Shown here: piece after piece, positions 1-64,000 of the stretch
How the letters are laid out: the number at the start of each line of letters is the position of its first letter
How positions within the stretch are numbered: the first letter of the stretch is position 1
From: an uncultured Planctomycetaceae bacterium
GTDB taxonomy: Bacteria; Planctomycetota; Phycisphaerae; SM23-33
Length of the DNA stretch: 64,000 nucleotides
Assembly (NCBI GenBank): GCA_964564285.1
Contig: CAZMBZ010000001.1
Location: 2,508-66,507, forward strand
Direction of reading: 5' to 3'
Program-made: the position numbers and the translations under genes
The notes under the pieces: model-generated
The model's database searches: none
What the model was told of the DNA's origin: nothing
The model's input: the letters and a program-made list of their open reading frames with translations, nothing else

Positions 1-470
1 ACCGCAAGCAAGGCAATCGGGTCGTCTTCGGCGACATCCGCCCCGGCTTCCCGTTGGGAACTGCGGGCGTAATGGCATTCGACCCCAACGGGAAGATGGC
101 CGCCGTTGGTGAGTATGCGACAAACCGAGACAATCCCAGGTCGATCGGTCTGGCGGAGTTCCGCAGCGCCGACCCGCGCCTGCCCAAGACCGTGCGGGGC
201 CGCTGGATGCTCGCCGTCGCCCAGGTCTGCCCGGGCGTGAAACTCGACCCCAACAGGCCGCTTGCCTACGGTCTCTGGCCGAGGCCGGTGTCCTACAAGA
301 CCCCCGACAAATCCCCGGCCCCGCCGGACAGCAACCGCATCCAGATTCGTCCCATCGACTGGTATAACGACGACGTGGACTTCCGCGCTCTCGATTTCCC
401 GTTTGGGGATCTGAAAGATTCCGAGATTCGGCCGGTGGCCACCGTGCCTCTGATCCGTTCCGCACGCTAA
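1..470 (+). CDS. hypothetical protein, C-terminal part (open at left window edge)
   Basis: Frame 3 stays open from base 3 to the stop at 468-470. Track ORF 54-470 is its tail. No family recognised. Confidence 0.4.
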   Translation, partial: RKQGNRVVFGDIRPGFPLGTAGVMAFDPNGKMAAVGEYATNRDNPRSIGLAEFRSADPRLPKTVRGRWMLAVAQVCPGVKLDPNRPLAYGLWPRPVSYKTPDKSPAPPDSNRIQIRPIDWYNDDVDFRALDFPFGDLKDSEIRPVATVPLIRSAR

Positions 471-617
471 GGGCCGGATTCTTCGGACGGCCGGTTCTGC
501 GGCGTGCGTGCGATGTGTTGAGGGCCTGCTAACGCAGTTGCGCGCCTTGAAGGAAGCCGTAGGCAAAGCTTTGGCCTGACGTACAGCAATCGCGTGCCGC
601 GACAGAGGATGCCCACC

Positions 618-647
618 TTGACTATAACCGCTGTTTTGCGGTATCAT
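618..647 (+). promoter_or_regulatory. candidate sigma70-type promoter upstream of the M36 protease gene
   Basis: TTGACT (618-623), 18-nt spacer, TATCAT (642-647), about 115 nt upstream of ATG 762. Sequence match only. Confidence 0.3.
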
Positions 648-761
648 ATAGGCGTGGACTGCCCGCCGACCAAAGGCCTTAGCGGAGGTCCGGAATCGTT
701 TTAGCGCGGAGCAAGGCCGCTCATTTTTCATCGCCGCGCGTAGGCATTCGGAGGATAGCGC

Positions 762-3700
762 ATGTTGATCGAGGAGGGCAAACGCCTTGGCCGCGCTTGC
801 CCGCAGCCAATGTCGCCAAGCATCATGGAGGCCCTCGAGCCTCGCTTGTTGCTCAGTTCAACTGCGGGGGCGGACCTGTTTGCGCCCTACCTGCCGGAGC
901 AGTTCTTCCTGTCCCAGCCGGGCGGGTTCCTCACCGATGCCAACCCGGGCGAGCCGCTGGATATCGCGCTGTCCTATCTGACCGACAACGCCGACGAGTT
1001 TGGCCTCAATCCCGCGGACATCCTCCAGTCGATCGTAACGGACTACTACACCAGCAGCGATACCGGCGTGACGCATATCTATCTTCGCCAGCAGCTAAGC
1101 GGCCTGGAGATCGTCAACGCCAATATCAGCGCCAACGTCGCCGCCGATGGACGCGTGATCAATGTCGGCGGAGGGTTCGTCTCCGCCCTGGCGGATCTCT
1201 CAGCCCTGGCGGTGGATCCATCCATGACCGCCCCGGCCGCGACGTCCCTGGCCGCGGCGGCGATTGGCCTGTCATCGACCACGGACTGCCTGGTTGTATC
1301 GTCGTCGCCCGATCCTGCCAGCACGGTTGTGCTGGTCAACGATGATCTGTCTTTGGACCCCATTCCGGCGAGGCTTCATTATGTTGCCGGGCCGGAGGGC
1401 GTCTCGCTGGCGTGGAATCTTGTGATGCGCACGGTCGATCTTCAACATTGGTACGAGGTGAGTGTGGACGCTGACACCGGTGAGTGCCTGCAAGTGAGCG
1501 ATTGGGTTGACGCCGCCACGTACAACGTCTACCCCGGGCCGGCGGCAGGCCCCGCTGACGGCGACCGCACGCTGGTGACCGATCCGGCGGACACGGAGGC
1601 ATCCCCATACGGATGGCACGACACAGATGGCGTTGACGGGGCGGAGTACACGGATACGCGCGGCAACAACGTATATGCCCAGGAAGACGCCGACGACGAC
1701 AACTCCGGCGGATTCCGCCCCGATGGCGGTGAGGAGTTGTCTTTTGACTACTCGCTGGACCTGGCGTGGTCGCCCGGTGCAAATCGAAGCGCGGCGATTG
1801 CGAACCTGTTCTACTGGAACAATTATCTTCACGACGTTCACTACCAGTACGGTTTCGACGAGGTCTCGGGCAATTTCCAGATGACCAACTACACCGGTCT
1901 GGGCATCGGCGGCGATGCGGTCCAGGCTGATGCACAGGATGGGTCGTCTTACAATAACGCCAACTTCTCCACCCCTCCGGACGGCCAGAGGCCCCGGATG
2001 CAGATGTACCTGTTTGCGCTCACCACGCCAATGCGTGATGGTTCGCTGGATAGTCAGATTATCGTCCACGAATATGGCCATGGCGTGACGAACCGACTGA
2101 TTGGCGGACCCGCCAACGCCAGCGCCCTGGATGCAACACAGAGCAGGGCCATGGGCGAGGGGTGGTCCGACTGGTGGGCACTGATGTTTACTCTCAAACC
2201 CACTGATGCGAAGTTTCAGGCGTATTCGTTTGGTACGTACGCACTCGGTCAGCCGCCCGACGGCCCGGGTTTGAGGCGACTTCCCTATAGCTTCGACATG
2301 TCGATCGACCCCGCGAATTATGGAGATTACCACAACAGCCATGCTGTCTACGACGCCGGCGTGATCTGGTGTTCGGCCCTGTGGGACATGAGCTGGCTGC
2401 TGATCGACGAGTACGGTTACAGCGAGGATATCTCCCAAGGCTACGACCCCGCCGTTGCCGGTCAGGGTGGAGGCAACAATCTGGCGCTCAAGCTGGTCGA
2501 GGACTCGCTAAAGCTGATGCCCGCCAATCCTTCGTTTCTGGACGGGCGCGACGCACTTCTCCAGGCCGACCTCATCCTCACCGGCGGGGCTAACCAGGCA
2601 ACCATTTGGGAGGCTTTTGCCCGACGCGGCATGGGGCTGGGTGCCTCCGACGGGGGAAGCGCGAATTCGTACCAGGTGGTCGAGGCGTTCGAGGTGCCGA
2701 GTTCCGACCCGGTGACCGTATCGTCGGCGCCGGCCGGGCCGATCAGCATACCGGTCGGCGAGGTTACCTTTACCTTCAACGAGGCGATTGACCAGGCCAG
2801 CTTTACCGTCGCCGACGACGTGGTCAGCTTCACCGGTCCCAGCGCCGCCGACCTCAAGCCATTCATTACCGGCGCGACGTGGGATGATCCCCAGACATTG
2901 CGGATAACCTTCACGCCGCGAACAATGCCGGGATCTTACGTGATGACCATCGGCCCGGCGATTCTCTCAGCCGACGACGGCAGGGCGATGGACCAGGACA
3001 ACGACGAGGAGCCCGGCGAAGTCCTGGACGATTGCTACTCGGCGACATTCGAGGGTGTGTCTGTCCTGTACTCGGCCGACATGAGCGACGATCCCGGCTG
3101 GTCGCTCGACGGCGGCGAGGCCCCGGAGCAGTGGCAGTACGGACAGCCTGCCGGCAATGAGGGGGACCCATCTTCAGGCCACACCGGCGACAACGTGATC
3201 GGCTACAACCTCGAGGGCAACTATCCCGACGAGATGGAAACCCCCCAGTACGCGACCTCAACGGCGTTCAGCACCCTTGGCCAGACCGATATCACGGTTG
3301 GATTCTGGCAGTGGCTTGGCGTGGAAGCGGCACAGTACGACCAGGCAGGTATCGAAATCTGGGATGGCGAGGTCTGGACGGTCGTGTGGGAACACACTGG
3401 AGATAACGTCTCGGCAGGGTCGTGGTCATACGTTCAGTACATCCTGCCGGCAGCGGCAAGCGACAGGCCGGAAGTGAGGATTCGCTGGGCCATGGGTCCG
3501 AGCGACAAGTATGTGAACTATTGCGGCTGGAACATCGACGACGTGATGGTATGGGGCATGCCGGACGGTTCTGATGTCGTCGGGCCGAAGGTTGCAGGGC
3601 ACTGGCCCGCGTCGTCAGTGACGGGCGGGCAGGGGGCGGTGCAGTTTAGTTTCGACGAGATGATGGACACCGGTAGCTTCAGCCCTGCCGGCGACGTGGT

Positions 3701-5840
3701 CAGCTTCACAGGTCCGGGTGGCGACCTGCAGGCGGAGGTGACGGGCTATACATGGCTTGACGGTCAGACGCTTGAGATCCATTTTGCCGAGCAAACCGCC
3801 CCGGGTTCCTACACGATGGTAATCGGTCCGGGCATTACCGATAATGCCCCGAGCGTCAACCCGATGGATACCGATGGCGACGGCGCGAGCGGCGAGGCTG
3901 AGGATGACCGCTACGGTGTTTCGTTCACGATCATTCCCAGTTCGCCGGTCATATACGCAGCCGACATGAACGTCGATCCGGGGTGGACCTTCGACGCGGG
4001 CACGGACCCGTACCAATGGGAGTACGGTCTGCCGAGCGGCCTGGTGGGCAATCCGTCGGAAGCCTACACCGGTGAGAGCGTGGTCGGCTACAATCTGGAG
4101 GGGAGATACCAGAACTCCATGACCTCAAGGCAGTACGCGACCACGCCGGCGTTCAGCACCGTCGGCTACACGGACGTTACGCTGGAGTTTCGGGTATGGC
4201 TGAGCGTGGAATCCTCCGACTACGACCATGTCAACATCCAGGTCTGGAACCAATCGAATTGGATCACGCTGTGGGATCACGCCGGCGATACCTACATCAC
4301 AAAATCACGATGGTCCTATCGCAATTTTGTCCTGCCGGCCTCGACATACGACCAGGCGGAAGTGAAAATCCGCTGGGGCGTCGGCCCAACTGATGGGGGC
4401 CTGGGGTATTGCGGATGGAACATCGACGACGTGCTGGTGACGGGGACGTCCTTCGGCAACCCGGAGGTCGTTGGGCGGCAGGTGTTCTACAACAACAGCA
4501 TATTCGATGGTTACAGCCCGGTCGCCAATGCTGACGATGACGCTGCAATCGCTCCGCCGCCGTCGCTATACGACGCTGATGAACTGGACAAGCAGATCGG
4601 CAAGCAGGCCTTGCTGCCAGGCGAAACTGCATCGTTTGTCAATTACACCAGCTACGGCCGGGGCATTAACGGCGTAATAGTGGATATCGCCGACCTGGCC
4701 GGGCGGGACGTCACGGCGGGCGACTTCGCATTTATGGTCGGCAACTCCGACGACATGTCGGATTGGTCCGCGGCGCCGGCTCCGCTGAGCGTGACAGTCC
4801 GCCGCGGCGCGGGCGGCGGCGGAAGCGACCGCGTGACCATAATATGGGCCGACGACGATCCGTTGACGCCGCAGCGCGAGGATGGGGCGATCTCGGGACA
4901 ATGGCTGCAGGTGATGGTGCTCTCGGACGCCAGCGGCGGATCGCTCGGCCTGGCCGAAGATGATGTGTTCTACTTCGGCAACGCTATAGGCGAGACGGGC
5001 GACAGCCAGGCAAACGCCAAGGTCAACGCCACGGACCAACTGGGCACGCGAGGCGACATCCACACTGCCTCGAACCCGGCGCGGATCCACGATGCGTATG
5101 ACTTCGACCGCGATGGCGAGGTGAGCCCCTACAGCGCCGATGAACTTATCGCTCGGAGCAACCAGACGACCTTCCTGACGGAGTTGAAACTGATAACCGC
5201 TCCGGCGCCCATCGGCGCTGCGCCGGTGCCCGAAACGCTCCCGGGCGATGCCACAATGGATGGCAGGGTCGATGGGGCCGACATGCAGGTGTTGGGGGCT
5301 AACTTCGGCGCTGTCGATGCAACGTGGTCCCAGGGGGACTTCGACGGCGACGGCGACGTGGATGTTGCGGATTACATCACACTGAAAAGCAATTTCGGCC
5401 GATCCATACCCGTCCCGGCCCCTGTTGCCGACACGGCCGAGGCCCCGGCGGTGATGGAAACAGCCTTGCCAATTGCTCCCACGCCCGTCGAAACGCCAGT
5501 GGCTGCCGCGATGGCAAGCTTGTTGAGCAACACACTGGACGTTCTGACTGTCGTCCCAACCGCCGAATCGACACCGGTGGACACCTGGACAGTCAGCGCC
5601 GCTGCGTTGACGATCTACACTATTGCCCCGACCGTCGTCAAACCGAGTGCCGTCGCCGGATCGAGCCCGGCCCAGCCGTCAATCGATGCCCGTCTCTGGG
5701 CGAACCTCTCCGCCAGTGTCCACGACCAAGCCACAGCCGCCGACCCGCTCGTCGAGCCGCTTCTGGGGCGACTGGGAGCGATTCGATGGCAGGACGACTT
5801 GCGAACGGGCCGAGGCAGGCAGCGAAAGATGCGGGTATGA
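762..5840 (+). CDS. secreted fungalysin-like (M36) zinc metalloprotease with two tandem MAM-like modules and C-terminal dockerin-type repeats
   Basis: HEYGHG zinc motif (IIVHEYGHGVTNRLIGG) in an M36-like catalytic region. SD GGAGGA lies 6 nt before ATG 762. N-terminal ALEPRLLLSS motif. C-terminal DATMDGRVDGADMQVLGANFG and GDFDGDGDVDVADYITLKSNFG dockerin-like repeats. Confidence 0.85.
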   Translation: MLIEEGKRLGRACPQPMSPSIMEALEPRLLLSSTAGADLFAPYLPEQFFLSQPGGFLTDANPGEPLDIALSYLTDNADEFGLNPADILQSIVTDYYTSSDTGVTHIYLRQQLSGLEIVNANISANVAADGRVINVGGGFVSALADLSALAVDPSMTAPAATSLAAAAIGLSSTTDCLVVSSSPDPASTVVLVNDDLSLDPIPARLHYVAGPEGVSLAWNLVMRTVDLQHWYEVSVDADTGECLQVSDWVDAATYNVYPGPAAGPADGDRTLVTDPADTEASPYGWHDTDGVDGAEYTDTRGNNVYAQEDADDDNSGGFRPDGGEELSFDYSLDLAWSPGANRSAAIANLFYWNNYLHDVHYQYGFDEVSGNFQMTNYTGLGIGGDAVQADAQDGSSYNNANFSTPPDGQRPRMQMYLFALTTPMRDGSLDSQIIVHEYGHGVTNRLIGGPANASALDATQSRAMGEGWSDWWALMFTLKPTDAKFQAYSFGTYALGQPPDGPGLRRLPYSFDMSIDPANYGDYHNSHAVYDAGVIWCSALWDMSWLLIDEYGYSEDISQGYDPAVAGQGGGNNLALKLVEDSLKLMPANPSFLDGRDALLQADLILTGGANQATIWEAFARRGMGLGASDGGSANSYQVVEAFEVPSSDPVTVSSAPAGPISIPVGEVTFTFNEAIDQASFTVADDVVSFTGPSAADLKPFITGATWDDPQTLRITFTPRTMPGSYVMTIGPAILSADDGRAMDQDNDEEPGEVLDDCYSATFEGVSVLYSADMSDDPGWSLDGGEAPEQWQYGQPAGNEGDPSSGHTGDNVIGYNLEGNYPDEMETPQYATSTAFSTLGQTDITVGFWQWLGVEAAQYDQAGIEIWDGEVWTVVWEHTGDNVSAGSWSYVQYILPAAASDRPEVRIRWAMGPSDKYVNYCGWNIDDVMVWGMPDGSDVVGPKVAGHWPASSVTGGQGAVQFSFDEMMDTGSFSPAGDVVSFTGPGGDLQAEVTGYTWLDGQTLEIHFAEQTAPGSYTMVIGPGITDNAPSVNPMDTDGDGASGEAEDDRYGVSFTIIPSSPVIYAADMNVDPGWTFDAGTDPYQWEYGLPSGLVGNPSEAYTGESVVGYNLEGRYQNSMTSRQYATTPAFSTVGYTDVTLEFRVWLSVESSDYDHVNIQVWNQSNWITLWDHAGDTYITKSRWSYRNFVLPASTYDQAEVKIRWGVGPTDGGLGYCGWNIDDVLVTGTSFGNPEVVGRQVFYNNSIFDGYSPVANADDDAAIAPPPSLYDADELDKQIGKQALLPGETASFVNYTSYGRGINGVIVDIADLAGRDVTAGDFAFMVGNSDDMSDWSAAPAPLSVTVRRGAGGGGSDRVTIIWADDDPLTPQREDGAISGQWLQVMVLSDASGGSLGLAEDDVFYFGNAIGETGDSQANAKVNATDQLGTRGDIHTASNPARIHDAYDFDRDGEVSPYSADELIARSNQTTFLTELKLITAPAPIGAAPVPETLPGDATMDGRVDGADMQVLGANFGAVDATWSQGDFDGDGDVDVADYITLKSNFGRSIPVPAPVADTAEAPAVMETALPIAPTPVETPVAAAMASLLSNTLDVLTVVPTAESTPVDTWTVSAAALTIYTIAPTVVKPSAVAGSSPAQPSIDARLWANLSASVHDQATAADPLVEPLLGRLGAIRWQDDLRTGRGRQRKMRV
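2820..4445 (+). repeat. in-frame tandem duplication of a ~250-aa module inside the protease gene (copies 2820-3557 and 3696-4445, period 876 nt)
   Basis: Both copies run VVSFTGP...DPGW..WQYG..GYNLEG..QYATT/STAFST..RIRW..GP.D...YCGWNIDDV.V.G. They diverge at the nucleotide level but are clearly homologous at the protein level. Confidence 0.8.
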
Positions 5841-5844
5841 ACGA

Positions 5845-6429
5845 ATGTTGAAACAAGCAAAACATCTCGCCGCAATCGCCGCCGTCGTCGTATTGATCGC
5901 CGCCGGGAGCGTTTCTGCCGACATGTACATTGACGTCGGCAACCACCTGCTCCTGCCGGACACACCGGGACAGACCGTCCGTTTCATGGTCTCCACCGAC
6001 GCCGGCAACACGGTAGGTGGCTGCAATTTCAACGCTGAGATTGCCGGCGGTGGCCCGGCCTACGGTGGCGAGCTCGGCCCGGCTATCACGGCCGTGGAGA
6101 TGGAGGCCGGGACAATCTTCGCCGACAACAATACAGGCCAGCGCGATCTCGGATCGCTGGCGCAATTGGCGACATACAGCATCGTAACCACCAGCGGAAC
6201 GGTCCCGGCCGACGGTCTGCTCGCAACGCTCACAATAGACACAACGGGTTTCACCACACCCGGAGCGACCTGGACGCTGGAACTGGGCCACACCCTAAAC
6301 GGCACAACGGACTTCGCCCCCGCGTTCGTCATGATCACCGAAGGCACGCTAGAGATAATCCCCGAGCCGACCTCGCTCGCCCTGCTGCCCCTAGCCGGCC
6401 TGGCCCTGCTGGGCCGGCGACGACGCTGA
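5845..6429 (+). CDS. PEP-CTERM sorting-domain protein
   Basis: C-terminus IPEPTSLALLPLAGLALLGRRRR (PEP motif, hydrophobic helix, Arg cluster). N-terminal signal-like MLKQAKHLAAIAAVVVLIAAGSVSA. First in-frame ATG after the upstream stop; the 5623 start in the track overlaps the protease gene. Confidence 0.75.
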   Translation: MLKQAKHLAAIAAVVVLIAAGSVSADMYIDVGNHLLLPDTPGQTVRFMVSTDAGNTVGGCNFNAEIAGGGPAYGGELGPAITAVEMEAGTIFADNNTGQRDLGSLAQLATYSIVTTSGTVPADGLLATLTIDTTGFTTPGATWTLELGHTLNGTTDFAPAFVMITEGTLEIIPEPTSLALLPLAGLALLGRRRR

Positions 6430-6507
6430 AGCAGATGACACGGTCTCTCCCCAATGTGGTGCCGTACTGTCATCCCAACAAGCACGGCCGGGGCGTTTGG
6501 CCGGTGG

Positions 6508-6534
6508 TAGCCCGAGCCTTTGTTCTTGAATCCC
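6508..6534. repeat. 27-bp direct repeat, copy 1 (partner 7595-7621)
   Basis: tagcccgAgcctttgttcTtgaatccc versus tagcccgCgcctttgttcGtgaatccc, 25/27 identical, same orientation, 1087 bp apart, bracketing the ankyrin gene. Confidence 0.8.
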
Positions 6535-6683
6535 CGGGTAACCTTGTTATCGTTCTTGCCATGGGGTACGAACTGCCGCATGGCAAGCCGCAAGCGTTGT
6601 GAGACACAGCAAGTGCTGGAGTTGACCAAACCATGGTAACTCTGAACAGGCATAATGGCCGCGCTGGACCGTACACACGGCAG

Positions 6684-6719
6684 AGAAACAGCCGGATATG
6701 CTTGCTGCGACGGAAGCAT
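6684..6719. repeat. imperfect inverted repeat, left arm (partner 7551-7587)
   Basis: The reverse complement atgcttccgtcgcagcaagcatatccggctgtttct aligns with 7551-7587 gtgcttaccggcccggcaagcatatccgagggtttct, 29 of 37 positions including a 13-nt exact core GCAAGCATATCCG. Each arm can also fold as TGCTT..AAGCA. Confidence 0.6.
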
Positions 6720-6784
6720 GAACCGCGAGAGATTGGTTTTGGGAAACATGCCTGTGGTCTCAACCTTGATTGGGGCTTTTGCGA

Positions 6785-7483
6785 ATGTTGAAGAAATGCA
6801 TAGTACCAGTCGCGATAAGCATGCTAGTCATAATGGCGGTAGTATTGGGAATATGCCTAAGGCCGTCAGGAAAAGTAGATCTCTTCAGGGCAGTCCAACG
6901 TGGTGATGCTGACTTGGTGCGTCGGGCGTTGATGGCTGGACAGAGCCCGGATGTTGTTCGTCCAGGGGGGATGACGCCCCTGATCGTGGCTGCCCAGTAC
7001 GGTTCCATTCCATGTGTTGCAGTGCTCCTAGAGTACGGAGCCAACGTCAACCATCGCACCTCAAATGTTACTGGTGGGCATACGCCTCTGCATGTGGCTG
7101 CTTACCATGAGCATGTATCGATGATCGAGTTCTTGCTAGATAATGGGGCCAATATAGGGGCAAGGAATGCTAACGGAAGGACCACGCTTCACCAGGCTGT
7201 CTTGATGATGGATAGGGCTTCCGCGAAGGCGTTGCTCGACGCTGGCGCTTGCGCCGAGATACGCGACGCATACGGCGGAACCCCGCTATTACTTGCTGTT
7301 ACGTACGGGGATAGGTGTAGTGTAGAGTTGCTCTTACAACACGGCGCTAACCCGAACACGAGAGATGCGAAAGGCAGGACTTCTTTCGATGTCGCAGCGG
7401 GCAATAGGAGGGTGCTTGACCTTCTCGCAAAGTTTGGCAATCCTAAGCACATAGAGACGTCAGGCACGAATGAGGGATCCTAA
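6785..7483 (+). CDS. ankyrin-repeat protein with N-terminal membrane anchor
   Basis: Multiple ANK repeats (GMTPLIVAAQYGSIPCVAVLLEYGANVN, GHTPLHVAAYHEHVSMIEFLLDNGANI, GRTTLHQAV, GGTPLLLAVTYGD..VELLLQHGANPN, GRTSFDVAA). Hydrophobic N-terminus IVPVAISMLVIMAVVLGICL. First ATG at 6785; the track ORF starts at TTG 6770. Visibly AT-richer than its neighbours. Confidence 0.85.
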   Translation: MLKKCIVPVAISMLVIMAVVLGICLRPSGKVDLFRAVQRGDADLVRRALMAGQSPDVVRPGGMTPLIVAAQYGSIPCVAVLLEYGANVNHRTSNVTGGHTPLHVAAYHEHVSMIEFLLDNGANIGARNANGRTTLHQAVLMMDRASAKALLDAGACAEIRDAYGGTPLLLAVTYGDRCSVELLLQHGANPNTRDAKGRTSFDVAAGNRRVLDLLAKFGNPKHIETSGTNEGS

Positions 7484-7550
7484 CGAGGGTGTTCAGGAAC
7501 CGACAAAACGGCCTCACGGGCAGACCCCGAGATAGCGTAAGGTCGGTGCA

Positions 7551-7587
7551 GTGCTTACCGGCCCGGCAAGCATATCCGAGGGTTTCT
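7551..7587. repeat. imperfect inverted repeat, right arm (partner 6684-6719)
   Basis: See the left arm. Lies 68 nt after the ankyrin stop and 7 nt before direct-repeat copy 2. Confidence 0.6.
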
Positions 7588-7594
7588 TCAGTTA

Positions 7595-7621
7595 TAGCCC
7601 GCGCCTTTGTTCGTGAATCCC
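7595..7621. repeat. 27-bp direct repeat, copy 2 (partner 6508-6534)
   Basis: 25/27 identity with copy 1. Confidence 0.8.
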
Positions 7622-7747
7622 GCCATGCGCCACTTGCCCCACCACCGGATGGGGACTATTATTGCTCGACTTGACTTGCCGTGGATGGCTACTTGGCTTC
7701 CGACGGCTGGTGTTCGCAAGGCTTTGACACGAGGATCGAAGAGGATC

Positions 7748-9724
7748 ATGAAAGAATTCGCCAAGAAAGTCGGTAACGGGCTGATGTTCAAGAAGGGTCA
7801 CGAGCAGCTTTGGATCGTGCCCTGGGGCACCAACGGCTTGCGGGTGCGGGTCACGCAGCAGGCGGAGTTTCTGGACCTACCGCAGGCCCTGCTGGAAAAG
7901 CCGGCCGGGTCGGCAAAGCCCGCAAAGGCTCGCGTCAAGATCGGCGAGAAGCTCACGACGTTGACCAACGGCAAGATCAAGGTGGAGCTTACCCCGCGAG
8001 GCAACGTGACTTTCATCCGCACGTCCGACGGCAAGACGTTGCTGAAGGAGTGCGTCAAGAACACCAACGAGTATCTCGGGCGGACGTTCATTCCGTCCAA
8101 GGGCGTCTGGAAGATCGAGCAGCGTTTCTATGCCGACGACACCGAGAAGCTCTACGGCCTCGGCCAGCACCAGCACGGCTACCTCGACCAGAAGGGCTGT
8201 GTCGTGGACATGCTCCATCGCAACATGGAGGTGGCGATTCCGTTTATGGTTTCGAACCTGGGCTATGGGTTCCTGTGGAACCATCCCGGCGTCGGTCGCG
8301 TGGAGCTCGGCAAGAACGAGACCCGCTGGGTGGCTGAGGCGGCCAGGCAGATCGATTACTGCATCGTCACCGATAAGTCCATCCCTGCGATCATGCAGCG
8401 GTACGCGGAGGTGACGGGATTCCCGACGAAGTTCCCGAAGTGGGCGGCGGGGTTCTGGCAGTGCAAGCTTCGCTACAAGACTCAGCAGGAAGTCCTCGAT
8501 GTTGCCCGCGAGTACAAGAGGCGCGGCTTGCCTATCTCGGTAATCGTGATCGATTTCTTCCATTGGACCCAAATGGGCGACTGGAAGTTCGATCCGGACA
8601 ACTGGCCGGACCCGGCCGGGATGGCCAAAGAGCTGAAAGCGATGGGAATTGAGGTTATGGTGTCGGTTTGGCCGACGGTAAACACCACCAGCGAGAACTA
8701 TTCGTACATGAATTCGCACGGGATGCTGGTGCGAAATGAGCGCGGCATGCCCATTCAGAACTCCAGCGAGGACAACAAAGGCAGCCGGCTGCAGACGTTT
8801 TACGACTCGACAAACCCCGAAGCGCGGGCGTTTCTGCTCAAGAAGATACGCGAAAACTACTGCAAGCTTGGCATAAAGCGGTTCTGGCTGGACACAATGG
8901 AGCCGGAACTCATCCCCCTGGAGCAGGATAACACTCGATACCACCTCGGAAACGGGCTGGAAGTGGCATGTTTGTACCCCAAATGCCACCAGCAGGGCTT
9001 CTACGAAGGCCTGCAAGCCGAAGGCGAGACGGAAATTCTCACGCTTGGCAGGTCGGCATGGGCGGGCAGCCAGCGCTATGGCTCGCTGGTCTGGTCGGCG
9101 GACATCCCCTCGACGTTCGATTCGCTCCGCCGCCAGGTCGCCGGCGGGCTCAACATCGGACTCAGCGGCATTCCGTGGTGGACGACGGATATCGGCGGGT
9201 TCTACGGAGGGGACATCGCCGACCCGAAGTTCCACGAGCTGTTGATCCGATGGTTCCAGTTCGGCGTGTTCTGCCCGGTCTGCCGACTGCACGGGGTGCG
9301 TCGGTCCAAGGACAAGAAAGAAGGCGAGTGGGCCCCCAACGAAGTCTGGTCCTACGGCGAGGAGGTCTGCGATATCCTCACCGAGCAGCTCGATCTTCGC
9401 GAGAAGTTGCGGCCTTACATTATGAAGCAGATGCGCAAGTCCGAGAAGACCGGCCATCCGCTGATGAGGCCGCTGTTCTTCGATTTTCCTGATGACGCCA
9501 AGGCATGGTCCGTCGAGGATGAATACATGTTTGGTCCTGACATCCTCGTCGCTCCGGTAGTCGAGCAAGACGTTCGCAGCCGGTCGGTCTACCTGCCCGC
9601 TGGCACGACTTGGCGGGACGCATGGACGGGCAAGGAGTACGTCGGCGGGCGAAAGTATGTCGCCAAGGCCGAGCTCAGCCGGATACCAGTTTACTTCCGG
9701 GCCGACAGCGACCCGCTAAAGTAG
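7748..9724 (+). CDS. glycoside hydrolase family 31 (alpha-xylosidase/alpha-glucosidase-like)
   Basis: GH31-type motifs FWLDTMEPE (nucleophile region) and WSADIPSTFDSLRRQVAGGLNIGLSGIPWWTTDIGGF (acid/base region). ATG 7748 is preceded by GAGGA. The upstream part of track ORF 7607 lies in the AT-richer repeat region. Confidence 0.85.
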   Translation: MKEFAKKVGNGLMFKKGHEQLWIVPWGTNGLRVRVTQQAEFLDLPQALLEKPAGSAKPAKARVKIGEKLTTLTNGKIKVELTPRGNVTFIRTSDGKTLLKECVKNTNEYLGRTFIPSKGVWKIEQRFYADDTEKLYGLGQHQHGYLDQKGCVVDMLHRNMEVAIPFMVSNLGYGFLWNHPGVGRVELGKNETRWVAEAARQIDYCIVTDKSIPAIMQRYAEVTGFPTKFPKWAAGFWQCKLRYKTQQEVLDVAREYKRRGLPISVIVIDFFHWTQMGDWKFDPDNWPDPAGMAKELKAMGIEVMVSVWPTVNTTSENYSYMNSHGMLVRNERGMPIQNSSEDNKGSRLQTFYDSTNPEARAFLLKKIRENYCKLGIKRFWLDTMEPELIPLEQDNTRYHLGNGLEVACLYPKCHQQGFYEGLQAEGETEILTLGRSAWAGSQRYGSLVWSADIPSTFDSLRRQVAGGLNIGLSGIPWWTTDIGGFYGGDIADPKFHELLIRWFQFGVFCPVCRLHGVRRSKDKKEGEWAPNEVWSYGEEVCDILTEQLDLREKLRPYIMKQMRKSEKTGHPLMRPLFFDFPDDAKAWSVEDEYMFGPDILVAPVVEQDVRSRSVYLPAGTTWRDAWTGKEYVGGRKYVAKAELSRIPVYFRADSDPLK

Positions 9725-9774
9725 AAGTTGTCGCTGCCGCCGGCGCTGCGTCATCGCGCAAGAAGCCGATCACA

Positions 9775-9811
9775 CTAACCTGCCCGCGATCCATGATCGC
9801 GGGCAGGTTAG
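9775..9811. terminator. perfect 17-bp-stem hairpin between convergent genes (candidate bidirectional terminator)
   Basis: ctaacctgcccgcgatc-cat-gatcgcgggcaggttag. No clean U-tract, so termination is inferred only from position and stem strength. Confidence 0.45.
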
Positions 9812-9852
9812 TATGCGTTCACACGGTTTGGCTGGATGCCGGTTCCGGGTTG

Positions 9853-11508
9853 CTATTTGAATGAAAGCTCGCTGCGTTTAACCTTGAGCGTGTGGATCTT
9901 CTCGTCGTCTATATTGTAGATGTCGTACGTCAGCTTCGGATCGGGTGCCGTCGCGTCGAAACTCAGCAGGCCGAACGAGCACTTGGCGTTGTAGCCGAAC
10001 AGGGCTGTCTTGATCAGCCGGTGCGTGTGAACGTTAGTGAGCTTGGAACTGCTGGCTTCGTACAGCGGATAGGCGCCGGGTCGCTCGGTCTTGTATGCGT
10101 CTGAACGGTGACGGTCGGCGGAGATCAGGAACACGCCCTCGATGTGGTTTTTGCCGATGAACGAGAAAATCTCCTCACGCTCTTCGGGGAAGCCGTCCCA
10201 CGTATCCTTGCTGCCGCCCTTGGTTCCCTTGGCCCACGGCACGGACGAGGCCAGCACGGTGAAGGTGGCGCCGGAAGCCTTCGATGCCTTGAGCGTCTCG
10301 AACAGCCATTTTTTCTGAACCGGCCCCAGCATTGTCGGCGAGGGCAGCTTGGGGCTGGTGCGGTAGTAACGGCAGTCGAGCATGATGAAGTGAACGCCGT
10401 TGATAGCGAAGTCGTACCAGACGCCGGGCTGCTTGTCCCCGCCGCCGTAAAACGGGTTGACGAAGTTATTCTTGAAGACGTTCCAGACGGGGACCTTCCA
10501 TGGAATGTCATCAATGCCCGCCGAGCCGATGCAATCGTTCTTGCCGAAGTCGTGGTCGTCCCAGATCGAGAATACCGGCGTGCGGGAAACGAACCTGCGA
10601 TACTCGGGGCGACTCTGGCGGCGGTAGTAACAGTACTTCTGCGTCTCCGGACTCGTGGGTCGGTCGATGTACACGTTGTCCCCCATGGCCAGGTACGCCA
10701 GCGGGCGATGCTTGTCGAGCGTGTTCCACATCCGCTCGTATTGGGGGGTGTAGCCGGCCCCGCCGCCGAAGATAACCTGGAACTTCGTCTTGGACCCCTT
10801 GATCGGGAAGGTCCGGAACGTCGGTGCCGGGTCGATCTTCACCGGCTTGCCGTCGATAATAAGTTGGTAATGGTATGTAGTGTCAGCCTTCAGGCCGGTC
10901 AGCTCGGCCACGGCGGTGAAGTCCCGCGACGCCTGGGCCTTGACCAATGGCGACTTGACGGCGCTGCTGGTGTCCGCGCCTGTCGAAGCTATTACCTGCA
11001 CGGGCATCTCGGTGGCGCAACGGACCCAGACTTTCACGCTGGTGTCCGTCATGGCCCCAAGCATGGGCCCGTGGATAAGGCCGACGGGATGGCCTGCTGC
11101 GAAGTCGCGAAAGGCCTTGCTCTTGGTCAGGGGGGCCAGAAGATTTCGCGGCCCGGCGTGGAATCGAGCGAACGGCAGCCCTGCATCGACGGCCTGCTTG
11201 ACGTATTCCATTGCCTTGTCGGTCTGCTTGAGGACAGAGTACGCCACGGCCAGGCTGTAGAGTGTTTCGAGATCGCCGGGCATTTCGAGCAGTTTTGCCT
11301 TGGCGGCCTTGACGGCCTCGTTGGGCTTGCCCTCGGCGATCGTGGTAATGAATTTGTTAGCGATCTTCTTGTAGGGTTTGGGACGGGGCTGCTTTTTCGC
11401 GGCTGGCTTTGCTTTCGCCGGTGCTGCCATGATGTACGTTCCTGCCGAGCCTATGATTACCAGGATTGCGGCGATCAGCCGAGCGGTAATGAGATATCGT
11501 TTTGACAT
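9853..11508 (-). CDS. PhoD-like alkaline phosphatase/phosphodiesterase with N-terminal TPR-like segment
   Basis: PhoD-type metallophosphatase motifs (YLAMGDNVYID, FSIWDDHDFGKNDC, LISADRHRSD). N-terminal signal anchor. Confidence 0.85.
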   Translation of the reverse strand: MSKRYLITARLIAAILVIIGSAGTYIMAAPAKAKPAAKKQPRPKPYKKIANKFITTIAEGKPNEAVKAAKAKLLEMPGDLETLYSLAVAYSVLKQTDKAMEYVKQAVDAGLPFARFHAGPRNLLAPLTKSKAFRDFAAGHPVGLIHGPMLGAMTDTSVKVWVRCATEMPVQVIASTGADTSSAVKSPLVKAQASRDFTAVAELTGLKADTTYHYQLIIDGKPVKIDPAPTFRTFPIKGSKTKFQVIFGGGAGYTPQYERMWNTLDKHRPLAYLAMGDNVYIDRPTSPETQKYCYYRRQSRPEYRRFVSRTPVFSIWDDHDFGKNDCIGSAGIDDIPWKVPVWNVFKNNFVNPFYGGGDKQPGVWYDFAINGVHFIMLDCRYYRTSPKLPSPTMLGPVQKKWLFETLKASKASGATFTVLASSVPWAKGTKGGSKDTWDGFPEEREEIFSFIGKNHIEGVFLISADRHRSDAYKTERPGAYPLYEASSSKLTNVHTHRLIKTALFGYNAKCSFGLLSFDATAPDPKLTYDIYNIDDEKIHTLKVKRSELSFK

Positions 11509-11671
11509 GCTTGAGTTTCTCCTGGTTGAAAGTTTCAGTGTTACCGGCCTGGCCGGTGGAACTGGTATGCGACTCTGATTAGTATAACCTTTGTTGCACC
11601 GTTTCGTTCTGTCCGGCGTCCTTGCTTGAAGCTAGAATACATGCGTCCCTTGGGGACAGGGAGATACGCAC

Positions 11672-12736
11672 ATGGCCAAGTCCAGCAGAAAGAAATCCGC
11701 CAAGTTCGGCCTGCCGCCCGGCAGCCTGGTTCACATCGGCGAACGGAAGATTGAAAACGTCCGCATCACCGTAATGGACTACGACGAGCAACGTTGCGAT
11801 GAGACCGTACTCGACAGTGTAAAACAGACGGGCGAGTACCGCAACAAGCCAAGCGTTTCGTGGATCAACATCGACGGCATTCACGACATGGAGGTGATAA
11901 AGGCCACGGGGCGGATATTCGACATTCATCAGCTCGTTCTGGCCGACATCGTGAACACCCGCCAGCGTCCCAAGTACGAGGCCTATGACGGCTTGGTGTT
12001 CGTCGTTCTGAAGATGCTGGATATGCAGACAAGTCGCAGCAAGGTGATTTTCGAGCAGATCAGCATCCTGGTCAGCGACAACTGCGTTATCACGTTTCAG
12101 GAGGCTCCAGGCGATGTGCTGGATGCTGTTCGCGACCGCATTCGGGGTTCGAAGGGACGCATCCGCAAGTTCGGCCCGGACTACCTGGCCAACTGCATTC
12201 TGGACGCCATCCTCGATGGATACTACGCGGTCCTGGACGACCTGTCCGAGCGCGTGATCGCCATGGAGGAGCGACTCATCGAGGAACCCGGGCAGGACTT
12301 GCTTCAGCAGATATACGCTGCCCGACGTGAATATCTGCTGCTTCGCAAGTACATCCGCCCGGTGCGTGAGATTGTCGCGAGCCTGGAACGCAACGAAAAC
12401 GGGCTGGTCCGCCCGGAGACTACGCTCTATATCCGCGACCTGTACGACCACGCGATCCAGATAATCGAGACAATGGAAAGCCTCCGCGACAGCATCACCG
12501 GCATGCTGGAAATGTACCTGTCCAGCGCCTCCAACCGCATGAACGAGGTGATGAAGGTTCTGACCATCATAGCGACAATATTCATACCGCTGACGTTCAT
12601 CGCGGGAATATACGGCATGAACTTTGAGAAAATGCCGGAACTCCGATGGCGGTTCGGCTACCTGGCTGTGTGGGTGATTATGTTGGTCGTGGGTGGGGCG
12701 ATGGTCTGGTTCTTCCGCCGCAAGAAATGGATCTGA
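11672..12736 (+). CDS. corA: magnesium/cobalt transporter CorA
   Basis: YGMNF signature (GIYGMNFEKMPEL) followed by the second TM helix and a basic C-terminus. Typical CorA length. Confidence 0.9.
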   Translation: MAKSSRKKSAKFGLPPGSLVHIGERKIENVRITVMDYDEQRCDETVLDSVKQTGEYRNKPSVSWINIDGIHDMEVIKATGRIFDIHQLVLADIVNTRQRPKYEAYDGLVFVVLKMLDMQTSRSKVIFEQISILVSDNCVITFQEAPGDVLDAVRDRIRGSKGRIRKFGPDYLANCILDAILDGYYAVLDDLSERVIAMEERLIEEPGQDLLQQIYAARREYLLLRKYIRPVREIVASLERNENGLVRPETTLYIRDLYDHAIQIIETMESLRDSITGMLEMYLSSASNRMNEVMKVLTIIATIFIPLTFIAGIYGMNFEKMPELRWRFGYLAVWVIMLVVGGAMVWFFRRKKWI

Positions 12737-12845
12737 CCGGCCTGGCGAGGTCAAAAAGGATTCCCCCAGTTTCGCAGAGCCACGGAAGTCCAAGAACATA
12801 TTTCACGAAATACCCCGTCCTCCTTTACGACAATGTAGTCAAACC

Positions 12846-13361
12846 ATGACGATATTGTGGGCCATACTGCTGATCGCGGTGAGCTTTGTTTGCCTGCTGA
12901 CGGTGCTGCTGACTTTGCCGGGAACCTGGCTGATGCTGGCGGCGACTGCGCTGGTGGCCTGGCTTCAGTTGGGCAATGGAATGATCAGTCCGTGGACGCT
13001 TACGGCTCTGCTGGCGTTGGCGGTGGTTGGCGAGTTGCTGGAGGCGTTCGCTTCGTCGGCGGGCGCCAAGCGTGCGGGGTCAAGCCGGTGGGGGAGTTTC
13101 GGCGCTTTTGTCGGAGGCGTGCTGGGTGCGATCGTGGGCACGTTCGTCATTCCCGTGCCGTTGTTTGGCTCGCTGATAGGCGCGTGCGCCGGGGCCGCCG
13201 GTGGGGCCATACTTCTTGAGATGCTTGCCGGCAGGCCGGCGGGTCATTCCGCCCGCGTTGGCGTTGGCGCCGGCGTGGGGCGTCTGGCAGCGGTGGCTAT
13301 GAAGTTCGGCATCGGTTTTGTCATGTGGATCGTAATTATATTCTCAGCCCTCTGGCCGTAG
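12846..13361 (+). CDS. DUF456-like small integral membrane protein
   Basis: Glycine/alanine-rich multi-TM protein MTILWAILLIAVSFVCLL...PGTWLML. ATG 12846 is the first ATG clear of corA. Confidence 0.65.
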   Translation: MTILWAILLIAVSFVCLLTVLLTLPGTWLMLAATALVAWLQLGNGMISPWTLTALLALAVVGELLEAFASSAGAKRAGSSRWGSFGAFVGGVLGAIVGTFVIPVPLFGSLIGACAGAAGGAILLEMLAGRPAGHSARVGVGAGVGRLAAVAMKFGIGFVMWIVIIFSALWP

Positions 13362-13375
13362 GTGAGGGTGCAAGA

Positions 13376-13419
13376 AAAGCGCGGCGTCCCAGTCCTTCCG
13401 GGCTGGGACGCCGCGCTTT
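13376..13419. terminator. bidirectional intrinsic terminator
   Basis: 17-bp GC-rich stem aaagcgcggcgtcccag / ctgggacgccgcgcttt flanked by A-run and T-run. Sits between the convergent DUF456 gene and the small minus-strand ORF. Confidence 0.75.
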
Positions 13420-13447
13420 GGAAGTAGTGCTTCGGATGCGGCTGGAG

Positions 13448-13591
13448 CTATTTGACCTTGCGCCGCTCATCGCGGGCGACCAGGCGCGCCTCGCGGCGGA
13501 CTTGCTCCTTGGCCTTGACGGCGGAGTTCTTCTCTCGCGTGAGCTTCTGCTTTTCCAGCCGGTTATCAAGTCGTTCTCTACGGTGTCCCAT
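13448..13591 (-). CDS. small highly basic protein, 47 aa (below the track cutoff)
   Basis: Encodes MGHRRERLDNRLEKQKLTREKNSAVKAKEQVRREARLVARDERRKVK. AAGGAG lies 6 nt upstream of the ATG. The strong terminator follows 28 nt after the stop. Same strand as the upstream 556-aa gene. Confidence 0.45.
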   Translation of the reverse strand: MGHRRERLDNRLEKQKLTREKNSAVKAKEQVRREARLVARDERRKVK

Positions 13592-13686
13592 GTCGGGCTC
13601 CTTGTATGTCTTGTGCGATATTTCCCTGTAGCAAAGACCGGTATTTTACCGCGTCCGGGGGGGCTTGGCAATGGGCAAAACACAAA

Positions 13687-15357
13687 TCACTTGCCATTGG
13701 CGGACTTTACCCGCCCGGCCAGCGGCACGGCCGGCGAGGGGCCCGAAGGGGCCGGGATGTCGCCCATAACGATCCAGCAGCGGCGATAGGCGACCGGGCC
13801 GTGGTCGCCCTGGAACATCATCGGCCCCAGCGGCTTTTCATCGTTGAACATGGCCGACCTCGTCGGGCCGGTGACCGGTTGGTTTTCGTGAACGACCTTG
13901 CCATTGTGGATGACCTTGACGAAGCACGCGTTGGCTGTCTTTTTACCCGATTTGTCGAATCGCGGGGCGCGGAACCATACGTCGAATGTCTGCCACTGAC
14001 CCGGCTGGAGCGAGGCGTTCACTCGCGGAGGCCTGCCCTCGTAGCCCTTGTTGTTCTTCCAACGTTGGTATACCCCGCCGCAATCGCCGTGTTTCGGGGA
14101 CTTTACGCCCCAACTGTCCAGAACCTGTATCTCGTAGCGGCCCTGGAAGTAAACACCCGAGTTCGAGCCCTTGGGCACCATGAACTCGATGTGCGCCCGG
14201 CAGTCGCCGTGCTCGGCCTTGGTGACAAGGTGCCTGGTCCGCCCCTTTTTGCCATTGACGACAGCATCGGCGCCGGCCTGCCAGATGAGGCGGTTTTTGT
14301 TGTTGGGGTCCAGCATGACCTCGCCCACTGTCAGCCAATCGCCTCTATCCCCCGCAAAGCGCAGGAGATGGGTCGGTACGCCCATTTCGCGTTCGGCTTC
14401 GACGGCTATGACGGTGCCGGCAACCACCAAGGTCCCCCCATCGGGCACTGGCACGAACGGCTGAATAAAATCCACGCGCGGACACATGACCTGCACCTTG
14501 AGCGAGTTCCATGCCGAGATCGATTCGCCCAGAATGCTTCGGCTGTCGCCTTTGATTCCGTAACTTTGCAGGCCCACAGGGCCTTTGTAGCCCGCGTCGC
14601 GGAGAGTACGGAGGAAGCGATCCATGTCGAACGTCCCCCGGCCTAGCGGCTGGATCAGCCTGGGCCAGCCCTTGGTGTCGGCGTCGGCGCCGCTGACGGT
14701 CACGGCGAAGAGTTTGTCCATTGAGTTCTTGAGTAGTTTGGGCAGCTTCGCCGTGTCGCCGTTCACCTGGAGGAAATGGCAGAGGTTGAACGTCCCGCCT
14801 ACGTTGTCTCGCCCGGTCTTGCGTGCCAGGCGGATGGCGTCCTCGGTCCGCTCGACCCAGGCGTTGGCGTGTGGGTAGAGTGCCACTCGCACGCCGTCTT
14901 TGGCGGCCAGGTCGGCCAGGCGGCGGAGCATGGGCAGGGCGTCGGCGTCGCCGGCCGGGTTCGATGGCTTGTACTTCTTGTTATGCATCGCCACCCAGAT
15001 CCACCCGTCGTGGCCCTTGAGCGTCTTGATGGCCTGCTTCATGCCCTCGTCGGGTTGCCAACTCGGGTCGGCAGCCAGCCAGTTGTATGTGGCGAAAAGC
15101 CTGACGCCCTTGGCGTCGTAGGCCTTGCCCATCTTATCAATGCCTTTGGTGCCCGATATGTCCGAGCCGGCAAAGCCGAACATCACCAACGTCTCGGCAC
15201 GGGCTTTGGGAGTATTGTTCCTGGCATTTCGCAGGCCGTTATCCAGCGTGAAGAATGGATTGTTCAGGCCCTTGGCGTCGGCGGCGGGACAGTTGGCTGG
15301 TCCGAAAGCCAATACAGCCAGCCCGACCAAGGCCAGCAGGAAGTGTCTTGCGTTCAT
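13687..15357 (-). CDS. secreted fusion protein: xylose-isomerase-like TIM barrel plus C-terminal DUF1080 (3-keto-disaccharide hydrolase-like) domain
   Basis: Signal peptide MNARHFLLALVGLAVLAF. TIM-barrel sugar-phosphate isomerase/epimerase-like N-terminal half. C-terminal DUF1080 pattern (HGDCRAHIEFMVPKGSNSGVYFQGRYEIQVLDSWG...GQWQTFDVWF...NGKVVHEN...GPMMFQGDHGPVAYR). Confidence 0.8.
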   Translation of the reverse strand: MNARHFLLALVGLAVLAFGPANCPAADAKGLNNPFFTLDNGLRNARNNTPKARAETLVMFGFAGSDISGTKGIDKMGKAYDAKGVRLFATYNWLAADPSWQPDEGMKQAIKTLKGHDGWIWVAMHNKKYKPSNPAGDADALPMLRRLADLAAKDGVRVALYPHANAWVERTEDAIRLARKTGRDNVGGTFNLCHFLQVNGDTAKLPKLLKNSMDKLFAVTVSGADADTKGWPRLIQPLGRGTFDMDRFLRTLRDAGYKGPVGLQSYGIKGDSRSILGESISAWNSLKVQVMCPRVDFIQPFVPVPDGGTLVVAGTVIAVEAEREMGVPTHLLRFAGDRGDWLTVGEVMLDPNNKNRLIWQAGADAVVNGKKGRTRHLVTKAEHGDCRAHIEFMVPKGSNSGVYFQGRYEIQVLDSWGVKSPKHGDCGGVYQRWKNNKGYEGRPPRVNASLQPGQWQTFDVWFRAPRFDKSGKKTANACFVKVIHNGKVVHENQPVTGPTRSAMFNDEKPLGPMMFQGDHGPVAYRRCWIVMGDIPAPSGPSPAVPLAGRVKSANGK

Positions 15358-15573
15358 GGTTTAATCCTTCGTGTTCGACGTTTCTGCTTTGCGTGTTGCC
15401 TTCTTGTATCAAAATGTGCCCGTGATGTCGAAGAGGCGCACTGTTTCTGGAACACTCTTGGCGTGTGCCCGGGTCGCGATGGGTGGATTCCAGTTCCAGG
15501 GATTGTCAAATGCGGGGATGCGTCGCAAAGAGTTGCGGGACGTTGGTGGCGGTTTTTCGTTAGAATAGCGACG

Positions 15574-16641
15574 ATGTCCAGACAGAAGGAAAAAGTGATC
15601 GTCGCGATGAGCGGCGGGGTGGATTCGTCCGTCGCTGCCAGTTTGTTGCTGGAGGCGGGCTACGAGGTCACCGGTGTGTTCATGTGTCTTGGCCGGGCCG
15701 GGGCCGGCGAGGCAGGCTCCCAGGGCTGTTGCTCGCCTGACGACGCGGCCGACGCGCGCCGCGTGGCTGATACGCTCGGGATCGACCTGTTCGTGCTCAA
15801 TTGTGCCGAGGCGTTCGAGCCGATTATCGAGAACTTCGTTGCGGAGTATGCTCGCGGACGGACGCCGAATCCGTGCATCCACTGCAATCGGCGGATCAAG
15901 TTTGGCAGGCTCATGGACCGGGCGGACTCGCTCGGCATTCGCTACATTGCTACAGGCCATCACGCGCGGATTGTGCGGGCCGCCGGCGGCGAGGCCATCG
16001 CTCGCGGGCTTGCCTGGGGCAAGGACCAGTCCTACGCCTTGTTTGAGATTCCTCGCCGGCGACTTGAGCGGATACTGCTGCCGATCGGCGAGATCGACGA
16101 CAAGGATACGGTCCGCGCGCGAGCGCTGGCTTTGGGGCTCAACGTACACGATAAGCCCGACAGCCAGGAGATATGTTTCGTGCCGGATGATGATTACGCG
16201 TCGCTGCTTCAGCGGCGTTGCCCGGAGGCGCTTCGGCCTGGCGAGATTGTGGACTCAGACGGACGAGTTCTCGGCATGCATGAAGGCTACGCACGCTACA
16301 CTATCGGGCAGCGGCGCGGGCTTGGCGTCGCGGCCGGGGTGCCGATGTACGTCACGGACATCGATCCCGCCACGGCCCGCGTGACCATCGGCCCGCGCGA
16401 GCAGACGTTGGGCACTTCCCTCACCGCCAGCGGGTCCAATTGGCACGCCGAAGTGCCGAGCGAGTTCGACGCGATCGTGCAAATCCGCTACAACCATCGT
16501 GGCGCGGGCGGGCGGGTTACGCTTAGCGGAGCCGAGAGCTTCGCCGTTGAACTGGCCGAGCCGGTGCATGCAATAACGCCCGGCCAGGCGGTCGTGATTT
16601 ACGACGACCAGCGACTGCTTGGCGGCGGGTGGATTGATTGA
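15574..16641 (+). CDS. mnmA: tRNA 2-thiouridine(34) synthase MnmA
   Basis: PP-loop VIVAMSGGVDSSVAA; conserved CSPDD, NPCIHCN, KDQSY motifs. The 14776 start in the track is an antisense-overlapping extension. Confidence 0.9.
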   Translation: MSRQKEKVIVAMSGGVDSSVAASLLLEAGYEVTGVFMCLGRAGAGEAGSQGCCSPDDAADARRVADTLGIDLFVLNCAEAFEPIIENFVAEYARGRTPNPCIHCNRRIKFGRLMDRADSLGIRYIATGHHARIVRAAGGEAIARGLAWGKDQSYALFEIPRRRLERILLPIGEIDDKDTVRARALALGLNVHDKPDSQEICFVPDDDYASLLQRRCPEALRPGEIVDSDGRVLGMHEGYARYTIGQRRGLGVAAGVPMYVTDIDPATARVTIGPREQTLGTSLTASGSNWHAEVPSEFDAIVQIRYNHRGAGGRVTLSGAESFAVELAEPVHAITPGQAVVIYDDQRLLGGGWID

Positions 16642-16650
16642 TTGTGGCCA

Positions 16651-17592
16651 ATGACCCAAAGGCGAACATCCATCCTGGCTATTCACCCCGGCGCACTTGG
16701 CGACGTGATACTCTTCGGTCATCTGCTGGCTGGCTTGGGCGAGCGGGTTCCGACCGTCACACTTGTCGCCGGCGGCGAGAAAGCCCGGTTGCTTGCGGGG
16801 GCGGGCGTGGTTGATGTGGCGATGGATTTCGACTCGCTGCCGATACACGAACTGTTTACGGATGTGCCGCCCGATAGCTGCCGGCTTGCGTCGATGCTGG
16901 GCAAACATGATCGGGTCGTGGAATGTTTTGTCGAGGCTGACTCGGCTGCGGCGAATCGGCTGGTGCGGATGTGCGGGGCTGGGGAGATTGCAGCGCTGCC
17001 GATTCGTCCGCCGACGGATTTCGACGGGCACCTGACGGACCTCTGGCGGCGGCAGCTTGGACTGGCCGGGGGCGTTTCGCACGCGACTTGGACCGTGCCG
17101 TTGTCGTGGCGGGCTGATGCGGCCGGGGCGATGAAGGGACTGGACCCAGGTAGCGGCGGGGCGTACGTCGTCATCCATCCTGGCGCCGGCGCGCCGGACA
17201 AATGCTGGGCGCTGGAGCGGTTTATCGCAGTCGCGGCCGAGCTGCGAAAAGCCGGCCTGAACGTTGTGTTCGCGCTCGGTGCGGTCGAATTGGATCGGTG
17301 GTCTGGCGAACGAATATCGCGACTGGGCGATGCCGGTGCGATTCTGGCGGGTGCTCCGCTGACGCGCCTGGCGGGCGTTTTGGCGGAGGCGGCGGTGTTT
17401 GTGGGAAACGATTCCGGCGTAGCTCACCTCGCCGCTGCCATCGGGACGCCGACGGTGGCATTGTTTGGCCCGACGAGCGAGACGCACTTCTCGCCGCTGG
17501 GTCGGTGCGTTCGTTGTGTTGCGGCGGAAACGATGGATGATATTTCGGTCGCGCGGGTTCTTGATGCGGTGCGGACTTTGCAGGGGGGCTGA
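16651..17592 (+). CDS. glycosyltransferase family 9 (heptosyltransferase-like)
   Basis: ILAIHPGALGDVILF, VVIHPGAGAPDKCW, FVGNDSGVAHLAAAIGTPTVALFGPT are GT9 hallmarks. Alternative start GTG 16645. Confidence 0.8.
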   Translation: MTQRRTSILAIHPGALGDVILFGHLLAGLGERVPTVTLVAGGEKARLLAGAGVVDVAMDFDSLPIHELFTDVPPDSCRLASMLGKHDRVVECFVEADSAAANRLVRMCGAGEIAALPIRPPTDFDGHLTDLWRRQLGLAGGVSHATWTVPLSWRADAAGAMKGLDPGSGGAYVVIHPGAGAPDKCWALERFIAVAAELRKAGLNVVFALGAVELDRWSGERISRLGDAGAILAGAPLTRLAGVLAEAAVFVGNDSGVAHLAAAIGTPTVALFGPTSETHFSPLGRCVRCVAAETMDDISVARVLDAVRTLQGG

Positions 17593-17741
17593 GGTGGATG
17601 TGATATTCGGCGCGGGCGTTCGGGGATTGACATCCCTGGGCTTCAGGTGTGGGACGTGGGGGGATGATTCGGTTATAATCCACGCTTTACCAGCACCGGT
17701 GCGGCGATCGGATTTGGACGTGGAAAAGGGAATCATACTCA

Positions 17742-20700
17742 GTGGAATCGAACTGTGCAGATCGACCCGCGGACGCCGCGGATGAAGCTCGGACGGAAAC
17801 TCCGTCGCGGGCGAGAAGGTGGCTGTTTCGGCTGATTGCCGTAACGGTCATTCCAGTGGCGTTCTTCCTGCTGCTGGAGTTGGTACTCAATCTGGTTGGG
17901 TTCGGCTATGACACGCGGTACTTCATCCCCGCCAAAACGCCGGCCACGGCGGGTGCTTCTGCCGGGGCGGTTGGGGAGTTGGAGGCCAACCAGCGGTTCG
18001 CGTGGCGGTTCTACCCGCCGACAGGTGCCAAGACACCGCTGCCGGTTCGGCTGGGCTCGACCAAGGCACAGGGCCACGTGCGGATATTCGTCTTCGGCGG
18101 ATCGGCGGCGATGGGTTCGCCCGAGCCCGCCCAGAGTTTCGGACGCATCCTGGAGGTAATGCTCGCCGAGCGATACCCCCAGCGAAAGTTCGAGGTAATA
18201 GTCACAGCCATGGAGGGCATGAACTCGCACGTTTCGCGCGTGATTGCCGACGAGGCAGCCGAGCTTCAGCCGGACCTGTTCGTGGTGTACATGGGCAACA
18301 ACGAGGTGGTCGGACCCTACGGAATATCGGATGTTTTCCGGGGCTACACGCCGAACTTGACGACCATTCGCGCCAGTCTTTGGCTGAAGTCCACTCGCAC
18401 CGGGCAGATGGTCGGACGCCTGATTGACAGCATGTCAGGCCGGGGCGATCAGGTGTGGAAGGGTATGGAGAATTTCGTAGGGGCCGGCGTGGCGGCTGAC
18501 GACCCGCGGCTTTCGACGATGTACGACAACTTCGCGGCGAACCTTTCGGCGATTTGCCAAGCCGGCACGTGGGCTGATGCGCGGACAATTGTCTGCACCG
18601 TCGCGTCGAACCTGCGGGACTGTCCGCCGTTTCTGCTGCAGTCCAGGCCGGGGGTTAGCAAGGCTGATCTTGCCCGGTTCGATGAGCTATGCTCGGCCGG
18701 GCGAGCGAAGGCTTCCACGGGCGAGCACGAGCAGGCGATGGACCAGTTCACCCAGGCCGCGGACATCGACGCGAACTCGGCCAACCTGGAGTACTGGATG
18801 GGCCAGTGCTGCCTGTCGGCGGGCCTTGCGGACGAGGCTCGCGAACATCTCTTAAGGGCGCGGGACCTGGACGCCCTGCGTTTTCGCGCTGATACGAAGA
18901 TCAACGAAATCCTCCGCCGGGCGGGCAAGCAGTACGACGGCTTTGTGGACTTCGAGAAACTCCTGGCCGTGGACGCGATCACCCGCGATGGCCTGCCCGG
19001 CAGCGAAACGCTGATTGACCACGTTCATTTCTCCTTCGCGGGCAACTGTCGGCTGGCGGCGGCGGTGCTGGCCGAGGCGGAGCGATTGCTGGGTGATAAG
19101 CTTGGCCCGGCGAGCGGGGCAGGTGTGGCGACCGCGCCGGCTGGCAGCCTTGTGGGCGGCTTCGACGAGAAGCACCTCGCCCGGCGTCTCGCGATAACAG
19201 GTTGGGATCGATATCGAATTGCCGAGGTCCTGGCGGCGCAGATGGCGCTGGCGCCGTTTACGAATCAATTCGACAGCGACAGTCGCCTCGCCGCTCAGCG
19301 GGCCGAGGTGGAGCGGCTGCGAATGTTCACGCTTCCGGAAATTCGCCCGGTGATTCTCGGTCAGTACCTGAAGGCTCTTGCAGCTCGGCCTGACGATGTG
19401 ATGCTTCGGGCGAACTACGCGACGTGCCTTTACGGTTTCGACGATGCCGTCTCCGCGGCCCGGGAGTGGGGCGAACTGCTCAAACGCATGCCAGGCAACG
19501 CCCAGTACGCCAAGGAACTGGGGGTGACACTTATGGGCCAGGGAAAGCTGGACGAGGCGAGCGAGTATTTCCGTCAGGCCTTGGCTGTCTTGCCGCGGGA
19601 CCTCAATGCTCAAAATAACCTCGGTGCGTCGCTGTTGCGTATGGGGCGTATCGAAGAGGCCGGCGTGTGTTTCCGCGAGGTGCTTTCAGCCAATCCCGAC
19701 CATGCAGACGCGCGGGCGAATCTCGCGATTGCCCTAGCCAGCAAGAACGACCAAGCCGGGGCGGCCAGTCAGTTCCAGACCGTACTCGCCAAGACCCCCG
19801 GGCATGTCGGAGCACTTCGTAACTTCGCCAGGCTGCTTACCGGCCAGGGAAAGGTCGATGAGGCCATCGAACTTTACAGTAAGGCCCTTGTGACGCGGGA
19901 GGACTTCATGCTGCACGTGGACCTGGGCCAACTTCTCGAAGTCAGGAAGCAAAGCGATAAAGCGATGGAGCACTTCGCCCGGGCCGCGGAAATGGCTCCG
20001 AACGCGGCGGGGGCGCAGTTGGCCTTTGGCCAGGCGCTGCTACGGGCGCGGCGATACGCCGAGGCGGCGGATCGGCTCGGACGGGCGGTAGTGATCGACG
20101 ACGGTCTTGCCGTGGCACATCGCGATCTCGGTTCGGCCCTTGGGCGGTTGGGAAAAGCGAAACTCGCGATTGTGGAGTTGGCCCGGGCTGTGAACCTCAA
20201 TCCGACGGATCTGGTTGCTCGCGAGCGGCTGGCCTACGCGCTGATGGCAGGCCGGAAGCTTCCCGAGGCGATCGAGCAGTACAAGAAGGTGCTGGAACTC
20301 CAGCCCAACCTTCCCGACGCACACAACAACCTTGCCGTCGCGCTTGCCAAAACGGGGAAGCTGGATGAGGCGATTATTCACTTCTCAGCCGCGGTCCAGT
20401 TGGAGCCGACGGCGCTTCGTCATTACAATCTTGCCACGCAGTTAGTGCGTCGCGGGGGCGACCGGGAGGCGCTGATGAACTTTCGTCAGGCCTTGCAGTT
20501 GAAACCGACCTGGCCCGAGGCGATGTCGGAGTGCGCCTGGGTGCTGGCGACGGCTGACGATGAGAAACTCCGCAACGGCGGCGAGGCGGTCCGCCTTGCT
20601 CAGAAGGCGTGCGAATTGACCCAATGGAAGGCTGCGGCGATTGTCGACGCGATGGCGGCCTCGCTTGCCGAGGCAGGCCAGTTCGGCCAGGCGCTGCTGA

Positions 20701-20828
20701 CGGCCCAGAGGGCCCGCCTGCTGGCAATGCAGCGAGGCGACGTCGGCCAGGCCGGGCGGATAGAAAAGCGCATCGAACTCTACAAAGCCCGCAAGCCCTG
20801 CCGGCGCGGGGCACGGGAAATCAAATAG
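17742..20828 (+). CDS. large membrane-anchored protein: SGNH/GDSL-like N-terminal domain plus long TPR array
   Basis: N-terminal TM helix. RIFVFGGSAAMGSPEP and VVYMGNNEVVGPYG resemble SGNH blocks I and III. About 12 TPR units in the C-terminal 600 aa. GTG start. Confidence 0.7.
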   Translation: MESNCADRPADAADEARTETPSRARRWLFRLIAVTVIPVAFFLLLELVLNLVGFGYDTRYFIPAKTPATAGASAGAVGELEANQRFAWRFYPPTGAKTPLPVRLGSTKAQGHVRIFVFGGSAAMGSPEPAQSFGRILEVMLAERYPQRKFEVIVTAMEGMNSHVSRVIADEAAELQPDLFVVYMGNNEVVGPYGISDVFRGYTPNLTTIRASLWLKSTRTGQMVGRLIDSMSGRGDQVWKGMENFVGAGVAADDPRLSTMYDNFAANLSAICQAGTWADARTIVCTVASNLRDCPPFLLQSRPGVSKADLARFDELCSAGRAKASTGEHEQAMDQFTQAADIDANSANLEYWMGQCCLSAGLADEAREHLLRARDLDALRFRADTKINEILRRAGKQYDGFVDFEKLLAVDAITRDGLPGSETLIDHVHFSFAGNCRLAAAVLAEAERLLGDKLGPASGAGVATAPAGSLVGGFDEKHLARRLAITGWDRYRIAEVLAAQMALAPFTNQFDSDSRLAAQRAEVERLRMFTLPEIRPVILGQYLKALAARPDDVMLRANYATCLYGFDDAVSAAREWGELLKRMPGNAQYAKELGVTLMGQGKLDEASEYFRQALAVLPRDLNAQNNLGASLLRMGRIEEAGVCFREVLSANPDHADARANLAIALASKNDQAGAASQFQTVLAKTPGHVGALRNFARLLTGQGKVDEAIELYSKALVTREDFMLHVDLGQLLEVRKQSDKAMEHFARAAEMAPNAAGAQLAFGQALLRARRYAEAADRLGRAVVIDDGLAVAHRDLGSALGRLGKAKLAIVELARAVNLNPTDLVARERLAYALMAGRKLPEAIEQYKKVLELQPNLPDAHNNLAVALAKTGKLDEAIIHFSAAVQLEPTALRHYNLATQLVRRGGDREALMNFRQALQLKPTWPEAMSECAWVLATADDEKLRNGGEAVRLAQKACELTQWKAAAIVDAMAASLAEAGQFGQALLTAQRARLLAMQRGDVGQAGRIEKRIELYKARKPCRRGAREIK

Positions 20829-20836
20829 GGAAGAGC

Positions 20837-22255
20837 ATGATAATTCGTACGAAAATTGTGGCTACGGTCGGGCCGGCGTGTGGGAGCGTGGAGCGGCTGC
20901 GGGAGCTTGCCCGGGCGGGGTGCGACGTGTTCAGAATCAACTTCTCGCACGGCACCGATGAGCAACGCGAGGAGTTCCTGGCCAACATCCGCGAAGTCGA
21001 GCGGGAACTCGGCGAGCCGCTGGCGGTAATGGGGGACCTGTGCGGGCCGAAGATCCGCGTGGGGGCGATTGTCGGCGGAGGCGTTCTGCTGGGCGATGGG
21101 CAGGAACTAGTTATCCAGCGCGATATCGTCGAAGGCAACACGGAAAGAATCTCGACGACTCTGGGCGAACTCATAGACGCGGCCCGCGAAGGACAGATCA
21201 TCCTCCTGGACGACGGCAAGCTGCGATTGCAGGTCGTGCGGGCCGAGCCGCCGGAGCGGATCGTGTGCGAAGTGGTTCGCGGCGGGGTGCTCGGCAGTGG
21301 CAAGGGCGTGAACGTGCCCACCATGGACTTGGCGCTGTCGGCCCTTACGGAAAAGGACCGCCGCGACGCGGCATGGATCGCGGGACGGGAGTTCGACTAT
21401 GTCGCGCTGTCGTTTGTGCGTACGGCAGGGGATGTGGTGCAGTTGCGCGAGCTGCTCGACGCGGCTGGGTCCGATGCGAGGATCGTCGCCAAGATCGAAA
21501 AGCCCCAGGCCGTCGAGAACATCGAGGAGATTGTCCAGGTCGCCGACGCGGTAATGGTCGCGCGGGGTGACCTCGGCGTGGAGATGAACCTGCCGGCAGT
21601 GCCGGTGGCGCAAAAGCGCATCGCCAATCTTTGTCGGCGCGAGGGGACGTTGTGCATCGTCGCCACGCAGATGCTCGAATCCATGACCAACTCGCCGACG
21701 CCGACGCGGGCGGAGGTATCCGACGTTGCCAACGCCGTTCTGGACCATACCGACGCGGTGATGCTCTCGGGCGAGACGGCCGTGGGAAAATTCCCCGGGG
21801 CGTCGGTGCGGATGATGAACCAGATCGTTGAGAACGTCCAGCCTTACTACGATGAGACGTGCGGGGCGATGAGGGTCAGCTACTCGCGGGGCCAGACGGT
21901 TGCATCGCTGGCGTCGGCGGTTCGTGAGATCATGGCTGTCGAGCCGATAGCGGCGGTGGCGGTTTATACGGTCACGGGCACGACTGCGAGGCTGTTCGCC
22001 AAGAGCCGACTGAATTGCCCGATACTGGGCCTTGCGCCCAGTGCGGCGGTGGCTCGTCGAATGTGCATGTACTACGGCGTAGCGGCCCGGCAGGCTGCGG
22101 CGCCCGAGCATACTCGCGAGGTGCTTGAGCTTGCAGAGAAGTTCGCTTTGGAACTGGGCGCCGCCGGTAGCGGCGACAGGATAGTAGTCGTCAGCGGACG
22201 ACCTGTTGGACAAGCTGGTAGCGCCAATACGCTTGTGGTGCATACGGTGAGGTAG
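20837..22255 (+). CDS. pyk: pyruvate kinase
   Basis: MIIRTKIVATVGPA start; GCDVFRINFSHG, MGDLCGPKIR, MVARGDLGVE, TQMLESM motifs. The track start 20609 overlaps the upstream TPR gene. Confidence 0.92.
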   Translation: MIIRTKIVATVGPACGSVERLRELARAGCDVFRINFSHGTDEQREEFLANIREVERELGEPLAVMGDLCGPKIRVGAIVGGGVLLGDGQELVIQRDIVEGNTERISTTLGELIDAAREGQIILLDDGKLRLQVVRAEPPERIVCEVVRGGVLGSGKGVNVPTMDLALSALTEKDRRDAAWIAGREFDYVALSFVRTAGDVVQLRELLDAAGSDARIVAKIEKPQAVENIEEIVQVADAVMVARGDLGVEMNLPAVPVAQKRIANLCRREGTLCIVATQMLESMTNSPTPTRAEVSDVANAVLDHTDAVMLSGETAVGKFPGASVRMMNQIVENVQPYYDETCGAMRVSYSRGQTVASLASAVREIMAVEPIAAVAVYTVTGTTARLFAKSRLNCPILGLAPSAAVARRMCMYYGVAARQAAAPEHTREVLELAEKFALELGAAGSGDRIVVVSGRPVGQAGSANTLVVHTVR

Positions 22256-22264
22256 GGAGGGGGC

Positions 22265-22332
22265 GGGATTTGAGATTTGAGATTGGGGGCTGGGATTTGA
22301 GATTTGAGATTTTATATCTGAGATTTGCGATT
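22265..22332. repeat. short tandem repeat in the convergent intergenic region
   Basis: GGGATTTGAGATTTGAGATT at 22265-22284 and again at 22292-22311, then a degenerate ctgagatttgcgatt. The GATTTGA/GAGATTT unit occurs about 5 times. Confidence 0.7.
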
Positions 22333-22345
22333 AATGCATCGTGCT

Positions 22346-22843
22346 TTAGAGTGGCACGATGATGTGTTCGAGGACGTCGGTTTCGGTATTCAGCAGGGCT
22401 AGCGTGTGGACTTTTGCGCGGTGGAGGGCACCGGGGTTGATCACGCGAATGCCATCGATGACTTCATCTCGAGTCTTGTGTGTATGGCCGTGGCAGACGT
22501 AAGGGAACTGTCGGTCTGCGATCAGTTCGCCGAGCAGATTGTGGTCGTGGCCGTGCGTGGCCACGAGGACCCTGTTGTCATCCAGCGGCACCTGGATGGC
22601 CTCCCATGAGAAGTTTATTCCCAGACGCTGTGCCTCGTCGGCGAGTTCTTCCACGTGCTGGTCCATGTTCCCTGCCACCATGTACACCTTCGGAGCGGCC
22701 TTGGCGAGCACTCGAAGACACTCGATGCTGCCGATGTCGCCGCAATGGACGATTGCTTGGACTTGGTGGTGGGAGAACACCTCCACGGCATGCGTAAGTT
22801 GCGTAACATCACCGTGAGTGTCCGAGACTATGCCGATTATCAT
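22346..22843 (-). CDS. YfcE/MJ0936-family metallophosphoesterase
   Basis: MIIGIVSDTHGD, VHCGDIGS, GNMD, ATHGHD, CHGHTH metal-ligand motifs. Confidence 0.85.
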   Translation of the reverse strand: MIIGIVSDTHGDVTQLTHAVEVFSHHQVQAIVHCGDIGSIECLRVLAKAAPKVYMVAGNMDQHVEELADEAQRLGINFSWEAIQVPLDDNRVLVATHGHDHNLLGELIADRQFPYVCHGHTHKTRDEVIDGIRVINPGALHRAKVHTLALLNTETDVLEHIIVPL

Positions 22844-22864
22844 TCGAGTAGCTTTCGTTGTGGC

Positions 22865-23617
22865 TCAGGTTTTCTGGGCTTCAGCGTATGCTTCGTCGGA
22901 CATGTCAAAGTTAGCGGAGACCTTCTGAACGTCATCGTGGTCGTCGAGCGCTTCCATGAGTCTGAGCACCTGTCGAGCCTTGGTGCCCTCCACGCTGACG
23001 GTGGTCGTGGGGACCATTGCGATTTCGGCTGAGGCGGTCTGAACTTCACGGTCCGCCAAGGCTTGCTTGACGGCAGAGTATACGTTGGGCTGGCAGGTGA
23101 GCTCGAAGATATCGCCATCGGCGGTAACGTCATCGGCACCGGCATCGAGGGCGATTTCCATGAGCGTGTCTTCGTCGGCCTGGTCGGCGGCGATGACGAA
23201 CGTGCCCTTTTTCTCGAACATCCATGCCACGCAGTTGGTGGAGCCCAACTGTCCGCCGGCGCGTTCGAAGAGCTTTCGCATCTCGGGCGCGGTGCGGTTG
23301 CGGTTGTCGGTGAGGCATTCGACGAGGAATGCCACTCCGCCAGCCCCATAGCCTTCGTAGGTGATCTCATCGTAGCTTTCACCGGCCAACTCGCCGGAGC
23401 CCTTCTGGACCGCCTTCTTGATGGTGTCCTTAGGCATGTTGGCTGCCTTGGCATCATCGATGGCGTATCGCAGGGTGAGGTTCTCGTCGGGGTTTCCGCC
23501 GCCGCTCTTGGCTGCCACGATGATTCGCCGAGCCAGTTTGCTCCAGGTGTTCCCTCGCTTGGCATCGTTAGCGGCCTTGGAACGTCGGATTGTCGCCCAA
23601 TGTGAATGTCCGGACAT
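22865..23617 (-). CDS. yebC: YebC/PmpR-family DNA-binding transcriptional regulator
   Basis: MSGHSHWATIRRSKAANDAKRG...NPDENLTLRYAIDDAKAANMPKDTI is the family N-terminus. Full length of about 250 aa. Confidence 0.9.
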   Translation of the reverse strand: MSGHSHWATIRRSKAANDAKRGNTWSKLARRIIVAAKSGGGNPDENLTLRYAIDDAKAANMPKDTIKKAVQKGSGELAGESYDEITYEGYGAGGVAFLVECLTDNRNRTAPEMRKLFERAGGQLGSTNCVAWMFEKKGTFVIAADQADEDTLMEIALDAGADDVTADGDIFELTCQPNVYSAVKQALADREVQTASAEIAMVPTTTVSVEGTKARQVLRLMEALDDHDDVQKVSANFDMSDEAYAEAQKT

Positions 23618-23647
23618 ACTCGGAAATCTCCGTGAACAGGAAAACGC

Positions 23648-26600
23648 TTATGGCCCGTTGCCTTCAGTGGCCGGGCCTATAGGAAAGACATCGTCATAGT
23701 CATCGTCGGGCAAGGTCTTGTCGCCCAAAGTTGAAACCTTCGGTTGGAGGCCTTTTCGCGCAGCCTGGATCTTACCCGGCGTGTTTTCGAGCATTTGGCG
23801 ATCTTCGCGCATGGGGTCTTCTATCTTTTTGCCGAGTTCCAGAGCCTTGCTCCACAGTTCGACGGCCTTGTCGTGCCAGCCCAGACGCCAGTAGGTGTCG
23901 CCTGCATGGTCGAATATTACGCCATGACTGGGACTGTTGGCGCCTGGGTAGGCGATCAGTCGCTGGAACACGCGTCCTGCCATTCGCAATCGACCTTGCT
24001 TGTAGAATACCCAACCGAGCGAGTCGGCGAAAGCGGTCTCTCCCGGTCTGGTAGCGACGGCCAGGCGGAGCATTTTCTCGGCTTCATCCAGCCGCTCGCC
24101 TCGAACGGCCAGCATATACCCCATGTTGTTGTTGGCGCTGGCATCCGTGGGGGCGATTGCCAGTGCGGCTTTCATGACGGTGGCGGCCTGATCGGACCTG
24201 CCCATTTCGCCGAGAATGTTGCTCTTAAGCGTCAGCAACTCGGGGTTTGTCGGATCGGTTGTGATCAACTCCTCGGCCAGCTTTAGCGCATCGCCGTTCT
24301 TGCCGGCGGCGATCTTCATTCGCACCGACATCTCGCCCAGCCATTTCCAGGCCTCGTTGGGCGTATCGGGCTTGCTGGCGGTCGTGGGCTGGATGAATAT
24401 CTTCTGCTTTCGCCACTTATCCAGGAGTCGGTCGGCCTGGTCGATCTTCTTTTCGTCGGCGAGCATCCCGATCAGCAGTCTTCGCGGGGCCAGGAGTTCA
24501 GGCGAGTCGGCGACCCATTGCTCGGCGAGCTTCAGGGCCTGCGGGTTCCGCTTGGCCTTGTCCAGGACAACCAGTTCAATCGCGTGGATGTTCCAGACGA
24601 TCTCATCGGCGGCACTGGCCCAGGTGTCGATGTTAACGAGGGCCTTGTCGTACTGGGCGAGGCTGACGGCTCGGGCGACCATGGACACCACAGTTTGTGG
24701 CATCTTCTTAAGCGCCTCGGCGTAGGCGTCATCGGTCATGGTCTTGGAGGCCTGAAGGCCTTGGACGGCCTTGCGGAGAGCCGCAAGCTCCCCGGCGAAG
24801 GCCTGGATGCGTTCGAGGCTGCCGCCCAGCAGTTCGATGCTCTTGTCGTAGTCCTCACGATCCATCGCCGCCAGGGCCAGCCGCTGGCTGGGAGCCAGGG
24901 TCAGCATCTGGTCGGCAAAGTTCAGCGGATCGTCATTGCTGAGTTGGAGGGCCAGTTCCAGGCCCTTGTCGTACTGACCGACCATGCCCAGCAGATGCAC
25001 TCGCAGCGATCGGAGTCGTCGCAGTGTGGGCTCGCCCGGATTCGACGCGATCCATGCGTCCATAACCTTCAGGGCCGCGTCCTGCTGGTTGCCGTCCTGC
25101 ATGACTTGCAGCAACTCTTGGCGGTAGAGGGTCTGGATGTTGTCTTCCTGCGTGTCGGCGATCCATTGCTGGGCCAGTGTGCTGGCTCGGGCGAACCGCT
25201 TCATCCGTCCGAGCAGTTGGATATGTCGGACCCTGCCCCAGAGATCCTCTTGCTTGTCCTTGAGGGCACGGAATGTTTCGATGGCGGCAAGGGCGGTCCC
25301 AGGCTCGTTGGCGTCCTCCAGGGCGTCAACGTACAGGCGGGCCAGGTCCGCGTCGCCGGGGGTTTCATTGAACAGCGATCCAAAGAACTCAGCCCCGCGG
25401 GTTGTCTTTCCGACCGCGGTAAACAGCTCCGCCAGTGCTCTGCGAGCGGTGCGGTTGCCGGGCTGAGTCTGGGTGATGCGTTTTAGTTTCTCGGCTGCGG
25501 CGTCGAAGTCCTTCTTTCTGATTATTCCGGGGACGGGTCCCAGCAGCGCGCGTACGGTGAGCGCCTGAACGTCGGCGTTTTCGGGCGCGATGCTGGAAAG
25601 TTGGTCCAGTAGAGCCTTCGCTTCCTTTCGCTTGCCGGCGATCAGTGCCAGTTCAGCCAGCATAAGCCGGGTTTGGAGGTTGTCCGGGTCTTTCTTCACC
25701 AACTGTTTGACCAAGAGTTTCGCTTCGTTGTTTTTGCGAGAGGCCAAGTAGATGTCGAAGAGTTTTCTAGCGACTTGGTTGTTGTCGGGGTTTTGCATCA
25801 GGGCTCTGCGGAGGGTGCTGACCGCCTCTCGCAGGCGACCCGACGCGGAGTAAGCGTCGGCTAGCAGCAAGAGAACTGGTAGGTCGTCGCTCTTGTGTCG
25901 CCGGGCTTCTTCAAGCGATTTTATGGCTTCATCTGGTTTGCCGCGACTGAGTTCGACCTTGCCTCGGAGGTAGTAGGGCAGGTGGGTATCTTTGGCCACT
26001 TGGGCCATGCGGCTCAGCAGGCGGTCCACGCGGTCGTCTCGCTTCTGGGCGAGGTAGGCTTCAAGCAGGGCCTCGTAGGCCCGGTAGAAGTTCGGCTTCT
26101 TCTCAATCGATCGTTGATAGAGGTCCCCAGCCAGCAGGTCTTTGTCCTTGGCTGTGGCGAACAGTCCAGCCAGGTAAAAAAGGGCGTATTGATTCTTCGA
26201 CTCGGTCTTGCGGGCCAGTTCGGCAATGTCTCGCTCGACGCCTGGCTTATCCGCGGTGGCGGCGAGGTTCGGCATGCTCTGGGCCATTGCGCCCACGCTG
26301 GCAGGGTCGGTCGAGAGGGCACGGTCCATTACGTCCATCAGTTCGTCGTATCGCCCGCCCCGGCCGAAGTTGCTGCCAAGGATTCGCCAGATGTCCGCGT
26401 TGTTGGGCTGGCTTGTCACGACAGACAGCAGGATGGTCATGGCCTCGTCGGTCCAGCCAAGCTGCTGGGCTGTCCTGGCCAGGCTTACGGCGATGTCGGA
26501 GCCCTGTTTATTACGTTTTGCCACCGTTTGCCAGAACCGTTCGGGCAGCTTGCGGTCCCCGCACTGGCGGCACAGGGCGCTGAGCATGCGCGGCAGGTTT

Positions 26601-27559
26601 CCGCGCTGAGCGGGCAGGCTGACCATGTCCAGCAGCATTGCCTCGACGCGGTCATATTCCTTCTCGCTCAGCAGTGCGTCGACGAGCAGGTTGGCGGTTC
26701 GGGTGCTGGTGCGATTACGGCGATAGGCGCGATCAAGCAGGGCGATGCCCTCGGGCGTTTTACGGAGCAGAAGCAGCAGTGCCCCTTGCCGGCTTAGAAG
26801 CCTTTCGGGGCGAAGTACCCACAGACGCAAGGTTGTCCGCTCGGCGTAGTTTCTGCCATGCAGGCTGGCCCAATCACCAAACTTGCGGTATGCCTCGAGC
26901 GAGGCTGACCAGTAGCCTTCTTTGTCCAGCAGCAGCGCCAGCGTCAGCAGCGCCTCGGCAGCGCGCGGGTTTTCCGGCGACACCTCCGAACAGAGCATCG
27001 CGGTGCGGATTTGGCGGATAGCTTGCTCGCTATGCTGCTGGGAGGCCGCGAGCTGACCCAGCAGAAGGTGCGTTTCGAGGTCGTCTCCGGCTGCCTTGGC
27101 GGCCGCGGCAAGATTCACCTCTGCCTTGCCGCGGTTTGACAAACCGATGTAGGCCCGCCCCAGCAGGCGGAGGATTTGGGCGTTTCCCGGCGCGAAGCCG
27201 GAGGCCCGTTCCAACTTTGCCACGGCCTTGGCGAAACTCCGCTGTGCGATGAGGGTTTTCGCCTGGGCCACCTCGTCGCGGACCGGCTCGGGCAGGGGAT
27301 GGTCTTCGGGTTTGCTCGTTGGCGGCTCGATACTGGGCGTCAGTTCATGCAGACCCAGCAGGGCCTTGGCGGGGATTGGCTCGATTGGCGCTTCGCCAGG
27401 CCGCAGTGATGTGTCCGCAGTCGTGGCGGCGGGCGTGGTCGGAGCAGGCTGGCTTGTCGGACCAGCCGACAGTCCGTCGGTTTGGTCCTCGCACCCCAAT
27501 GCCAGCATCATCGAAGCTGCCAACGCTATCGCGGCTAAACGCGTCAGGGGGATAGTCAT
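23648..27559 (-). CDS. giant TPR-repeat lipoprotein
   Basis: Lipobox MMLALGC at the N-terminus. TPR-like repeats throughout 1303 aa. Confidence 0.7.
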   Translation of the reverse strand: MTIPLTRLAAIALAASMMLALGCEDQTDGLSAGPTSQPAPTTPAATTADTSLRPGEAPIEPIPAKALLGLHELTPSIEPPTSKPEDHPLPEPVRDEVAQAKTLIAQRSFAKAVAKLERASGFAPGNAQILRLLGRAYIGLSNRGKAEVNLAAAAKAAGDDLETHLLLGQLAASQQHSEQAIRQIRTAMLCSEVSPENPRAAEALLTLALLLDKEGYWSASLEAYRKFGDWASLHGRNYAERTTLRLWVLRPERLLSRQGALLLLLRKTPEGIALLDRAYRRNRTSTRTANLLVDALLSEKEYDRVEAMLLDMVSLPAQRGNLPRMLSALCRQCGDRKLPERFWQTVAKRNKQGSDIAVSLARTAQQLGWTDEAMTILLSVVTSQPNNADIWRILGSNFGRGGRYDELMDVMDRALSTDPASVGAMAQSMPNLAATADKPGVERDIAELARKTESKNQYALFYLAGLFATAKDKDLLAGDLYQRSIEKKPNFYRAYEALLEAYLAQKRDDRVDRLLSRMAQVAKDTHLPYYLRGKVELSRGKPDEAIKSLEEARRHKSDDLPVLLLLADAYSASGRLREAVSTLRRALMQNPDNNQVARKLFDIYLASRKNNEAKLLVKQLVKKDPDNLQTRLMLAELALIAGKRKEAKALLDQLSSIAPENADVQALTVRALLGPVPGIIRKKDFDAAAEKLKRITQTQPGNRTARRALAELFTAVGKTTRGAEFFGSLFNETPGDADLARLYVDALEDANEPGTALAAIETFRALKDKQEDLWGRVRHIQLLGRMKRFARASTLAQQWIADTQEDNIQTLYRQELLQVMQDGNQQDAALKVMDAWIASNPGEPTLRRLRSLRVHLLGMVGQYDKGLELALQLSNDDPLNFADQMLTLAPSQRLALAAMDREDYDKSIELLGGSLERIQAFAGELAALRKAVQGLQASKTMTDDAYAEALKKMPQTVVSMVARAVSLAQYDKALVNIDTWASAADEIVWNIHAIELVVLDKAKRNPQALKLAEQWVADSPELLAPRRLLIGMLADEKKIDQADRLLDKWRKQKIFIQPTTASKPDTPNEAWKWLGEMSVRMKIAAGKNGDALKLAEELITTDPTNPELLTLKSNILGEMGRSDQAATVMKAALAIAPTDASANNNMGYMLAVRGERLDEAEKMLRLAVATRPGETAFADSLGWVFYKQGRLRMAGRVFQRLIAYPGANSPSHGVIFDHAGDTYWRLGWHDKAVELWSKALELGKKIEDPMREDRQMLENTPGKIQAARKGLQPKVSTLGDKTLPDDDYDDVFPIGPATEGNGP

Positions 27560-27576
27560 TTAAACCTCGCCACCTG

Positions 27577-28473
27577 TTACGGAATCACCTTGTTAAGTGG
27601 GTACGTTATTATTCCCGTGGCGCCGGCTCGTTTGAGCTGGGGCACCAGTTCTCGCTCGATTTTTTCCTCGATTACCACCTCGACGGCGACCCACTCCGAA
27701 TCGTGTAGATTGGAGACAGTAGGGGACTTCTCGGCCGGGAGAATGGCGGTTATCTTATCGAGTCCGGAGCGGGGCACGTTCATTTTGAGCCCGACTTTTT
27801 CACGGGCGTCGATTGCGCCCGTGAGCAGCAGGGCCATGTTTTCGATCATCTGCCGCTTCCAGTCGATTTTCATGGCTTTGTGGTTTGCGATGAATCTCGT
27901 GGAGCTGGTGAGCAGCGTGTCGATTATGCGGAGCTTGTTGGCCTTGATGCTGGACCCGGTTTCGGTGACATCGACGATGGCGTCAAGGAGGCGGGCCTTG
28001 ACCTCGGTCGCGCCCCAACTGAACTCCACCTTGGCGTTGATGTTCTTGTCTTGGAAGTATTTTCGTGTGGCCTTGACCAATTCGGTGGCGATGATTCCGC
28101 CGTCGAGTTGCTCGGGCTTGGTCACATCGCTTTCCTCAGGAACGGCGAGAACCCATCGCACGGGGCGAAGGTTCTGCTTGGCGTATATGAGTTCGGCGAC
28201 TTCGACTACGTCCGAGCCGTTCTCGCAGATCCAGTCGTAGCCGGTCAGTCCGGCGTCGATGACGCCGTCCTCGACGTATCGGCTGATTTCCTGGGCGCGG
28301 AACATAATCACGGCGATTCGGTCGTCGTCGATGGTGGGAAAATAGCTTCGCGAGGAAACGTTTATGTTGTAGCCAGCCCGCTGGAAGAGGTCCAGCGTGC
28401 TTTCCTGCAGCGAGCCCTTGGGGATGCCAAGTACGAATTTATCTTGCGGCTTTTCCATGAGTGGGTCTCTCAA
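27577..28473 (-). CDS. hisG: ATP phosphoribosyltransferase, long form
   Basis: [22 protein letters not shown]-terminus; [18 protein letters not shown]-loop region; C-terminal regulatory domain present. The start could be Met-6 at 28456. Confidence 0.9.
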
Positions 28474-28529
28474 GCTCCGTATTGGCCAGTATGGCCTGTT
28501 GGGCTTGCGGGTAAATAGTTTAGTCTGAC

Positions 28530-29450
28530 TTACTTATCCTTGGTTTTTCGGGAGGTTTTCTTGGCGACCTTTTTGGTGACTTTTTTGGTGGTCTTCTTGG
28601 CGGCTTTTTTGGCGACTGGTTTTGTGGCCTTTTTGCTGACCTTCTTCTGGGTTGTCGCCTTTTTTGTAGATTTGGCGATAGGTCGCTTGCGTGCTTTTTG
28701 CTTCTTGGCCTCGGCGGCGGCTTTTGCCTCGGCCTCGGCTTTCTTGGCTTCGGCGGCGGCTTTTGCTTCGGCTTTCGCGTTGGCCTTGGCGGCCTCGGCG
28801 ACGGCTTGCGCCTCAGCCTTGGCGTCGGCGGCTTTGCGTTTCTTGGTCAGCATCTTGTCATTCTTCGCGACGTACTCGCGGAAGAACTCATGGGCGGCGT
28901 GGGCCTGTTTCTGGAGGATTATCCTCTCCAGGAAGGCTTGGACGTCCTCGATGGTGCTGCCTGGATCTATGTATTCGTCCATTTCCAGGCAGTCGACGAG
29001 TCCTTGGTCGACGGGGATTGCATGGCCACCGAATATTTGCATCATCATCACCGCGGCTGCAAAGGGGGTGAGCCCCAGTTCGTGGAGGTGTCGCCGCAGG
29101 TCTCGTTTGGGCATCTTCTCGACGTAGTCGAGTTTCAGGTTATTTCGGCTGGTGAAGATAGCGTTCATTACCGAGGTGATTTCCTCGGCTTTTCGTCGCG
29201 CGTGGGGGAAATCTCGCCCAAGCGTGTCGGCGATTTCCTTAACAGGCGAGACGCGGAGTTCGTTTAGGTCCACGTACTCCTTTTCCAGGGTGTCGAAGGC
29301 CTTGGCGGCCTGCTTGGGCGCATCGGCAGCCAGGATGGCTTTGACCATCACGGCGAACGGGTCCTGATCAACCGGCGGGGGCGTGACCGACTTTCGCAGG
29401 CCGGACAGGAACTTTTTTATTTTCTTCTGGTACTTGGTGGCGTTCTTCAT
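28530..29450 (-). CDS. EndoIII-like helix-hairpin-helix domain protein with Lys/Ala-rich histone-H1-like C-terminal tail
   Basis: [16 protein letters not shown]...AFDTLEKEY...[27 protein letters not shown] follows the EndoIII/HhH-GPD layout but lacks the HhH lysine. The last ~110 aa are [12 protein letters not shown] repeats, then [36 protein letters not shown]. Confidence 0.6.
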
Positions 29451-29908
29451 GACCGCTGGTCCTGTTTGGTGTTGCCGGGCGGGGGCAGTTGCTCATCTGG
29501 CTGGCCCTGAGCTTGGCTGGTCTGGTTTGCGGCCTCGATGCGGGCCTGGTCCTTCTGCGCTACTTCTTCGGCCAGGCGCTGAATGATGTCCAACGTATCT
29601 AAGGTTTTCTTGAATTCGGCATCCAGGGCGAAGGTCAGTATGGGGGTGTGACGAAGCGATATTTTCTTCGCCATGAGTTCCTGGACGTGCCCGGACGCGT
29701 GAGACAGTGCCGCAATCGTGCGGTTCTGCTGGCCCTTGGTACCCATGACTGAGACATAAACTTTGGCGGTTAGCAGGTCCTCGGTGACCTCGACGCGCGT
29801 TACCGAAGTCCGGACCCGGTCTATGCGTGGGTCGGAAAGTTTGGTTAAAATTAACTCTCCCACGATCTGACGCATGAGGGCGGCTACTCGTTGTGTTCTA
29901 CGACTCAT
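29447..29908 (-). CDS. rbfA: ribosome-binding factor A
   Basis: RTQRVAALMRQIVGELI..LSDPRI..VTRVEVTEDLLTAKVYVSVMG is the RbfA signature. Position downstream of infB is canonical. Confidence 0.85.
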   Translation of the reverse strand: MSRRTQRVAALMRQIVGELILTKLSDPRIDRVRTSVTRVEVTEDLLTAKVYVSVMGTKGQQNRTIAALSHASGHVQELMAKKISLRHTPILTFALDAEFKKTLDTLDIIQRLAEEVAQKDQARIEAANQTSQAQGQPDEQLPPPGNTKQDQRS

Positions 29909-29975
29909 CCGAAGCTGTCTTTCAGGTATGCCAGGCCGGCACGCAGTTACTGCGTGCCGACGGGGGCAGGCGGGC

Positions 29976-30263
29976 TCAGAGCCACTGGACCTCGCTGGCC
30001 GCCAGGATCATATCCCTGTTCGTCGTCGCGGCGTTGACGATTTGCTGCAGAGCCCCGGCCAAGTATGCAGGGTCGCTACCGACCATGGCTACGGCCAATA
30101 CCGCCCGCCGTCGGTTGTCCTGCGCGTCGACCTCGGATATCGACACGTTGAACCGCCTGGCGACGCGATCTTTGAAGCTCTTGACCAGTCTTCTTTTGTC
30201 TTTAAGGCTTGAGGCTTGGAGAATGTGAAACTCCAGATGCAACAGGCCCAGGCTTGTTTTCAT
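29976..30263 (-). CDS. DUF503 (YlxP-like) protein
   Basis: LLHLEFHILQASSLKDKRRLVKSFKDRVARRFNVSISEVD pattern. Conserved position between infB and rbfA. Confidence 0.75.
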   Translation of the reverse strand: MKTSLGLLHLEFHILQASSLKDKRRLVKSFKDRVARRFNVSISEVDAQDNRRRAVLAVAMVGSDPAYLAGALQQIVNAATTNRDMILAASEVQWL

Positions 30264-30296
30264 TGTTTCTTGCCAGCCAGCGGCCTGGCCGGGACG

Positions 30297-33086
30297 TTAG
30301 AGGGTTCTCGCCACCTCGACCTTCTTGTAGAACTCCAGAGTATCACCTTCCTTGATGTCGTCGAAGCCGGCGATCTTCAGCCCGCACTCCATGCCCGAGC
30401 GGACTTCCTTGGCATCATCTTTGAATCGCTTGAGGCTTTCGAGTGTCCGCTCGTCAACAATAACGATGTTATTTCGCGTGACGCGGACGCGGGCGTTGCG
30501 GTTGGCCACGCCATCGAGCACCATGCAACCGGCAATTGAACCGACGCGGGAGACCTTGAAGACCTGCCTGATTTCGGCTCTGCCCAGCGTTTCCTCGCGG
30601 ATCTCTGGGGTCAGGCCTTCTTCCAATGCCTTGCGGACGTCGTCAACGATATCGTAGATGACACGGTAGAGGCGGATATCGACGCCCTTTTCCTCGGCCA
30701 AGTGTCGGGCGGACGAGTCCGAAACCGCGTTGAAGCCGATGATCAATGCACTGGACGCCTCGGCGAGCGTTACGTCTCCGGTGGTTATCCCGCCGACGGC
30801 GGCGTGGAGGATGTTCACCTTCGCTTCGGCGGTGCTGAGCTTTTCCAACGATCCGGTCAGGGCCTCGATTGAGCCCTGCACGTCGGCCTTGATAATCAGG
30901 GGCACTTCGCTGACTCGGCCCTGTTCGATGCCGCTGAGCAGGCTTTCCAGAGTGGCTTTGGCTCCTGAGGACAACTGGCGTGTGCGGCTTTGCTGTCGCC
31001 GGTCGTTGGCTGCGGTGCGGGCCTGATCGAGGTCGGCGACGACGAAGAACTTGTCGCCTGCTTCGGCGACGCAGTCAAGTCCGGCGATTTCCACCGGCGT
31101 GCTGGGTCCGGCGGACTCGATTCTATTGCCCTTGTCGTCGAGGATCTGGCGCACTCGGCCGTGGCTTTGCCCGGCCAGGACGATGTCGCCGACTTTCAGC
31201 GAGCCGTCGCGGATCAACAGCCTTACGAGCGCGCCTCTGGCGGTGTCCATTTCGGACTCGATAACGTAGCCGGTGGCCGGGGCGTCGGTCTCGGCCTGGA
31301 GCTCGAGCAGTTCGGCTTCGAGGCTGAGCACTTCGACAAGTTCTTCGATACCCTTGCCGGTTGTGGCGGATGTCTCCATTACTTCGACGTTTCCGCCCCA
31401 TTGCCTCGGTTGGAGTTCGTGTTCGGCAAGCTGGGCCATGGCCCGCTGGACGTTGGCGTTGGGCAGGTCCACTTTGTTCAGTGCCACGACGATGGGCACT
31501 TTGGCTGCCTTGGCGTGATTGATGGCCTCGATGGTTTGTGGCATAACGCCATCGTCGGCGGCCACGACGAGCACGACCACGTCGGTCATGTTGGCGCCGC
31601 GGGCACGCATGGCGGTGAAGGCCTCGTGGCCCGGGGTGTCCAGGAATACCACGTGCTTGTCGCCCACGTCGTAGCGGTAGCTACCGATATGCTGGGTTAT
31701 ACCGCCTGCCTCGCCGCTAGCGACGCCGGTGTGACGGATGTGGTCCAGCAGCGACGTCTTGCCGTGGTCGACGTGCCCGAGGAATGTGACGACAGGCGCC
31801 CGATTGACCATCTCGCCGGTCTCGCGGGCTTCCATTTGGGCGACGACCTGCTCCTCGGCGGTTTGTTCGCGGCGGACGTCGAGTTCGATGTCGAAGTCGG
31901 CAACGGCTGCCTCGGCCAGTTCGACTGTGATCGTCTGGTTGGTTGTCGCCAGCGTACCCATTTCCATGAGCTTGCGGATGATCTCAGCCGCTTTGAGTCC
32001 GGTGGCGGCAGAGAGGCTTTTGATAGAGATTGGCTCGTCGATTTCGACCTTGCCGACCTTGATGGTGGGGCGCATCTGTCCACCTTTGCGGCCGACGGAT
32101 GCCCTGTGTCTTCGCAGGCCTCCGCCCGCGGCAGCGGCCAGGCGAGCGGAACGTTCCTGGAGGTCGCGCTCTCGCCATTCCTTGAGCTTGTCGCCTCCGC
32201 CACCTGTGGCGCTGCGACCGGTGCCAGCGCGTCGGCGCGGGCTGCGCCGCTTGCCCTTCTTCTTGTCATCGCCCACGAAGGTCTTGCTGCCATAGCTTCC
32301 TGCGCGAGATGTTCCCGCTCCGGGGCCTACGACGCTCGGTCCTACGCCCATTGGGGTAGGCGACGAGCGACGACGCGGGGCGGCGACGTGGTCCGGGGCC
32401 TCGATGCGAACGATACGCGGACCATGAAGTTTGGCTGGGCGGGGGACAACCTGTGGCCCGGCCGGCATTATCTCTGGCTTGGAGGGCGCGGGCTTTTGCG
32501 GGGTTTCGGTTGTCTCGGGCGCTTCGACTTTCGTGTTGTCGGCCTGTTCGGCCGCCACTTGAGCGGGCGGCTTTGTTTGGGGCTCTGCTTCGGCCTCGGC
32601 GGCGGCTTCGGTTTCGACCTCTGCTTCGGCTTCAACTGTCGGCGCTGGCTCTACGGCGGGAGGTACTTCGACCTCGGTGGCCGGGGATTCTGCCACGGCG
32701 ACGGCGGGGGCTTGCTCTGCCTCGCTTTCGACGGGTTGCTCAGTCTCGACCGGCGCGGCCTCTGCCTCTGCTTCTGCCACGGTCTCTGCCACGGTTTCAG
32801 TTTCGGGCGCGGTTTCGGTCTCGGGCTCAGTCACGGGCTCGGGCTCGGTATGCCGACGGCTCTTGCGGGCCTCAGCTCGCGCTTTCTTGAGGTCCACGTG
32901 CTCGCTCGTTTCCACGGCTGTCTGCGAGGCATCCGCGCTGAACCATTCGCGCAGCGTCGCCTCCAGACCGGCCGAAAGCGTAGCCATGTGGTTCTTGATT
33001 TCCAGCCCCTCGGCGCGGCACTTCTCGAGCATTGCCTTGCTCTTTACGCCGAGTTCTCTTGCAAGTTCAAAAACGCGTGTTGCCAA
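30297..33086 (-). CDS. infB: translation initiation factor IF-2
   Basis: GTPase motifs [21 protein letters not shown]. Acidic Glu/Ala/Pro-rich N-terminal region. C-terminal IF-2 domains. Confidence 0.95.
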
Positions 33087-33183
33087 GGAAGCCTCCCGGC
33101 AATGCAGATATAAAAACCACTATCATCTTCAAGCCCAGGCCGAAACGATCGACCGGGCTGCTCACCCAACAGACTCAACCGTT

Positions 33184-34599
33184 TTATGCGTCGGCGGTAT
33201 CGTCTTTGGTCCGGGGCTCGGTTTCGGGCTCGGGATCGGGTGCTTCGGCGGCGGGGGGCGACGCTGCGTCGTCGGTTTGCCCGGCCACGTTGTCATTTAC
33301 ATCATTTTCGTTCTGGGTTTCATCCGTGGATTCGCCCACGGTATCATCTTTGGCCTCGTCTGTCGCCTGCGGCTCGGAGGCGGGTGAGTCGGCCTTCTCG
33401 CCGCCAGTGGGGCGGGGGCCGGCTTTTTTGAGCTTCTCGGCCGCCTGCTTGGCCGCGGCTGCCTCTTTGGCGGCCTCGGCACAGCGAACCACTATCAGTC
33501 TGGCCAGGGCCCTGTCGAGCCCCAGTTCGTTGACGAGCGGTTCCGGGCCGACCTCTTCGACGTCCAGCACGTTAACCATACCCATGGCGATAACGCGATC
33601 AACTGTCGTGGAGTCTACCCCCTCGACTTCGCGGAGGCTTTTCTCCAGGAGGTCCAAGCCCGAGTTGAACTCTGCGGGGGTAAGTATGTCGACGTCCCAG
33701 TTGGTCAGCCTGGCTGCCAGACGAACGTTTTGGCCTCGTTTTCCGATAGCCAGGGAAAGCTGGTCTTCGACGACAACTACCGTGGCTCGCCCAAGCTCGA
33801 AGCACAGGGCGATCTCAGCGACCTCCGCCGGCTTGAGTGAATTGCCGATGAGAATTTTCGAGGAGTCGTTCCAGCGGACGATGTCGATTTTCTCGCCGCC
33901 CAGTTCGTCGACGATGTTTTTGATTCGGCTGCCGCGAATGCCCACGCAGGCGCCGACGGCATCGACCTTCGCATCGAGGCTGTTGACGGCCACCTTTGTC
34001 CGATATCCGGCCTCGCGAGCCATGGTCTTGATCTCGATGATTTTCTCAGCGACCTCGGGTACTTCCAGGTCGAACAGGGCACGGATGAAGTCCGGGTGAG
34101 TCCTGGAAAGGATGACCTTGACGGCGCTGGGCTGTTCGCGAACTTCCAGCACCATTGCGCGGATGCGTTCCTCGGGCATGTGGCTCTCGCCGGGGATCTG
34201 TTCGCCCCTGGGCAGGATCGCTTCGGTCCGGCCAAGGTCGACGATCAGAGAGCCACCTTCCCACCGTGCGGTGCGGCCTGTGACGATCTGGCCGCGGCGT
34301 TCGAGGTATTCCTCGTAGATGCTGCCCCGCTCGGCCTCGCGTATTCGCTGGATCATCACCTGCTTGGCAGTCTGGGCGGCGATTCGGCCGAGGTCGCGAA
34401 CGCTCATTGCCTGGCCGTCGACGGTAGCGGAGATTTCGCCGTTCTGGCGGTCGATATGAACCGTGATGTCCTCAGTTGTGGCATTCTGCTTTCGAATGGC
34501 CGATAGCATGGCGGCCTCGAGGTCCTCAAGGACAACCTCGCGGTCGATGTTCTTGTCTCTGGCCAGGCCGTCAACTATACGCAGAAGTTCTTGGCTCAT
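33184..34599 (-). CDS. nusA: transcription termination/antitermination factor NusA with acidic C-terminal extension
   Basis: MSQELLRIVDGLARDKNIDREVV N-terminus; S1 and two KH regions (GACVGIRGSRIKNIVDELGGEKIDIV; AIGKRGQNVRLAARLTNWDVDI). Confidence 0.95.
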   Translation of the reverse strand: MSQELLRIVDGLARDKNIDREVVLEDLEAAMLSAIRKQNATTEDITVHIDRQNGEISATVDGQAMSVRDLGRIAAQTAKQVMIQRIREAERGSIYEEYLERRGQIVTGRTARWEGGSLIVDLGRTEAILPRGEQIPGESHMPEERIRAMVLEVREQPSAVKVILSRTHPDFIRALFDLEVPEVAEKIIEIKTMAREAGYRTKVAVNSLDAKVDAVGACVGIRGSRIKNIVDELGGEKIDIVRWNDSSKILIGNSLKPAEVAEIALCFELGRATVVVVEDQLSLAIGKRGQNVRLAARLTNWDVDILTPAEFNSGLDLLEKSLREVEGVDSTTVDRVIAMGMVNVLDVEEVGPEPLVNELGLDRALARLIVVRCAEAAKEAAAAKQAAEKLKKAGPRPTGGEKADSPASEPQATDEAKDDTVGESTDETQNENDVNDNVAGQTDDAASPPAAEAPDPEPETEPRTKDDTADA

Positions 34600-34651
34600 A
34601 TGTTTTCCAGGTCGTCTGGGGGCCCGGCGAATCGGCCCGCCATACAGGCAA

Positions 34652-34680
34652 CAAAAAAAGTGGGTCGCCTATCCCACTTT
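34652..34680 (-). terminator. intrinsic terminator about 50 nt upstream of the nusA start codon
   Basis: Minus-strand RNA reads AGUGGG-AUAGGCGA-CCCACU followed by UUUUUU. Confidence 0.55.
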
Positions 34681-35117
34681 CCAAGCTTCCGCCTCATTTT
34701 GTCTCGGGGTCCGGTCCCTCCGGGCCCGTAATAAGAATGCAAATTCCTACGGAGCCCGGCGCGGTTTCCACACACCGAACAAAACGTGCCTCAGCCAGAG
34801 CCTTCCGTGGAAGCCTCTCACTGCGGCAAGCGCCATATTGGCCTTAAGCCGTGACACCAGCTTGGATCCTGGTCAGGAACAACATTATTTTACGAACTCC
34901 TGGCCCGACGGTTCTTGTCGCCATCACTATCCGCACGAACCAATGGGCCGCAGCAACGATTGCTGACGGTCCAGACGTGCGGCCTGAACATAACTCGTTA
35001 CCAAACAAAACTATGCGAACGAAGTAGATACCACCCCCATCCCCGCGTTTCCCAAGCCAAGAAGGCCCAGAACCTCGGGAGCAGGATGGTGCCTGCAACA
35101 ATCGCTAACTAAGCAGA
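34652..35117 (-). ncRNA. candidate ~470-nt structured leader RNA or ncRNA upstream of nusA (identity unknown)
   Basis: Bounded by a near-consensus promoter (35124-35151) and the terminator above. No credible ORF. Several strong hairpins, e.g. GGCCG..CAGCAA-UCG-UUGCUG-CGGCC, CCGGGCUCCGUA..UACGGGCCCGG, GAGAGGCUUCC..GGAAGGCUCU. Confidence 0.3.
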
Positions 35118-35123
35118 TTACAG

Positions 35124-35151
35124 ATTATAGGAACCTTACGAGCCCAGTCAA
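35124..35151 (-). promoter_or_regulatory. near-consensus sigma70-type promoter reading toward nusA
   Basis: On the minus strand: TTGACT (35151-35146), 16-nt spacer, TATAAT (35129-35124). Confidence 0.5.
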
Positions 35152-35319
35152 CAAAAATCCCCAGGCACCTGCACCGCTACCCCGCCACCGTTCGACGCGG
35201 CCCCGCGCCACGCGGTATCCTGAAGCTGGCAGCCTATCAAGAAACAGGGGGCCTCGCGACCGTTTTCTGCGTTTTTTCGACTGCCGGCCGGCAAACTCGC
35301 CGAAGCCTGTCGTAGTGTC

Positions 35320-35348
35320 TTGCAGGGCGAAATCGTTGCCTGTATACT
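35320..35348 (+). promoter_or_regulatory. candidate promoter of tRNA-Val
   Basis: TTGCAG (35320-35325), 17-nt spacer, TATACT (35343-35348), 11 nt before the tRNA 5' end. Confidence 0.5.
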
Positions 35349-35359
35349 ACCGACTTCGC

Positions 35360-35433
35360 GGGCGTTTAGCTCAGTTGGCTAGAGCGCCTCCCTTACAAGG
35401 AGGAAGTCACTGGTTCAAGTCCAGTAACGCCCA
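35360..35433 (+). tRNA. tRNA-Val (anticodon TAC)
   Basis: Manual cloverleaf: acceptor GGGCGTT/AACGCCC, D-arm GCTC-AGTTGGCTA-GAGC, anticodon arm CCTCC-CTTACAA-GGAGG, variable AAGTC, T-arm ACTGG-TTCAAGT-CCAGT, discriminator A. CCA is not encoded. Confidence 0.92.
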
Positions 35434-35435
35434 TC

Positions 35436-35465
35436 AAAAAACCCCTGCGAAAACAGGGGTTTTTT
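35436..35465. terminator. bidirectional intrinsic terminator after tRNA-Val
   Basis: aaaaaa-CCCCTG-cgaaaa-CAGGGG-tttttt. Faces the convergent hydrolase gene as well. Confidence 0.7.
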
Positions 35466-35570
35466 GATGCGCCGAGGTGTTGTGCAATATTGCGCTATGC
35501 GACTTGCCCGTGACGGATACTTATCTCCAGGCCAGACGGAATGGCGATTCGCTTCATATGGCTTTGGCGA

Positions 35571-36692
35571 CTACTTCCCGGAAACGACGATTATGTCGGA
35601 TGTCTCATCGTCGGCCTGAGGGGGCGGGGAGGTGAAGCGGTAGTAATCGTGCCATCCCAGCCAGTAGTCGTTATCTCCGCCCAGCCAGCGGGCCGAAGCA
35701 CACTCGTTGCCATCTCTCCCCTGCGGGTTCGAGTCCGGGCTGTCGTCGGCATCGCTGTCGGGGGCGATGTCGATCGCTGGGCTGTCGCCGGTGTCGGCCG
35801 GGTCGGCTCGGGTTGCTACCAAGGGCGGGTCAACCCCTTCAGCGGGCGGGGCGTCGATGAGCGTATCGCCGCGACCGGCGCTGACGGCTGCGATCAGGTC
35901 GCCGTTCCACTGGCCCTGCCGCACCAGCGGGCGGACGTATGTACCCACGAACCGCACGGCCATGCAGCCGAAATGCCCGCCGCCGTTGCCTGCCGAGGCC
36001 ATCGAGCGATCCCAGCGGACCTGGTAGAGCTTTCTATAGACGTCATAGCCGCCGCCGGGACTGGTGTCGAAGCCCACCTTGCCGGCCGACGCGCCGAGTT
36101 GGCCGTCCATCGTTCCGATCAACGACGTGCCCGCACCTAGAATGCCATCGTGCGGGGAGTAGAAGCTCACGATGCCGCTGCGACTCCTGGCCAGTGCCTC
36201 CGAAAGGTCGTAGCCCGGCGACAGCGACGATGCCAGCAGTATGATGCCCTCGACCTTCTCGCCGTCGGGCAGGCTCTCAGCCGCCCATACCGCCATGGCT
36301 GTGCCCCCGCTGTGGCCTATCAGGTATACGGGCCGATCTGGGTATTGGCGTAGATAGTCCGATATCTGGGCCGAGATTTTTCGCGCGACCGCGCGGTTGC
36401 GGCCGACGGCCATCTGGTTGAGCAAGCCCAGCGGCGACGTCCAGTCCCGCAACTCGACGGAAAGGGCAAACTCATCACTACAAAGCGCCCGGCAGGCGGC
36501 CTCGCTATAGCCGCTCCGCCCGTCGATGCCGGGCATGAGGACGACGAGACCCCGGTCGGCCCCGTCGGCGTTGATGACCACCCGCTCATCGCACCCGATC
36601 GGCAGCACGACCAGCACGCAGAACAGCACCAACTGACCTCGCCCAACTCCGCTTCCGCGCCACTCGGGCGCACGCGATCCGTTTAGCGACAT
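35571..36692 (-). CDS. alpha/beta-fold hydrolase (lipase/esterase-like) lipoprotein with acidic C-terminal region
   Basis: Nucleophile elbow GHSGG (VYLIGHSGGTAMAVWAAE). Signal plus lipobox-like VLPIGC. ATG 36692 is preceded by GGAGGAAGG. The longer track ORF start 36944 lacks support. Confidence 0.7.
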   Translation of the reverse strand: MSLNGSRAPEWRGSGVGRGQLVLFCVLVVLPIGCDERVVINADGADRGLVVLMPGIDGRSGYSEAACRALCSDEFALSVELRDWTSPLGLLNQMAVGRNRAVARKISAQISDYLRQYPDRPVYLIGHSGGTAMAVWAAESLPDGEKVEGIILLASSLSPGYDLSEALARSRSGIVSFYSPHDGILGAGTSLIGTMDGQLGASAGKVGFDTSPGGGYDVYRKLYQVRWDRSMASAGNGGGHFGCMAVRFVGTYVRPLVRQGQWNGDLIAAVSAGRGDTLIDAPPAEGVDPPLVATRADPADTGDSPAIDIAPDSDADDSPDSNPQGRDGNECASARWLGGDNDYWLGWHDYYRFTSPPPQADDETSDIIVVSGK

Positions 36693-37088
36693 GATCGCCT
36701 TCCTCCATTTTTCCAGTAGAATTGTAGACGCCAGCCCGAATCTCAACGACCCCTCAGGCCGGCAGAGACGGGTTAAGCTCCTTCTACAAGAAGCGTAGAA
36801 TATAGAACTTGCGCAGGCAAAGCGGACTTGGGTATTTATGGGTTTGGGGTGAGCATGGCAGGGCGGAAGTTTTGCTGAACCAGTCTCGGTCGGAGCGAAA
36901 CGCCAGCCAGTCCCCGCCATCGCGGCAAGAAGTTGCGTGGCCATGATCCTCTGGCGACTGTTACCTCAGCCTTGCGGGTTTACCTGACCACTGGCCAACT
37001 GCCCCCCGTTGTTGGTAGAATCTGCCTGTCCGGTGGCAGGTTCGCTGCAAACGGGTGAAGTATTACGCGGCACGCGAGGAGTGAATCG

Positions 37089-38852
37089 ATGAGCCATAAG
37101 ACAGCCTTTGGGGTAATTGCACTTGCTCTGTTGTTCGTGACATTTCAGACAGCCATCGCCGGCCCCTGCCGCGATCTGTACTCCGACACGTGGGTCGCAA
37201 CGGATGCCCTTGGGCGCGAATTGCCCGGATACGATCAATGCGGCCCGCCCGACCCGAACAGAACGGTCGGCCTGTTCTACTTCCTCTGGCTGGGCCAGCA
37301 CGGTACCCAGGGACCTTTTGATATCACTCAAATACTGCGGAAAGATCCGAATAACCCCCAATACGGCCCCGTTCTCACTTACCATCATTGGGGCAAACCC
37401 GAGCTTGGGTATTATACAAGCGACAGCCGGTACGTTCTTCGCAAACACGCCCGCATACTATCCGACGCGGGTGTCGATGTCCTTATATTCGACGCCACAA
37501 ACGCCATCACATATCGCGCTGTCTATATGGCGCTTTGCGAGGAATTCCACAGGCTTCGCAAAGCCGGCCAGCATACACCCGCCGTCATGTTTATGACCCA
37601 CAGCGCGCCGGACAAGACCATCGCCAAACTCTATGGCGAGTTCTATTCCAAAGGCCTGTACCGCCATCTCTGGTTTCGCTGGAAGGGCAAGCCTTTGATT
37701 CTCGGCAAGCCCGGCAGTCTGCCCCCGAAGATCCGGAATTTCTTCACAATGCGGGATTGCTGGGCGTGGTCTCATGGCAAGGATATGTGGCAGTGGCTCG
37801 ATAACTATCCGCAACGGTACGCGTGGCATGAGGACCCGAAGAAGCCCGAGGAGGCGAGCGTTTGCGTCGCACAGCACGCGACGACGAATCTGGGCAGGAG
37901 CAACTTCAAAGGCAAACAGCCGCCGGTTAACGGCATCTGCGTCGCGAAGGACACTCACAAGGGGCTGTACTTTTCTCAGCAGTGGAAACGGGCCTTGGAG
38001 ATCGATCCAGAGTTCATCTTCATCACCGGCTGGAATGAGTGGGTTGCCTGCCGGTTCATCAACAAGGACGGCCAGCCGCCGAACAATATCCTGCTCGGCA
38101 GGCACCTCAAGCCCGGCGACAGTTTCTTCGTTGACGCGTATTCGCGCGAATACAGCCGGGACATCGAACCGATGGAAGGCGGATACGGCGACAACTATTA
38201 CTACCAGATGGTCGCGGGGATTCGTAAGTACAAGGGCGTCCGAAAGCCTCTGAAGGTTTCGGAGCCCAAGAAAATCACGATTGACGGAAGCTTCTCGAGG
38301 GAATGGGATGATGTGGAGCCAGAGTTTCGCGATCACGCAGGTGATGTGGAGCATCGCGACGAGAAGGGATGGGGCGATGCGGGCAGATATACGAACACGA
38401 CGGGCCGAAATGACTTCATCACAATGAAAGTCGCCCGAAATGCCGATCACGTGTACTTCTATGCAAGGACATATAGGCCCGTATCATCCTGCAAAGACCC
38501 CAATTGGATGCTTCTGTTCATCGATGCCGATCAGGATTTCAAGACCGGGTGGAATGGATACGATTATGTTGTGAACCTTGAAGTCAAAGACCGTCATACG
38601 ACAAGCCTGCACTCATTAGAGGGGTCAACATGGAACCCCCAAAGGGTCATGGATATCGAATATGCCGTTGCGGGGCCGAAGGTCGAACTGGCGATTCCCA
38701 AAAGTGCGATTGGCTTGGGCAAGGGCAAGGCCGTCAATATGGATTTTCACTGGGCCGACAACGTTCAGAAACTGGGCGATATCGTGGAATTCGCCATAAA
38801 CGGCGACAGTGCCCCTCAGAGAAGGTTCAATTACAGGTACTCGGGCAATTAG
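37089..38852 (+). CDS. secreted hypothetical protein, possible glycoside-hydrolase-like TIM barrel plus beta-sandwich
   Basis: Signal peptide MSHKTAFGVIALALLFVTFQTAIAG. The GLFYFLWLGQHG / GVDVLIFDATN pattern recalls GH99/GH71-like barrels. The family assignment is a guess. Confidence 0.55.
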   Translation: MSHKTAFGVIALALLFVTFQTAIAGPCRDLYSDTWVATDALGRELPGYDQCGPPDPNRTVGLFYFLWLGQHGTQGPFDITQILRKDPNNPQYGPVLTYHHWGKPELGYYTSDSRYVLRKHARILSDAGVDVLIFDATNAITYRAVYMALCEEFHRLRKAGQHTPAVMFMTHSAPDKTIAKLYGEFYSKGLYRHLWFRWKGKPLILGKPGSLPPKIRNFFTMRDCWAWSHGKDMWQWLDNYPQRYAWHEDPKKPEEASVCVAQHATTNLGRSNFKGKQPPVNGICVAKDTHKGLYFSQQWKRALEIDPEFIFITGWNEWVACRFINKDGQPPNNILLGRHLKPGDSFFVDAYSREYSRDIEPMEGGYGDNYYYQMVAGIRKYKGVRKPLKVSEPKKITIDGSFSREWDDVEPEFRDHAGDVEHRDEKGWGDAGRYTNTTGRNDFITMKVARNADHVYFYARTYRPVSSCKDPNWMLLFIDADQDFKTGWNGYDYVVNLEVKDRHTTSLHSLEGSTWNPQRVMDIEYAVAGPKVELAIPKSAIGLGKGKAVNMDFHWADNVQKLGDIVEFAINGDSAPQRRFNYRYSGN

Positions 38853-39074
38853 CAGTCCGTTTAGAAATGGGCCCACCGACCAAGCCAGCGTGAACAGGTG
38901 CGGAAAGTACGTCTCGCAAAAGAACCTGCCTGCCAGCATGCAGGCTTGAAGTCGCGATCCGCCCGGCTGCGGCGCACACGGTCAGCGATCGGCGGCAGGC
39001 CGCCGATGTCCTGCCCGGTCAGCGTGACCGCGGCCGACCGGGCCTTGGCGCGGGCTTTGACCTTCTGGTAGACG

Positions 39075-39686
39075 GTGCGGGCGTGTTGTCGCTTGGCAGT
39101 TGGAGGCATCGTTGGTACTATTATGGTGGGATGTCAAGACGAGCTTCCTCCGGTCGAAGAAGACAAGGACAACAGCATGAAAGACCCGCAGGATAATATC
39201 GAGTCATTCTCCCCTTCTTCAGGTGGGCGGGTTGCTGTCAAGAGGGTCAGTACCCGCGATATGGCGATAATCAGGTCAGCTGCGGTGGTTTGTCTGGTTC
39301 TCGCATGGGCGCCGTGGTTGTGGATTCTTGCTGATTTCGATAATTGTCCCTGGAACGCGGTGGATTCCATCGCTTTGCTTGTTACGAACCTGACGTGTAC
39401 TTGCCTTTGCGCGCACTACTTCCGAATGAAGTCCGTATATCTGGTCAATGAGCTCGTTATCGTTGTGGGGGCATTCAGCTTTGAGGCTATCCCCAAGTCC
39501 GCACTGAAAGAGGCGAGGATTTCCAGAGTCCCCGGCGGGATATGGTGGTCCGGGTATCGGGTCGCCGTGCCGCCAGAAGGTCAACGGAAGAAACGGACCT
39601 TCTGGTTTGTGGGGTGGTCGGGGACCTCACCTTGGAAGAGGTCGAGCGATCCGGTGCTTCAAGACCTCTCCGGCGGCAACTGCTGA
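39075..39686 (+). CDS. hypothetical membrane/lipoprotein in an AT-richer, decayed region
   Basis: GTG start gives a lipobox-like GTIMVGC; internal TM segment AAVVCLVLAWAPWLWIL. No family recognised. Alternative ATG at 39177. Confidence 0.3.
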   Translation: MRACCRLAVGGIVGTIMVGCQDELPPVEEDKDNSMKDPQDNIESFSPSSGGRVAVKRVSTRDMAIIRSAAVVCLVLAWAPWLWILADFDNCPWNAVDSIALLVTNLTCTCLCAHYFRMKSVYLVNELVIVVGAFSFEAIPKSALKEARISRVPGGIWWSGYRVAVPPEGQRKKRTFWFVGWSGTSPWKRSSDPVLQDLSGGNC

Positions 39687-39889
39687 CAGACTGTCCTGCC
39701 GGCCAGGTTTGAGCCCAAGGGTCAGAACCGTTGGCGGCGGTTCAGGCAGATTTCGCGGACCGACAGGAAGGCCTGGCTCCCGCTGAGAACACCATAAATG
39801 TCTGCTTTGCCCTCTCACGCTTTGGCCTTGGATTCACCCACGGGAACTTGAACCATCTGCTTCTCGGCCGCATCCAGCAGCAGGCCGAA

Positions 39890-39976
39890 GGCCGTGGCGG
39901 TGTTCTTGATGCCTGCCTGGGCCTTGACGGCGGTCAAGGCGTCGAGGAAGCGGTCGTAGTCGGCCCGGCGGGTTGA
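39890..39976. repeat. ~85-bp imperfect direct repeat, copy 1 (partner 40207-40290)
   Basis: ggccgtggcggtgttcttgatgcctgcctgggcc...gtcgaggaagcggtcgtagtcggcccggcgggttga versus ggacggtggcgttcttgatgccggcctgggca...gtcgagggagcggttgtagtcggctcggcggttga, roughly three quarters identical by eye. Confidence 0.6.
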
Positions 39977-40206
39977 GCTTGCTAAGGACCACGTCGTCGA
40001 GGCCCGAGTATTCCTTCAGGGCCACATCGTTGATCTCGTCGTAGAGCGGCTCGCGGAGGATGGCCAGGTCGTCCTGGCCGGCGATGGCATTGTGAGAGAG
40101 CTGGATGGCCACCTGCTGCTGGTGGGTCAGCTTGCGGGCGGTGTAAGGGACGGGATATCCGTCAGGCCAGCGTCCCTGGCCTTGGCGTAAGACTTGCTCC
40201 TAGTTC

Positions 40207-40290
40207 GGACGGTGGCGTTCTTGATGCCGGCCTGGGCATTGGCGGTGGTGCGGGCGTCGAGGGAGCGGTTGTAGTCGGCTCGGCGGTTGA
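40207..40290. repeat. ~85-bp imperfect direct repeat, copy 2 (partner 39890-39976)
   Basis: See copy 1. Both encode RADY(N/D)R.LDA.T...AQAGIKN on the minus strand. Confidence 0.6.
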
Positions 40291-40551
40291 CCTGCCTTCG
40301 CCGAGGCTACGGTAGGCAGGGCCAGGTCACGTCGCTTATTGGGTGGACCAGGACCTTGCCCAGGACCTTCTCGGCTGGGTCCACCTCATCGGCCCGTAAG
40401 GCATCGGCGAATCCATTCATCTGCCGAAATGACGGTTTCCGGGCGGGAGAGGGAAGTCTTTGGCAGGGGGCGTGTTTTGTAAAGCCCACATATTGAATGG
40501 CTTAGACTATGGCACGTCTGTTGCAATGGATAGTCCTTGGGAGGTATTGAT

Positions 40552-43218
40552 ATGCGTTTGGACAAATGGACAGTGAAGGCCCAGGAGGCGTTGGCTACGG
40601 CTCAGGGCGAGGCGATGGAGACCGGCAATGCGGCCGTGACTCCGCTGCACCTGTTGGACTGCCTTTTGAAGCAGGAAGGCGGCCTGGCTGGGTCGCTGCT
40701 GGCGAAGGTTGGCATACCCGGTGATCGGATTGGCCCGATCGTCACATCCGAGCTCGGCAGGCTGCCGACGCAATCGCAGCAGGCGGGCATGGCGATGGAT
40801 CCGGCCCTCAATGGCGTCATCGTGCGTGCCGCCAAGGAGGCAGAGGAGCTCAAGGATGAGTACATATCCGTCGAGCACCTGCTGCTGGCCCTGGCTGACG
40901 CGCCGAGCAACGCCAAGGAGGTGCTCTCGACGCTGGGGGCGTCTCGCGACGACATCCTCAAGGCCATGAAGGACGTCCGGGGCAGCCAGCGCGTCACCGA
41001 CGCCTGCCCCGAAGACAAGTACCAGGCCCTCGAGCGCTACGGTTGCGACCTGTGCGAGATGGCCCGGGCGGGCAGCCTGGACCCCGTCATTGGGCGCGAC
41101 GATGAGATTCGTCGCTGCATGCAGGTGCTAAGCCGGCGGACCAAGAACAATCCCGTGCTGATCGGCCTGCCGGGCGTTGGCAAGACCGCCATCGTCGAGG
41201 GCCTCGCCCAGCGGATCGTCAACGGCGACGTGCCGACGGTTCTGTCCGGCAAGACGGTGATCGCTTTGGACATGGGTTCCCTGCTGGCTGGGGCGAAGTT
41301 CCGCGGCGAGTTCGAGGATCGTCTCAAGGCCGTGCTCAAGGAAGTTACCGGGTCCGATGGGCGGATCATTTTGTTCATCGACGAGTTGCACACGGTAGTC
41401 GGCGCCGGCGCGGCCGAGGGTGCCATCTCGGCCGGCAACCTTATCAAGCCCGCCCTGGCTCGCGGCGAGCTTCGCTGCATCGGCGCGACGACGCTCGATG
41501 AGTACCGCAAGCACGTCGAGAAGGATGCCGCGCTGGAGCGTCGGTTCCAGCCGGTGGTTGTGGACGAGCCGAGCGTTGAGGACACCATCGCAATCCTTCG
41601 CGGTTTGAAGCCGCGCTACGACGCCCACCACGGCGTGCGGATACAGGACTCTGCCCTGGTGGCGGCGGCGGTGATGAGCCATCGGTACATCTCCGAGCGG
41701 TTCCTGCCCGACAAGGCCATCGACCTGATAGACGAGGCAGCAAGCAGGCTGCGGATAGAGAACGACTCCATGCCGTCTGATCTGGATGAACTTCGGCGGC
41801 GGATCATGCAGTTGCAGATCGAGCGCGAGGCCCTTCGCAAGGAGTCCGACGAGGCGAGCAAGCACCGTCTGGAAGTCCTGGAGAAAGACCTTGCCGACAT
41901 GCAGGCGGACTACGATGCCCGGCACGCCCGATGGGACAGCGAGCACGCGGTTCTCCGGGACCTCAAGGCCGTCAAGGAGCGCATCGAGGCCAAGCAGACC
42001 GAACTGGACCAGGCCCAGCGAGCCGGCGATCTCGAGCGGGCGGCCCGCATTCAATACGGCGAGCTGCGCGAGCTGGAGGCCGAGGTAGCCCGCGGCGAGC
42101 AGGCCATGGCGGAGATGCAGGCCGGCGGGGGGATGATCAGCGAGGAGGTCACGCCCGAGCACATCGCCGAGGTCGTGGCGAAGTGGACGCACATCCCCGT
42201 GACGCGTTTGATGGAGTCCGAACGCGACAAGCTCCTTCGCATGGAGGATCAGCTTCGCAAGCGGGTGGTTGGGCAGGATGAGGCACTTCGGGCCGTGTCG
42301 GATGCAGTCCGTCGCAGCCGGGCCGGACTGAGCGACCCGCGAAGGCCCATCGGCAGCTTTCTGTTTCTGGGGCCTACCGGCGTCGGCAAGACCGAGCTGT
42401 GCAAGGCCCTGGCGGAGTTGCTGTTCGACTCCGAGGACGCCATGGTCCGCATCGACATGAGCGAGTTCATGGAGCAGCATTCGGTGGCCAGGCTCATCGG
42501 CTCGCCTCCCGGGTACGTCGGCTACGACGAGGGAGGCCGGCTTACCGAGGCCGTACGCCGAAAGCCGTATTGCGTGATTCTCTTCGACGAGATCGAGAAG
42601 GCCCACAAGGACGTTTTCAACGTGCTACTGCAAGTGCTCGATGACGGCAGGCTGACCGACGGGCACGGGCGGACGGTGGACTTCAAGAACACGCTTATCG
42701 CGTTGACGTCGAACATCGCGTCGCAGGTCATCCAGGACCTTTCGGAGCACAACGCGGAGGAATGGGAGATCGAGGCGAGGCTCAAGGACGCCCTCAAGCA
42801 GACGTTCCGCCCGGAGTTTCTCAATCGTATCGACGAGACGGTTGTGTTCCACACGCTGGCAGCCGAGCACCTCGCGGTTATCGCCGAGATACAGATCGCC
42901 GAATTGGCCAAGAGGTTGGCTGACAGGAATATCTCTCTGGAGGTCACCGGTGCAGCCAGTAAGCTCATCAGCGAGCTGGGCTACGATCCGGCGTTCGGCG
43001 CCCGTCCGATGAAGCGCGCGATTCAGCAGGAGCTGGAGAACCCGCTGGCGACGAAGATCCTCGCCGGCGAGGTCGAACCTGGCCAGCACGTCGTGGTGGA
43101 CGCCCAGGCCAAGGGCTTCATCTTCCGCATCGGCCAGCGGCCCGACGCGGCCGCGACCATCGTGGACGATTCCAATGGCCAGGCCGAGCAGGTCGAGGGC
43201 GAGGTGGTGGAGGAATAG
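40552..43218 (+). CDS. clpB: ATP-dependent chaperone ClpB
   Basis: Clp N domain; two AAA+ modules ([22 protein letters not shown]; [25 protein letters not shown]); long coiled-coil middle domain. GGGAGG lies before ATG 40552. Confidence 0.95.
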
Positions 43219-43376
43219 CAAAAACCCTAATATTCCCATAATTGTCTTGATTGTTGTAGGGGAAACACCCTATACTCTAAGTGGTCGCAGTGTTCAAAGG
43301 AGACTTTGAACACAGAGAGGGCAGACAACCTTAGTGATATCACGGTGTTAAGTGATTATGGTTTTTTGCCTGCCGC

Positions 43377-43805
43377 TTGAGTAATCGTGGAATTGTGAGA
43401 ATTACAAGAATCACGGATGCTCAGGGCTTAGCGATCGGTATCCAAACGGTTTTTCGAGTCCAACTTGAAGGCGCAATAATGGAATACCAGTGCGAAAGGA
43501 CGGAGAGATTCGCCGGCTGCGGCAAGATGGGGAACGCGGCTTGGGATATCGTCTTGCAGGCCAGCCCCGTGGACATTCTTAAGTCCAAGCCCATACTGGA
43601 TTTGCTGGAGCTTTCGGACATTCCCTCTAATCATCTTCTCGTTAAGGGCGTGGTTTTGCGTGGTAAGGGTCATGTGCCGTTGATCGACACTCGCATGCCG
43701 CTTTCAGTTGGTCCGGATGGCGGGAAGGGCATCGCCCACGCGTTGATCGTTGACGTCGAGGGCGTGGAGGTCGGGTTGATCGTCGGGGAGTTAATGGTCG
43801 CGTAG
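43377..43805 (+). CDS. hypothetical protein whose C-terminal half resembles a truncated CheW-like domain
   Basis: LLVKGVVLRGKGHVPLIDTRMPLS......HALIVDVEGVEVGLIVGEL follows the CheW core pattern (v.GvinlRG.vvPviDlr...ivv...g...GllVd.v), but the ORF stops right after it. TTG start; first ATG at 43479. AT-richer islet. Confidence 0.35.
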   Translation: MSNRGIVRITRITDAQGLAIGIQTVFRVQLEGAIMEYQCERTERFAGCGKMGNAAWDIVLQASPVDILKSKPILDLLELSDIPSNHLLVKGVVLRGKGHVPLIDTRMPLSVGPDGGKGIAHALIVDVEGVEVGLIVGELMVA

Positions 43806-43875
43806 TTTTCCAGATTATCCCAGGTGCCTAGGCGTTTTGACAGGCGCATGGTTCGTAAGGTTGATAAGAACGAAG

Positions 43876-43906
43876 AAAGGGACGCCTCTCAATGAGGCGT
43901 CCCTTT
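43876..43906. terminator. bidirectional intrinsic terminator between convergent genes
   Basis: aaaGGGACGCCTC-tcaat-GAGGCGTCCCttt. Confidence 0.65.
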
Positions 43907-43936
43907 CATTGCTACCTGTCGTACTTCTGGGGGCGA

Positions 43937-45523
43937 TTATTCGCCGCCGTAGATGTGAGTGGATTCCGTTTCCATTGACGGAGTGTCCATCTGGTCGCTC
44001 TTGAGGCTGACCGCGAACCGGACGTCGCCGGCCTTGAGGCACTTGACCGTCACCTTGTAGACGGCCCGAGCCTTCGGAGCCAGCCTGGCCAGCGGTGCGA
44101 ATGTGACGCTCTTGCCCTTTATCGTTTCCTTAGTCGGGCTGTCTGCGCTGACGAACTGCTGCTCGCCGGGCAGCGTGCAGTCGACGACGATGTTGGTCCC
44201 GACGGCAGAGCCCTGGTTGGTCACAGTGATCTGGTAGGTCTCGGTCGAGCCGATTTCGATCGGGTCGTCGAGGTCTATGCATTCCAGCAGGATCGCCGGG
44301 ATGCCCTTGACTTCCGTGGCCGCGCTGGCGGAAGCGCTTGCGCAGTATGCTGCCGCGCTGGCGACGTTTCGGACGGCGCCGGTCTCATTGAACTTGAGGG
44401 TCAGGGAGGCCTTCTTGGACTGGCCTGGCTTGATCGTGCCAAGCGCCCAAACGACGCTGTTGCCGGTGACCTTGGCGCCCTCGGCGGAAACCAGTGTGGT
44501 GGTGGCTGGAATCGTGTCGGTCAGAACGGTGTTCCTGGCATCGGCATCGCCGTTGTTTGTCACGACGATATTATACGTGCCGGGCCTGCCGATGTATCGC
44601 AAAGCCGGGCCTGTCTTGACGACCTTGAGTTCCGGGTTGAGCACGGACGTGGTCACCGGAGCCGACGTGGCCGCCAGGCCGTGGTCGGCGCTTGCGGTGG
44701 CCGTGTTGGTGAACTTGCCCTTCTTGGCGGCCTTGGCCTGGAAGGAGAACTCTCGGGCTTGGCCTGGATTCAGGTTGCCTGCGTTGAACGTGACGAGCTT
44801 CTTACCGGCGACAGTAGTCAGCCCCTCAGGCAGCGAGTCCTTGACCATAACGTTGCAGGCCGCCCCTGAGCCGTTGTTCTTGACGACGATCTTGTAGGTG
44901 AGCACGTCACAAAGAATCGCCTCTGCGGGTCCGGTCTTGACGACTACGATCGAAGGCTGAACAGCCATGGTGCTCAGGCAGACCTCAGGCATGTCGAAAA
45001 CCACAGACGCGCAGCCCACGACCTGGCCAGGCTTCTGGGCCTTGCCGCGAACGGTGAACATCCTCGACTCGCCTGCCTTGAGCGTACCGATAACCCATTC
45101 GAGTGTGCCGCCTGTTATCGTGCTCTTGGGATTTGTGCCGACCAGTTCCAGATTGGTTACGAGCTTCTCGCGGAGCTTGACGCCCTTGAGGTCGACCTTG
45201 GTTACATTGATAAGCTTGATGACGTAATCGAAGTCGGCGCCGGCGAAGACCTGCTTTGGGGCGGACCTTTCTATGCGGACAACGCCGCACGCCTTATCCC
45301 CGGCCGGCAGGGTCATGTGCGCCATTGCCGTTCCCACGGGTCCGCAAGGGGACGCCGTGGGCATCGGTTTTGGCGGTGCCTTTGGCGGTGCCTTTGGCCG
45401 TGCCTTTGGCGGCGGTGCGACAGCGGGTTCGGGGGTGGCCGGGTTCGGCTCGAAGCAGCAGCCTGTCAGGCCCGCGGCGCATACCGCTACAAGTGCTAAA
45501 GCCCAAAGTCTTCTTTTGTCCAT
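43937..45523 (-). CDS. DUF11-repeat (conserved repeat domain) surface lipoprotein
   Basis: Lipobox AAGLTGC. Pro/Lys/Ala linker. Four to five repeats of the type VVKTGPAEAILCDVLTYKIVVKNNGSGAACNVMVKDSLPEGL. Confidence 0.8.
   Translation of the reverse strand: MDKRRLWALALVAVCAAGLTGCCFEPNPATPEPAVAPPPKARPKAPPKAPPKPMPTASPCGPVGTAMAHMTLPAGDKACGVVRIERSAPKQVFAGADFDYVIKLINVTKVDLKGVKLREKLVTNLELVGTNPKSTITGGTLEWVIGTLKAGESRMFTVRGKAQKPGQVVGCASVVFDMPEVCLSTMAVQPSIVVVKTGPAEAILCDVLTYKIVVKNNGSGAACNVMVKDSLPEGLTTVAGKKLVTFNAGNLNPGQAREFSFQAKAAKKGKFTNTATASADHGLAATSAPVTTSVLNPELKVVKTGPALRYIGRPGTYNIVVTNNGDADARNTVLTDTIPATTTLVSAEGAKVTGNSVVWALGTIKPGQSKKASLTLKFNETGAVRNVASAAAYCASASASAATEVKGIPAILLECIDLDDPIEIGSTETYQITVTNQGSAVGTNIVVDCTLPGEQQFVSADSPTKETIKGKSVTFAPLARLAPKARAVYKVTVKCLKAGDVRFAVSLKSDQMDTPSMETESTHIYGGE
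45375..45410. repeat. 3 x 12-bp tandem repeat inside the DUF11 gene linker
   Basis: ggtgcctttggc, ggtgcctttggc, cgtgcctttggc, encoding PKAPPKAPPKAR on the minus strand. Confidence 0.8.
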
Positions 45524-46161
45524 GATCTGTCCTTTCGTGGTTCAAGTCCCTTGAACATCCATCTACTCTTTTTGCCGTGGCATCCCTGCGGGGCACCCGA
45601 TATGTCGCCGCAGTCTATGCCGTGTCGATAATCAATTCTCACCGCCGAGTCATGCAGATGTGTTACCCTAGAACGGAAGATACATAGTAATGCGATCGGT
45701 TCTGAATCTCAAGCCAATTCTCTTCACTATTGCGGCTCGGCTCAGTCCTCGACCTGTAATAAATCCTAAACCGCGCAAAAGTATAGGACCGCAAATCCGG
45801 GGTTTGCGGCAAGTAATGAGGATTTTTATACATTTGTCGATTACCACCTTGGCGGGGAGGCAAAGATCAGTGGAGTGCTCCAAAAGGCAAAAAGGCGGCG
45901 ATGGGTCGGCGAGGCGGGGACTGGATGTTCGCGATCGGGGCGTGAATCGCGGCACTGGCGAGGCGGCGGGGAAGGGGGCGGTTGGCTTGGGCTTGCAGCC
46001 CGTTTAGAAAACTGCCCTTGCTGCGAGTGGCCCGAATGTCTGCGCGTCTGCGTCAGTATAAAAAGTACTCGACCCCGATGTTCTTCGGGACCTGCGTTTT
46101 CTTCCTTGATGCTCGACATTCTTGCTCGCTCTCGCTGGCGGACCCATTTCCAAACGGGCTG

Positions 46162-46956
46162 CTAACCGGTTATTCGCTGGAAATGCGTGTAGACGTTGAA
46201 GCGTTCGGCGCGGGCGAAGCCCACGAGAGTCAGGCCGAACTTTCGGGCAAGGTCGATCGCCAGGGCCGTGACGGCACCTCTGCCGACGACGATTGGAACA
46301 CGGGCGGCGACGGCTTTGGAGACCATCTCAGCTGAGAGCCTGCCCGTGGTGAGCATGAGCTTGTCGGATGTGTCGAGTTCGTCGAGCACGGCCCGGCCCA
46401 CAACCTTATCGAACGCGTTGTGTCGGCCTATGTCCTCGGCGATTATGGCCAACTCGGCGGCGCTAGCCAGGGCGCACGCGTGTACTCCGCCTGTGTTTTT
46501 CCACAGATCCATCGTTCCCTGAAACTTGCGAACCAGGGCGACGATGTCTTCGGCGTCGACGGTCAGCCCCAGAGTCAAAGGCTGGTATGCCTGCGGGTTC
46601 AACTGCGCCGACGTGCCGCCGCCGCCGCAGCCGGTGCCCCACGTCCATCGTCGTCGGATGGCGTCGAGTGCATCGGGGTCGAATCGTCCGCGGACCAGGA
46701 TGGATCGGCCTGACGGGTCGATATCGACGGAGTCCAGTTCGTCACGGCTTGCGAGCGCGCCCTCGCCGCGAAGGAATCCTACGGCCAGTTCCGGCAACTG
46801 TTTTGGCAGGCAGAGCATGGCCAGGCGAAGTTCGTTGTCGTTGACGACAAGTTCGATGCGAGCTTCGGCTATGACGGCGTCTTCGCAGGCGATGAAGTGC
46901 CCTTTGGCGTACTTGCGGATCGCGCAGATGATTGTCGGTTTGCTTGGTTCGGTCAT
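46162..46956 (-). CDS. fdhD: formate dehydrogenase accessory sulfurtransferase FdhD
   Basis: GGVHACALA, IGRHNAFDKVVGRAVLD, LMLTTGRLSAEMVSKA, GLTLVGFAR..RFNVY family motifs. Confidence 0.88.
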   Translation of the reverse strand: MTEPSKPTIICAIRKYAKGHFIACEDAVIAEARIELVVNDNELRLAMLCLPKQLPELAVGFLRGEGALASRDELDSVDIDPSGRSILVRGRFDPDALDAIRRRWTWGTGCGGGGTSAQLNPQAYQPLTLGLTVDAEDIVALVRKFQGTMDLWKNTGGVHACALASAAELAIIAEDIGRHNAFDKVVGRAVLDELDTSDKLMLTTGRLSAEMVSKAVAARVPIVVGRGAVTALAIDLARKFGLTLVGFARAERFNVYTHFQRITG

Positions 46957-46966
46957 GGCTGAGTGC

Positions 46967-47146
46967 CTATTTGAAGCAGCCCAACTGGCATCGGCAGATG
47001 TGAATGTCCAGTTTCATGCATGCCTCACCCACGAGGGCGGGCTCGACGCCGAGGCGGTCTGCGACTTCGAAAAGTGCCTTGCATGCGGCCTTGCCATCGC
47101 GAGCGACATCGAGGACGGCTTGGCGGATCTCTTTTTGATCGGTCAT
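46967..47146 (-). CDS. small Cys-motif protein, 59 aa, translationally adjacent to fdhD (below the track cutoff)
   Basis: Encodes MTDQKEIRQAVLDVARDGKAACKALFEVADRLGVEPALVGEACMKLDIHICRCQLGCFK. Its stop lies 10 nt before the fdhD ATG. HTH-like N-terminus and C-terminal C-x-C-x2-G-C motif. Confidence 0.5.
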   Translation of the reverse strand: MTDQKEIRQAVLDVARDGKAACKALFEVADRLGVEPALVGEACMKLDIHICRCQLGCFK

Positions 47147-47451
47147 GGCAGTGCCTTTCGAGAAGGTGGTTACCCAAGACGATACGCCCGCGATCGGCGT
47201 CGATCAAGGTAAGGTTTTCCGGTTGTCGCCGGGTTCGGGTTCGCTTTATTATGCTCGGGCCGCGGTGGTGGGGGGTAAGAACCGACACAAGTTACACCAG
47301 AAAACGATTTTGTCTGGCTTGCATGATATTGTCGGTGTGTTTAGACTAGAAAAGTAGTTGGCATCGACGGCCCGCTGGGCGATTTCGCTCGGCCAAGGGG
47401 TGCGTGGCTGCGTGAAAAATACGTGTAGTAGGTGAACAAAGGAGTTTCCTG

Positions 47452-49191
47452 ATGGCCCCATCCGTCCCCTCTGACATTGACATATCCCGTGCGTCAACTC
47501 CCAGGCCGATTACCGAGGTCTCAGAGGCGGCGGGTATCGACCAGGAATTCATCGAGCCGTACGGCAGCGTCAAGGCGAAGGTTAAGCTCGGCATTCTCGA
47601 CGCACTGGCCGACAGGCCAAACGGCAAGTACATCGACGTGACGGCCATTACTCCGACGCCGCTGGGCGAGGGCAAAACCACGACCAGCGTCGGCCTGACG
47701 CAGGCGCTGGGTTTGATCGGCAAGAAGGTCTTCATGTGCATTCGCCAGCCATCGATGGGTCCGACTTTCGGCATCAAGGGTGGGGCAGCCGGTGGCGGCT
47801 ACAGCCAGGTCATCCCGATGGAGGAGTTCAACCTTCATCTGACCGGGGACATCCACGCGGTGAGCATCGCCAATAATCTTCTCGCGGCCGCGATTGACGC
47901 TCGGGTGCGTCACGAGGCCCGTCCCGGCTGGGAGTCCAGGGGTCTGCCGACGCTGGATATTGATCCGGAGACCATTACGTGGAGGCGCGTCGTGGATGTC
48001 AACGACGCGACGCTACGTTTCATCGAGACCGGCCTGAGCGACAACTGGATGGACGGCCCGCAGCGCAAGACGGGCTTCGATATATCCGTGGCGTCTGAGG
48101 TGATGGCCATTCTCGCGCTTGCGACCGATGTCAAGGACATGCGAGCGCGCCTCGGGCGGATAATAGTTGCCATGAACCGCAAGGGCGACCCCGTCACGGC
48201 TGAGCAGATCGGCTGCGCGGGTGCGATGATGGTTCTGATGAAGGATGCGGTGAAGCCTAACTTGATGCAGACCATCGAGGGCCAGCCGTCGTTCGTGCAT
48301 GCCGGCCCGTTCGCGAACATCGCCCAGGGCAACAGTTCGATCATCGCCGACCGGATCGCGCTGAAGCTGGCCGATTACGTTGTCACCGAGAGCGGCTTCG
48401 GTGCGGACATCGGCATGGAGAAGTTTTTCGACATCAAGTGTCGCATCAGCGGGCTGCAGCCCGACTGCGTTGTGGTCGTCAGCACGATTCGCGCGTTGAA
48501 AATGCACGGTGGCGGGCCGAAGGTCACCCCGGGTAAGCCTTTGCAGGCGGAATACGTCCAGGAGAACCTGGAGTTGCTGGAAAAGGGCGTCTGCAACATG
48601 GTTCGTTGCATAGAGATCGCCCGCATGTACGGCGTGCCGGTGGTGGTGGCGATAAACCAGTTCCCGACCGATACGCCGGCGGAGTTGGAGCTTGCTCGCA
48701 AGGCGGCTGAGGAGGCGGGTGCCGAGGCCGCCGTCGTTTCGAATCACTGGGCCGAAGGTGGCAAGGGGGCGACAGCCTTGGCTGAGGCGGTTGTCGCGGC
48801 CTGCGAAAAGCCGTCGGACTTCAAGATGCTCTATCCCGACGATATGTCCATCAAGGACAAGATCGAGACCATCTGCAAGAAGGTCTACCTGGCCGGGGCA
48901 GTCGAGTATTCCCCGGAGGCCGACAAGCAGATCGCTTCGTACGAAAAGGCCGGGCTCAGCCATTTGCCGATCTGCATGGCAAAGACGCACCTGTCGCTTA
49001 GCCACGATCCTACGCTCAAGGGCGTGCCGAGCGGATTTACGGTTCCCGTACGCGAGGTCCGTGCCTCGGCCGGGGCGGGCTTCCTCTGCCCGCTGCTGGG
49101 CACGATGCGCACCATGCCCGGTCTGCCGAGCCGACCGTCTTTCCTGGATATCGACCTCGACGAGAACGGCCAGGTCGTCGGAATGTTCTGA
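47452..49191 (+). CDS. fhs: formate--tetrahydrofolate ligase
   Basis: [16 protein letters not shown]-loop; full-length FTHFS similarity ([47 protein letters not shown]). Confidence 0.95.
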
Positions 49192-49253
49192 CCGGCGGAA
49201 AACAAGACTCACGCTCAGGAAGCGGAGGTCGCCGAGAGCGAAGGACCTGCAAT

Positions 49254-50783
49254 ATGCCTATGGGCACTGAGTTTACTCGACGAGGGCTTCTAAGGGCGGG
49301 TATCGGTGCTTTTGCCGGCGTGGCAGCGGCGGGGGCTGGGCCTTTCAGACTGTCGGCCGCGATAGCGGCGGCAGCGAGAACCGGCGGCGCTCGCGGACCC
49401 AATATCGTGCTGATTTTGGCTGACGATCTCGGCTGGTGCGAGCTCGGCAGCTACGGTCAGAAGAAGATCAAGACACCGAACCTCGATCGACTGGCCCGGC
49501 AGGGCATGCGTTTGACGCGCCACTACAGCGGCTCGCCGGTCTGCGCGCCTTCACGCTGCGTGCTGATGACGGGCAAACACCCCGGGCACGCCTTCATTCG
49601 CAATAACAAGGAGGTCAAGCCCGAAGGCCAATACCCCATCCCCGACGGTGAGACTACGATTGCAGAACTGCTCAAGCGGCGCGGCTACACCTGCGGCGCG
49701 TTCGGCAAGTGGGGGCTCGGGCCGGTCGGCTCGACGGGCGACCCGCTCAAGCAGGGCTTCGATCGGTTCTTCGGGTACAACTGCCAGCGTCACGCCCATA
49801 GTTACTATCCGGCTTACCTGTGGGACAACGACAAGCGCATCGAACTGGACAACAAGCCGCCCGCGCCAGGCCATGGGCAACTGCCCGCATCCGCTGACTT
49901 GAGCGACCCGGCCGCGTACCAGAAATACAAGGGCAATGATTACGCACCGAAGCGCATCGCCGATGAGGTGCTGGCCTTCATCAGCGAGAACCGCGAGCGG
50001 CCCTTTTTCGCTTACTATCCGACGATCATCCCGCACCTGGCCCTTCACGTCCCCGATGATGAACTCAAACCGTACATGGGCCAATGGGAGGACAAGCCCT
50101 TCGACGGGCGCGGCGGCTACACCCCGCACGCAACGCCGCGCGCCGCCTATGCAGCCATGATCAGCTACCTGGACAAGCAGGTTGGCCGCATACTCGCACT
50201 GCTGGACAAACTGCACCTCGCGGATAACACCATCGTGGCGTTCTCATCCGACAACGGCGCCACTTACCTGCGCGACGTGGATTACCGGTTCTTCCAGAGT
50301 GTCGGGCCGTTGCGCGGTTTGAAGGGCTCGATCTACGAAGGCGGCTTGCGCGTGCCGGCGATCGTCCGCTGGCCCGGGCGAATCAAGCCCGGCTCGATCA
50401 GTGATCGAATCACCGGCTTCGAAGACTGGATGCCCACGCTGCTTGACCTGATCGGCAAGTCGGGTCACGTTCCCGACTGCGCCGACGGACTGAGCTTCGC
50501 GCCCACGCTGCTCGGTGAATCGCAGAAGCCCCGGCCATTCCTATACCGCGAGTTCTCCGGTTACGGAGGGCAGCAGGCCGTGTGGTTGGGGCCTTACAAG
50601 GCCGTCCGGCAGAAGCTGGGAAAAGGCCGGATCGACACCGAACTCTACAACCTAAGCGACGACATCAGCGAATCGAAGAACGTCGCCGCCGATCATCCCG
50701 AGATCGTCAAGAAGACCGAGCGGATCATGGCCGCGCAACACGAGTCGTCAAAGCTTTTTCCGATCAAGGTTCTGGATCGCTGA
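49254..50783 (+). CDS. arylsulfatase (formylglycine-dependent sulfatase family), Tat-signal, copy 1
   Basis: Twin-arginine signal TRRGLLRAGIGAFAGVAAAGA. ILADDLGW and the CAPSRCVLMTGKHPGH (C-x-P-x-R) formylglycine motif. Confidence 0.9.
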   Translation: MPMGTEFTRRGLLRAGIGAFAGVAAAGAGPFRLSAAIAAAARTGGARGPNIVLILADDLGWCELGSYGQKKIKTPNLDRLARQGMRLTRHYSGSPVCAPSRCVLMTGKHPGHAFIRNNKEVKPEGQYPIPDGETTIAELLKRRGYTCGAFGKWGLGPVGSTGDPLKQGFDRFFGYNCQRHAHSYYPAYLWDNDKRIELDNKPPAPGHGQLPASADLSDPAAYQKYKGNDYAPKRIADEVLAFISENRERPFFAYYPTIIPHLALHVPDDELKPYMGQWEDKPFDGRGGYTPHATPRAAYAAMISYLDKQVGRILALLDKLHLADNTIVAFSSDNGATYLRDVDYRFFQSVGPLRGLKGSIYEGGLRVPAIVRWPGRIKPGSISDRITGFEDWMPTLLDLIGKSGHVPDCADGLSFAPTLLGESQKPRPFLYREFSGYGGQQAVWLGPYKAVRQKLGKGRIDTELYNLSDDISESKNVAADHPEIVKKTERIMAAQHESSKLFPIKVLDR

Positions 50784-50877
50784 ATTGCTACTTGCCGATC
50801 ACGTGATCGGTTTTGGAATCGGTAGAAAGGCCCACAGTGGTCATCGACTGGAGGCTATCCGGGAAACCCCGATTAGT

Positions 50878-53733
50878 ATGAGCATGAAAACGAACTTGAT
50901 GGTCGAATTCGCCTCGGCACCGGTGGCAATCGGCACTCGAACGCCGCGTTTTTCCTGGGAAGTTCCCTTGTCTGGACGCGGCCGGCGCCAAACTGCCTAC
51001 CAAATCCTTGTGGCCTCCGCGGCCGAACTGCTTGTTCCCGGCCGGGCGGACCTGTGGGACAGCGGCAAGGTCAGCTCTTCGCAGTCCGTGAACGTCACTT
51101 ACGCCGGCGCGGAGTTGCCTGGCAACACGGACTTCTTCTGGAAGGTCCGGGTTTGGGACGAGGCCGACAGTCCGGCCGGTTTCAGCCAGGTTGAACCCTT
51201 CGGCACGGCGTTTTTCGACGAAGCCGACTGGAAGGGGCAATGGATCGGACTGGGCGATCCCGACGAGCCGGTTTGCGACCACGAGGCGTTCGTGCGGGAA
51301 CTGGCGGCGACACGGGTGACCAGCGGCAACAGCGCCGACGGTGTGGACTGCGAGCAGTACAAGAAACTGGCGTCGGAAGTTGCGGCCTTGGAGCCGAACT
51401 TGCGTTCGCCGCTGCTGCGGAAGGAGTTCTCCGTCGCCGGCCCGATCAAACGGGCCCGAGCCTTTGTTTGCGGGTTGGGGCTCTACGAGTTGCGGATCAA
51501 CGGGGCGAAGGTCGGCGACGACGTGCTGGTGCCGGCTCGGACGGAATTCCGCAAGCGGGCGCTCTACGCCACCCATGACGTGACCTCGAACCTGCGGGCC
51601 GGCGAAAATGCCGTCGGACTGATTCTCGGCAACGGTTGGTTCAACGGGCAGAAGAAGTACTGGAAATGGCAGATGCCCTGGTACGGTTCGCCGCGGGTCA
51701 TTGTCCAGATCGTAATCGAACGCGAGGACGGCGTGACGCAGTGCATCGTCACCGATGGGTCCTGGCAGGGGGCTTGGGGACCCATCACGTTCAACTGCAT
51801 TTACGACGGCGAGAACTACGACGCCCGGGCCGAACAGGAAGGCTGGGACGATCCCGGCTTCGACGCTTCAGCGTGGCGGCAGGTCAATGTGGTTCCCGGC
51901 CCCGGCGGTGCGCTCACACCGGCTGCACTCGAAGCGGACAAAGTGGTCGAGACCTTCAGGCCGGTCTCCATGTGGGAGAGCGGACCGGGGGTGTACGTCT
52001 ACGACTTCGGACGCAACATGACCGGATGGGTGCGATTGAGAATTGTCGGCGGTGTCTCCGGCGGGACCGTGCAACTGCGGTTCGCCGAGCGGATCCATGA
52101 CAACGGCAAGCTCAACCCCGCAACCGCCGGCGGCGCCCGCCAGGCGGACAACTACACCATGAAGGGCGCTGATGAGGAATTCTACGAGCCTCGCTTCACC
52201 TACCACGGTTTCCAGTACGTGGAGTTGACCGGCTACCCCGGCACGCCGGAACTGGACACGGTGGAAGGCTGCTTCGCCCACGCCGACGTGGGGCGGATCG
52301 GCGACTTCGAGTGCGGCCACGAGTTGATCAACAAGATACACCACTGCACCGTCCAGTCCCAACTCTGCAACATCCAGATGGGCGTCGTCACCGACGACAC
52401 CCAGCGTGCCGAACGCCTGGGCTGGTGCGGCGACATCTGGGCGATGGCGAACGAGTCTTACTACAACCTTTGGATGCCCCGCATCTACGCCAAGTGGATT
52501 GACGACTGCCGCGATCAGCAGGATGAACTGGGGATGATCGGCTTTATCACCCCGCTACCGGTCCCGGACGAAGATCTGGTCTGGAGCGCGGCATTCGTGA
52601 TGGTGCCGTGGATGCAGTATCTGCATTGCGGCGACGTAAGGCTTCTCCAGCAGAGCTACCCGGCCTTGCAGCGGTATATCAGCTATCTCGAAGCTACCGG
52701 GACCAGGGAAATCTCCACGTTTCCGTCGGAGGGCGATTTGGCCAACAAACTGAGGTGGCGGTGCAGCAAGGAAGACCGCTTTCCCGCCGAAGCCGACCGG
52801 GGCTACCTGCAGATTGCCAGGTTCGGCGATCACCTGGCCACCAGTGAGGGCGCGTCGGGATTCGGCAAGAATCAGCCCCTTTCGATCGCGACGGCCTTCT
52901 ACTACTTCGATGTCGCCACCATGGCCCGGATCGCCGAGATTCTCGGCAGGGACGCAGACGCGGCGAGATACCACCGGCTGGCCGGGAAGATCAAGGACGC
53001 TTTCAACGAGCGTTTCTTCGACCCCAACTGGGGCTACTACGACGTGGGCTGCCAGAGCGCCCAAGCTTGGCCGCTGTCCTTTGGGATGGTTCCCGAGGAG
53101 CACCGCGAAAGGGTCTCGAACTATCTGTGCAGCAATGTGGACTTCCGTCAGCGGCGACTCACGACCGGGTACGCCGGCACGAAGTGGGCGATCCACGCCA
53201 TGGCTCTGGCCGGCCGAAACGACGCCGTCTGGCACCGGGCCATCGCCACGGACTACCCGAGTTGGGGTTACATGCTGCGCGACCCCATCCGGACCACCAT
53301 CACCGAAAACTGGCACGGCGCCGCCTCGCTTTGCCATACCGCATTGGGGGCGGCGATAGACGAATGGTTCTACTGGGGCCTTGCGGGCATCCAGCCGGAC
53401 GAAACCGGACCCGGGTACGAGAAGATCATCTTCAAGCCGTACCTGCCCGCGGACCTGCCGTGGGCGAGGGCGTCCCTGCGCACCATGCGGGGCACAATCG
53501 TCTCGGCCTGGCGCAGGGATGGCGAGACGGCGTTCCTTACCCTCACCATCCCGGCCAACAGCACCGCGACGGTCCATATCCCGGCGGGGGACGTCGAGCA
53601 AATTACCGAGTGCGGCGTCTCATGCACCCAGGCCGAGGGCGTCGTCCTCCTGCGCTCGGAAAACGGCGAGACCGTCTTCGAGGTTGGCTCGGGAACCTAT
53701 CGCTTCGCATTCCCGGCACCGAGTGTGGATTAG
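50878..53733 (+). CDS. alpha-L-rhamnosidase (GH78), copy 1
   Basis: N-terminal PRFSWEV...AYQILVAS...[12 protein letters not shown]...FFWKVRVWD pattern typical of bacterial GH78. Six-hairpin catalytic-region length. ATG 50878 chosen; the track start 50785 is an upstream extension. Confidence 0.85.
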
Positions 53734-53749
53734 CCCGAAGCCCCATCAG

Positions 53750-53920
53750 GGCGTGCCAACTGGATTTACGGTTCCCGTACGCGAGGTCCGTGCCTCGGCC
53801 GGGGCGGGCTTCCTCTGCCCGCTGCTGGGCACGATGCGCACCATGCCCGGTCTGCCGAGCCGACCGTCTTTCCTGGATATCGACCTCGACGAGAACGGCC
53901 AGGTCGTCGGAATGTTCTGA
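53750..53920 (+). pseudogene. orphan 3' fragment of fhs (last ~55 codons) created by the duplication
   Basis: Encodes ..[56 protein letters not shown], matching the fhs C-terminus apart from Ser to Thr. No upstream fhs body. Confidence 0.85.
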
Positions 53921-53982
53921 CCGGCGGAAAACAAGACTCACGCTCAGGAAGCGGAGGTCGCCGAGAGCGAAGGACCTGCAAT

Positions 53983-55512
53983 ATGCCTATGGGCACTGAG
54001 TTTACTCGACGAGGGCTTCTAAGGGCGGGTATCGGTGCTTTTGCCGGCGTGGCAGCGGCGGGGGCTGGGCCTTTCAGACTGTCGGCCGCGATAGCGGCGG
54101 CAGCGAGAACCGGCGGCGCTCGCGGACCCAATATCGTGCTGATTTTGGCTGACGATCTCGGCTGGTGCGAGCTCGGCAGCTACGGTCAGAAGAAGATCAA
54201 GACACCGAACCTCGATCGACTGGCCCGGCAGGGCATGCGTTTGACGCGCCACTACAGCGGCTCGCCGGTCTGCGCGCCTTCACGCTGCGTGCTGATGACG
54301 GGCAAACACCCCGGGCACGCCTTCATTCGCAATAACAAGGAGGTCAAGCCCGAAGGCCAATACCCCATCCCCGACGGTGAGACTACGATTGCAGAACTGC
54401 TCAAGCGGCGCGGCTACACCTGCGGCGCGTTCGGCAAGTGGGGGCTCGGGCCGGTCGGCTCGACGGGCGACCCGCTCAAGCAGGGCTTCGATCGGTTCTT
54501 CGGGTACAACTGCCAGCGTCACGCCCATAGTTACTATCCGGCTTACCTGTGGGACAACGACAAGCGCATCGAACTGGACAACAAGCCGCCCGCGCCAGGC
54601 CATGGGCAACTGCCCGCATCCGCTGACTTGAGCGACCCGGCCGCGTACCAGAAATACAAGGGCAATGATTACGCACCGAAGCGCATCGCCGATGAGGTGC
54701 TGGCCTTCATCAGCGAGAACCGCGAGCGGCCCTTTTTCGCTTACTATCCGACGATCATCCCGCACCTGGCCCTTCACGTCCCCGATGATGAACTCAAACC
54801 GTACATGGGCCAATGGGAGGACAAGCCCTTCGACGGGCGCGGCGGCTACACCCCGCACGCAACGCCGCGCGCCGCCTATGCAGCCATGATCAGCTACCTG
54901 GACAAGCAGGTTGGCCGCATACTCGCACTGCTGGACAAACTGCACCTCGCGGATAACACCATCGTGGCGTTCTCATCCGACAACGGCGCCACTTACCTGC
55001 GCGACGTGGATTACCGGTTCTTCCAGAGTGTCGGGCCGTTGCGCGGTTTGAAGGGCTCGATCTACGAAGGCGGCTTGCGCGTGCCGGCGATCGTCCGCTG
55101 GCCCGGGCGAATCAAGCCCGGCTCGATCAGTGATCGAATCACCGGCTTCGAAGACTGGATGCCCACGCTGCTTGACCTGATCGGCAAGTCGGGTCACGTT
55201 CCCGACTGCGCCGACGGACTGAGCTTCGCGCCCACGCTGCTCGGTGAATCGCAGAAGCCCCGGCCATTCCTATACCGCGAGTTCTCCGGTTACGGAGGGC
55301 AGCAGGCCGTGTGGTTGGGGCCTTACAAGGCCGTCCGGCAGAAGCTGGGAAAAGGCCGGATCGACACCGAACTCTACAACCTAAGCGACGACATCAGCGA
55401 ATCGAAGAACGTCGCCGCCGATCATCCCGAGATCGTCAAGAAGACCGAGCGGATCATGGCCGCGCAACACGAGTCGTCAAAGCTTTTTCCGATCAAGGTT
55501 CTGGATCGCTGA
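53983..55512 (+). CDS. arylsulfatase, copy 2 (translation identical to 49254-50783)
   Basis: Same 509-aa translation in the track. Confidence 0.9.
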   Translation: MPMGTEFTRRGLLRAGIGAFAGVAAAGAGPFRLSAAIAAAARTGGARGPNIVLILADDLGWCELGSYGQKKIKTPNLDRLARQGMRLTRHYSGSPVCAPSRCVLMTGKHPGHAFIRNNKEVKPEGQYPIPDGETTIAELLKRRGYTCGAFGKWGLGPVGSTGDPLKQGFDRFFGYNCQRHAHSYYPAYLWDNDKRIELDNKPPAPGHGQLPASADLSDPAAYQKYKGNDYAPKRIADEVLAFISENRERPFFAYYPTIIPHLALHVPDDELKPYMGQWEDKPFDGRGGYTPHATPRAAYAAMISYLDKQVGRILALLDKLHLADNTIVAFSSDNGATYLRDVDYRFFQSVGPLRGLKGSIYEGGLRVPAIVRWPGRIKPGSISDRITGFEDWMPTLLDLIGKSGHVPDCADGLSFAPTLLGESQKPRPFLYREFSGYGGQQAVWLGPYKAVRQKLGKGRIDTELYNLSDDISESKNVAADHPEIVKKTERIMAAQHESSKLFPIKVLDR

Positions 55513-55606
55513 ATTGCTACTTGCCGATCACGTGATCGGTTTTGGAATCGGTAGAAAGGCCCACAGTGGTCATCGACTGGAGGCTATCCGGGAAACCCCG
55601 ATTAGT

Positions 55607-58462
55607 ATGAGCATGAAAACGAACTTGATGGTCGAATTCGCCTCGGCACCGGTGGCAATCGGCACTCGAACGCCGCGTTTTTCCTGGGAAGTTCCCTTGT
55701 CTGGACGCGGCCGGCGCCAAACTGCCTACCAAATCCTTGTGGCCTCCGCGGCCGAACTGCTTGTTCCCGGCCGGGCGGACCTGTGGGACAGCGGCAAGGT
55801 CAGCTCTTCGCAGTCCGTGAACGTCACTTACGCCGGCGCGGAGTTGCCTGGCAACACGGACTTCTTCTGGAAGGTCCGGGTTTGGGACGAGGCCGACAGT
55901 CCGGCCGGTTTCAGCCAGGTTGAACCCTTCGGCACGGCGTTTTTCGACGAAGCCGACTGGAAGGGGCAATGGATCGGACTGGGCGATCCCGACGAGCCGG
56001 TTTGCGACCACGAGGCGTTCGTGCGGGAACTGGCGGCGACACGGGTGACCAGCGGCAACAGCGCCGACGGTGTGGACTGCGAGCAGTACAAGAAACTGGC
56101 GTCGGAAGTTGCGGCCTTGGAGCCGAACTTGCGTTCGCCGCTGCTGCGGAAGGAGTTCTCCGTCGCCGGCCCGATCAAACGGGCCCGAGCCTTTGTTTGC
56201 GGGTTGGGGCTCTACGAGTTGCGGATCAACGGGGCGAAGGTCGGCGACGACGTGCTGGTGCCGGCTCGGACGGAATTCCGCAAGCGGGCGCTCTACGCCA
56301 CCCATGACGTGACCTCGAACCTGCGGGCCGGCGAAAATGCCGTCGGACTGATTCTCGGCAACGGTTGGTTCAACGGGCAGAAGAAGTACTGGAAATGGCA
56401 GATGCCCTGGTACGGTTCGCCGCGGGTCATTGTCCAGATCGTAATCGAACGCGAGGACGGCGTGACGCAGTGCATCGTCACCGATGGGTCCTGGCAGGGG
56501 GCTTGGGGACCCATCACGTTCAACTGCATTTACGACGGCGAGAACTACGACGCCCGGGCCGAACAGGAAGGCTGGGACGATCCCGGCTTCGACGCTTCAG
56601 CGTGGCGGCAGGTCAATGTGGTTCCCGGCCCCGGCGGTGCGCTCACACCGGCTGCACTCGAAGCGGACAAAGTGGTCGAGACCTTCAGGCCGGTCTCCAT
56701 GTGGGAGAGCGGACCGGGGGTGTACGTCTACGACTTCGGACGCAACATGACCGGATGGGTGCGATTGAGAATTGTCGGCGGTGTCTCCGGCGGGACCGTG
56801 CAACTGCGGTTCGCCGAGCGGATCCATGACAACGGCAAGCTCAACCCCGCAACCGCCGGCGGCGCCCGCCAGGCGGACAACTACACCATGAAGGGCGCTG
56901 ATGAGGAATTCTACGAGCCTCGCTTCACCTACCACGGTTTCCAGTACGTGGAGTTGACCGGCTACCCCGGCACGCCGGAACTGGACACGGTGGAAGGCTG
57001 CTTCGCCCACGCCGACGTGGGGCGGATCGGCGACTTCGAGTGCGGCCACGAGTTGATCAACAAGATACACCACTGCACCGTCCAGTCCCAACTCTGCAAC
57101 ATCCAGATGGGCGTCGTCACCGACGACACCCAGCGTGCCGAACGCCTGGGCTGGTGCGGCGACATCTGGGCGATGGCGAACGAGTCTTACTACAACCTTT
57201 GGATGCCCCGCATCTACGCCAAGTGGATTGACGACTGCCGCGATCAGCAGGATGAACTGGGGATGATCGGCTTTATCACCCCGCTACCGGTCCCGGACGA
57301 AGATCTGGTCTGGAGCGCGGCATTCGTGATGGTGCCGTGGATGCAGTATCTGCATTGCGGCGACGTAAGGCTTCTCCAGCAGAGCTACCCGGCCTTGCAG
57401 CGGTATATCAGCTATCTCGAAGCTACCGGGACCAGGGAAATCTCCACGTTTCCGTCGGAGGGCGATTTGGCCAACAAACTGAGGTGGCGGTGCAGCAAGG
57501 AAGACCGCTTTCCCGCCGAAGCCGACCGGGGCTACCTGCAGATTGCCAGGTTCGGCGATCACCTGGCCACCAGTGAGGGCGCGTCGGGATTCGGCAAGAA
57601 TCAGCCCCTTTCGATCGCGACGGCCTTCTACTACTTCGATGTCGCCACCATGGCCCGGATCGCCGAGATTCTCGGCAGGGACGCAGACGCGGCGAGATAC
57701 CACCGGCTGGCCGGGAAGATCAAGGACGCTTTCAACGAGCGTTTCTTCGACCCCAACTGGGGCTACTACGACGTGGGCTGCCAGAGCGCCCAAGCTTGGC
57801 CGCTGTCCTTTGGGATGGTTCCCGAGGAGCACCGCGAAAGGGTCTCGAACTATCTGTGCAGCAATGTGGACTTCCGTCAGCGGCGACTCACGACCGGGTA
57901 CGCCGGCACGAAGTGGGCGATCCACGCCATGGCTCTGGCCGGCCGAAACGACGCCGTCTGGCACCGGGCCATCGCCACGGACTACCCGAGTTGGGGTTAC
58001 ATGCTGCGCGACCCCATCCGGACCACCATCACCGAAAACTGGCACGGCGCCGCCTCGCTTTGCCATACCGCATTGGGGGCGGCGATAGACGAATGGTTCT
58101 ACTGGGGCCTTGCGGGCATCCAGCCGGACGAAACCGGACCCGGGTACGAGAAGATCATCTTCAAGCCGTACCTGCCCGCGGACCTGCCGTGGGCGAGGGC
58201 GTCCCTGCGCACCATGCGGGGCACAATCGTCTCGGCCTGGCGCAGGGATGGCGAGACGGCGTTCCTTACCCTCACCATCCCGGCCAACAGCACCGCGACG
58301 GTCCATATCCCGGCGGGGGACGTCGAGCAAATTACCGAGTGCGGCGTCTCATGCACCCAGGCCGAGGGCGTCGTCCTCCTGCGCTCGGAAAACGGCGAGA
58401 CCGTCTTCGAGGTTGGCTCGGGAACCTATCGCTTCGCATTTCCGGCACCGAGTGTGGATTAG
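55607..58462 (+). CDS. alpha-L-rhamnosidase (GH78), copy 2 (translation identical to copy 1)
   Basis: Same translation in the track. One synonymous difference, TTC versus TTT (Phe). Confidence 0.85.
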   Translation: MSMKTNLMVEFASAPVAIGTRTPRFSWEVPLSGRGRRQTAYQILVASAAELLVPGRADLWDSGKVSSSQSVNVTYAGAELPGNTDFFWKVRVWDEADSPAGFSQVEPFGTAFFDEADWKGQWIGLGDPDEPVCDHEAFVRELAATRVTSGNSADGVDCEQYKKLASEVAALEPNLRSPLLRKEFSVAGPIKRARAFVCGLGLYELRINGAKVGDDVLVPARTEFRKRALYATHDVTSNLRAGENAVGLILGNGWFNGQKKYWKWQMPWYGSPRVIVQIVIEREDGVTQCIVTDGSWQGAWGPITFNCIYDGENYDARAEQEGWDDPGFDASAWRQVNVVPGPGGALTPAALEADKVVETFRPVSMWESGPGVYVYDFGRNMTGWVRLRIVGGVSGGTVQLRFAERIHDNGKLNPATAGGARQADNYTMKGADEEFYEPRFTYHGFQYVELTGYPGTPELDTVEGCFAHADVGRIGDFECGHELINKIHHCTVQSQLCNIQMGVVTDDTQRAERLGWCGDIWAMANESYYNLWMPRIYAKWIDDCRDQQDELGMIGFITPLPVPDEDLVWSAAFVMVPWMQYLHCGDVRLLQQSYPALQRYISYLEATGTREISTFPSEGDLANKLRWRCSKEDRFPAEADRGYLQIARFGDHLATSEGASGFGKNQPLSIATAFYYFDVATMARIAEILGRDADAARYHRLAGKIKDAFNERFFDPNWGYYDVGCQSAQAWPLSFGMVPEEHRERVSNYLCSNVDFRQRRLTTGYAGTKWAIHAMALAGRNDAVWHRAIATDYPSWGYMLRDPIRTTITENWHGAASLCHTALGAAIDEWFYWGLAGIQPDETGPGYEKIIFKPYLPADLPWARASLRTMRGTIVSAWRRDGETAFLTLTIPANSTATVHIPAGDVEQITECGVSCTQAEGVVLLRSENGETVFEVGSGTYRFAFPAPSVD

Positions 58463-58730
58463 CCCGAAGCCCCGCCAAGGCGTGCGGCGGCATCCACGGC
58501 ACGCCCGGTAGCGCGGGTGCCAAAGGTATGGCGAACAGAGGGTCAGAAGGTCAAAGACCCTCTATCGGCCCAAGAAAAGGTTCATGACCCCTCGGCTCTC
58601 CAACCCGGAGGTCGTGGCGGTAAGCGCAAGTAGGGCAATCCGTCGCCACTGCCGGCAGATAACCGGGATTTCTCGGAACTCTTGCGGGCGAGCCGCGTCC
58701 AAGTCCTGGTACGCAAACAGGAGATGGGCT

Positions 58731-61250
58731 ATGCGCAGATCGATGATATTGGCGGCCGGGCTGGTTCTGGTCGGGGCACAAGCTTGGGCGGCCGGTGACG
58801 ATGCGAAGGGCAATTCCTCAAAGACAGCGGCGACTGCAGTCGAGATCGCCAGGCTGATCGAGCAGCTCGGCGGCGAGACGTCAGCCGACCGCAATGCTGC
58901 CCAGAAGGCGATCGAGAAGATGGGGGAGCCGGCCGCTGAGGCCCTGAAGGCCGCCACGACCGACAAAAACGCCGAACGGGCGGCGCGGGCGGAGGTAGCC
59001 CTGCACCAGATCGAAAAGGTGGTCCGCCAGGAGTGGATCCGCAAGACCGACGAGCGAATGTCCGCCGTGCTGCGTGCGTGGAAACAGGCCGGCAAGGCGG
59101 GGCCAGGCGCTGGCGCAAAGGAGATTCGCAGGCTCATCGAGCAGCTTGGCGCATCGATGGCGGCGCAGCGCAGCGCCGCCCAGCAGTCGCTGGTCAAGAT
59201 CGGCCTGCCCGCCGCCGAGGCGCTGACGGCCGCAACGAAAGACGCCAACCTCGAGCGGGCAGCGCGAGCCAAAGCCGCCCTGGCCCAGATGGCCGTTCGC
59301 AAGGAGGATTGGCCCGTCCATTGGCGGAACATGACCTTCTCGTACAGGATCCTCTCGCCCGATCCCAACCAGTGCAAAGCCGTGGGCATTGATTCCGACC
59401 TGCGGGGTGTGTTTATCTGGTGGAACCCGGCTGCCAAGACATTTGCCAAGGCGGAATGGACGCACCCGCAAGAAGATCAAGAAGGACTGCATATGCTGCA
59501 CAGGTCTTTGGGTAAGCGTCGGCCGTGGGTGGCGAGTGAATCGCCTGGCAAGGCCTGGCAGGCCGACAACGCGCGGGTTGAGCTTGTCATCACGTTGGGA
59601 GACCGATTCGCCCGCTTCTGCGAGCCCTGGTCGCCCGGCAACCCACCCGAAGGCTCGCGCATTGTGTCGATCCACACCCTCAACAAGATCCTGCCCCTGC
59701 AGGGCATAGCCCGCAGGGAACTGAGAATTTGGAAGAAGTCGGGCGGGACCCGTCCGGCCGTCGCGGTCACGCGCGGCGAAGGCAAGAAGCCCCAGGTCCC
59801 ACCTGGCGAGTTCGGCGAGGAAGAAGCATTAGCCCAGGCCAAGAAACTCATCGCCGAAGCGCGACGGACCGGCAAGTCGTTGCCGACGGGAGATAGGGAG
59901 CCGCTGGCCTCGGCCGATCCCGCCGGGCCCTTCAACGTCTCGGGGAAGGCCTACACGGCCCAGGCTGCCTACGAGAAGACCTACAACGCTGTCGGGAGGA
60001 ATAGCCGGCCCGGCAAGGCTGCCCCCAACACCCCTGCCGCGCGGGCCGCGTTCGCCAAGGTCGAGCGGATGTACCTCGATGCGATCAAGAAGTTCGGAGT
60101 GAACAAATACGGCGCCTCAACTCAACGGGAGCTCGCCAGGGCCTACCGCTATGCGGGACAAAAGGAGCAATTCAAGGAATGGGGCAACCGGGCCGAGCAG
60201 ACCAAGCTCGTGGCCGCCAAACTCAAAGAACTCACCCGCCGTCGACGCGAGGGCGGCGACTGGCCCGAGCTGGCGGCCGTGATGCGGCTGCTTAACAACC
60301 CGGGCAAGGTCTCGCGGGAGGACCTTGCCGCTCCGCTGGCGGCGTTGGGTGATCGGTCCGACGAGGCCGTCGCCGCGATCACCGAGGAGTTCTGGGCGTT
60401 GGGCTCTCGCGGAGCATATTGCTCGCGCGTAATCACGTCGCTAAGCATTATCGACACCCCGGCCAGCCGGAAGGCCATGCTCAAGCTCGCCCTCGACGGC
60501 GGGCACAAGGACGACCGCGGGCTGATCCGGTCCGCGGCGAGAGCGTATATCAGACTGCTGCCCGACAAGGCCGGCGCCAAGTGCCTGCTGGCCGCCTCGG
60601 ACTCCGACGTGGTCACCCAGGCCATCGGGCATCTGCGCGGCGAGCCAATCGACAAGCCGATGCTCGCCCGCCTGCTGGAACTGATGCGAACCGGCGATCA
60701 CAACATGCGGTTCCAGGTCGTGCAGAACTTCGGCCAGGACCCCGGCGGGAAGTTCATCACCGAGAAGGTCGCCGCCATCGTCAAGGCGATTCCGAAGATA
60801 GCCGGCATGCCCGAGGCCGATAAGACGGCCTGGCCTGCAAATTGGACCAAGGCGGAACTCCGCTATCGGTTGTACTTCGACGCCCTGTCGAAGCTGACCA
60901 ATCCCCCCGAACCGATCGACAAGGCCCTTGCGGCCGCCAAGGAAGGCGACGCGGTATGGCGCTGCCTGGTGCTGGCTCGCGGGCTGGCGGGCGACGCCAA
61001 GGCCCGCCCCGGGCTGCGGAAGATTCTCGCCGACGCCAAAGCGGGGACGTTCCGCGTCTGGGCGTGCGAAGCGCTGGGCAAGATCGGCTCAGCCGAGGAC
61101 CTGCCGCTGCTGCGCGAGACGGCCGCCAAGGACCCCATGCAGCGCAAATGCCGCGGCCACATGGTCCCAAGGAGCAAGGAATTCTTCCACCCCGTCCGCG
61201 AGGCCGCGGGCCGGGCGATCAAGCTGATCGAAGAAGGCAAGGGGGACTGA
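58731..61250 (+). CDS. secreted HEAT/ARM-like repeat protein
   Basis: AGGAG lies 7 nt before ATG 58731. Signal peptide MRRSMILAAGLVLVGAQAWA. Two N-terminal ~90-aa repeats (I.RLIEQLG....R.AAQ......G.PAAEAL.AAT.D.N.ERAARA). C-terminal HEAT-like units (VWACEALGKIGSAEDLPLL, VREAAGRAI). Confidence 0.7.
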   Translation: MRRSMILAAGLVLVGAQAWAAGDDAKGNSSKTAATAVEIARLIEQLGGETSADRNAAQKAIEKMGEPAAEALKAATTDKNAERAARAEVALHQIEKVVRQEWIRKTDERMSAVLRAWKQAGKAGPGAGAKEIRRLIEQLGASMAAQRSAAQQSLVKIGLPAAEALTAATKDANLERAARAKAALAQMAVRKEDWPVHWRNMTFSYRILSPDPNQCKAVGIDSDLRGVFIWWNPAAKTFAKAEWTHPQEDQEGLHMLHRSLGKRRPWVASESPGKAWQADNARVELVITLGDRFARFCEPWSPGNPPEGSRIVSIHTLNKILPLQGIARRELRIWKKSGGTRPAVAVTRGEGKKPQVPPGEFGEEEALAQAKKLIAEARRTGKSLPTGDREPLASADPAGPFNVSGKAYTAQAAYEKTYNAVGRNSRPGKAAPNTPAARAAFAKVERMYLDAIKKFGVNKYGASTQRELARAYRYAGQKEQFKEWGNRAEQTKLVAAKLKELTRRRREGGDWPELAAVMRLLNNPGKVSREDLAAPLAALGDRSDEAVAAITEEFWALGSRGAYCSRVITSLSIIDTPASRKAMLKLALDGGHKDDRGLIRSAARAYIRLLPDKAGAKCLLAASDSDVVTQAIGHLRGEPIDKPMLARLLELMRTGDHNMRFQVVQNFGQDPGGKFITEKVAAIVKAIPKIAGMPEADKTAWPANWTKAELRYRLYFDALSKLTNPPEPIDKALAAAKEGDAVWRCLVLARGLAGDAKARPGLRKILADAKAGTFRVWACEALGKIGSAEDLPLLRETAAKDPMQRKCRGHMVPRSKEFFHPVREAAGRAIKLIEEGKGD

Positions 61251-61401
61251 CGAATAAATCACACACGGCAGCCTCTGGCACCCTTCGCGATCCCCGCCTG
61301 GACGGAGGCCGACCGAGAAACGGGGTCAGCCCTTATTGTAAGAAGGTACTACAAAGCATCCCAGTCTCTTTGGACCACCATTTGCCGTCATGCCCAATTA
61401 T

Positions 61402-62031
61402 CTAGACAGTCATCGCCTCGCCGGGCTGGAGGAGTTTGCCCTGGCACTCGGTGGTCTGGACGAACTGCTCGGCGTCAGTGATGGAACCGACGATATCGCC
61501 CCAGTGGTAGGGCACGGCTGACTTGCAGCCGATGGCCTTGCAGGCGCGGGCGGCCTCGGCGGCGTTGAGCGTATAGGTTCCGCCGACCGGCAGCAGCGCG
61601 ACGTCCACTCCCTGAAGCTCTTCCATTTCCGGGATCAAGTCAGTGTCGCCGGCGTAGTACACGCGTTTGGCGTCGATGGTCAGCACCACGCCGATCCACT
61701 GGTTGGATCGGGGGTGGAAGGCCTTGTCGACGTTGTAGGCCGCGACGGCCTCGACGGTCACGCCCTTGATGGTAATGTTGTCGCCAGGGGTGACGGCGCT
61801 GGCGATCCGCATCTTGGCGACGACGTCGCCGGGCGCGATGATGGCGGTGTCTTCCTTGGCGATCTTCTCGATGTCATCGGGTGAGAAGTGGTCGTGATGG
61901 CTGTGGGATACGATTACGAGGTCGGCGTCGTGCGGCGACTGGTCCAGCTTCCACGGGTCTATGTACGTTACCGATTCGGTGCCGGCGATACGGAAGCTCG
62001 CGTGGCCTAACCATTTGATTTCGACCGACAT
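61402..62031 (-). CDS. MBL-fold metal-dependent hydrolase (UPF0173-like)
   Basis: VIVSHSHHDHFSPDDI (H-x-H-x-D-H). AAGGAG lies before ATG 62031. Confidence 0.8.
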   Translation of the reverse strand: MSVEIKWLGHASFRIAGTESVTYIDPWKLDQSPHDADLVIVSHSHHDHFSPDDIEKIAKEDTAIIAPGDVVAKMRIASAVTPGDNITIKGVTVEAVAAYNVDKAFHPRSNQWIGVVLTIDAKRVYYAGDTDLIPEMEELQGVDVALLPVGGTYTLNAAEAARACKAIGCKSAVPYHWGDIVGSITDAEQFVQTTECQGKLLQPGEAMTV

Positions 62032-62103
62032 GTCAGACTCCTTTGCTTGCGGCTTCGATTGCACCTTTTCGATGAAACGAACAGGTTCCCATGGAAGTTG
62101 CGC

Positions 62104-62433
62104 CTATTCAGAGAAACTGCTGCCGCAGTTGCAGCTTGTTCGGGCGTTGGGGTTTTTGAATACGAACCCGCCCTTGAGCAACGTGTCGTCGTAGTCGATC
62201 TCCGTGCCCTTGACTGACGGGTAACTCTTGTATTCGCATACGATTCGCACGTCATGGCTTATGAAAGTCTGGTCCTGCGGGCCGGGCTTGTCGGTGACGT
62301 CCAGCGTGTAGGTGAAGCCTTCGCATCCGCCGCCGCGTACGCCCACGCGAAGACATGCGGTGGCCGTCATTTTATGGCTGGCAAGCAGGCGTTTGATCTT
62401 CTCGGCTGCCTTTTCGCTAAGCGTTATCGACAT
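62104..62433 (-). CDS. A-type iron-sulfur carrier (IscA/ErpA/HesB family)
   Basis: RVGVRGGGCEGFTY and C-terminal SCNCGSSF cysteine ligands. GAAGGA lies before ATG 62433. Confidence 0.85.
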   Translation of the reverse strand: MSITLSEKAAEKIKRLLASHKMTATACLRVGVRGGGCEGFTYTLDVTDKPGPQDQTFISHDVRIVCEYKSYPSVKGTEIDYDDTLLKGGFVFKNPNARTSCNCGSSFSE

Positions 62434-62455
62434 GGCGCGTCCTTCTAGCCTGCCT

Positions 62456-62863
62456 TCACAACGCCGGTTGGTGTTGGCGGCAGCATTTGCTTTGCCAGTC
62501 GGCAATTGCACCTCGAACGGCGTCCTCGGCCAGACGCGAACTGTGCTGCTTTTCCGGCGTCAGGCCCAAGCGTTCGGTTACGTAATCACCGCTGAAGCTC
62601 TCGGCCTGGTCGACCGTTTTGCCGCGGAGCCATTCCGTCGTAAGCGACCCTGCCGCGATGGCGGCTGAGCAACCGAAGGTCTTGAACACCGCCCGCTTGA
62701 TACGCCCTTGGCAGTCGACTTCTATCTGGAGCCTCATTACGTCGCCGCAGTCTGCGACGGTGGCCGTGGAAGTTCCCACTTGCCGGCTTCGGCGGTTCAA
62801 CGACCCGACGTTTCTCGGGCTGTTGAAGTGATCTTCAAATTCCTGGTTGCGGTTAGGTGCCAT
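62456..62863 (-). CDS. IscU/NifU-N-like Fe-S scaffold with atypical third ligand position
   Basis: HFNSPRNVGS, VADCGDVMRLQIEV, FKTFGCSAAIAAGS, then QHSSRLAEDAV where IscU has HCS.LAEDA. Confidence 0.8.
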   Translation of the reverse strand: MAPNRNQEFEDHFNSPRNVGSLNRRSRQVGTSTATVADCGDVMRLQIEVDCQGRIKRAVFKTFGCSAAIAAGSLTTEWLRGKTVDQAESFSGDYVTERLGLTPEKQHSSRLAEDAVRGAIADWQSKCCRQHQPAL

Positions 62864-62912
62864 ACTCTAAGTTTAGCCGTCTCGGTCCTGGCGGCCTGCG
62901 CCTTTTCACTGT

Positions 62913-64000
62913 TTATTGTAGCGGCGCCGGGTCGGTTTTCTCGCTTGCCAGTTCATAAAGTGGGCTGATTGCTCGAAGTTCGCGCACGGCTTGGACAATC
63001 GCGCCGATGGCGAAATCTATTTCCTCGGCCGTGGTGGGGCGGCCCAGGCTGAAGCGAATGGCCGCGTTGGCCTGGGTGTCCGGCACCTGCATCGCTACCA
63101 GCACGTGGCTGGGCTCGCGGGATTCGCTCATGCATGCCGAGCCGGACGATACTGCCAGGCTGCTCAGCTTCATAATCAGCGCCTCGCCCTCGACATAGGC
63201 GAACGAGAGGTTCGCCGTGTTGCAGAGTCGCTTCGTCGGATGGCCGTTGAGATTCACATCGGGCAGTTGCTCGCGGATGCCCTCGGCCAGGCGGTTGCGG
63301 AGCGAGAGAATTCGCCTGGCGTCTTCGGTCAACTCGTTACGGGCAATTTCGGCTGCGGCGCCCAGGCCTACGATTCCTGGCACGTTGAGCGTGCCGCTGC
63401 GCAGGCCTTGTTCGTGGCTGCCGCCATGCATCTGTTTGCCCAGTCGCACGCGCGGCGAGCGGCGGCGAACGTAGAGGCAGCCCGTGCCCTTGGGACCGTA
63501 AAGCTTGTGGGCTGAAAGGCTAAGCAGATCAACCCCAAGCGATTCGACGTCGATGGGTATCTTCCCGGCCGCCTGGGTGGCGTCGGTGTGAAGCAGTACG
63601 CCGGCTTGCTTGGCGATCCTGCCGATCTCAGCCAGTGGGGCGAGCGTGCCCGTTTCGTTGTTGGCGGCCATTATGGATATCAGGACGGTCTGGTCGGTGA
63701 TGGCGGCCTGGATGTCGGCCGGGCTTACTCGACCGGTCTTGTCGACGGGGACCTGCGTCACTTCCCATCCCGCATTCGCCAGTGCCTCGCACGGGTCCAG
63801 CACTGCGTTATGCTCGGTGGGGCAAGTGATTATGTGTCTGCCCTTGTCGCGATACATTTCGCATACGCCCTTGATCGCGAGGTTGTTGCTCTCGGTGGCG
63901 CCGGCGGTCCAGGTGATCTCGCGCGGCGTGGCACCGATGAGTTCGGCCACCTGCTGGCGGGCGACTTCGCACGCGGCTTCGGCCTTCCAGCCAAAGGCGT
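62913..64000 (-). CDS. cysteine desulfurase (NifS/IscS class), N-terminus beyond the right window edge
   Basis: TGGATESNNLAIKG-like region, SLSAHKLYGPKG (PLP lysine), SSGSAC active-site loop. The frame stays open to base 64000. Confidence 0.9.
   Translation of the reverse strand, partial: AFGWKAEAACEVARQQVAELIGATPREITWTAGATESNNLAIKGVCEMYRDKGRHIITCPTEHNAVLDPCEALANAGWEVTQVPVDKTGRVSPADIQAAITDQTVLISIMAANNETGTLAPLAEIGRIAKQAGVLLHTDATQAAGKIPIDVESLGVDLLSLSAHKLYGPKGTGCLYVRRRSPRVRLGKQMHGGSHEQGLRSGTLNVPGIVGLGAAAEIARNELTEDARRILSLRNRLAEGIREQLPDVNLNGHPTKRLCNTANLSFAYVEGEALIMKLSSLAVSSGSACMSESREPSHVLVAMQVPDTQANAAIRFSLGRPTTAEEIDFAIGAIVQAVRELRAISPLYELASEKTDPAPLQ

Follow-up and report, generated by a model that had tools for sequence, protein, structure and literature searches.

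A probable tandem segmental duplication of a sulfatase and a GH78 rhamnosidase gene in an uncultured planctomycete

In a contig assigned to an uncultured member of the Phycisphaerae (Planctomycetota), a sulfatase gene and a GH78 rhamnosidase gene appear twice in direct succession. The first-pass annotation of this DNA asked whether the repeat reflects a real amplification that may be unstable, or an artefact of assembly, and this is still the right question. The stretch analysed here, referred to as the window, comprises 64,000 nt of a source contig of 76,973 nt. We infer that the chromosome probably does carry two tandem copies of a 4,729-nt segment, which would be an ordinary, well-known kind of gene duplication.

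The geometry of the repeat was determined by base-by-base comparison. Positions 49019-53756 equal positions 53748-58485 at an offset of 4,729 with only seven mismatches (49029, 49031, 49032, 53712, 53745, 53746 and 53749), all located at most 13 nt from the left edge or at most 45 nt from the right edge. The 4,679 nt in between (49033-53711) do not differ at all between the copies. A repeat search of the 64 kb returned the same offset of 4,729, and this was the sole large repeat in the window. Copy 1 (49019..53747, + strand) and copy 2 (53748..58476, + strand) are direct repeats that abut without a spacer at one novel junction; the identity with copy 1 extends to 58485 via a short microhomology. 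The right end of the duplication lies 5.5 kb short of the window end. Being interior to the contig, the duplication does not represent a contig-end overlap.

Together with Pfam searches, this comparison bears out the head-to-tail arrangement first described, in which each 4,729-bp unit combines the 3' end of fhs with a sulfatase gene and a GH78 gene. Intact fhs, encoding formate-tetrahydrofolate ligase, is located at 47452..49191 (+ strand; Pfam FTHFS, E 2.6e-256), and its 3'-terminal 173 nt open the unit. The duplicated 173-nt fragment (53748..53920, + strand) is a non-functional remnant. Such a partial fragment is the expected leftover of a segmental event and supports a genuine duplication. 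An S1 formylglycine-type sulfatase follows (49254..50783, + strand), and the second copy encodes an identical protein (53983..55512, + strand). The GH78 alpha-L-rhamnosidase gene comes next (50884..53733, + strand), coding for 949 aa from the ATG called in the independent assembly L001, while the mechanical ORF starts at 50785. Its second copy (55613..58462, + strand; mechanical ORF from 55514) shows one synonymous difference, C at 53712 versus T at 58441 in the third position of a Phe codon (TTC/TTT), and the proteins are identical. Downstream lies a single-copy gene (58731..61250, + strand; mechanical ORF from 58584), which shares a lineage-specific insert with the GH78 gene; its product, 839 aa long, carries a C-terminal HEAT repeat. 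The resulting order is fhs - sulfatase - GH78 - ('fhs 173 nt) - sulfatase - GH78 - HEAT gene. According to Pfam, the larger ORFs of the window encode, besides Fhs, FdhD, an Fe-S assembly cluster, ClpB, IF-2, NusA, HisG, pyruvate kinase, a GH31 protein and an M36 peptidase.

The novel junction, ATCA-GGGCGTGCC-AACTGG (53745..53763, + strand), is unique in the window. At the crossover the heptamer GGCGTGC is found (49021-27 = 53750-56 = 58479-85): the sequence follows the left parent through 53748 and the right parent from 53749, and the 7-mer is common to both. The right-hand parent lies inside fhs (49021..49027, + strand). Just 3' of the GH78 stop codon lies a hairpin-like inverted repeat, GGCGTGC...GCACGCC (58479..58505, + strand), and its left arm is the left-hand parent. 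The 7-bp stem of this repeat is no stronger than that of shuffled sequence (z = 0.92), and the junction retains the left arm only. An in-register microhomology of at least 7 nt is expected by chance with a probability of ~7e-4, corresponding to ~0.07% of random breakpoint pairs in the window. The repeat search of the 64-kb window placed neither a further long repeat nor an IS or rRNA element at the duplication boundaries, and the Pfam survey of the larger window ORFs yielded no transposase. A 7-nt microhomology with neither an IS nor long flanking repeats is what characterises tandem duplications mediated by microhomology. The locus falls into the no-HR, microhomology class, which is defined by short homology (few to ~15 nt) without a long repeat (≥35 bp), IS or rrn at the outer boundaries. 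We propose that the duplication formed by illegitimate, microhomology-mediated joining, for instance by template switching or slipped realignment, in which the GGCGTGC of the left hairpin arm, 17 nt past the GH78 stop, would have been joined to the same 7-mer in the 3' end of fhs. Library chimeras also arise at microhomology, which counts against a genuine duplication.

An assembly artefact would mean that no genome in the sample has two copies, and that the assembler threaded a spurious or low-abundance link from the GH78 end to fhs and used the same graph edge twice. The perfect interior of 4,679 nt with purely boundary-proximal differences is the pattern of a de Bruijn loop traversal. If the contig stems from a short-read de Bruijn assembly, differences are possible only within one k-mer of the boundaries, exactly as observed, and the contig does belong to an evidently metagenome-derived genome, whose species is not among the GTDB representatives. 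In JGI metagenome contigs the junction sequence was not found, in line with an artefact; the contig index does not contain the window's own genome. However, the connecting edge would still need real junction-containing reads, at 7 nt the microhomology is much too short for an assembler to be misled, and the duplication is placed away from the contig ends. Taking both sides together, we regard an artefact as unlikely.

The bases flanking the junction bear further on this issue. Six of them match neither parental edge (53712, 53745, 53746, 53758, 53760 and 53761). The first-pass annotation had listed one synonymous C/T difference plus a few mismatches at the unit ends; the former is confirmed, whereas the latter cannot be taken as mere noise. 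At 53712, copy 1 has the ancestral C, a base also present in four GH78 homologues that are more distant; copy 2 and L001 have the derived T. The fhs fragment at the junction reads CCA ACT GGA (Pro-Thr-Gly), in which the ancestral Thr is preserved and only third codon positions depart from the outgroup sequence CCG ACG GGA; it looks like a natural fhs allele. With six private bases, one of them ancestral, the junction haplotype is distinct from the flanks, and it follows that the present flanks were not freshly copied into the junction. Chimeras of the dominant strain also cannot make these bases, which include an ancestral one and synonymous fhs variants of natural appearance, and this argues against an artefact. 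The young age originally ascribed to the duplication is not established by these data. The identity of the interiors may result from homogenisation, or from one graph edge having been used twice in a de Bruijn assembly. For the distinct haplotype there are two explanations: recombination or gene conversion later overwrote the flanks and the interior, or the contig is a consensus built from co-existing strains, only some of which carry the junction.

A comparison of copy number with related strains had been proposed as a check on the repeat. The independent assembly L001 (ENA ERZ27317826), 99.5-99.8% identical to the window, contains one contiguous copy in the order fhs - sulfatase - GH78 - HEAT. 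Thus, the duplication is polymorphic or confined to the window's assembly. A single-copy arrangement in so close a relative is expected of a tandem duplication and was counted in its favour. L001 is also the only other assembly of the species, and its single copy adds to the case for an artefact. Where the window and L001 differ, they do so in short patches of high divergence. Such patches are typical of recombination tracts and would fit a real but old duplication that arose before some of the strain divergence and whose copies stay near-identical through concerted evolution, with L001 as a collapsed revertant. Gene conversion, unequal crossing-over and recombination with single-copy strains would homogenise the interior, while the last tens of nt next to the unique junction would escape conversion and diverge. 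None of the seven differences is more than 45 nt away from a unit boundary, and an ancestral C in copy 1 with a derived T in copy 2 and L001 is what a collapse keeping the right end of copy 2 would leave. Against this, the duplication has to be younger than the GH78 insertion, itself a lineage-specific event, and tandem duplications are normally lost fast without selection. Moreover, ~12% divergence over 50 nt at the junction is very high for 99.7%-identical strains, and the haplotype of another strain is a simpler source. We consider an old duplication improbable. Three or more copies, or a copy number that is heterogeneous in the population and minimally shown as two, would also account for the contig, since short reads give assemblers no copy count for a 4.7-kb perfect repeat and amplified arrays typically vary in copy number. 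The sequence itself does not tell two copies from more, and we consider this reading very improbable. In L081, GH78 paralogues of this clade also stand in tandem; they are old, with 64% aa identity, and were counted in favour of a genuine duplication.

The GH78 gene appears to be a newcomer at this locus. Its product contains five Pfam domains above the cut-off (Ig_Rha78A_N, Bac_rhamnosid_N, Bac_rhamnosid, Bac_rhamnosid6H and Bac_rhamnosid_C) and matches PDB entries 6I60 (1.6e-176) and 3W5M (9.5e-128). Inspection of the N-terminus revealed no signal peptide, and the enzyme is apparently cytoplasmic. Two related species have fhs and the sulfatase gene at the same locus without GH78, and their GH78 orthologue (92% nt identity) lies at another locus, beside a transposase. 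On this comparison the gene is best described as a recent horizontal insertion behind a resident sulfatase, the closest relatives being without GH78 at the locus. The left edge of the inserted cassette is marked by a perfect 16-nt palindrome, CCGATCACGTGATCGG, at 50795..50810 in copy 1 and at 55524..55539 in copy 2. These are the two sites in the window, compared to 0.03 expected, and the palindrome is conserved upstream of the GH78 orthologue of the sister species. It is possibly an operator.

If the duplication is genuine, the cell would receive a doubled dose of the sulfatase, taken as exported and of the S1_20 type, and of the apparently cytoplasmic rhamnosidase. Loss of the hairpin after copy 1 would let copy 2 be transcribed by read-through in addition to its own upstream sequences. 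A more far-reaching scenario is innovation-amplification, in which a GH78 cassette, newly gained by horizontal transfer, landed behind the S1_20-type sulfatase and the pair was then amplified in tandem and selected for its higher dosage. The amplification would segregate among co-existing strains, with L001 as a revertant, and the interior would be gene-converted while the junction preserves the founding haplotype. We consider this scenario speculative and rather unlikely; if true, the substrate would be a sulfated rhamnose- or galactose-containing glycan.

The sulfatase itself allows a closer look at the possible substrate. It belongs to the Pfam family Sulfatase (PF00884, 7.7e-59), and its best solved relatives are BT1622 (PDB 7ANA, 5e-133) and BT1636 (7AN1, 6e-93). 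The description as a Tat-signal formylglycine arylsulfatase holds in so far as the formylglycine motif CAPSR (C/S-x-P-x-R) and a Tat-like N-terminal TRRGLLRAG are visible, whereas no match of the protein to the Tat-signal HMM was obtained. BT1622 (7ANA/7ANB) and BT1636 (7AN1/7OQD) are Bacteroides thetaiotaomicron S1_20 exo 3-O-sulfo-Gal/GalNAc sulfatases. With these the window sulfatase shares CxPxR and CQRHAHSYYP, an exact match to the published S1_20 signature including the Gln/His dyad that selects galacto-configured sugars. It is accordingly classified, from its motifs and solved relatives, as S1_20-like and of the 3-O-sulfo-galactose type, not as a rhamnose-3-sulfate S1_25 enzyme. In a single, tentative pairwise alignment the residues recognising Gal O2 (E334/R353 of BT1636, N334/C357 of BT1622) have no counterpart: a Leu is aligned to the E334/N334 position, and the short R353/C357 loop is absent, C357 of BT1622 facing a gap. 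O2 recognition, and hence the exact substrate, may differ from that of BT1622 and BT1636, which come from a gut Bacteroides, whereas the host here is an environmental planctomycete.

The sulfatase-rhamnosidase pairing had been read as acting on sulfated rhamnose glycans such as ulvan or rhamnan sulfate. This view is weakened, as the sulfatase is S1_20-like while the known partner of GH78 is S1_25, and the pairing is not conserved. Sulfatase orthologues (86-89% aa identity) adjoin fhs without GH78 in relatives, and a close GH78 neighbour was found in 0 of 60+ sulfatase-homologue loci, except for a distant one in L047. Among the larger window ORFs, Pfam detected neither an ulvan lyase nor GH88/GH105 proteins, and the neighbourhood consists of housekeeping genes. 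Relatives of the window's GH78 clade are often located near other, unrelated sulfatases, which lends weak, generic support to a role on sulfated glycans. Overall, the functional reading of the pair is weak. The known precedent is the ulvan PUL protein P36 of Formosa agariphila, a GH78 | S1_25 hybrid in which the sulfatase desulfates Rha3S at the non-reducing end and GH78 then removes the rhamnose (PMC8511951). The locus shares with P36 the joint coding of a GH78 alpha-L-rhamnosidase and an S1 sulfatase, both in one orientation. In contrast to P36, they are two separate genes brought together by the recent cassette insertion, the sulfatase is not of the S1_25 type, and the surroundings are not a PUL.

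As a structure, the duplication closely resembles short-junction, RecA-independent duplications. Amplifications of 7-13 kb with microhomology junctions are well documented in bacteria, which counts for a genuine duplication; examples are those of sdrM, whose junctions show microhomology or no homology (review: PMC11721125); a classification scheme for bacterial tandem duplication-amplification is also available (bioRxiv 10.64898/2026.05.22.727201). Common features are the head-to-tail order, a single novel junction with 7-nt microhomology and no flanking repeat of at least 35 bp, a kilobase unit with whole genes and a truncated fragment, and polymorphism between near-identical strains. Unlike sdrM-type amplifications, the present case comes from an environmental metagenome-derived genome, with no laboratory selection and no known selective agent; its physical presence and copy number are presumed from the contig sequence, and its junction haplotype differs from both parental edges. 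With false duplications and mis-resolved loops it shares identical interiors in a metagenome-derived contig and differences confined to the boundaries. False duplications are recognised by a position at a contig end or overlap and by a junction without its own sequence, whereas this one is contig-internal, is joined at a biologically typical microhomology and has a junction haplotype of its own with six private bases, and real reads of a separate template are needed to produce such a haplotype.

When the window was compared with itself base by base at a shift of 4,729 nt, 49019-53756 recurred as 53748-58485, which bears out the near-perfect head-to-tail tandem repeat reported in the first-pass annotation. 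A repeat finder returned the same 4,729 spacing as the sole large repeat within the 64-kb window. Mismatches between copy 1 (49019-53747) and copy 2 (53748-58476) were found solely at 49029, 49031, 49032, 53712, 53745, 53746 and 53749, and no difference was present across 49033-53711 (4,679 nt). As also annotated, the two rhamnosidase genes differ at a third codon position, with C at 53712 (TTC) and T at 58441 (TTT); since both codons specify Phe, the protein products of both copies are identical. The final 173 nt of the intact formate-tetrahydrofolate ligase gene fhs (47452-49191; FTHFS, E 2.6e-256) belong to the unit. They are followed by a spacer of 62 nt, a sulfatase gene (509 aa; 49254-50783 and 53983-55512) and a gene for a GH78 alpha-L-rhamnosidase with all five GH78 Pfam domains (50884-53733 and 55613-58462).

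Each base of the copy 1/copy 2 junction, which is spanned by the 31-mer CCCCATCAGGGCGTGCCAACTGGATTTACGG, was compared with both parents, i.e. the right end of copy 2 and fhs at the start of copy 1. Post-GH78 sequence runs through 53748 and fhs sequence from 53749 on, and the heptamer GGCGTGC is common to both parents (53750-53756, equal to 49021-49027 and 58479-58485). In a simulation on the window, an in-register match of at least 7 nt was obtained for ~0.07% of random breakpoint pairs. No long flanking repeat, IS or rRNA element was found at the boundaries or in the window, and duplication mediated by an IS or a long repeat was rejected because neither kind of element is present. In a recent scheme for bacterial tandem duplications, the microhomology class is the one without a homologous-recombination signature (bioRxiv 10.64898/2026.05.22.727201). 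Judged from its junction sequence, the duplication falls in this class and appears to carry no such signature.

The distal GGCGTGC also serves as left arm in an inverted repeat of 7 bp (58479-58505) that starts 17 nt past the GH78 stop codon; at the junction the left arm is kept and the right arm is not. A strong breakpoint hairpin as driver was rejected, because shuffled sequence folds at least as well as this 7-bp stem. The right end of the duplication was also assessed as a possible boundary of a mobile cassette. Against GH78 orthologues from four contexts, BLAST homology ends at ~58474-58475, and in two loci with more distant homologues (L107 and L093) diverged homology goes on past this point, with a hairpin at the same place. 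The position was rejected as a recombination site and simply marks the end of coding-level conservation.

In de Bruijn assembly from short reads, a repeat is a single graph edge that is used twice; its interiors are identical by construction and differences are possible solely within one k-mer of the boundaries. If the contig was built from short reads, the boundary-only differences seen here would match such a loop traversal exactly. The source of the window is very probably a metagenome-assembled genome of an uncultured Phycisphaerae bacterium; its species is absent from the GTDB representative genomes scanned, and fhs and the sulfatase gene share 87-90% nucleotide identity with contigs of one Phycisphaerae MAG. 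We nevertheless consider it unlikely that the contig is an assembly artefact to which no genome with two copies corresponds.

A second strain of the same species (L001; ENA ERZ27317826, contig k141_795824, 21.7 kb) is 99.5-99.8% identical to the window and carries fhs, sulfatase, GH78 and the HEAT gene in this order and in single copy. Across 4,565 interior nt it matches both window copies perfectly. Its differences from the window, mostly at third codon positions, are gathered in short patches of 4-19% divergence (48141-48501, 48993-49035, 53601-53650, 61579-61660 and 63729-63804) with kilobases of identity between them, and the patch at 48993-49035 spans the left boundary of the duplication. 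By their pattern, the patches would fit short recombination imports or a strain-mosaic consensus. The MEGAHIT-style contig name and the unbroken path over both boundaries suggest that the junction is absent or rare in the L001 sample. An exact, gap-tolerant search of JGI metagenome contigs for the junction gave 0 matches and therefore no independent confirmation. No further strain of the species is on record besides L001, and the 90% cluster of the sulfatase has one member. The comparison of copy number in related strains proposed in the first-pass annotation thus yielded a single-copy strain and no second two-copy assembly; the duplication is polymorphic at best.

Six bases at the junction (53712, 53745, 53746, 53758, 53760 and 53761) are unlike either parent, and all lie between -38 and +11 nt from the crossover. 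If differences were evenly spread over the unit, the chance of finding all six in one given 50-nt window would be ~1e-12. The fhs fragment at the junction reads CCA ACT GGA (Pro-Thr-Gly). The same site is CCG ACG GGA in three related-species contigs, CCG ACC GGC in the sister strain and CCG AGC GGA, encoding Ser, in the intact gene of the window. The junction fragment has retained the ancestral Thr, and third codon positions alone set it apart from the outgroups; it therefore fits an allele that evolved within a working fhs gene. From their sequence context, the six private bases do not look like random damage. At 53712, C is found in copy 1 and in four more distant GH78 homologues (L100, L107, L093 and L067), and T in copy 2 and L001. 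A template for the junction 19-mer elsewhere in the window was rejected, as no second site was present at ≤3 mismatches; the fhs-fragment allele was found in none of the loci fetched before that comparison.

The private bases, among them the ancestral C at 53712, indicate that the junction was not copied from the present flanks. Two options remain: the event took place in a genome with other alleles, in which recombination or gene conversion later replaced the flanks and interior, or the contig merges several co-existing strains into one consensus and owes the junction to just one of them. The youth of the duplication that had been read from its near-identical interiors does not follow from them, given a junction haplotype that differs from both parents. 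The interiors would also be uniform in an older array subject to concerted evolution, from which the single-copy strain would have reverted; this reading and a higher copy number collapsed to two, both of them variants of a real duplication, jointly take the small remainder of our confidence.

The pairing of sulfatase and GH78 was compared with related loci. A Phycisphaerae MAG of ~87% nucleotide identity has fhs, the sulfatase and a metallo-beta-lactamase-fold gene, and both GH78 and the HEAT gene are missing. A second related species, whose sulfatase is 89% identical in amino acids, has fhs and sulfatase followed by an unrelated protein of 837 aa with internal repeats and by the same beta-lactamase-fold gene. 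This second species has its GH78 orthologue at another locus, where it follows genes for a GH65 enzyme, a sugar-phosphate isomerase-like protein and a dehydrogenase and adjoins an rve-family transposase and a different sulfatase. This orthologue (L100-L104, L108; ENA ERZ2479465x-67x) is 92.2% identical to window 50791-53744 at the nucleotide level, with no gaps, while flanking housekeeping genes of the same species pair reach just 85-87%. These comparisons indicate a recent horizontal transfer of GH78. GH78 brought its own 105-nt upstream region, which opens with the perfect 16-nt palindrome CCGATCACGTGATCGG (50795-50810 and 55524-55539) at the left edge of the cassette, ~75 nt upstream of the GH78 start. 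With one change, the palindrome is kept upstream of the sister-species orthologue at its different locus (L100, 9900-9915) and is possibly an operator. The 92.2% orthologue at another locus and the co-travelling upstream region therefore point to horizontal insertion of GH78 directly behind the stop codon of a sulfatase gene that was already resident there.

The slot between the sulfatase and the beta-lactamase-fold gene is hypervariable among relatives (window 50786-61401 when counted as a single copy, L065 225-491, L096 11538-14599). It is empty in one species, holds the 837-aa protein in another, and contains GH78 and an 839-aa HEAT-repeat protein in the window. The sulfatase-GH78 partnership thus appears to be recent and not an evolved module. 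Among the fetched loci the HEAT protein (58584-61250; 839-888 aa) is confined to the window's species; its sole Pfam match is a C-terminal HEAT_2, and it had no match in PDB sequences or NCBIfam. In another organism, a metagenome contig has two GH78 paralogues of the same clade side by side, with 64% identity between them (L081, JGI Ga0233432_10007763, 2918-5731 and 5762-8629; also L080), an old tandem duplication of the same rhamnosidase type.

The sulfatase carries the formylglycine motif CAPSR, and its N-terminus, TRRGLLRAG, is Tat-like. Among solved structures, the closest to it are BT1622 (7ANA/7ANB, E 5e-133) and BT1636 (7AN1, E 6e-93), S1_20 sulfatases that cleave 3-O-sulfate from Gal/GalNAc. 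The stretch CQRHAHSYYP agrees in full with the S1_20 signature from the literature, down to the Gln/His dyad that confers selectivity for galacto-configured sugars, and the enzyme is predicted to be of the 3-sulfo-galactose (S1_20) type. In pairwise alignment it has Leu at the position of BT1636 E334 / BT1622 N334 and is devoid of the loop bearing R353/C357; the S1_20 likeness therefore does not fix the precise substrate. The GH78 protein resembles the Dictyoglomus and Streptomyces rhamnosidases (6I60 and 3W5M), and no signal peptide was seen at its N-terminus.

The gene pair had been proposed to act on sulfated rhamnose-containing glycans. In ulvan degradation, the sulfatase known to work with a GH78 enzyme belongs to S1_25 and acts on rhamnose-3-sulfate (PMC8511951), whereas the sulfatase in the window is not of this type. 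The scan of window proteins turned up neither a lyase nor GH88/GH105. The S1_20 type of the sulfatase and the recent pairing speak against the proposed role. Relatives of the GH78 clade often lie near other, unrelated S1 sulfatases, which weakly favours the glycan idea; genomes of the phyla concerned are crowded with sulfatases.

The window is an ordinary chromosomal region with IF-2, NusA, ClpB, HisG, pyruvate kinase, MnmA, tRNA-Val, FdhD, fhs and an Fe-S assembly cluster. An Rfam scan detected no RNA element inside the unit, its sole match being tRNA-Val at 35360. Several further features were observed. Beside FdhD, a minus-strand gene (43937-45523) encodes a protein of 528 aa, in which DUF11 repeats and a region resembling Chlamydia OMP6 are present. 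The segment containing it (43808-46172) is missing from a sister species (L096), where nucleotide homology skips from 43808 to 46172, and is probably another lineage-specific insertion. At 762-5840, a 1,692-aa protein has an M36 fungalysin-type metallopeptidase domain and internal repeats (2769/3645 and 3519/4407); it is followed by an ankyrin-repeat protein (6770-7483), and both are unusual for bacteria. Three tandem GC-rich repeats of 39-45 nt (28702-28824) lie within an ORF (28530-29450) that had no Pfam match, and two direct repeats of 76 nt (84% identity), 315 nt apart, are located upstream of clpB (39896-40286).

On balance, we consider it probable that a genuine microhomology-mediated tandem duplication exists in at least part of the sampled population. 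Such a duplication would double the dose of a predicted-exported sulfatase and a predicted-cytoplasmic rhamnosidase. For copy 2, transcription would come both from its own upstream sequences and from read-through, because the hairpin after copy 1 was lost. Consensus scans for promoters and terminators across 48.8-58.8 kb found nothing exceeding shuffled expectation, and transcription of copy 2 is therefore given here as a prediction.

The main practical value of the case is caution: an assembler may impose the interior identity of tandem repeats, and near-perfect kilobase repeats in metagenome-derived contigs are neither datable nor trustworthy from the contig alone. As an evolutionary vignette, a horizontally acquired GH78 cassette would have been duplicated along with its new neighbour. 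If real, this is natural copy-number variation on glycan-degrading genes straight after horizontal acquisition in an uncultured planctomycete. Copy-number events after acquisition are well known in laboratory selections and seldom resolved in environmental genomes. The enzymes belong to known families and the event is a fresh instance of a very well-known kind, bacterial amplifications of 7-13 kb with microhomology junctions being well documented (PMC11721125).
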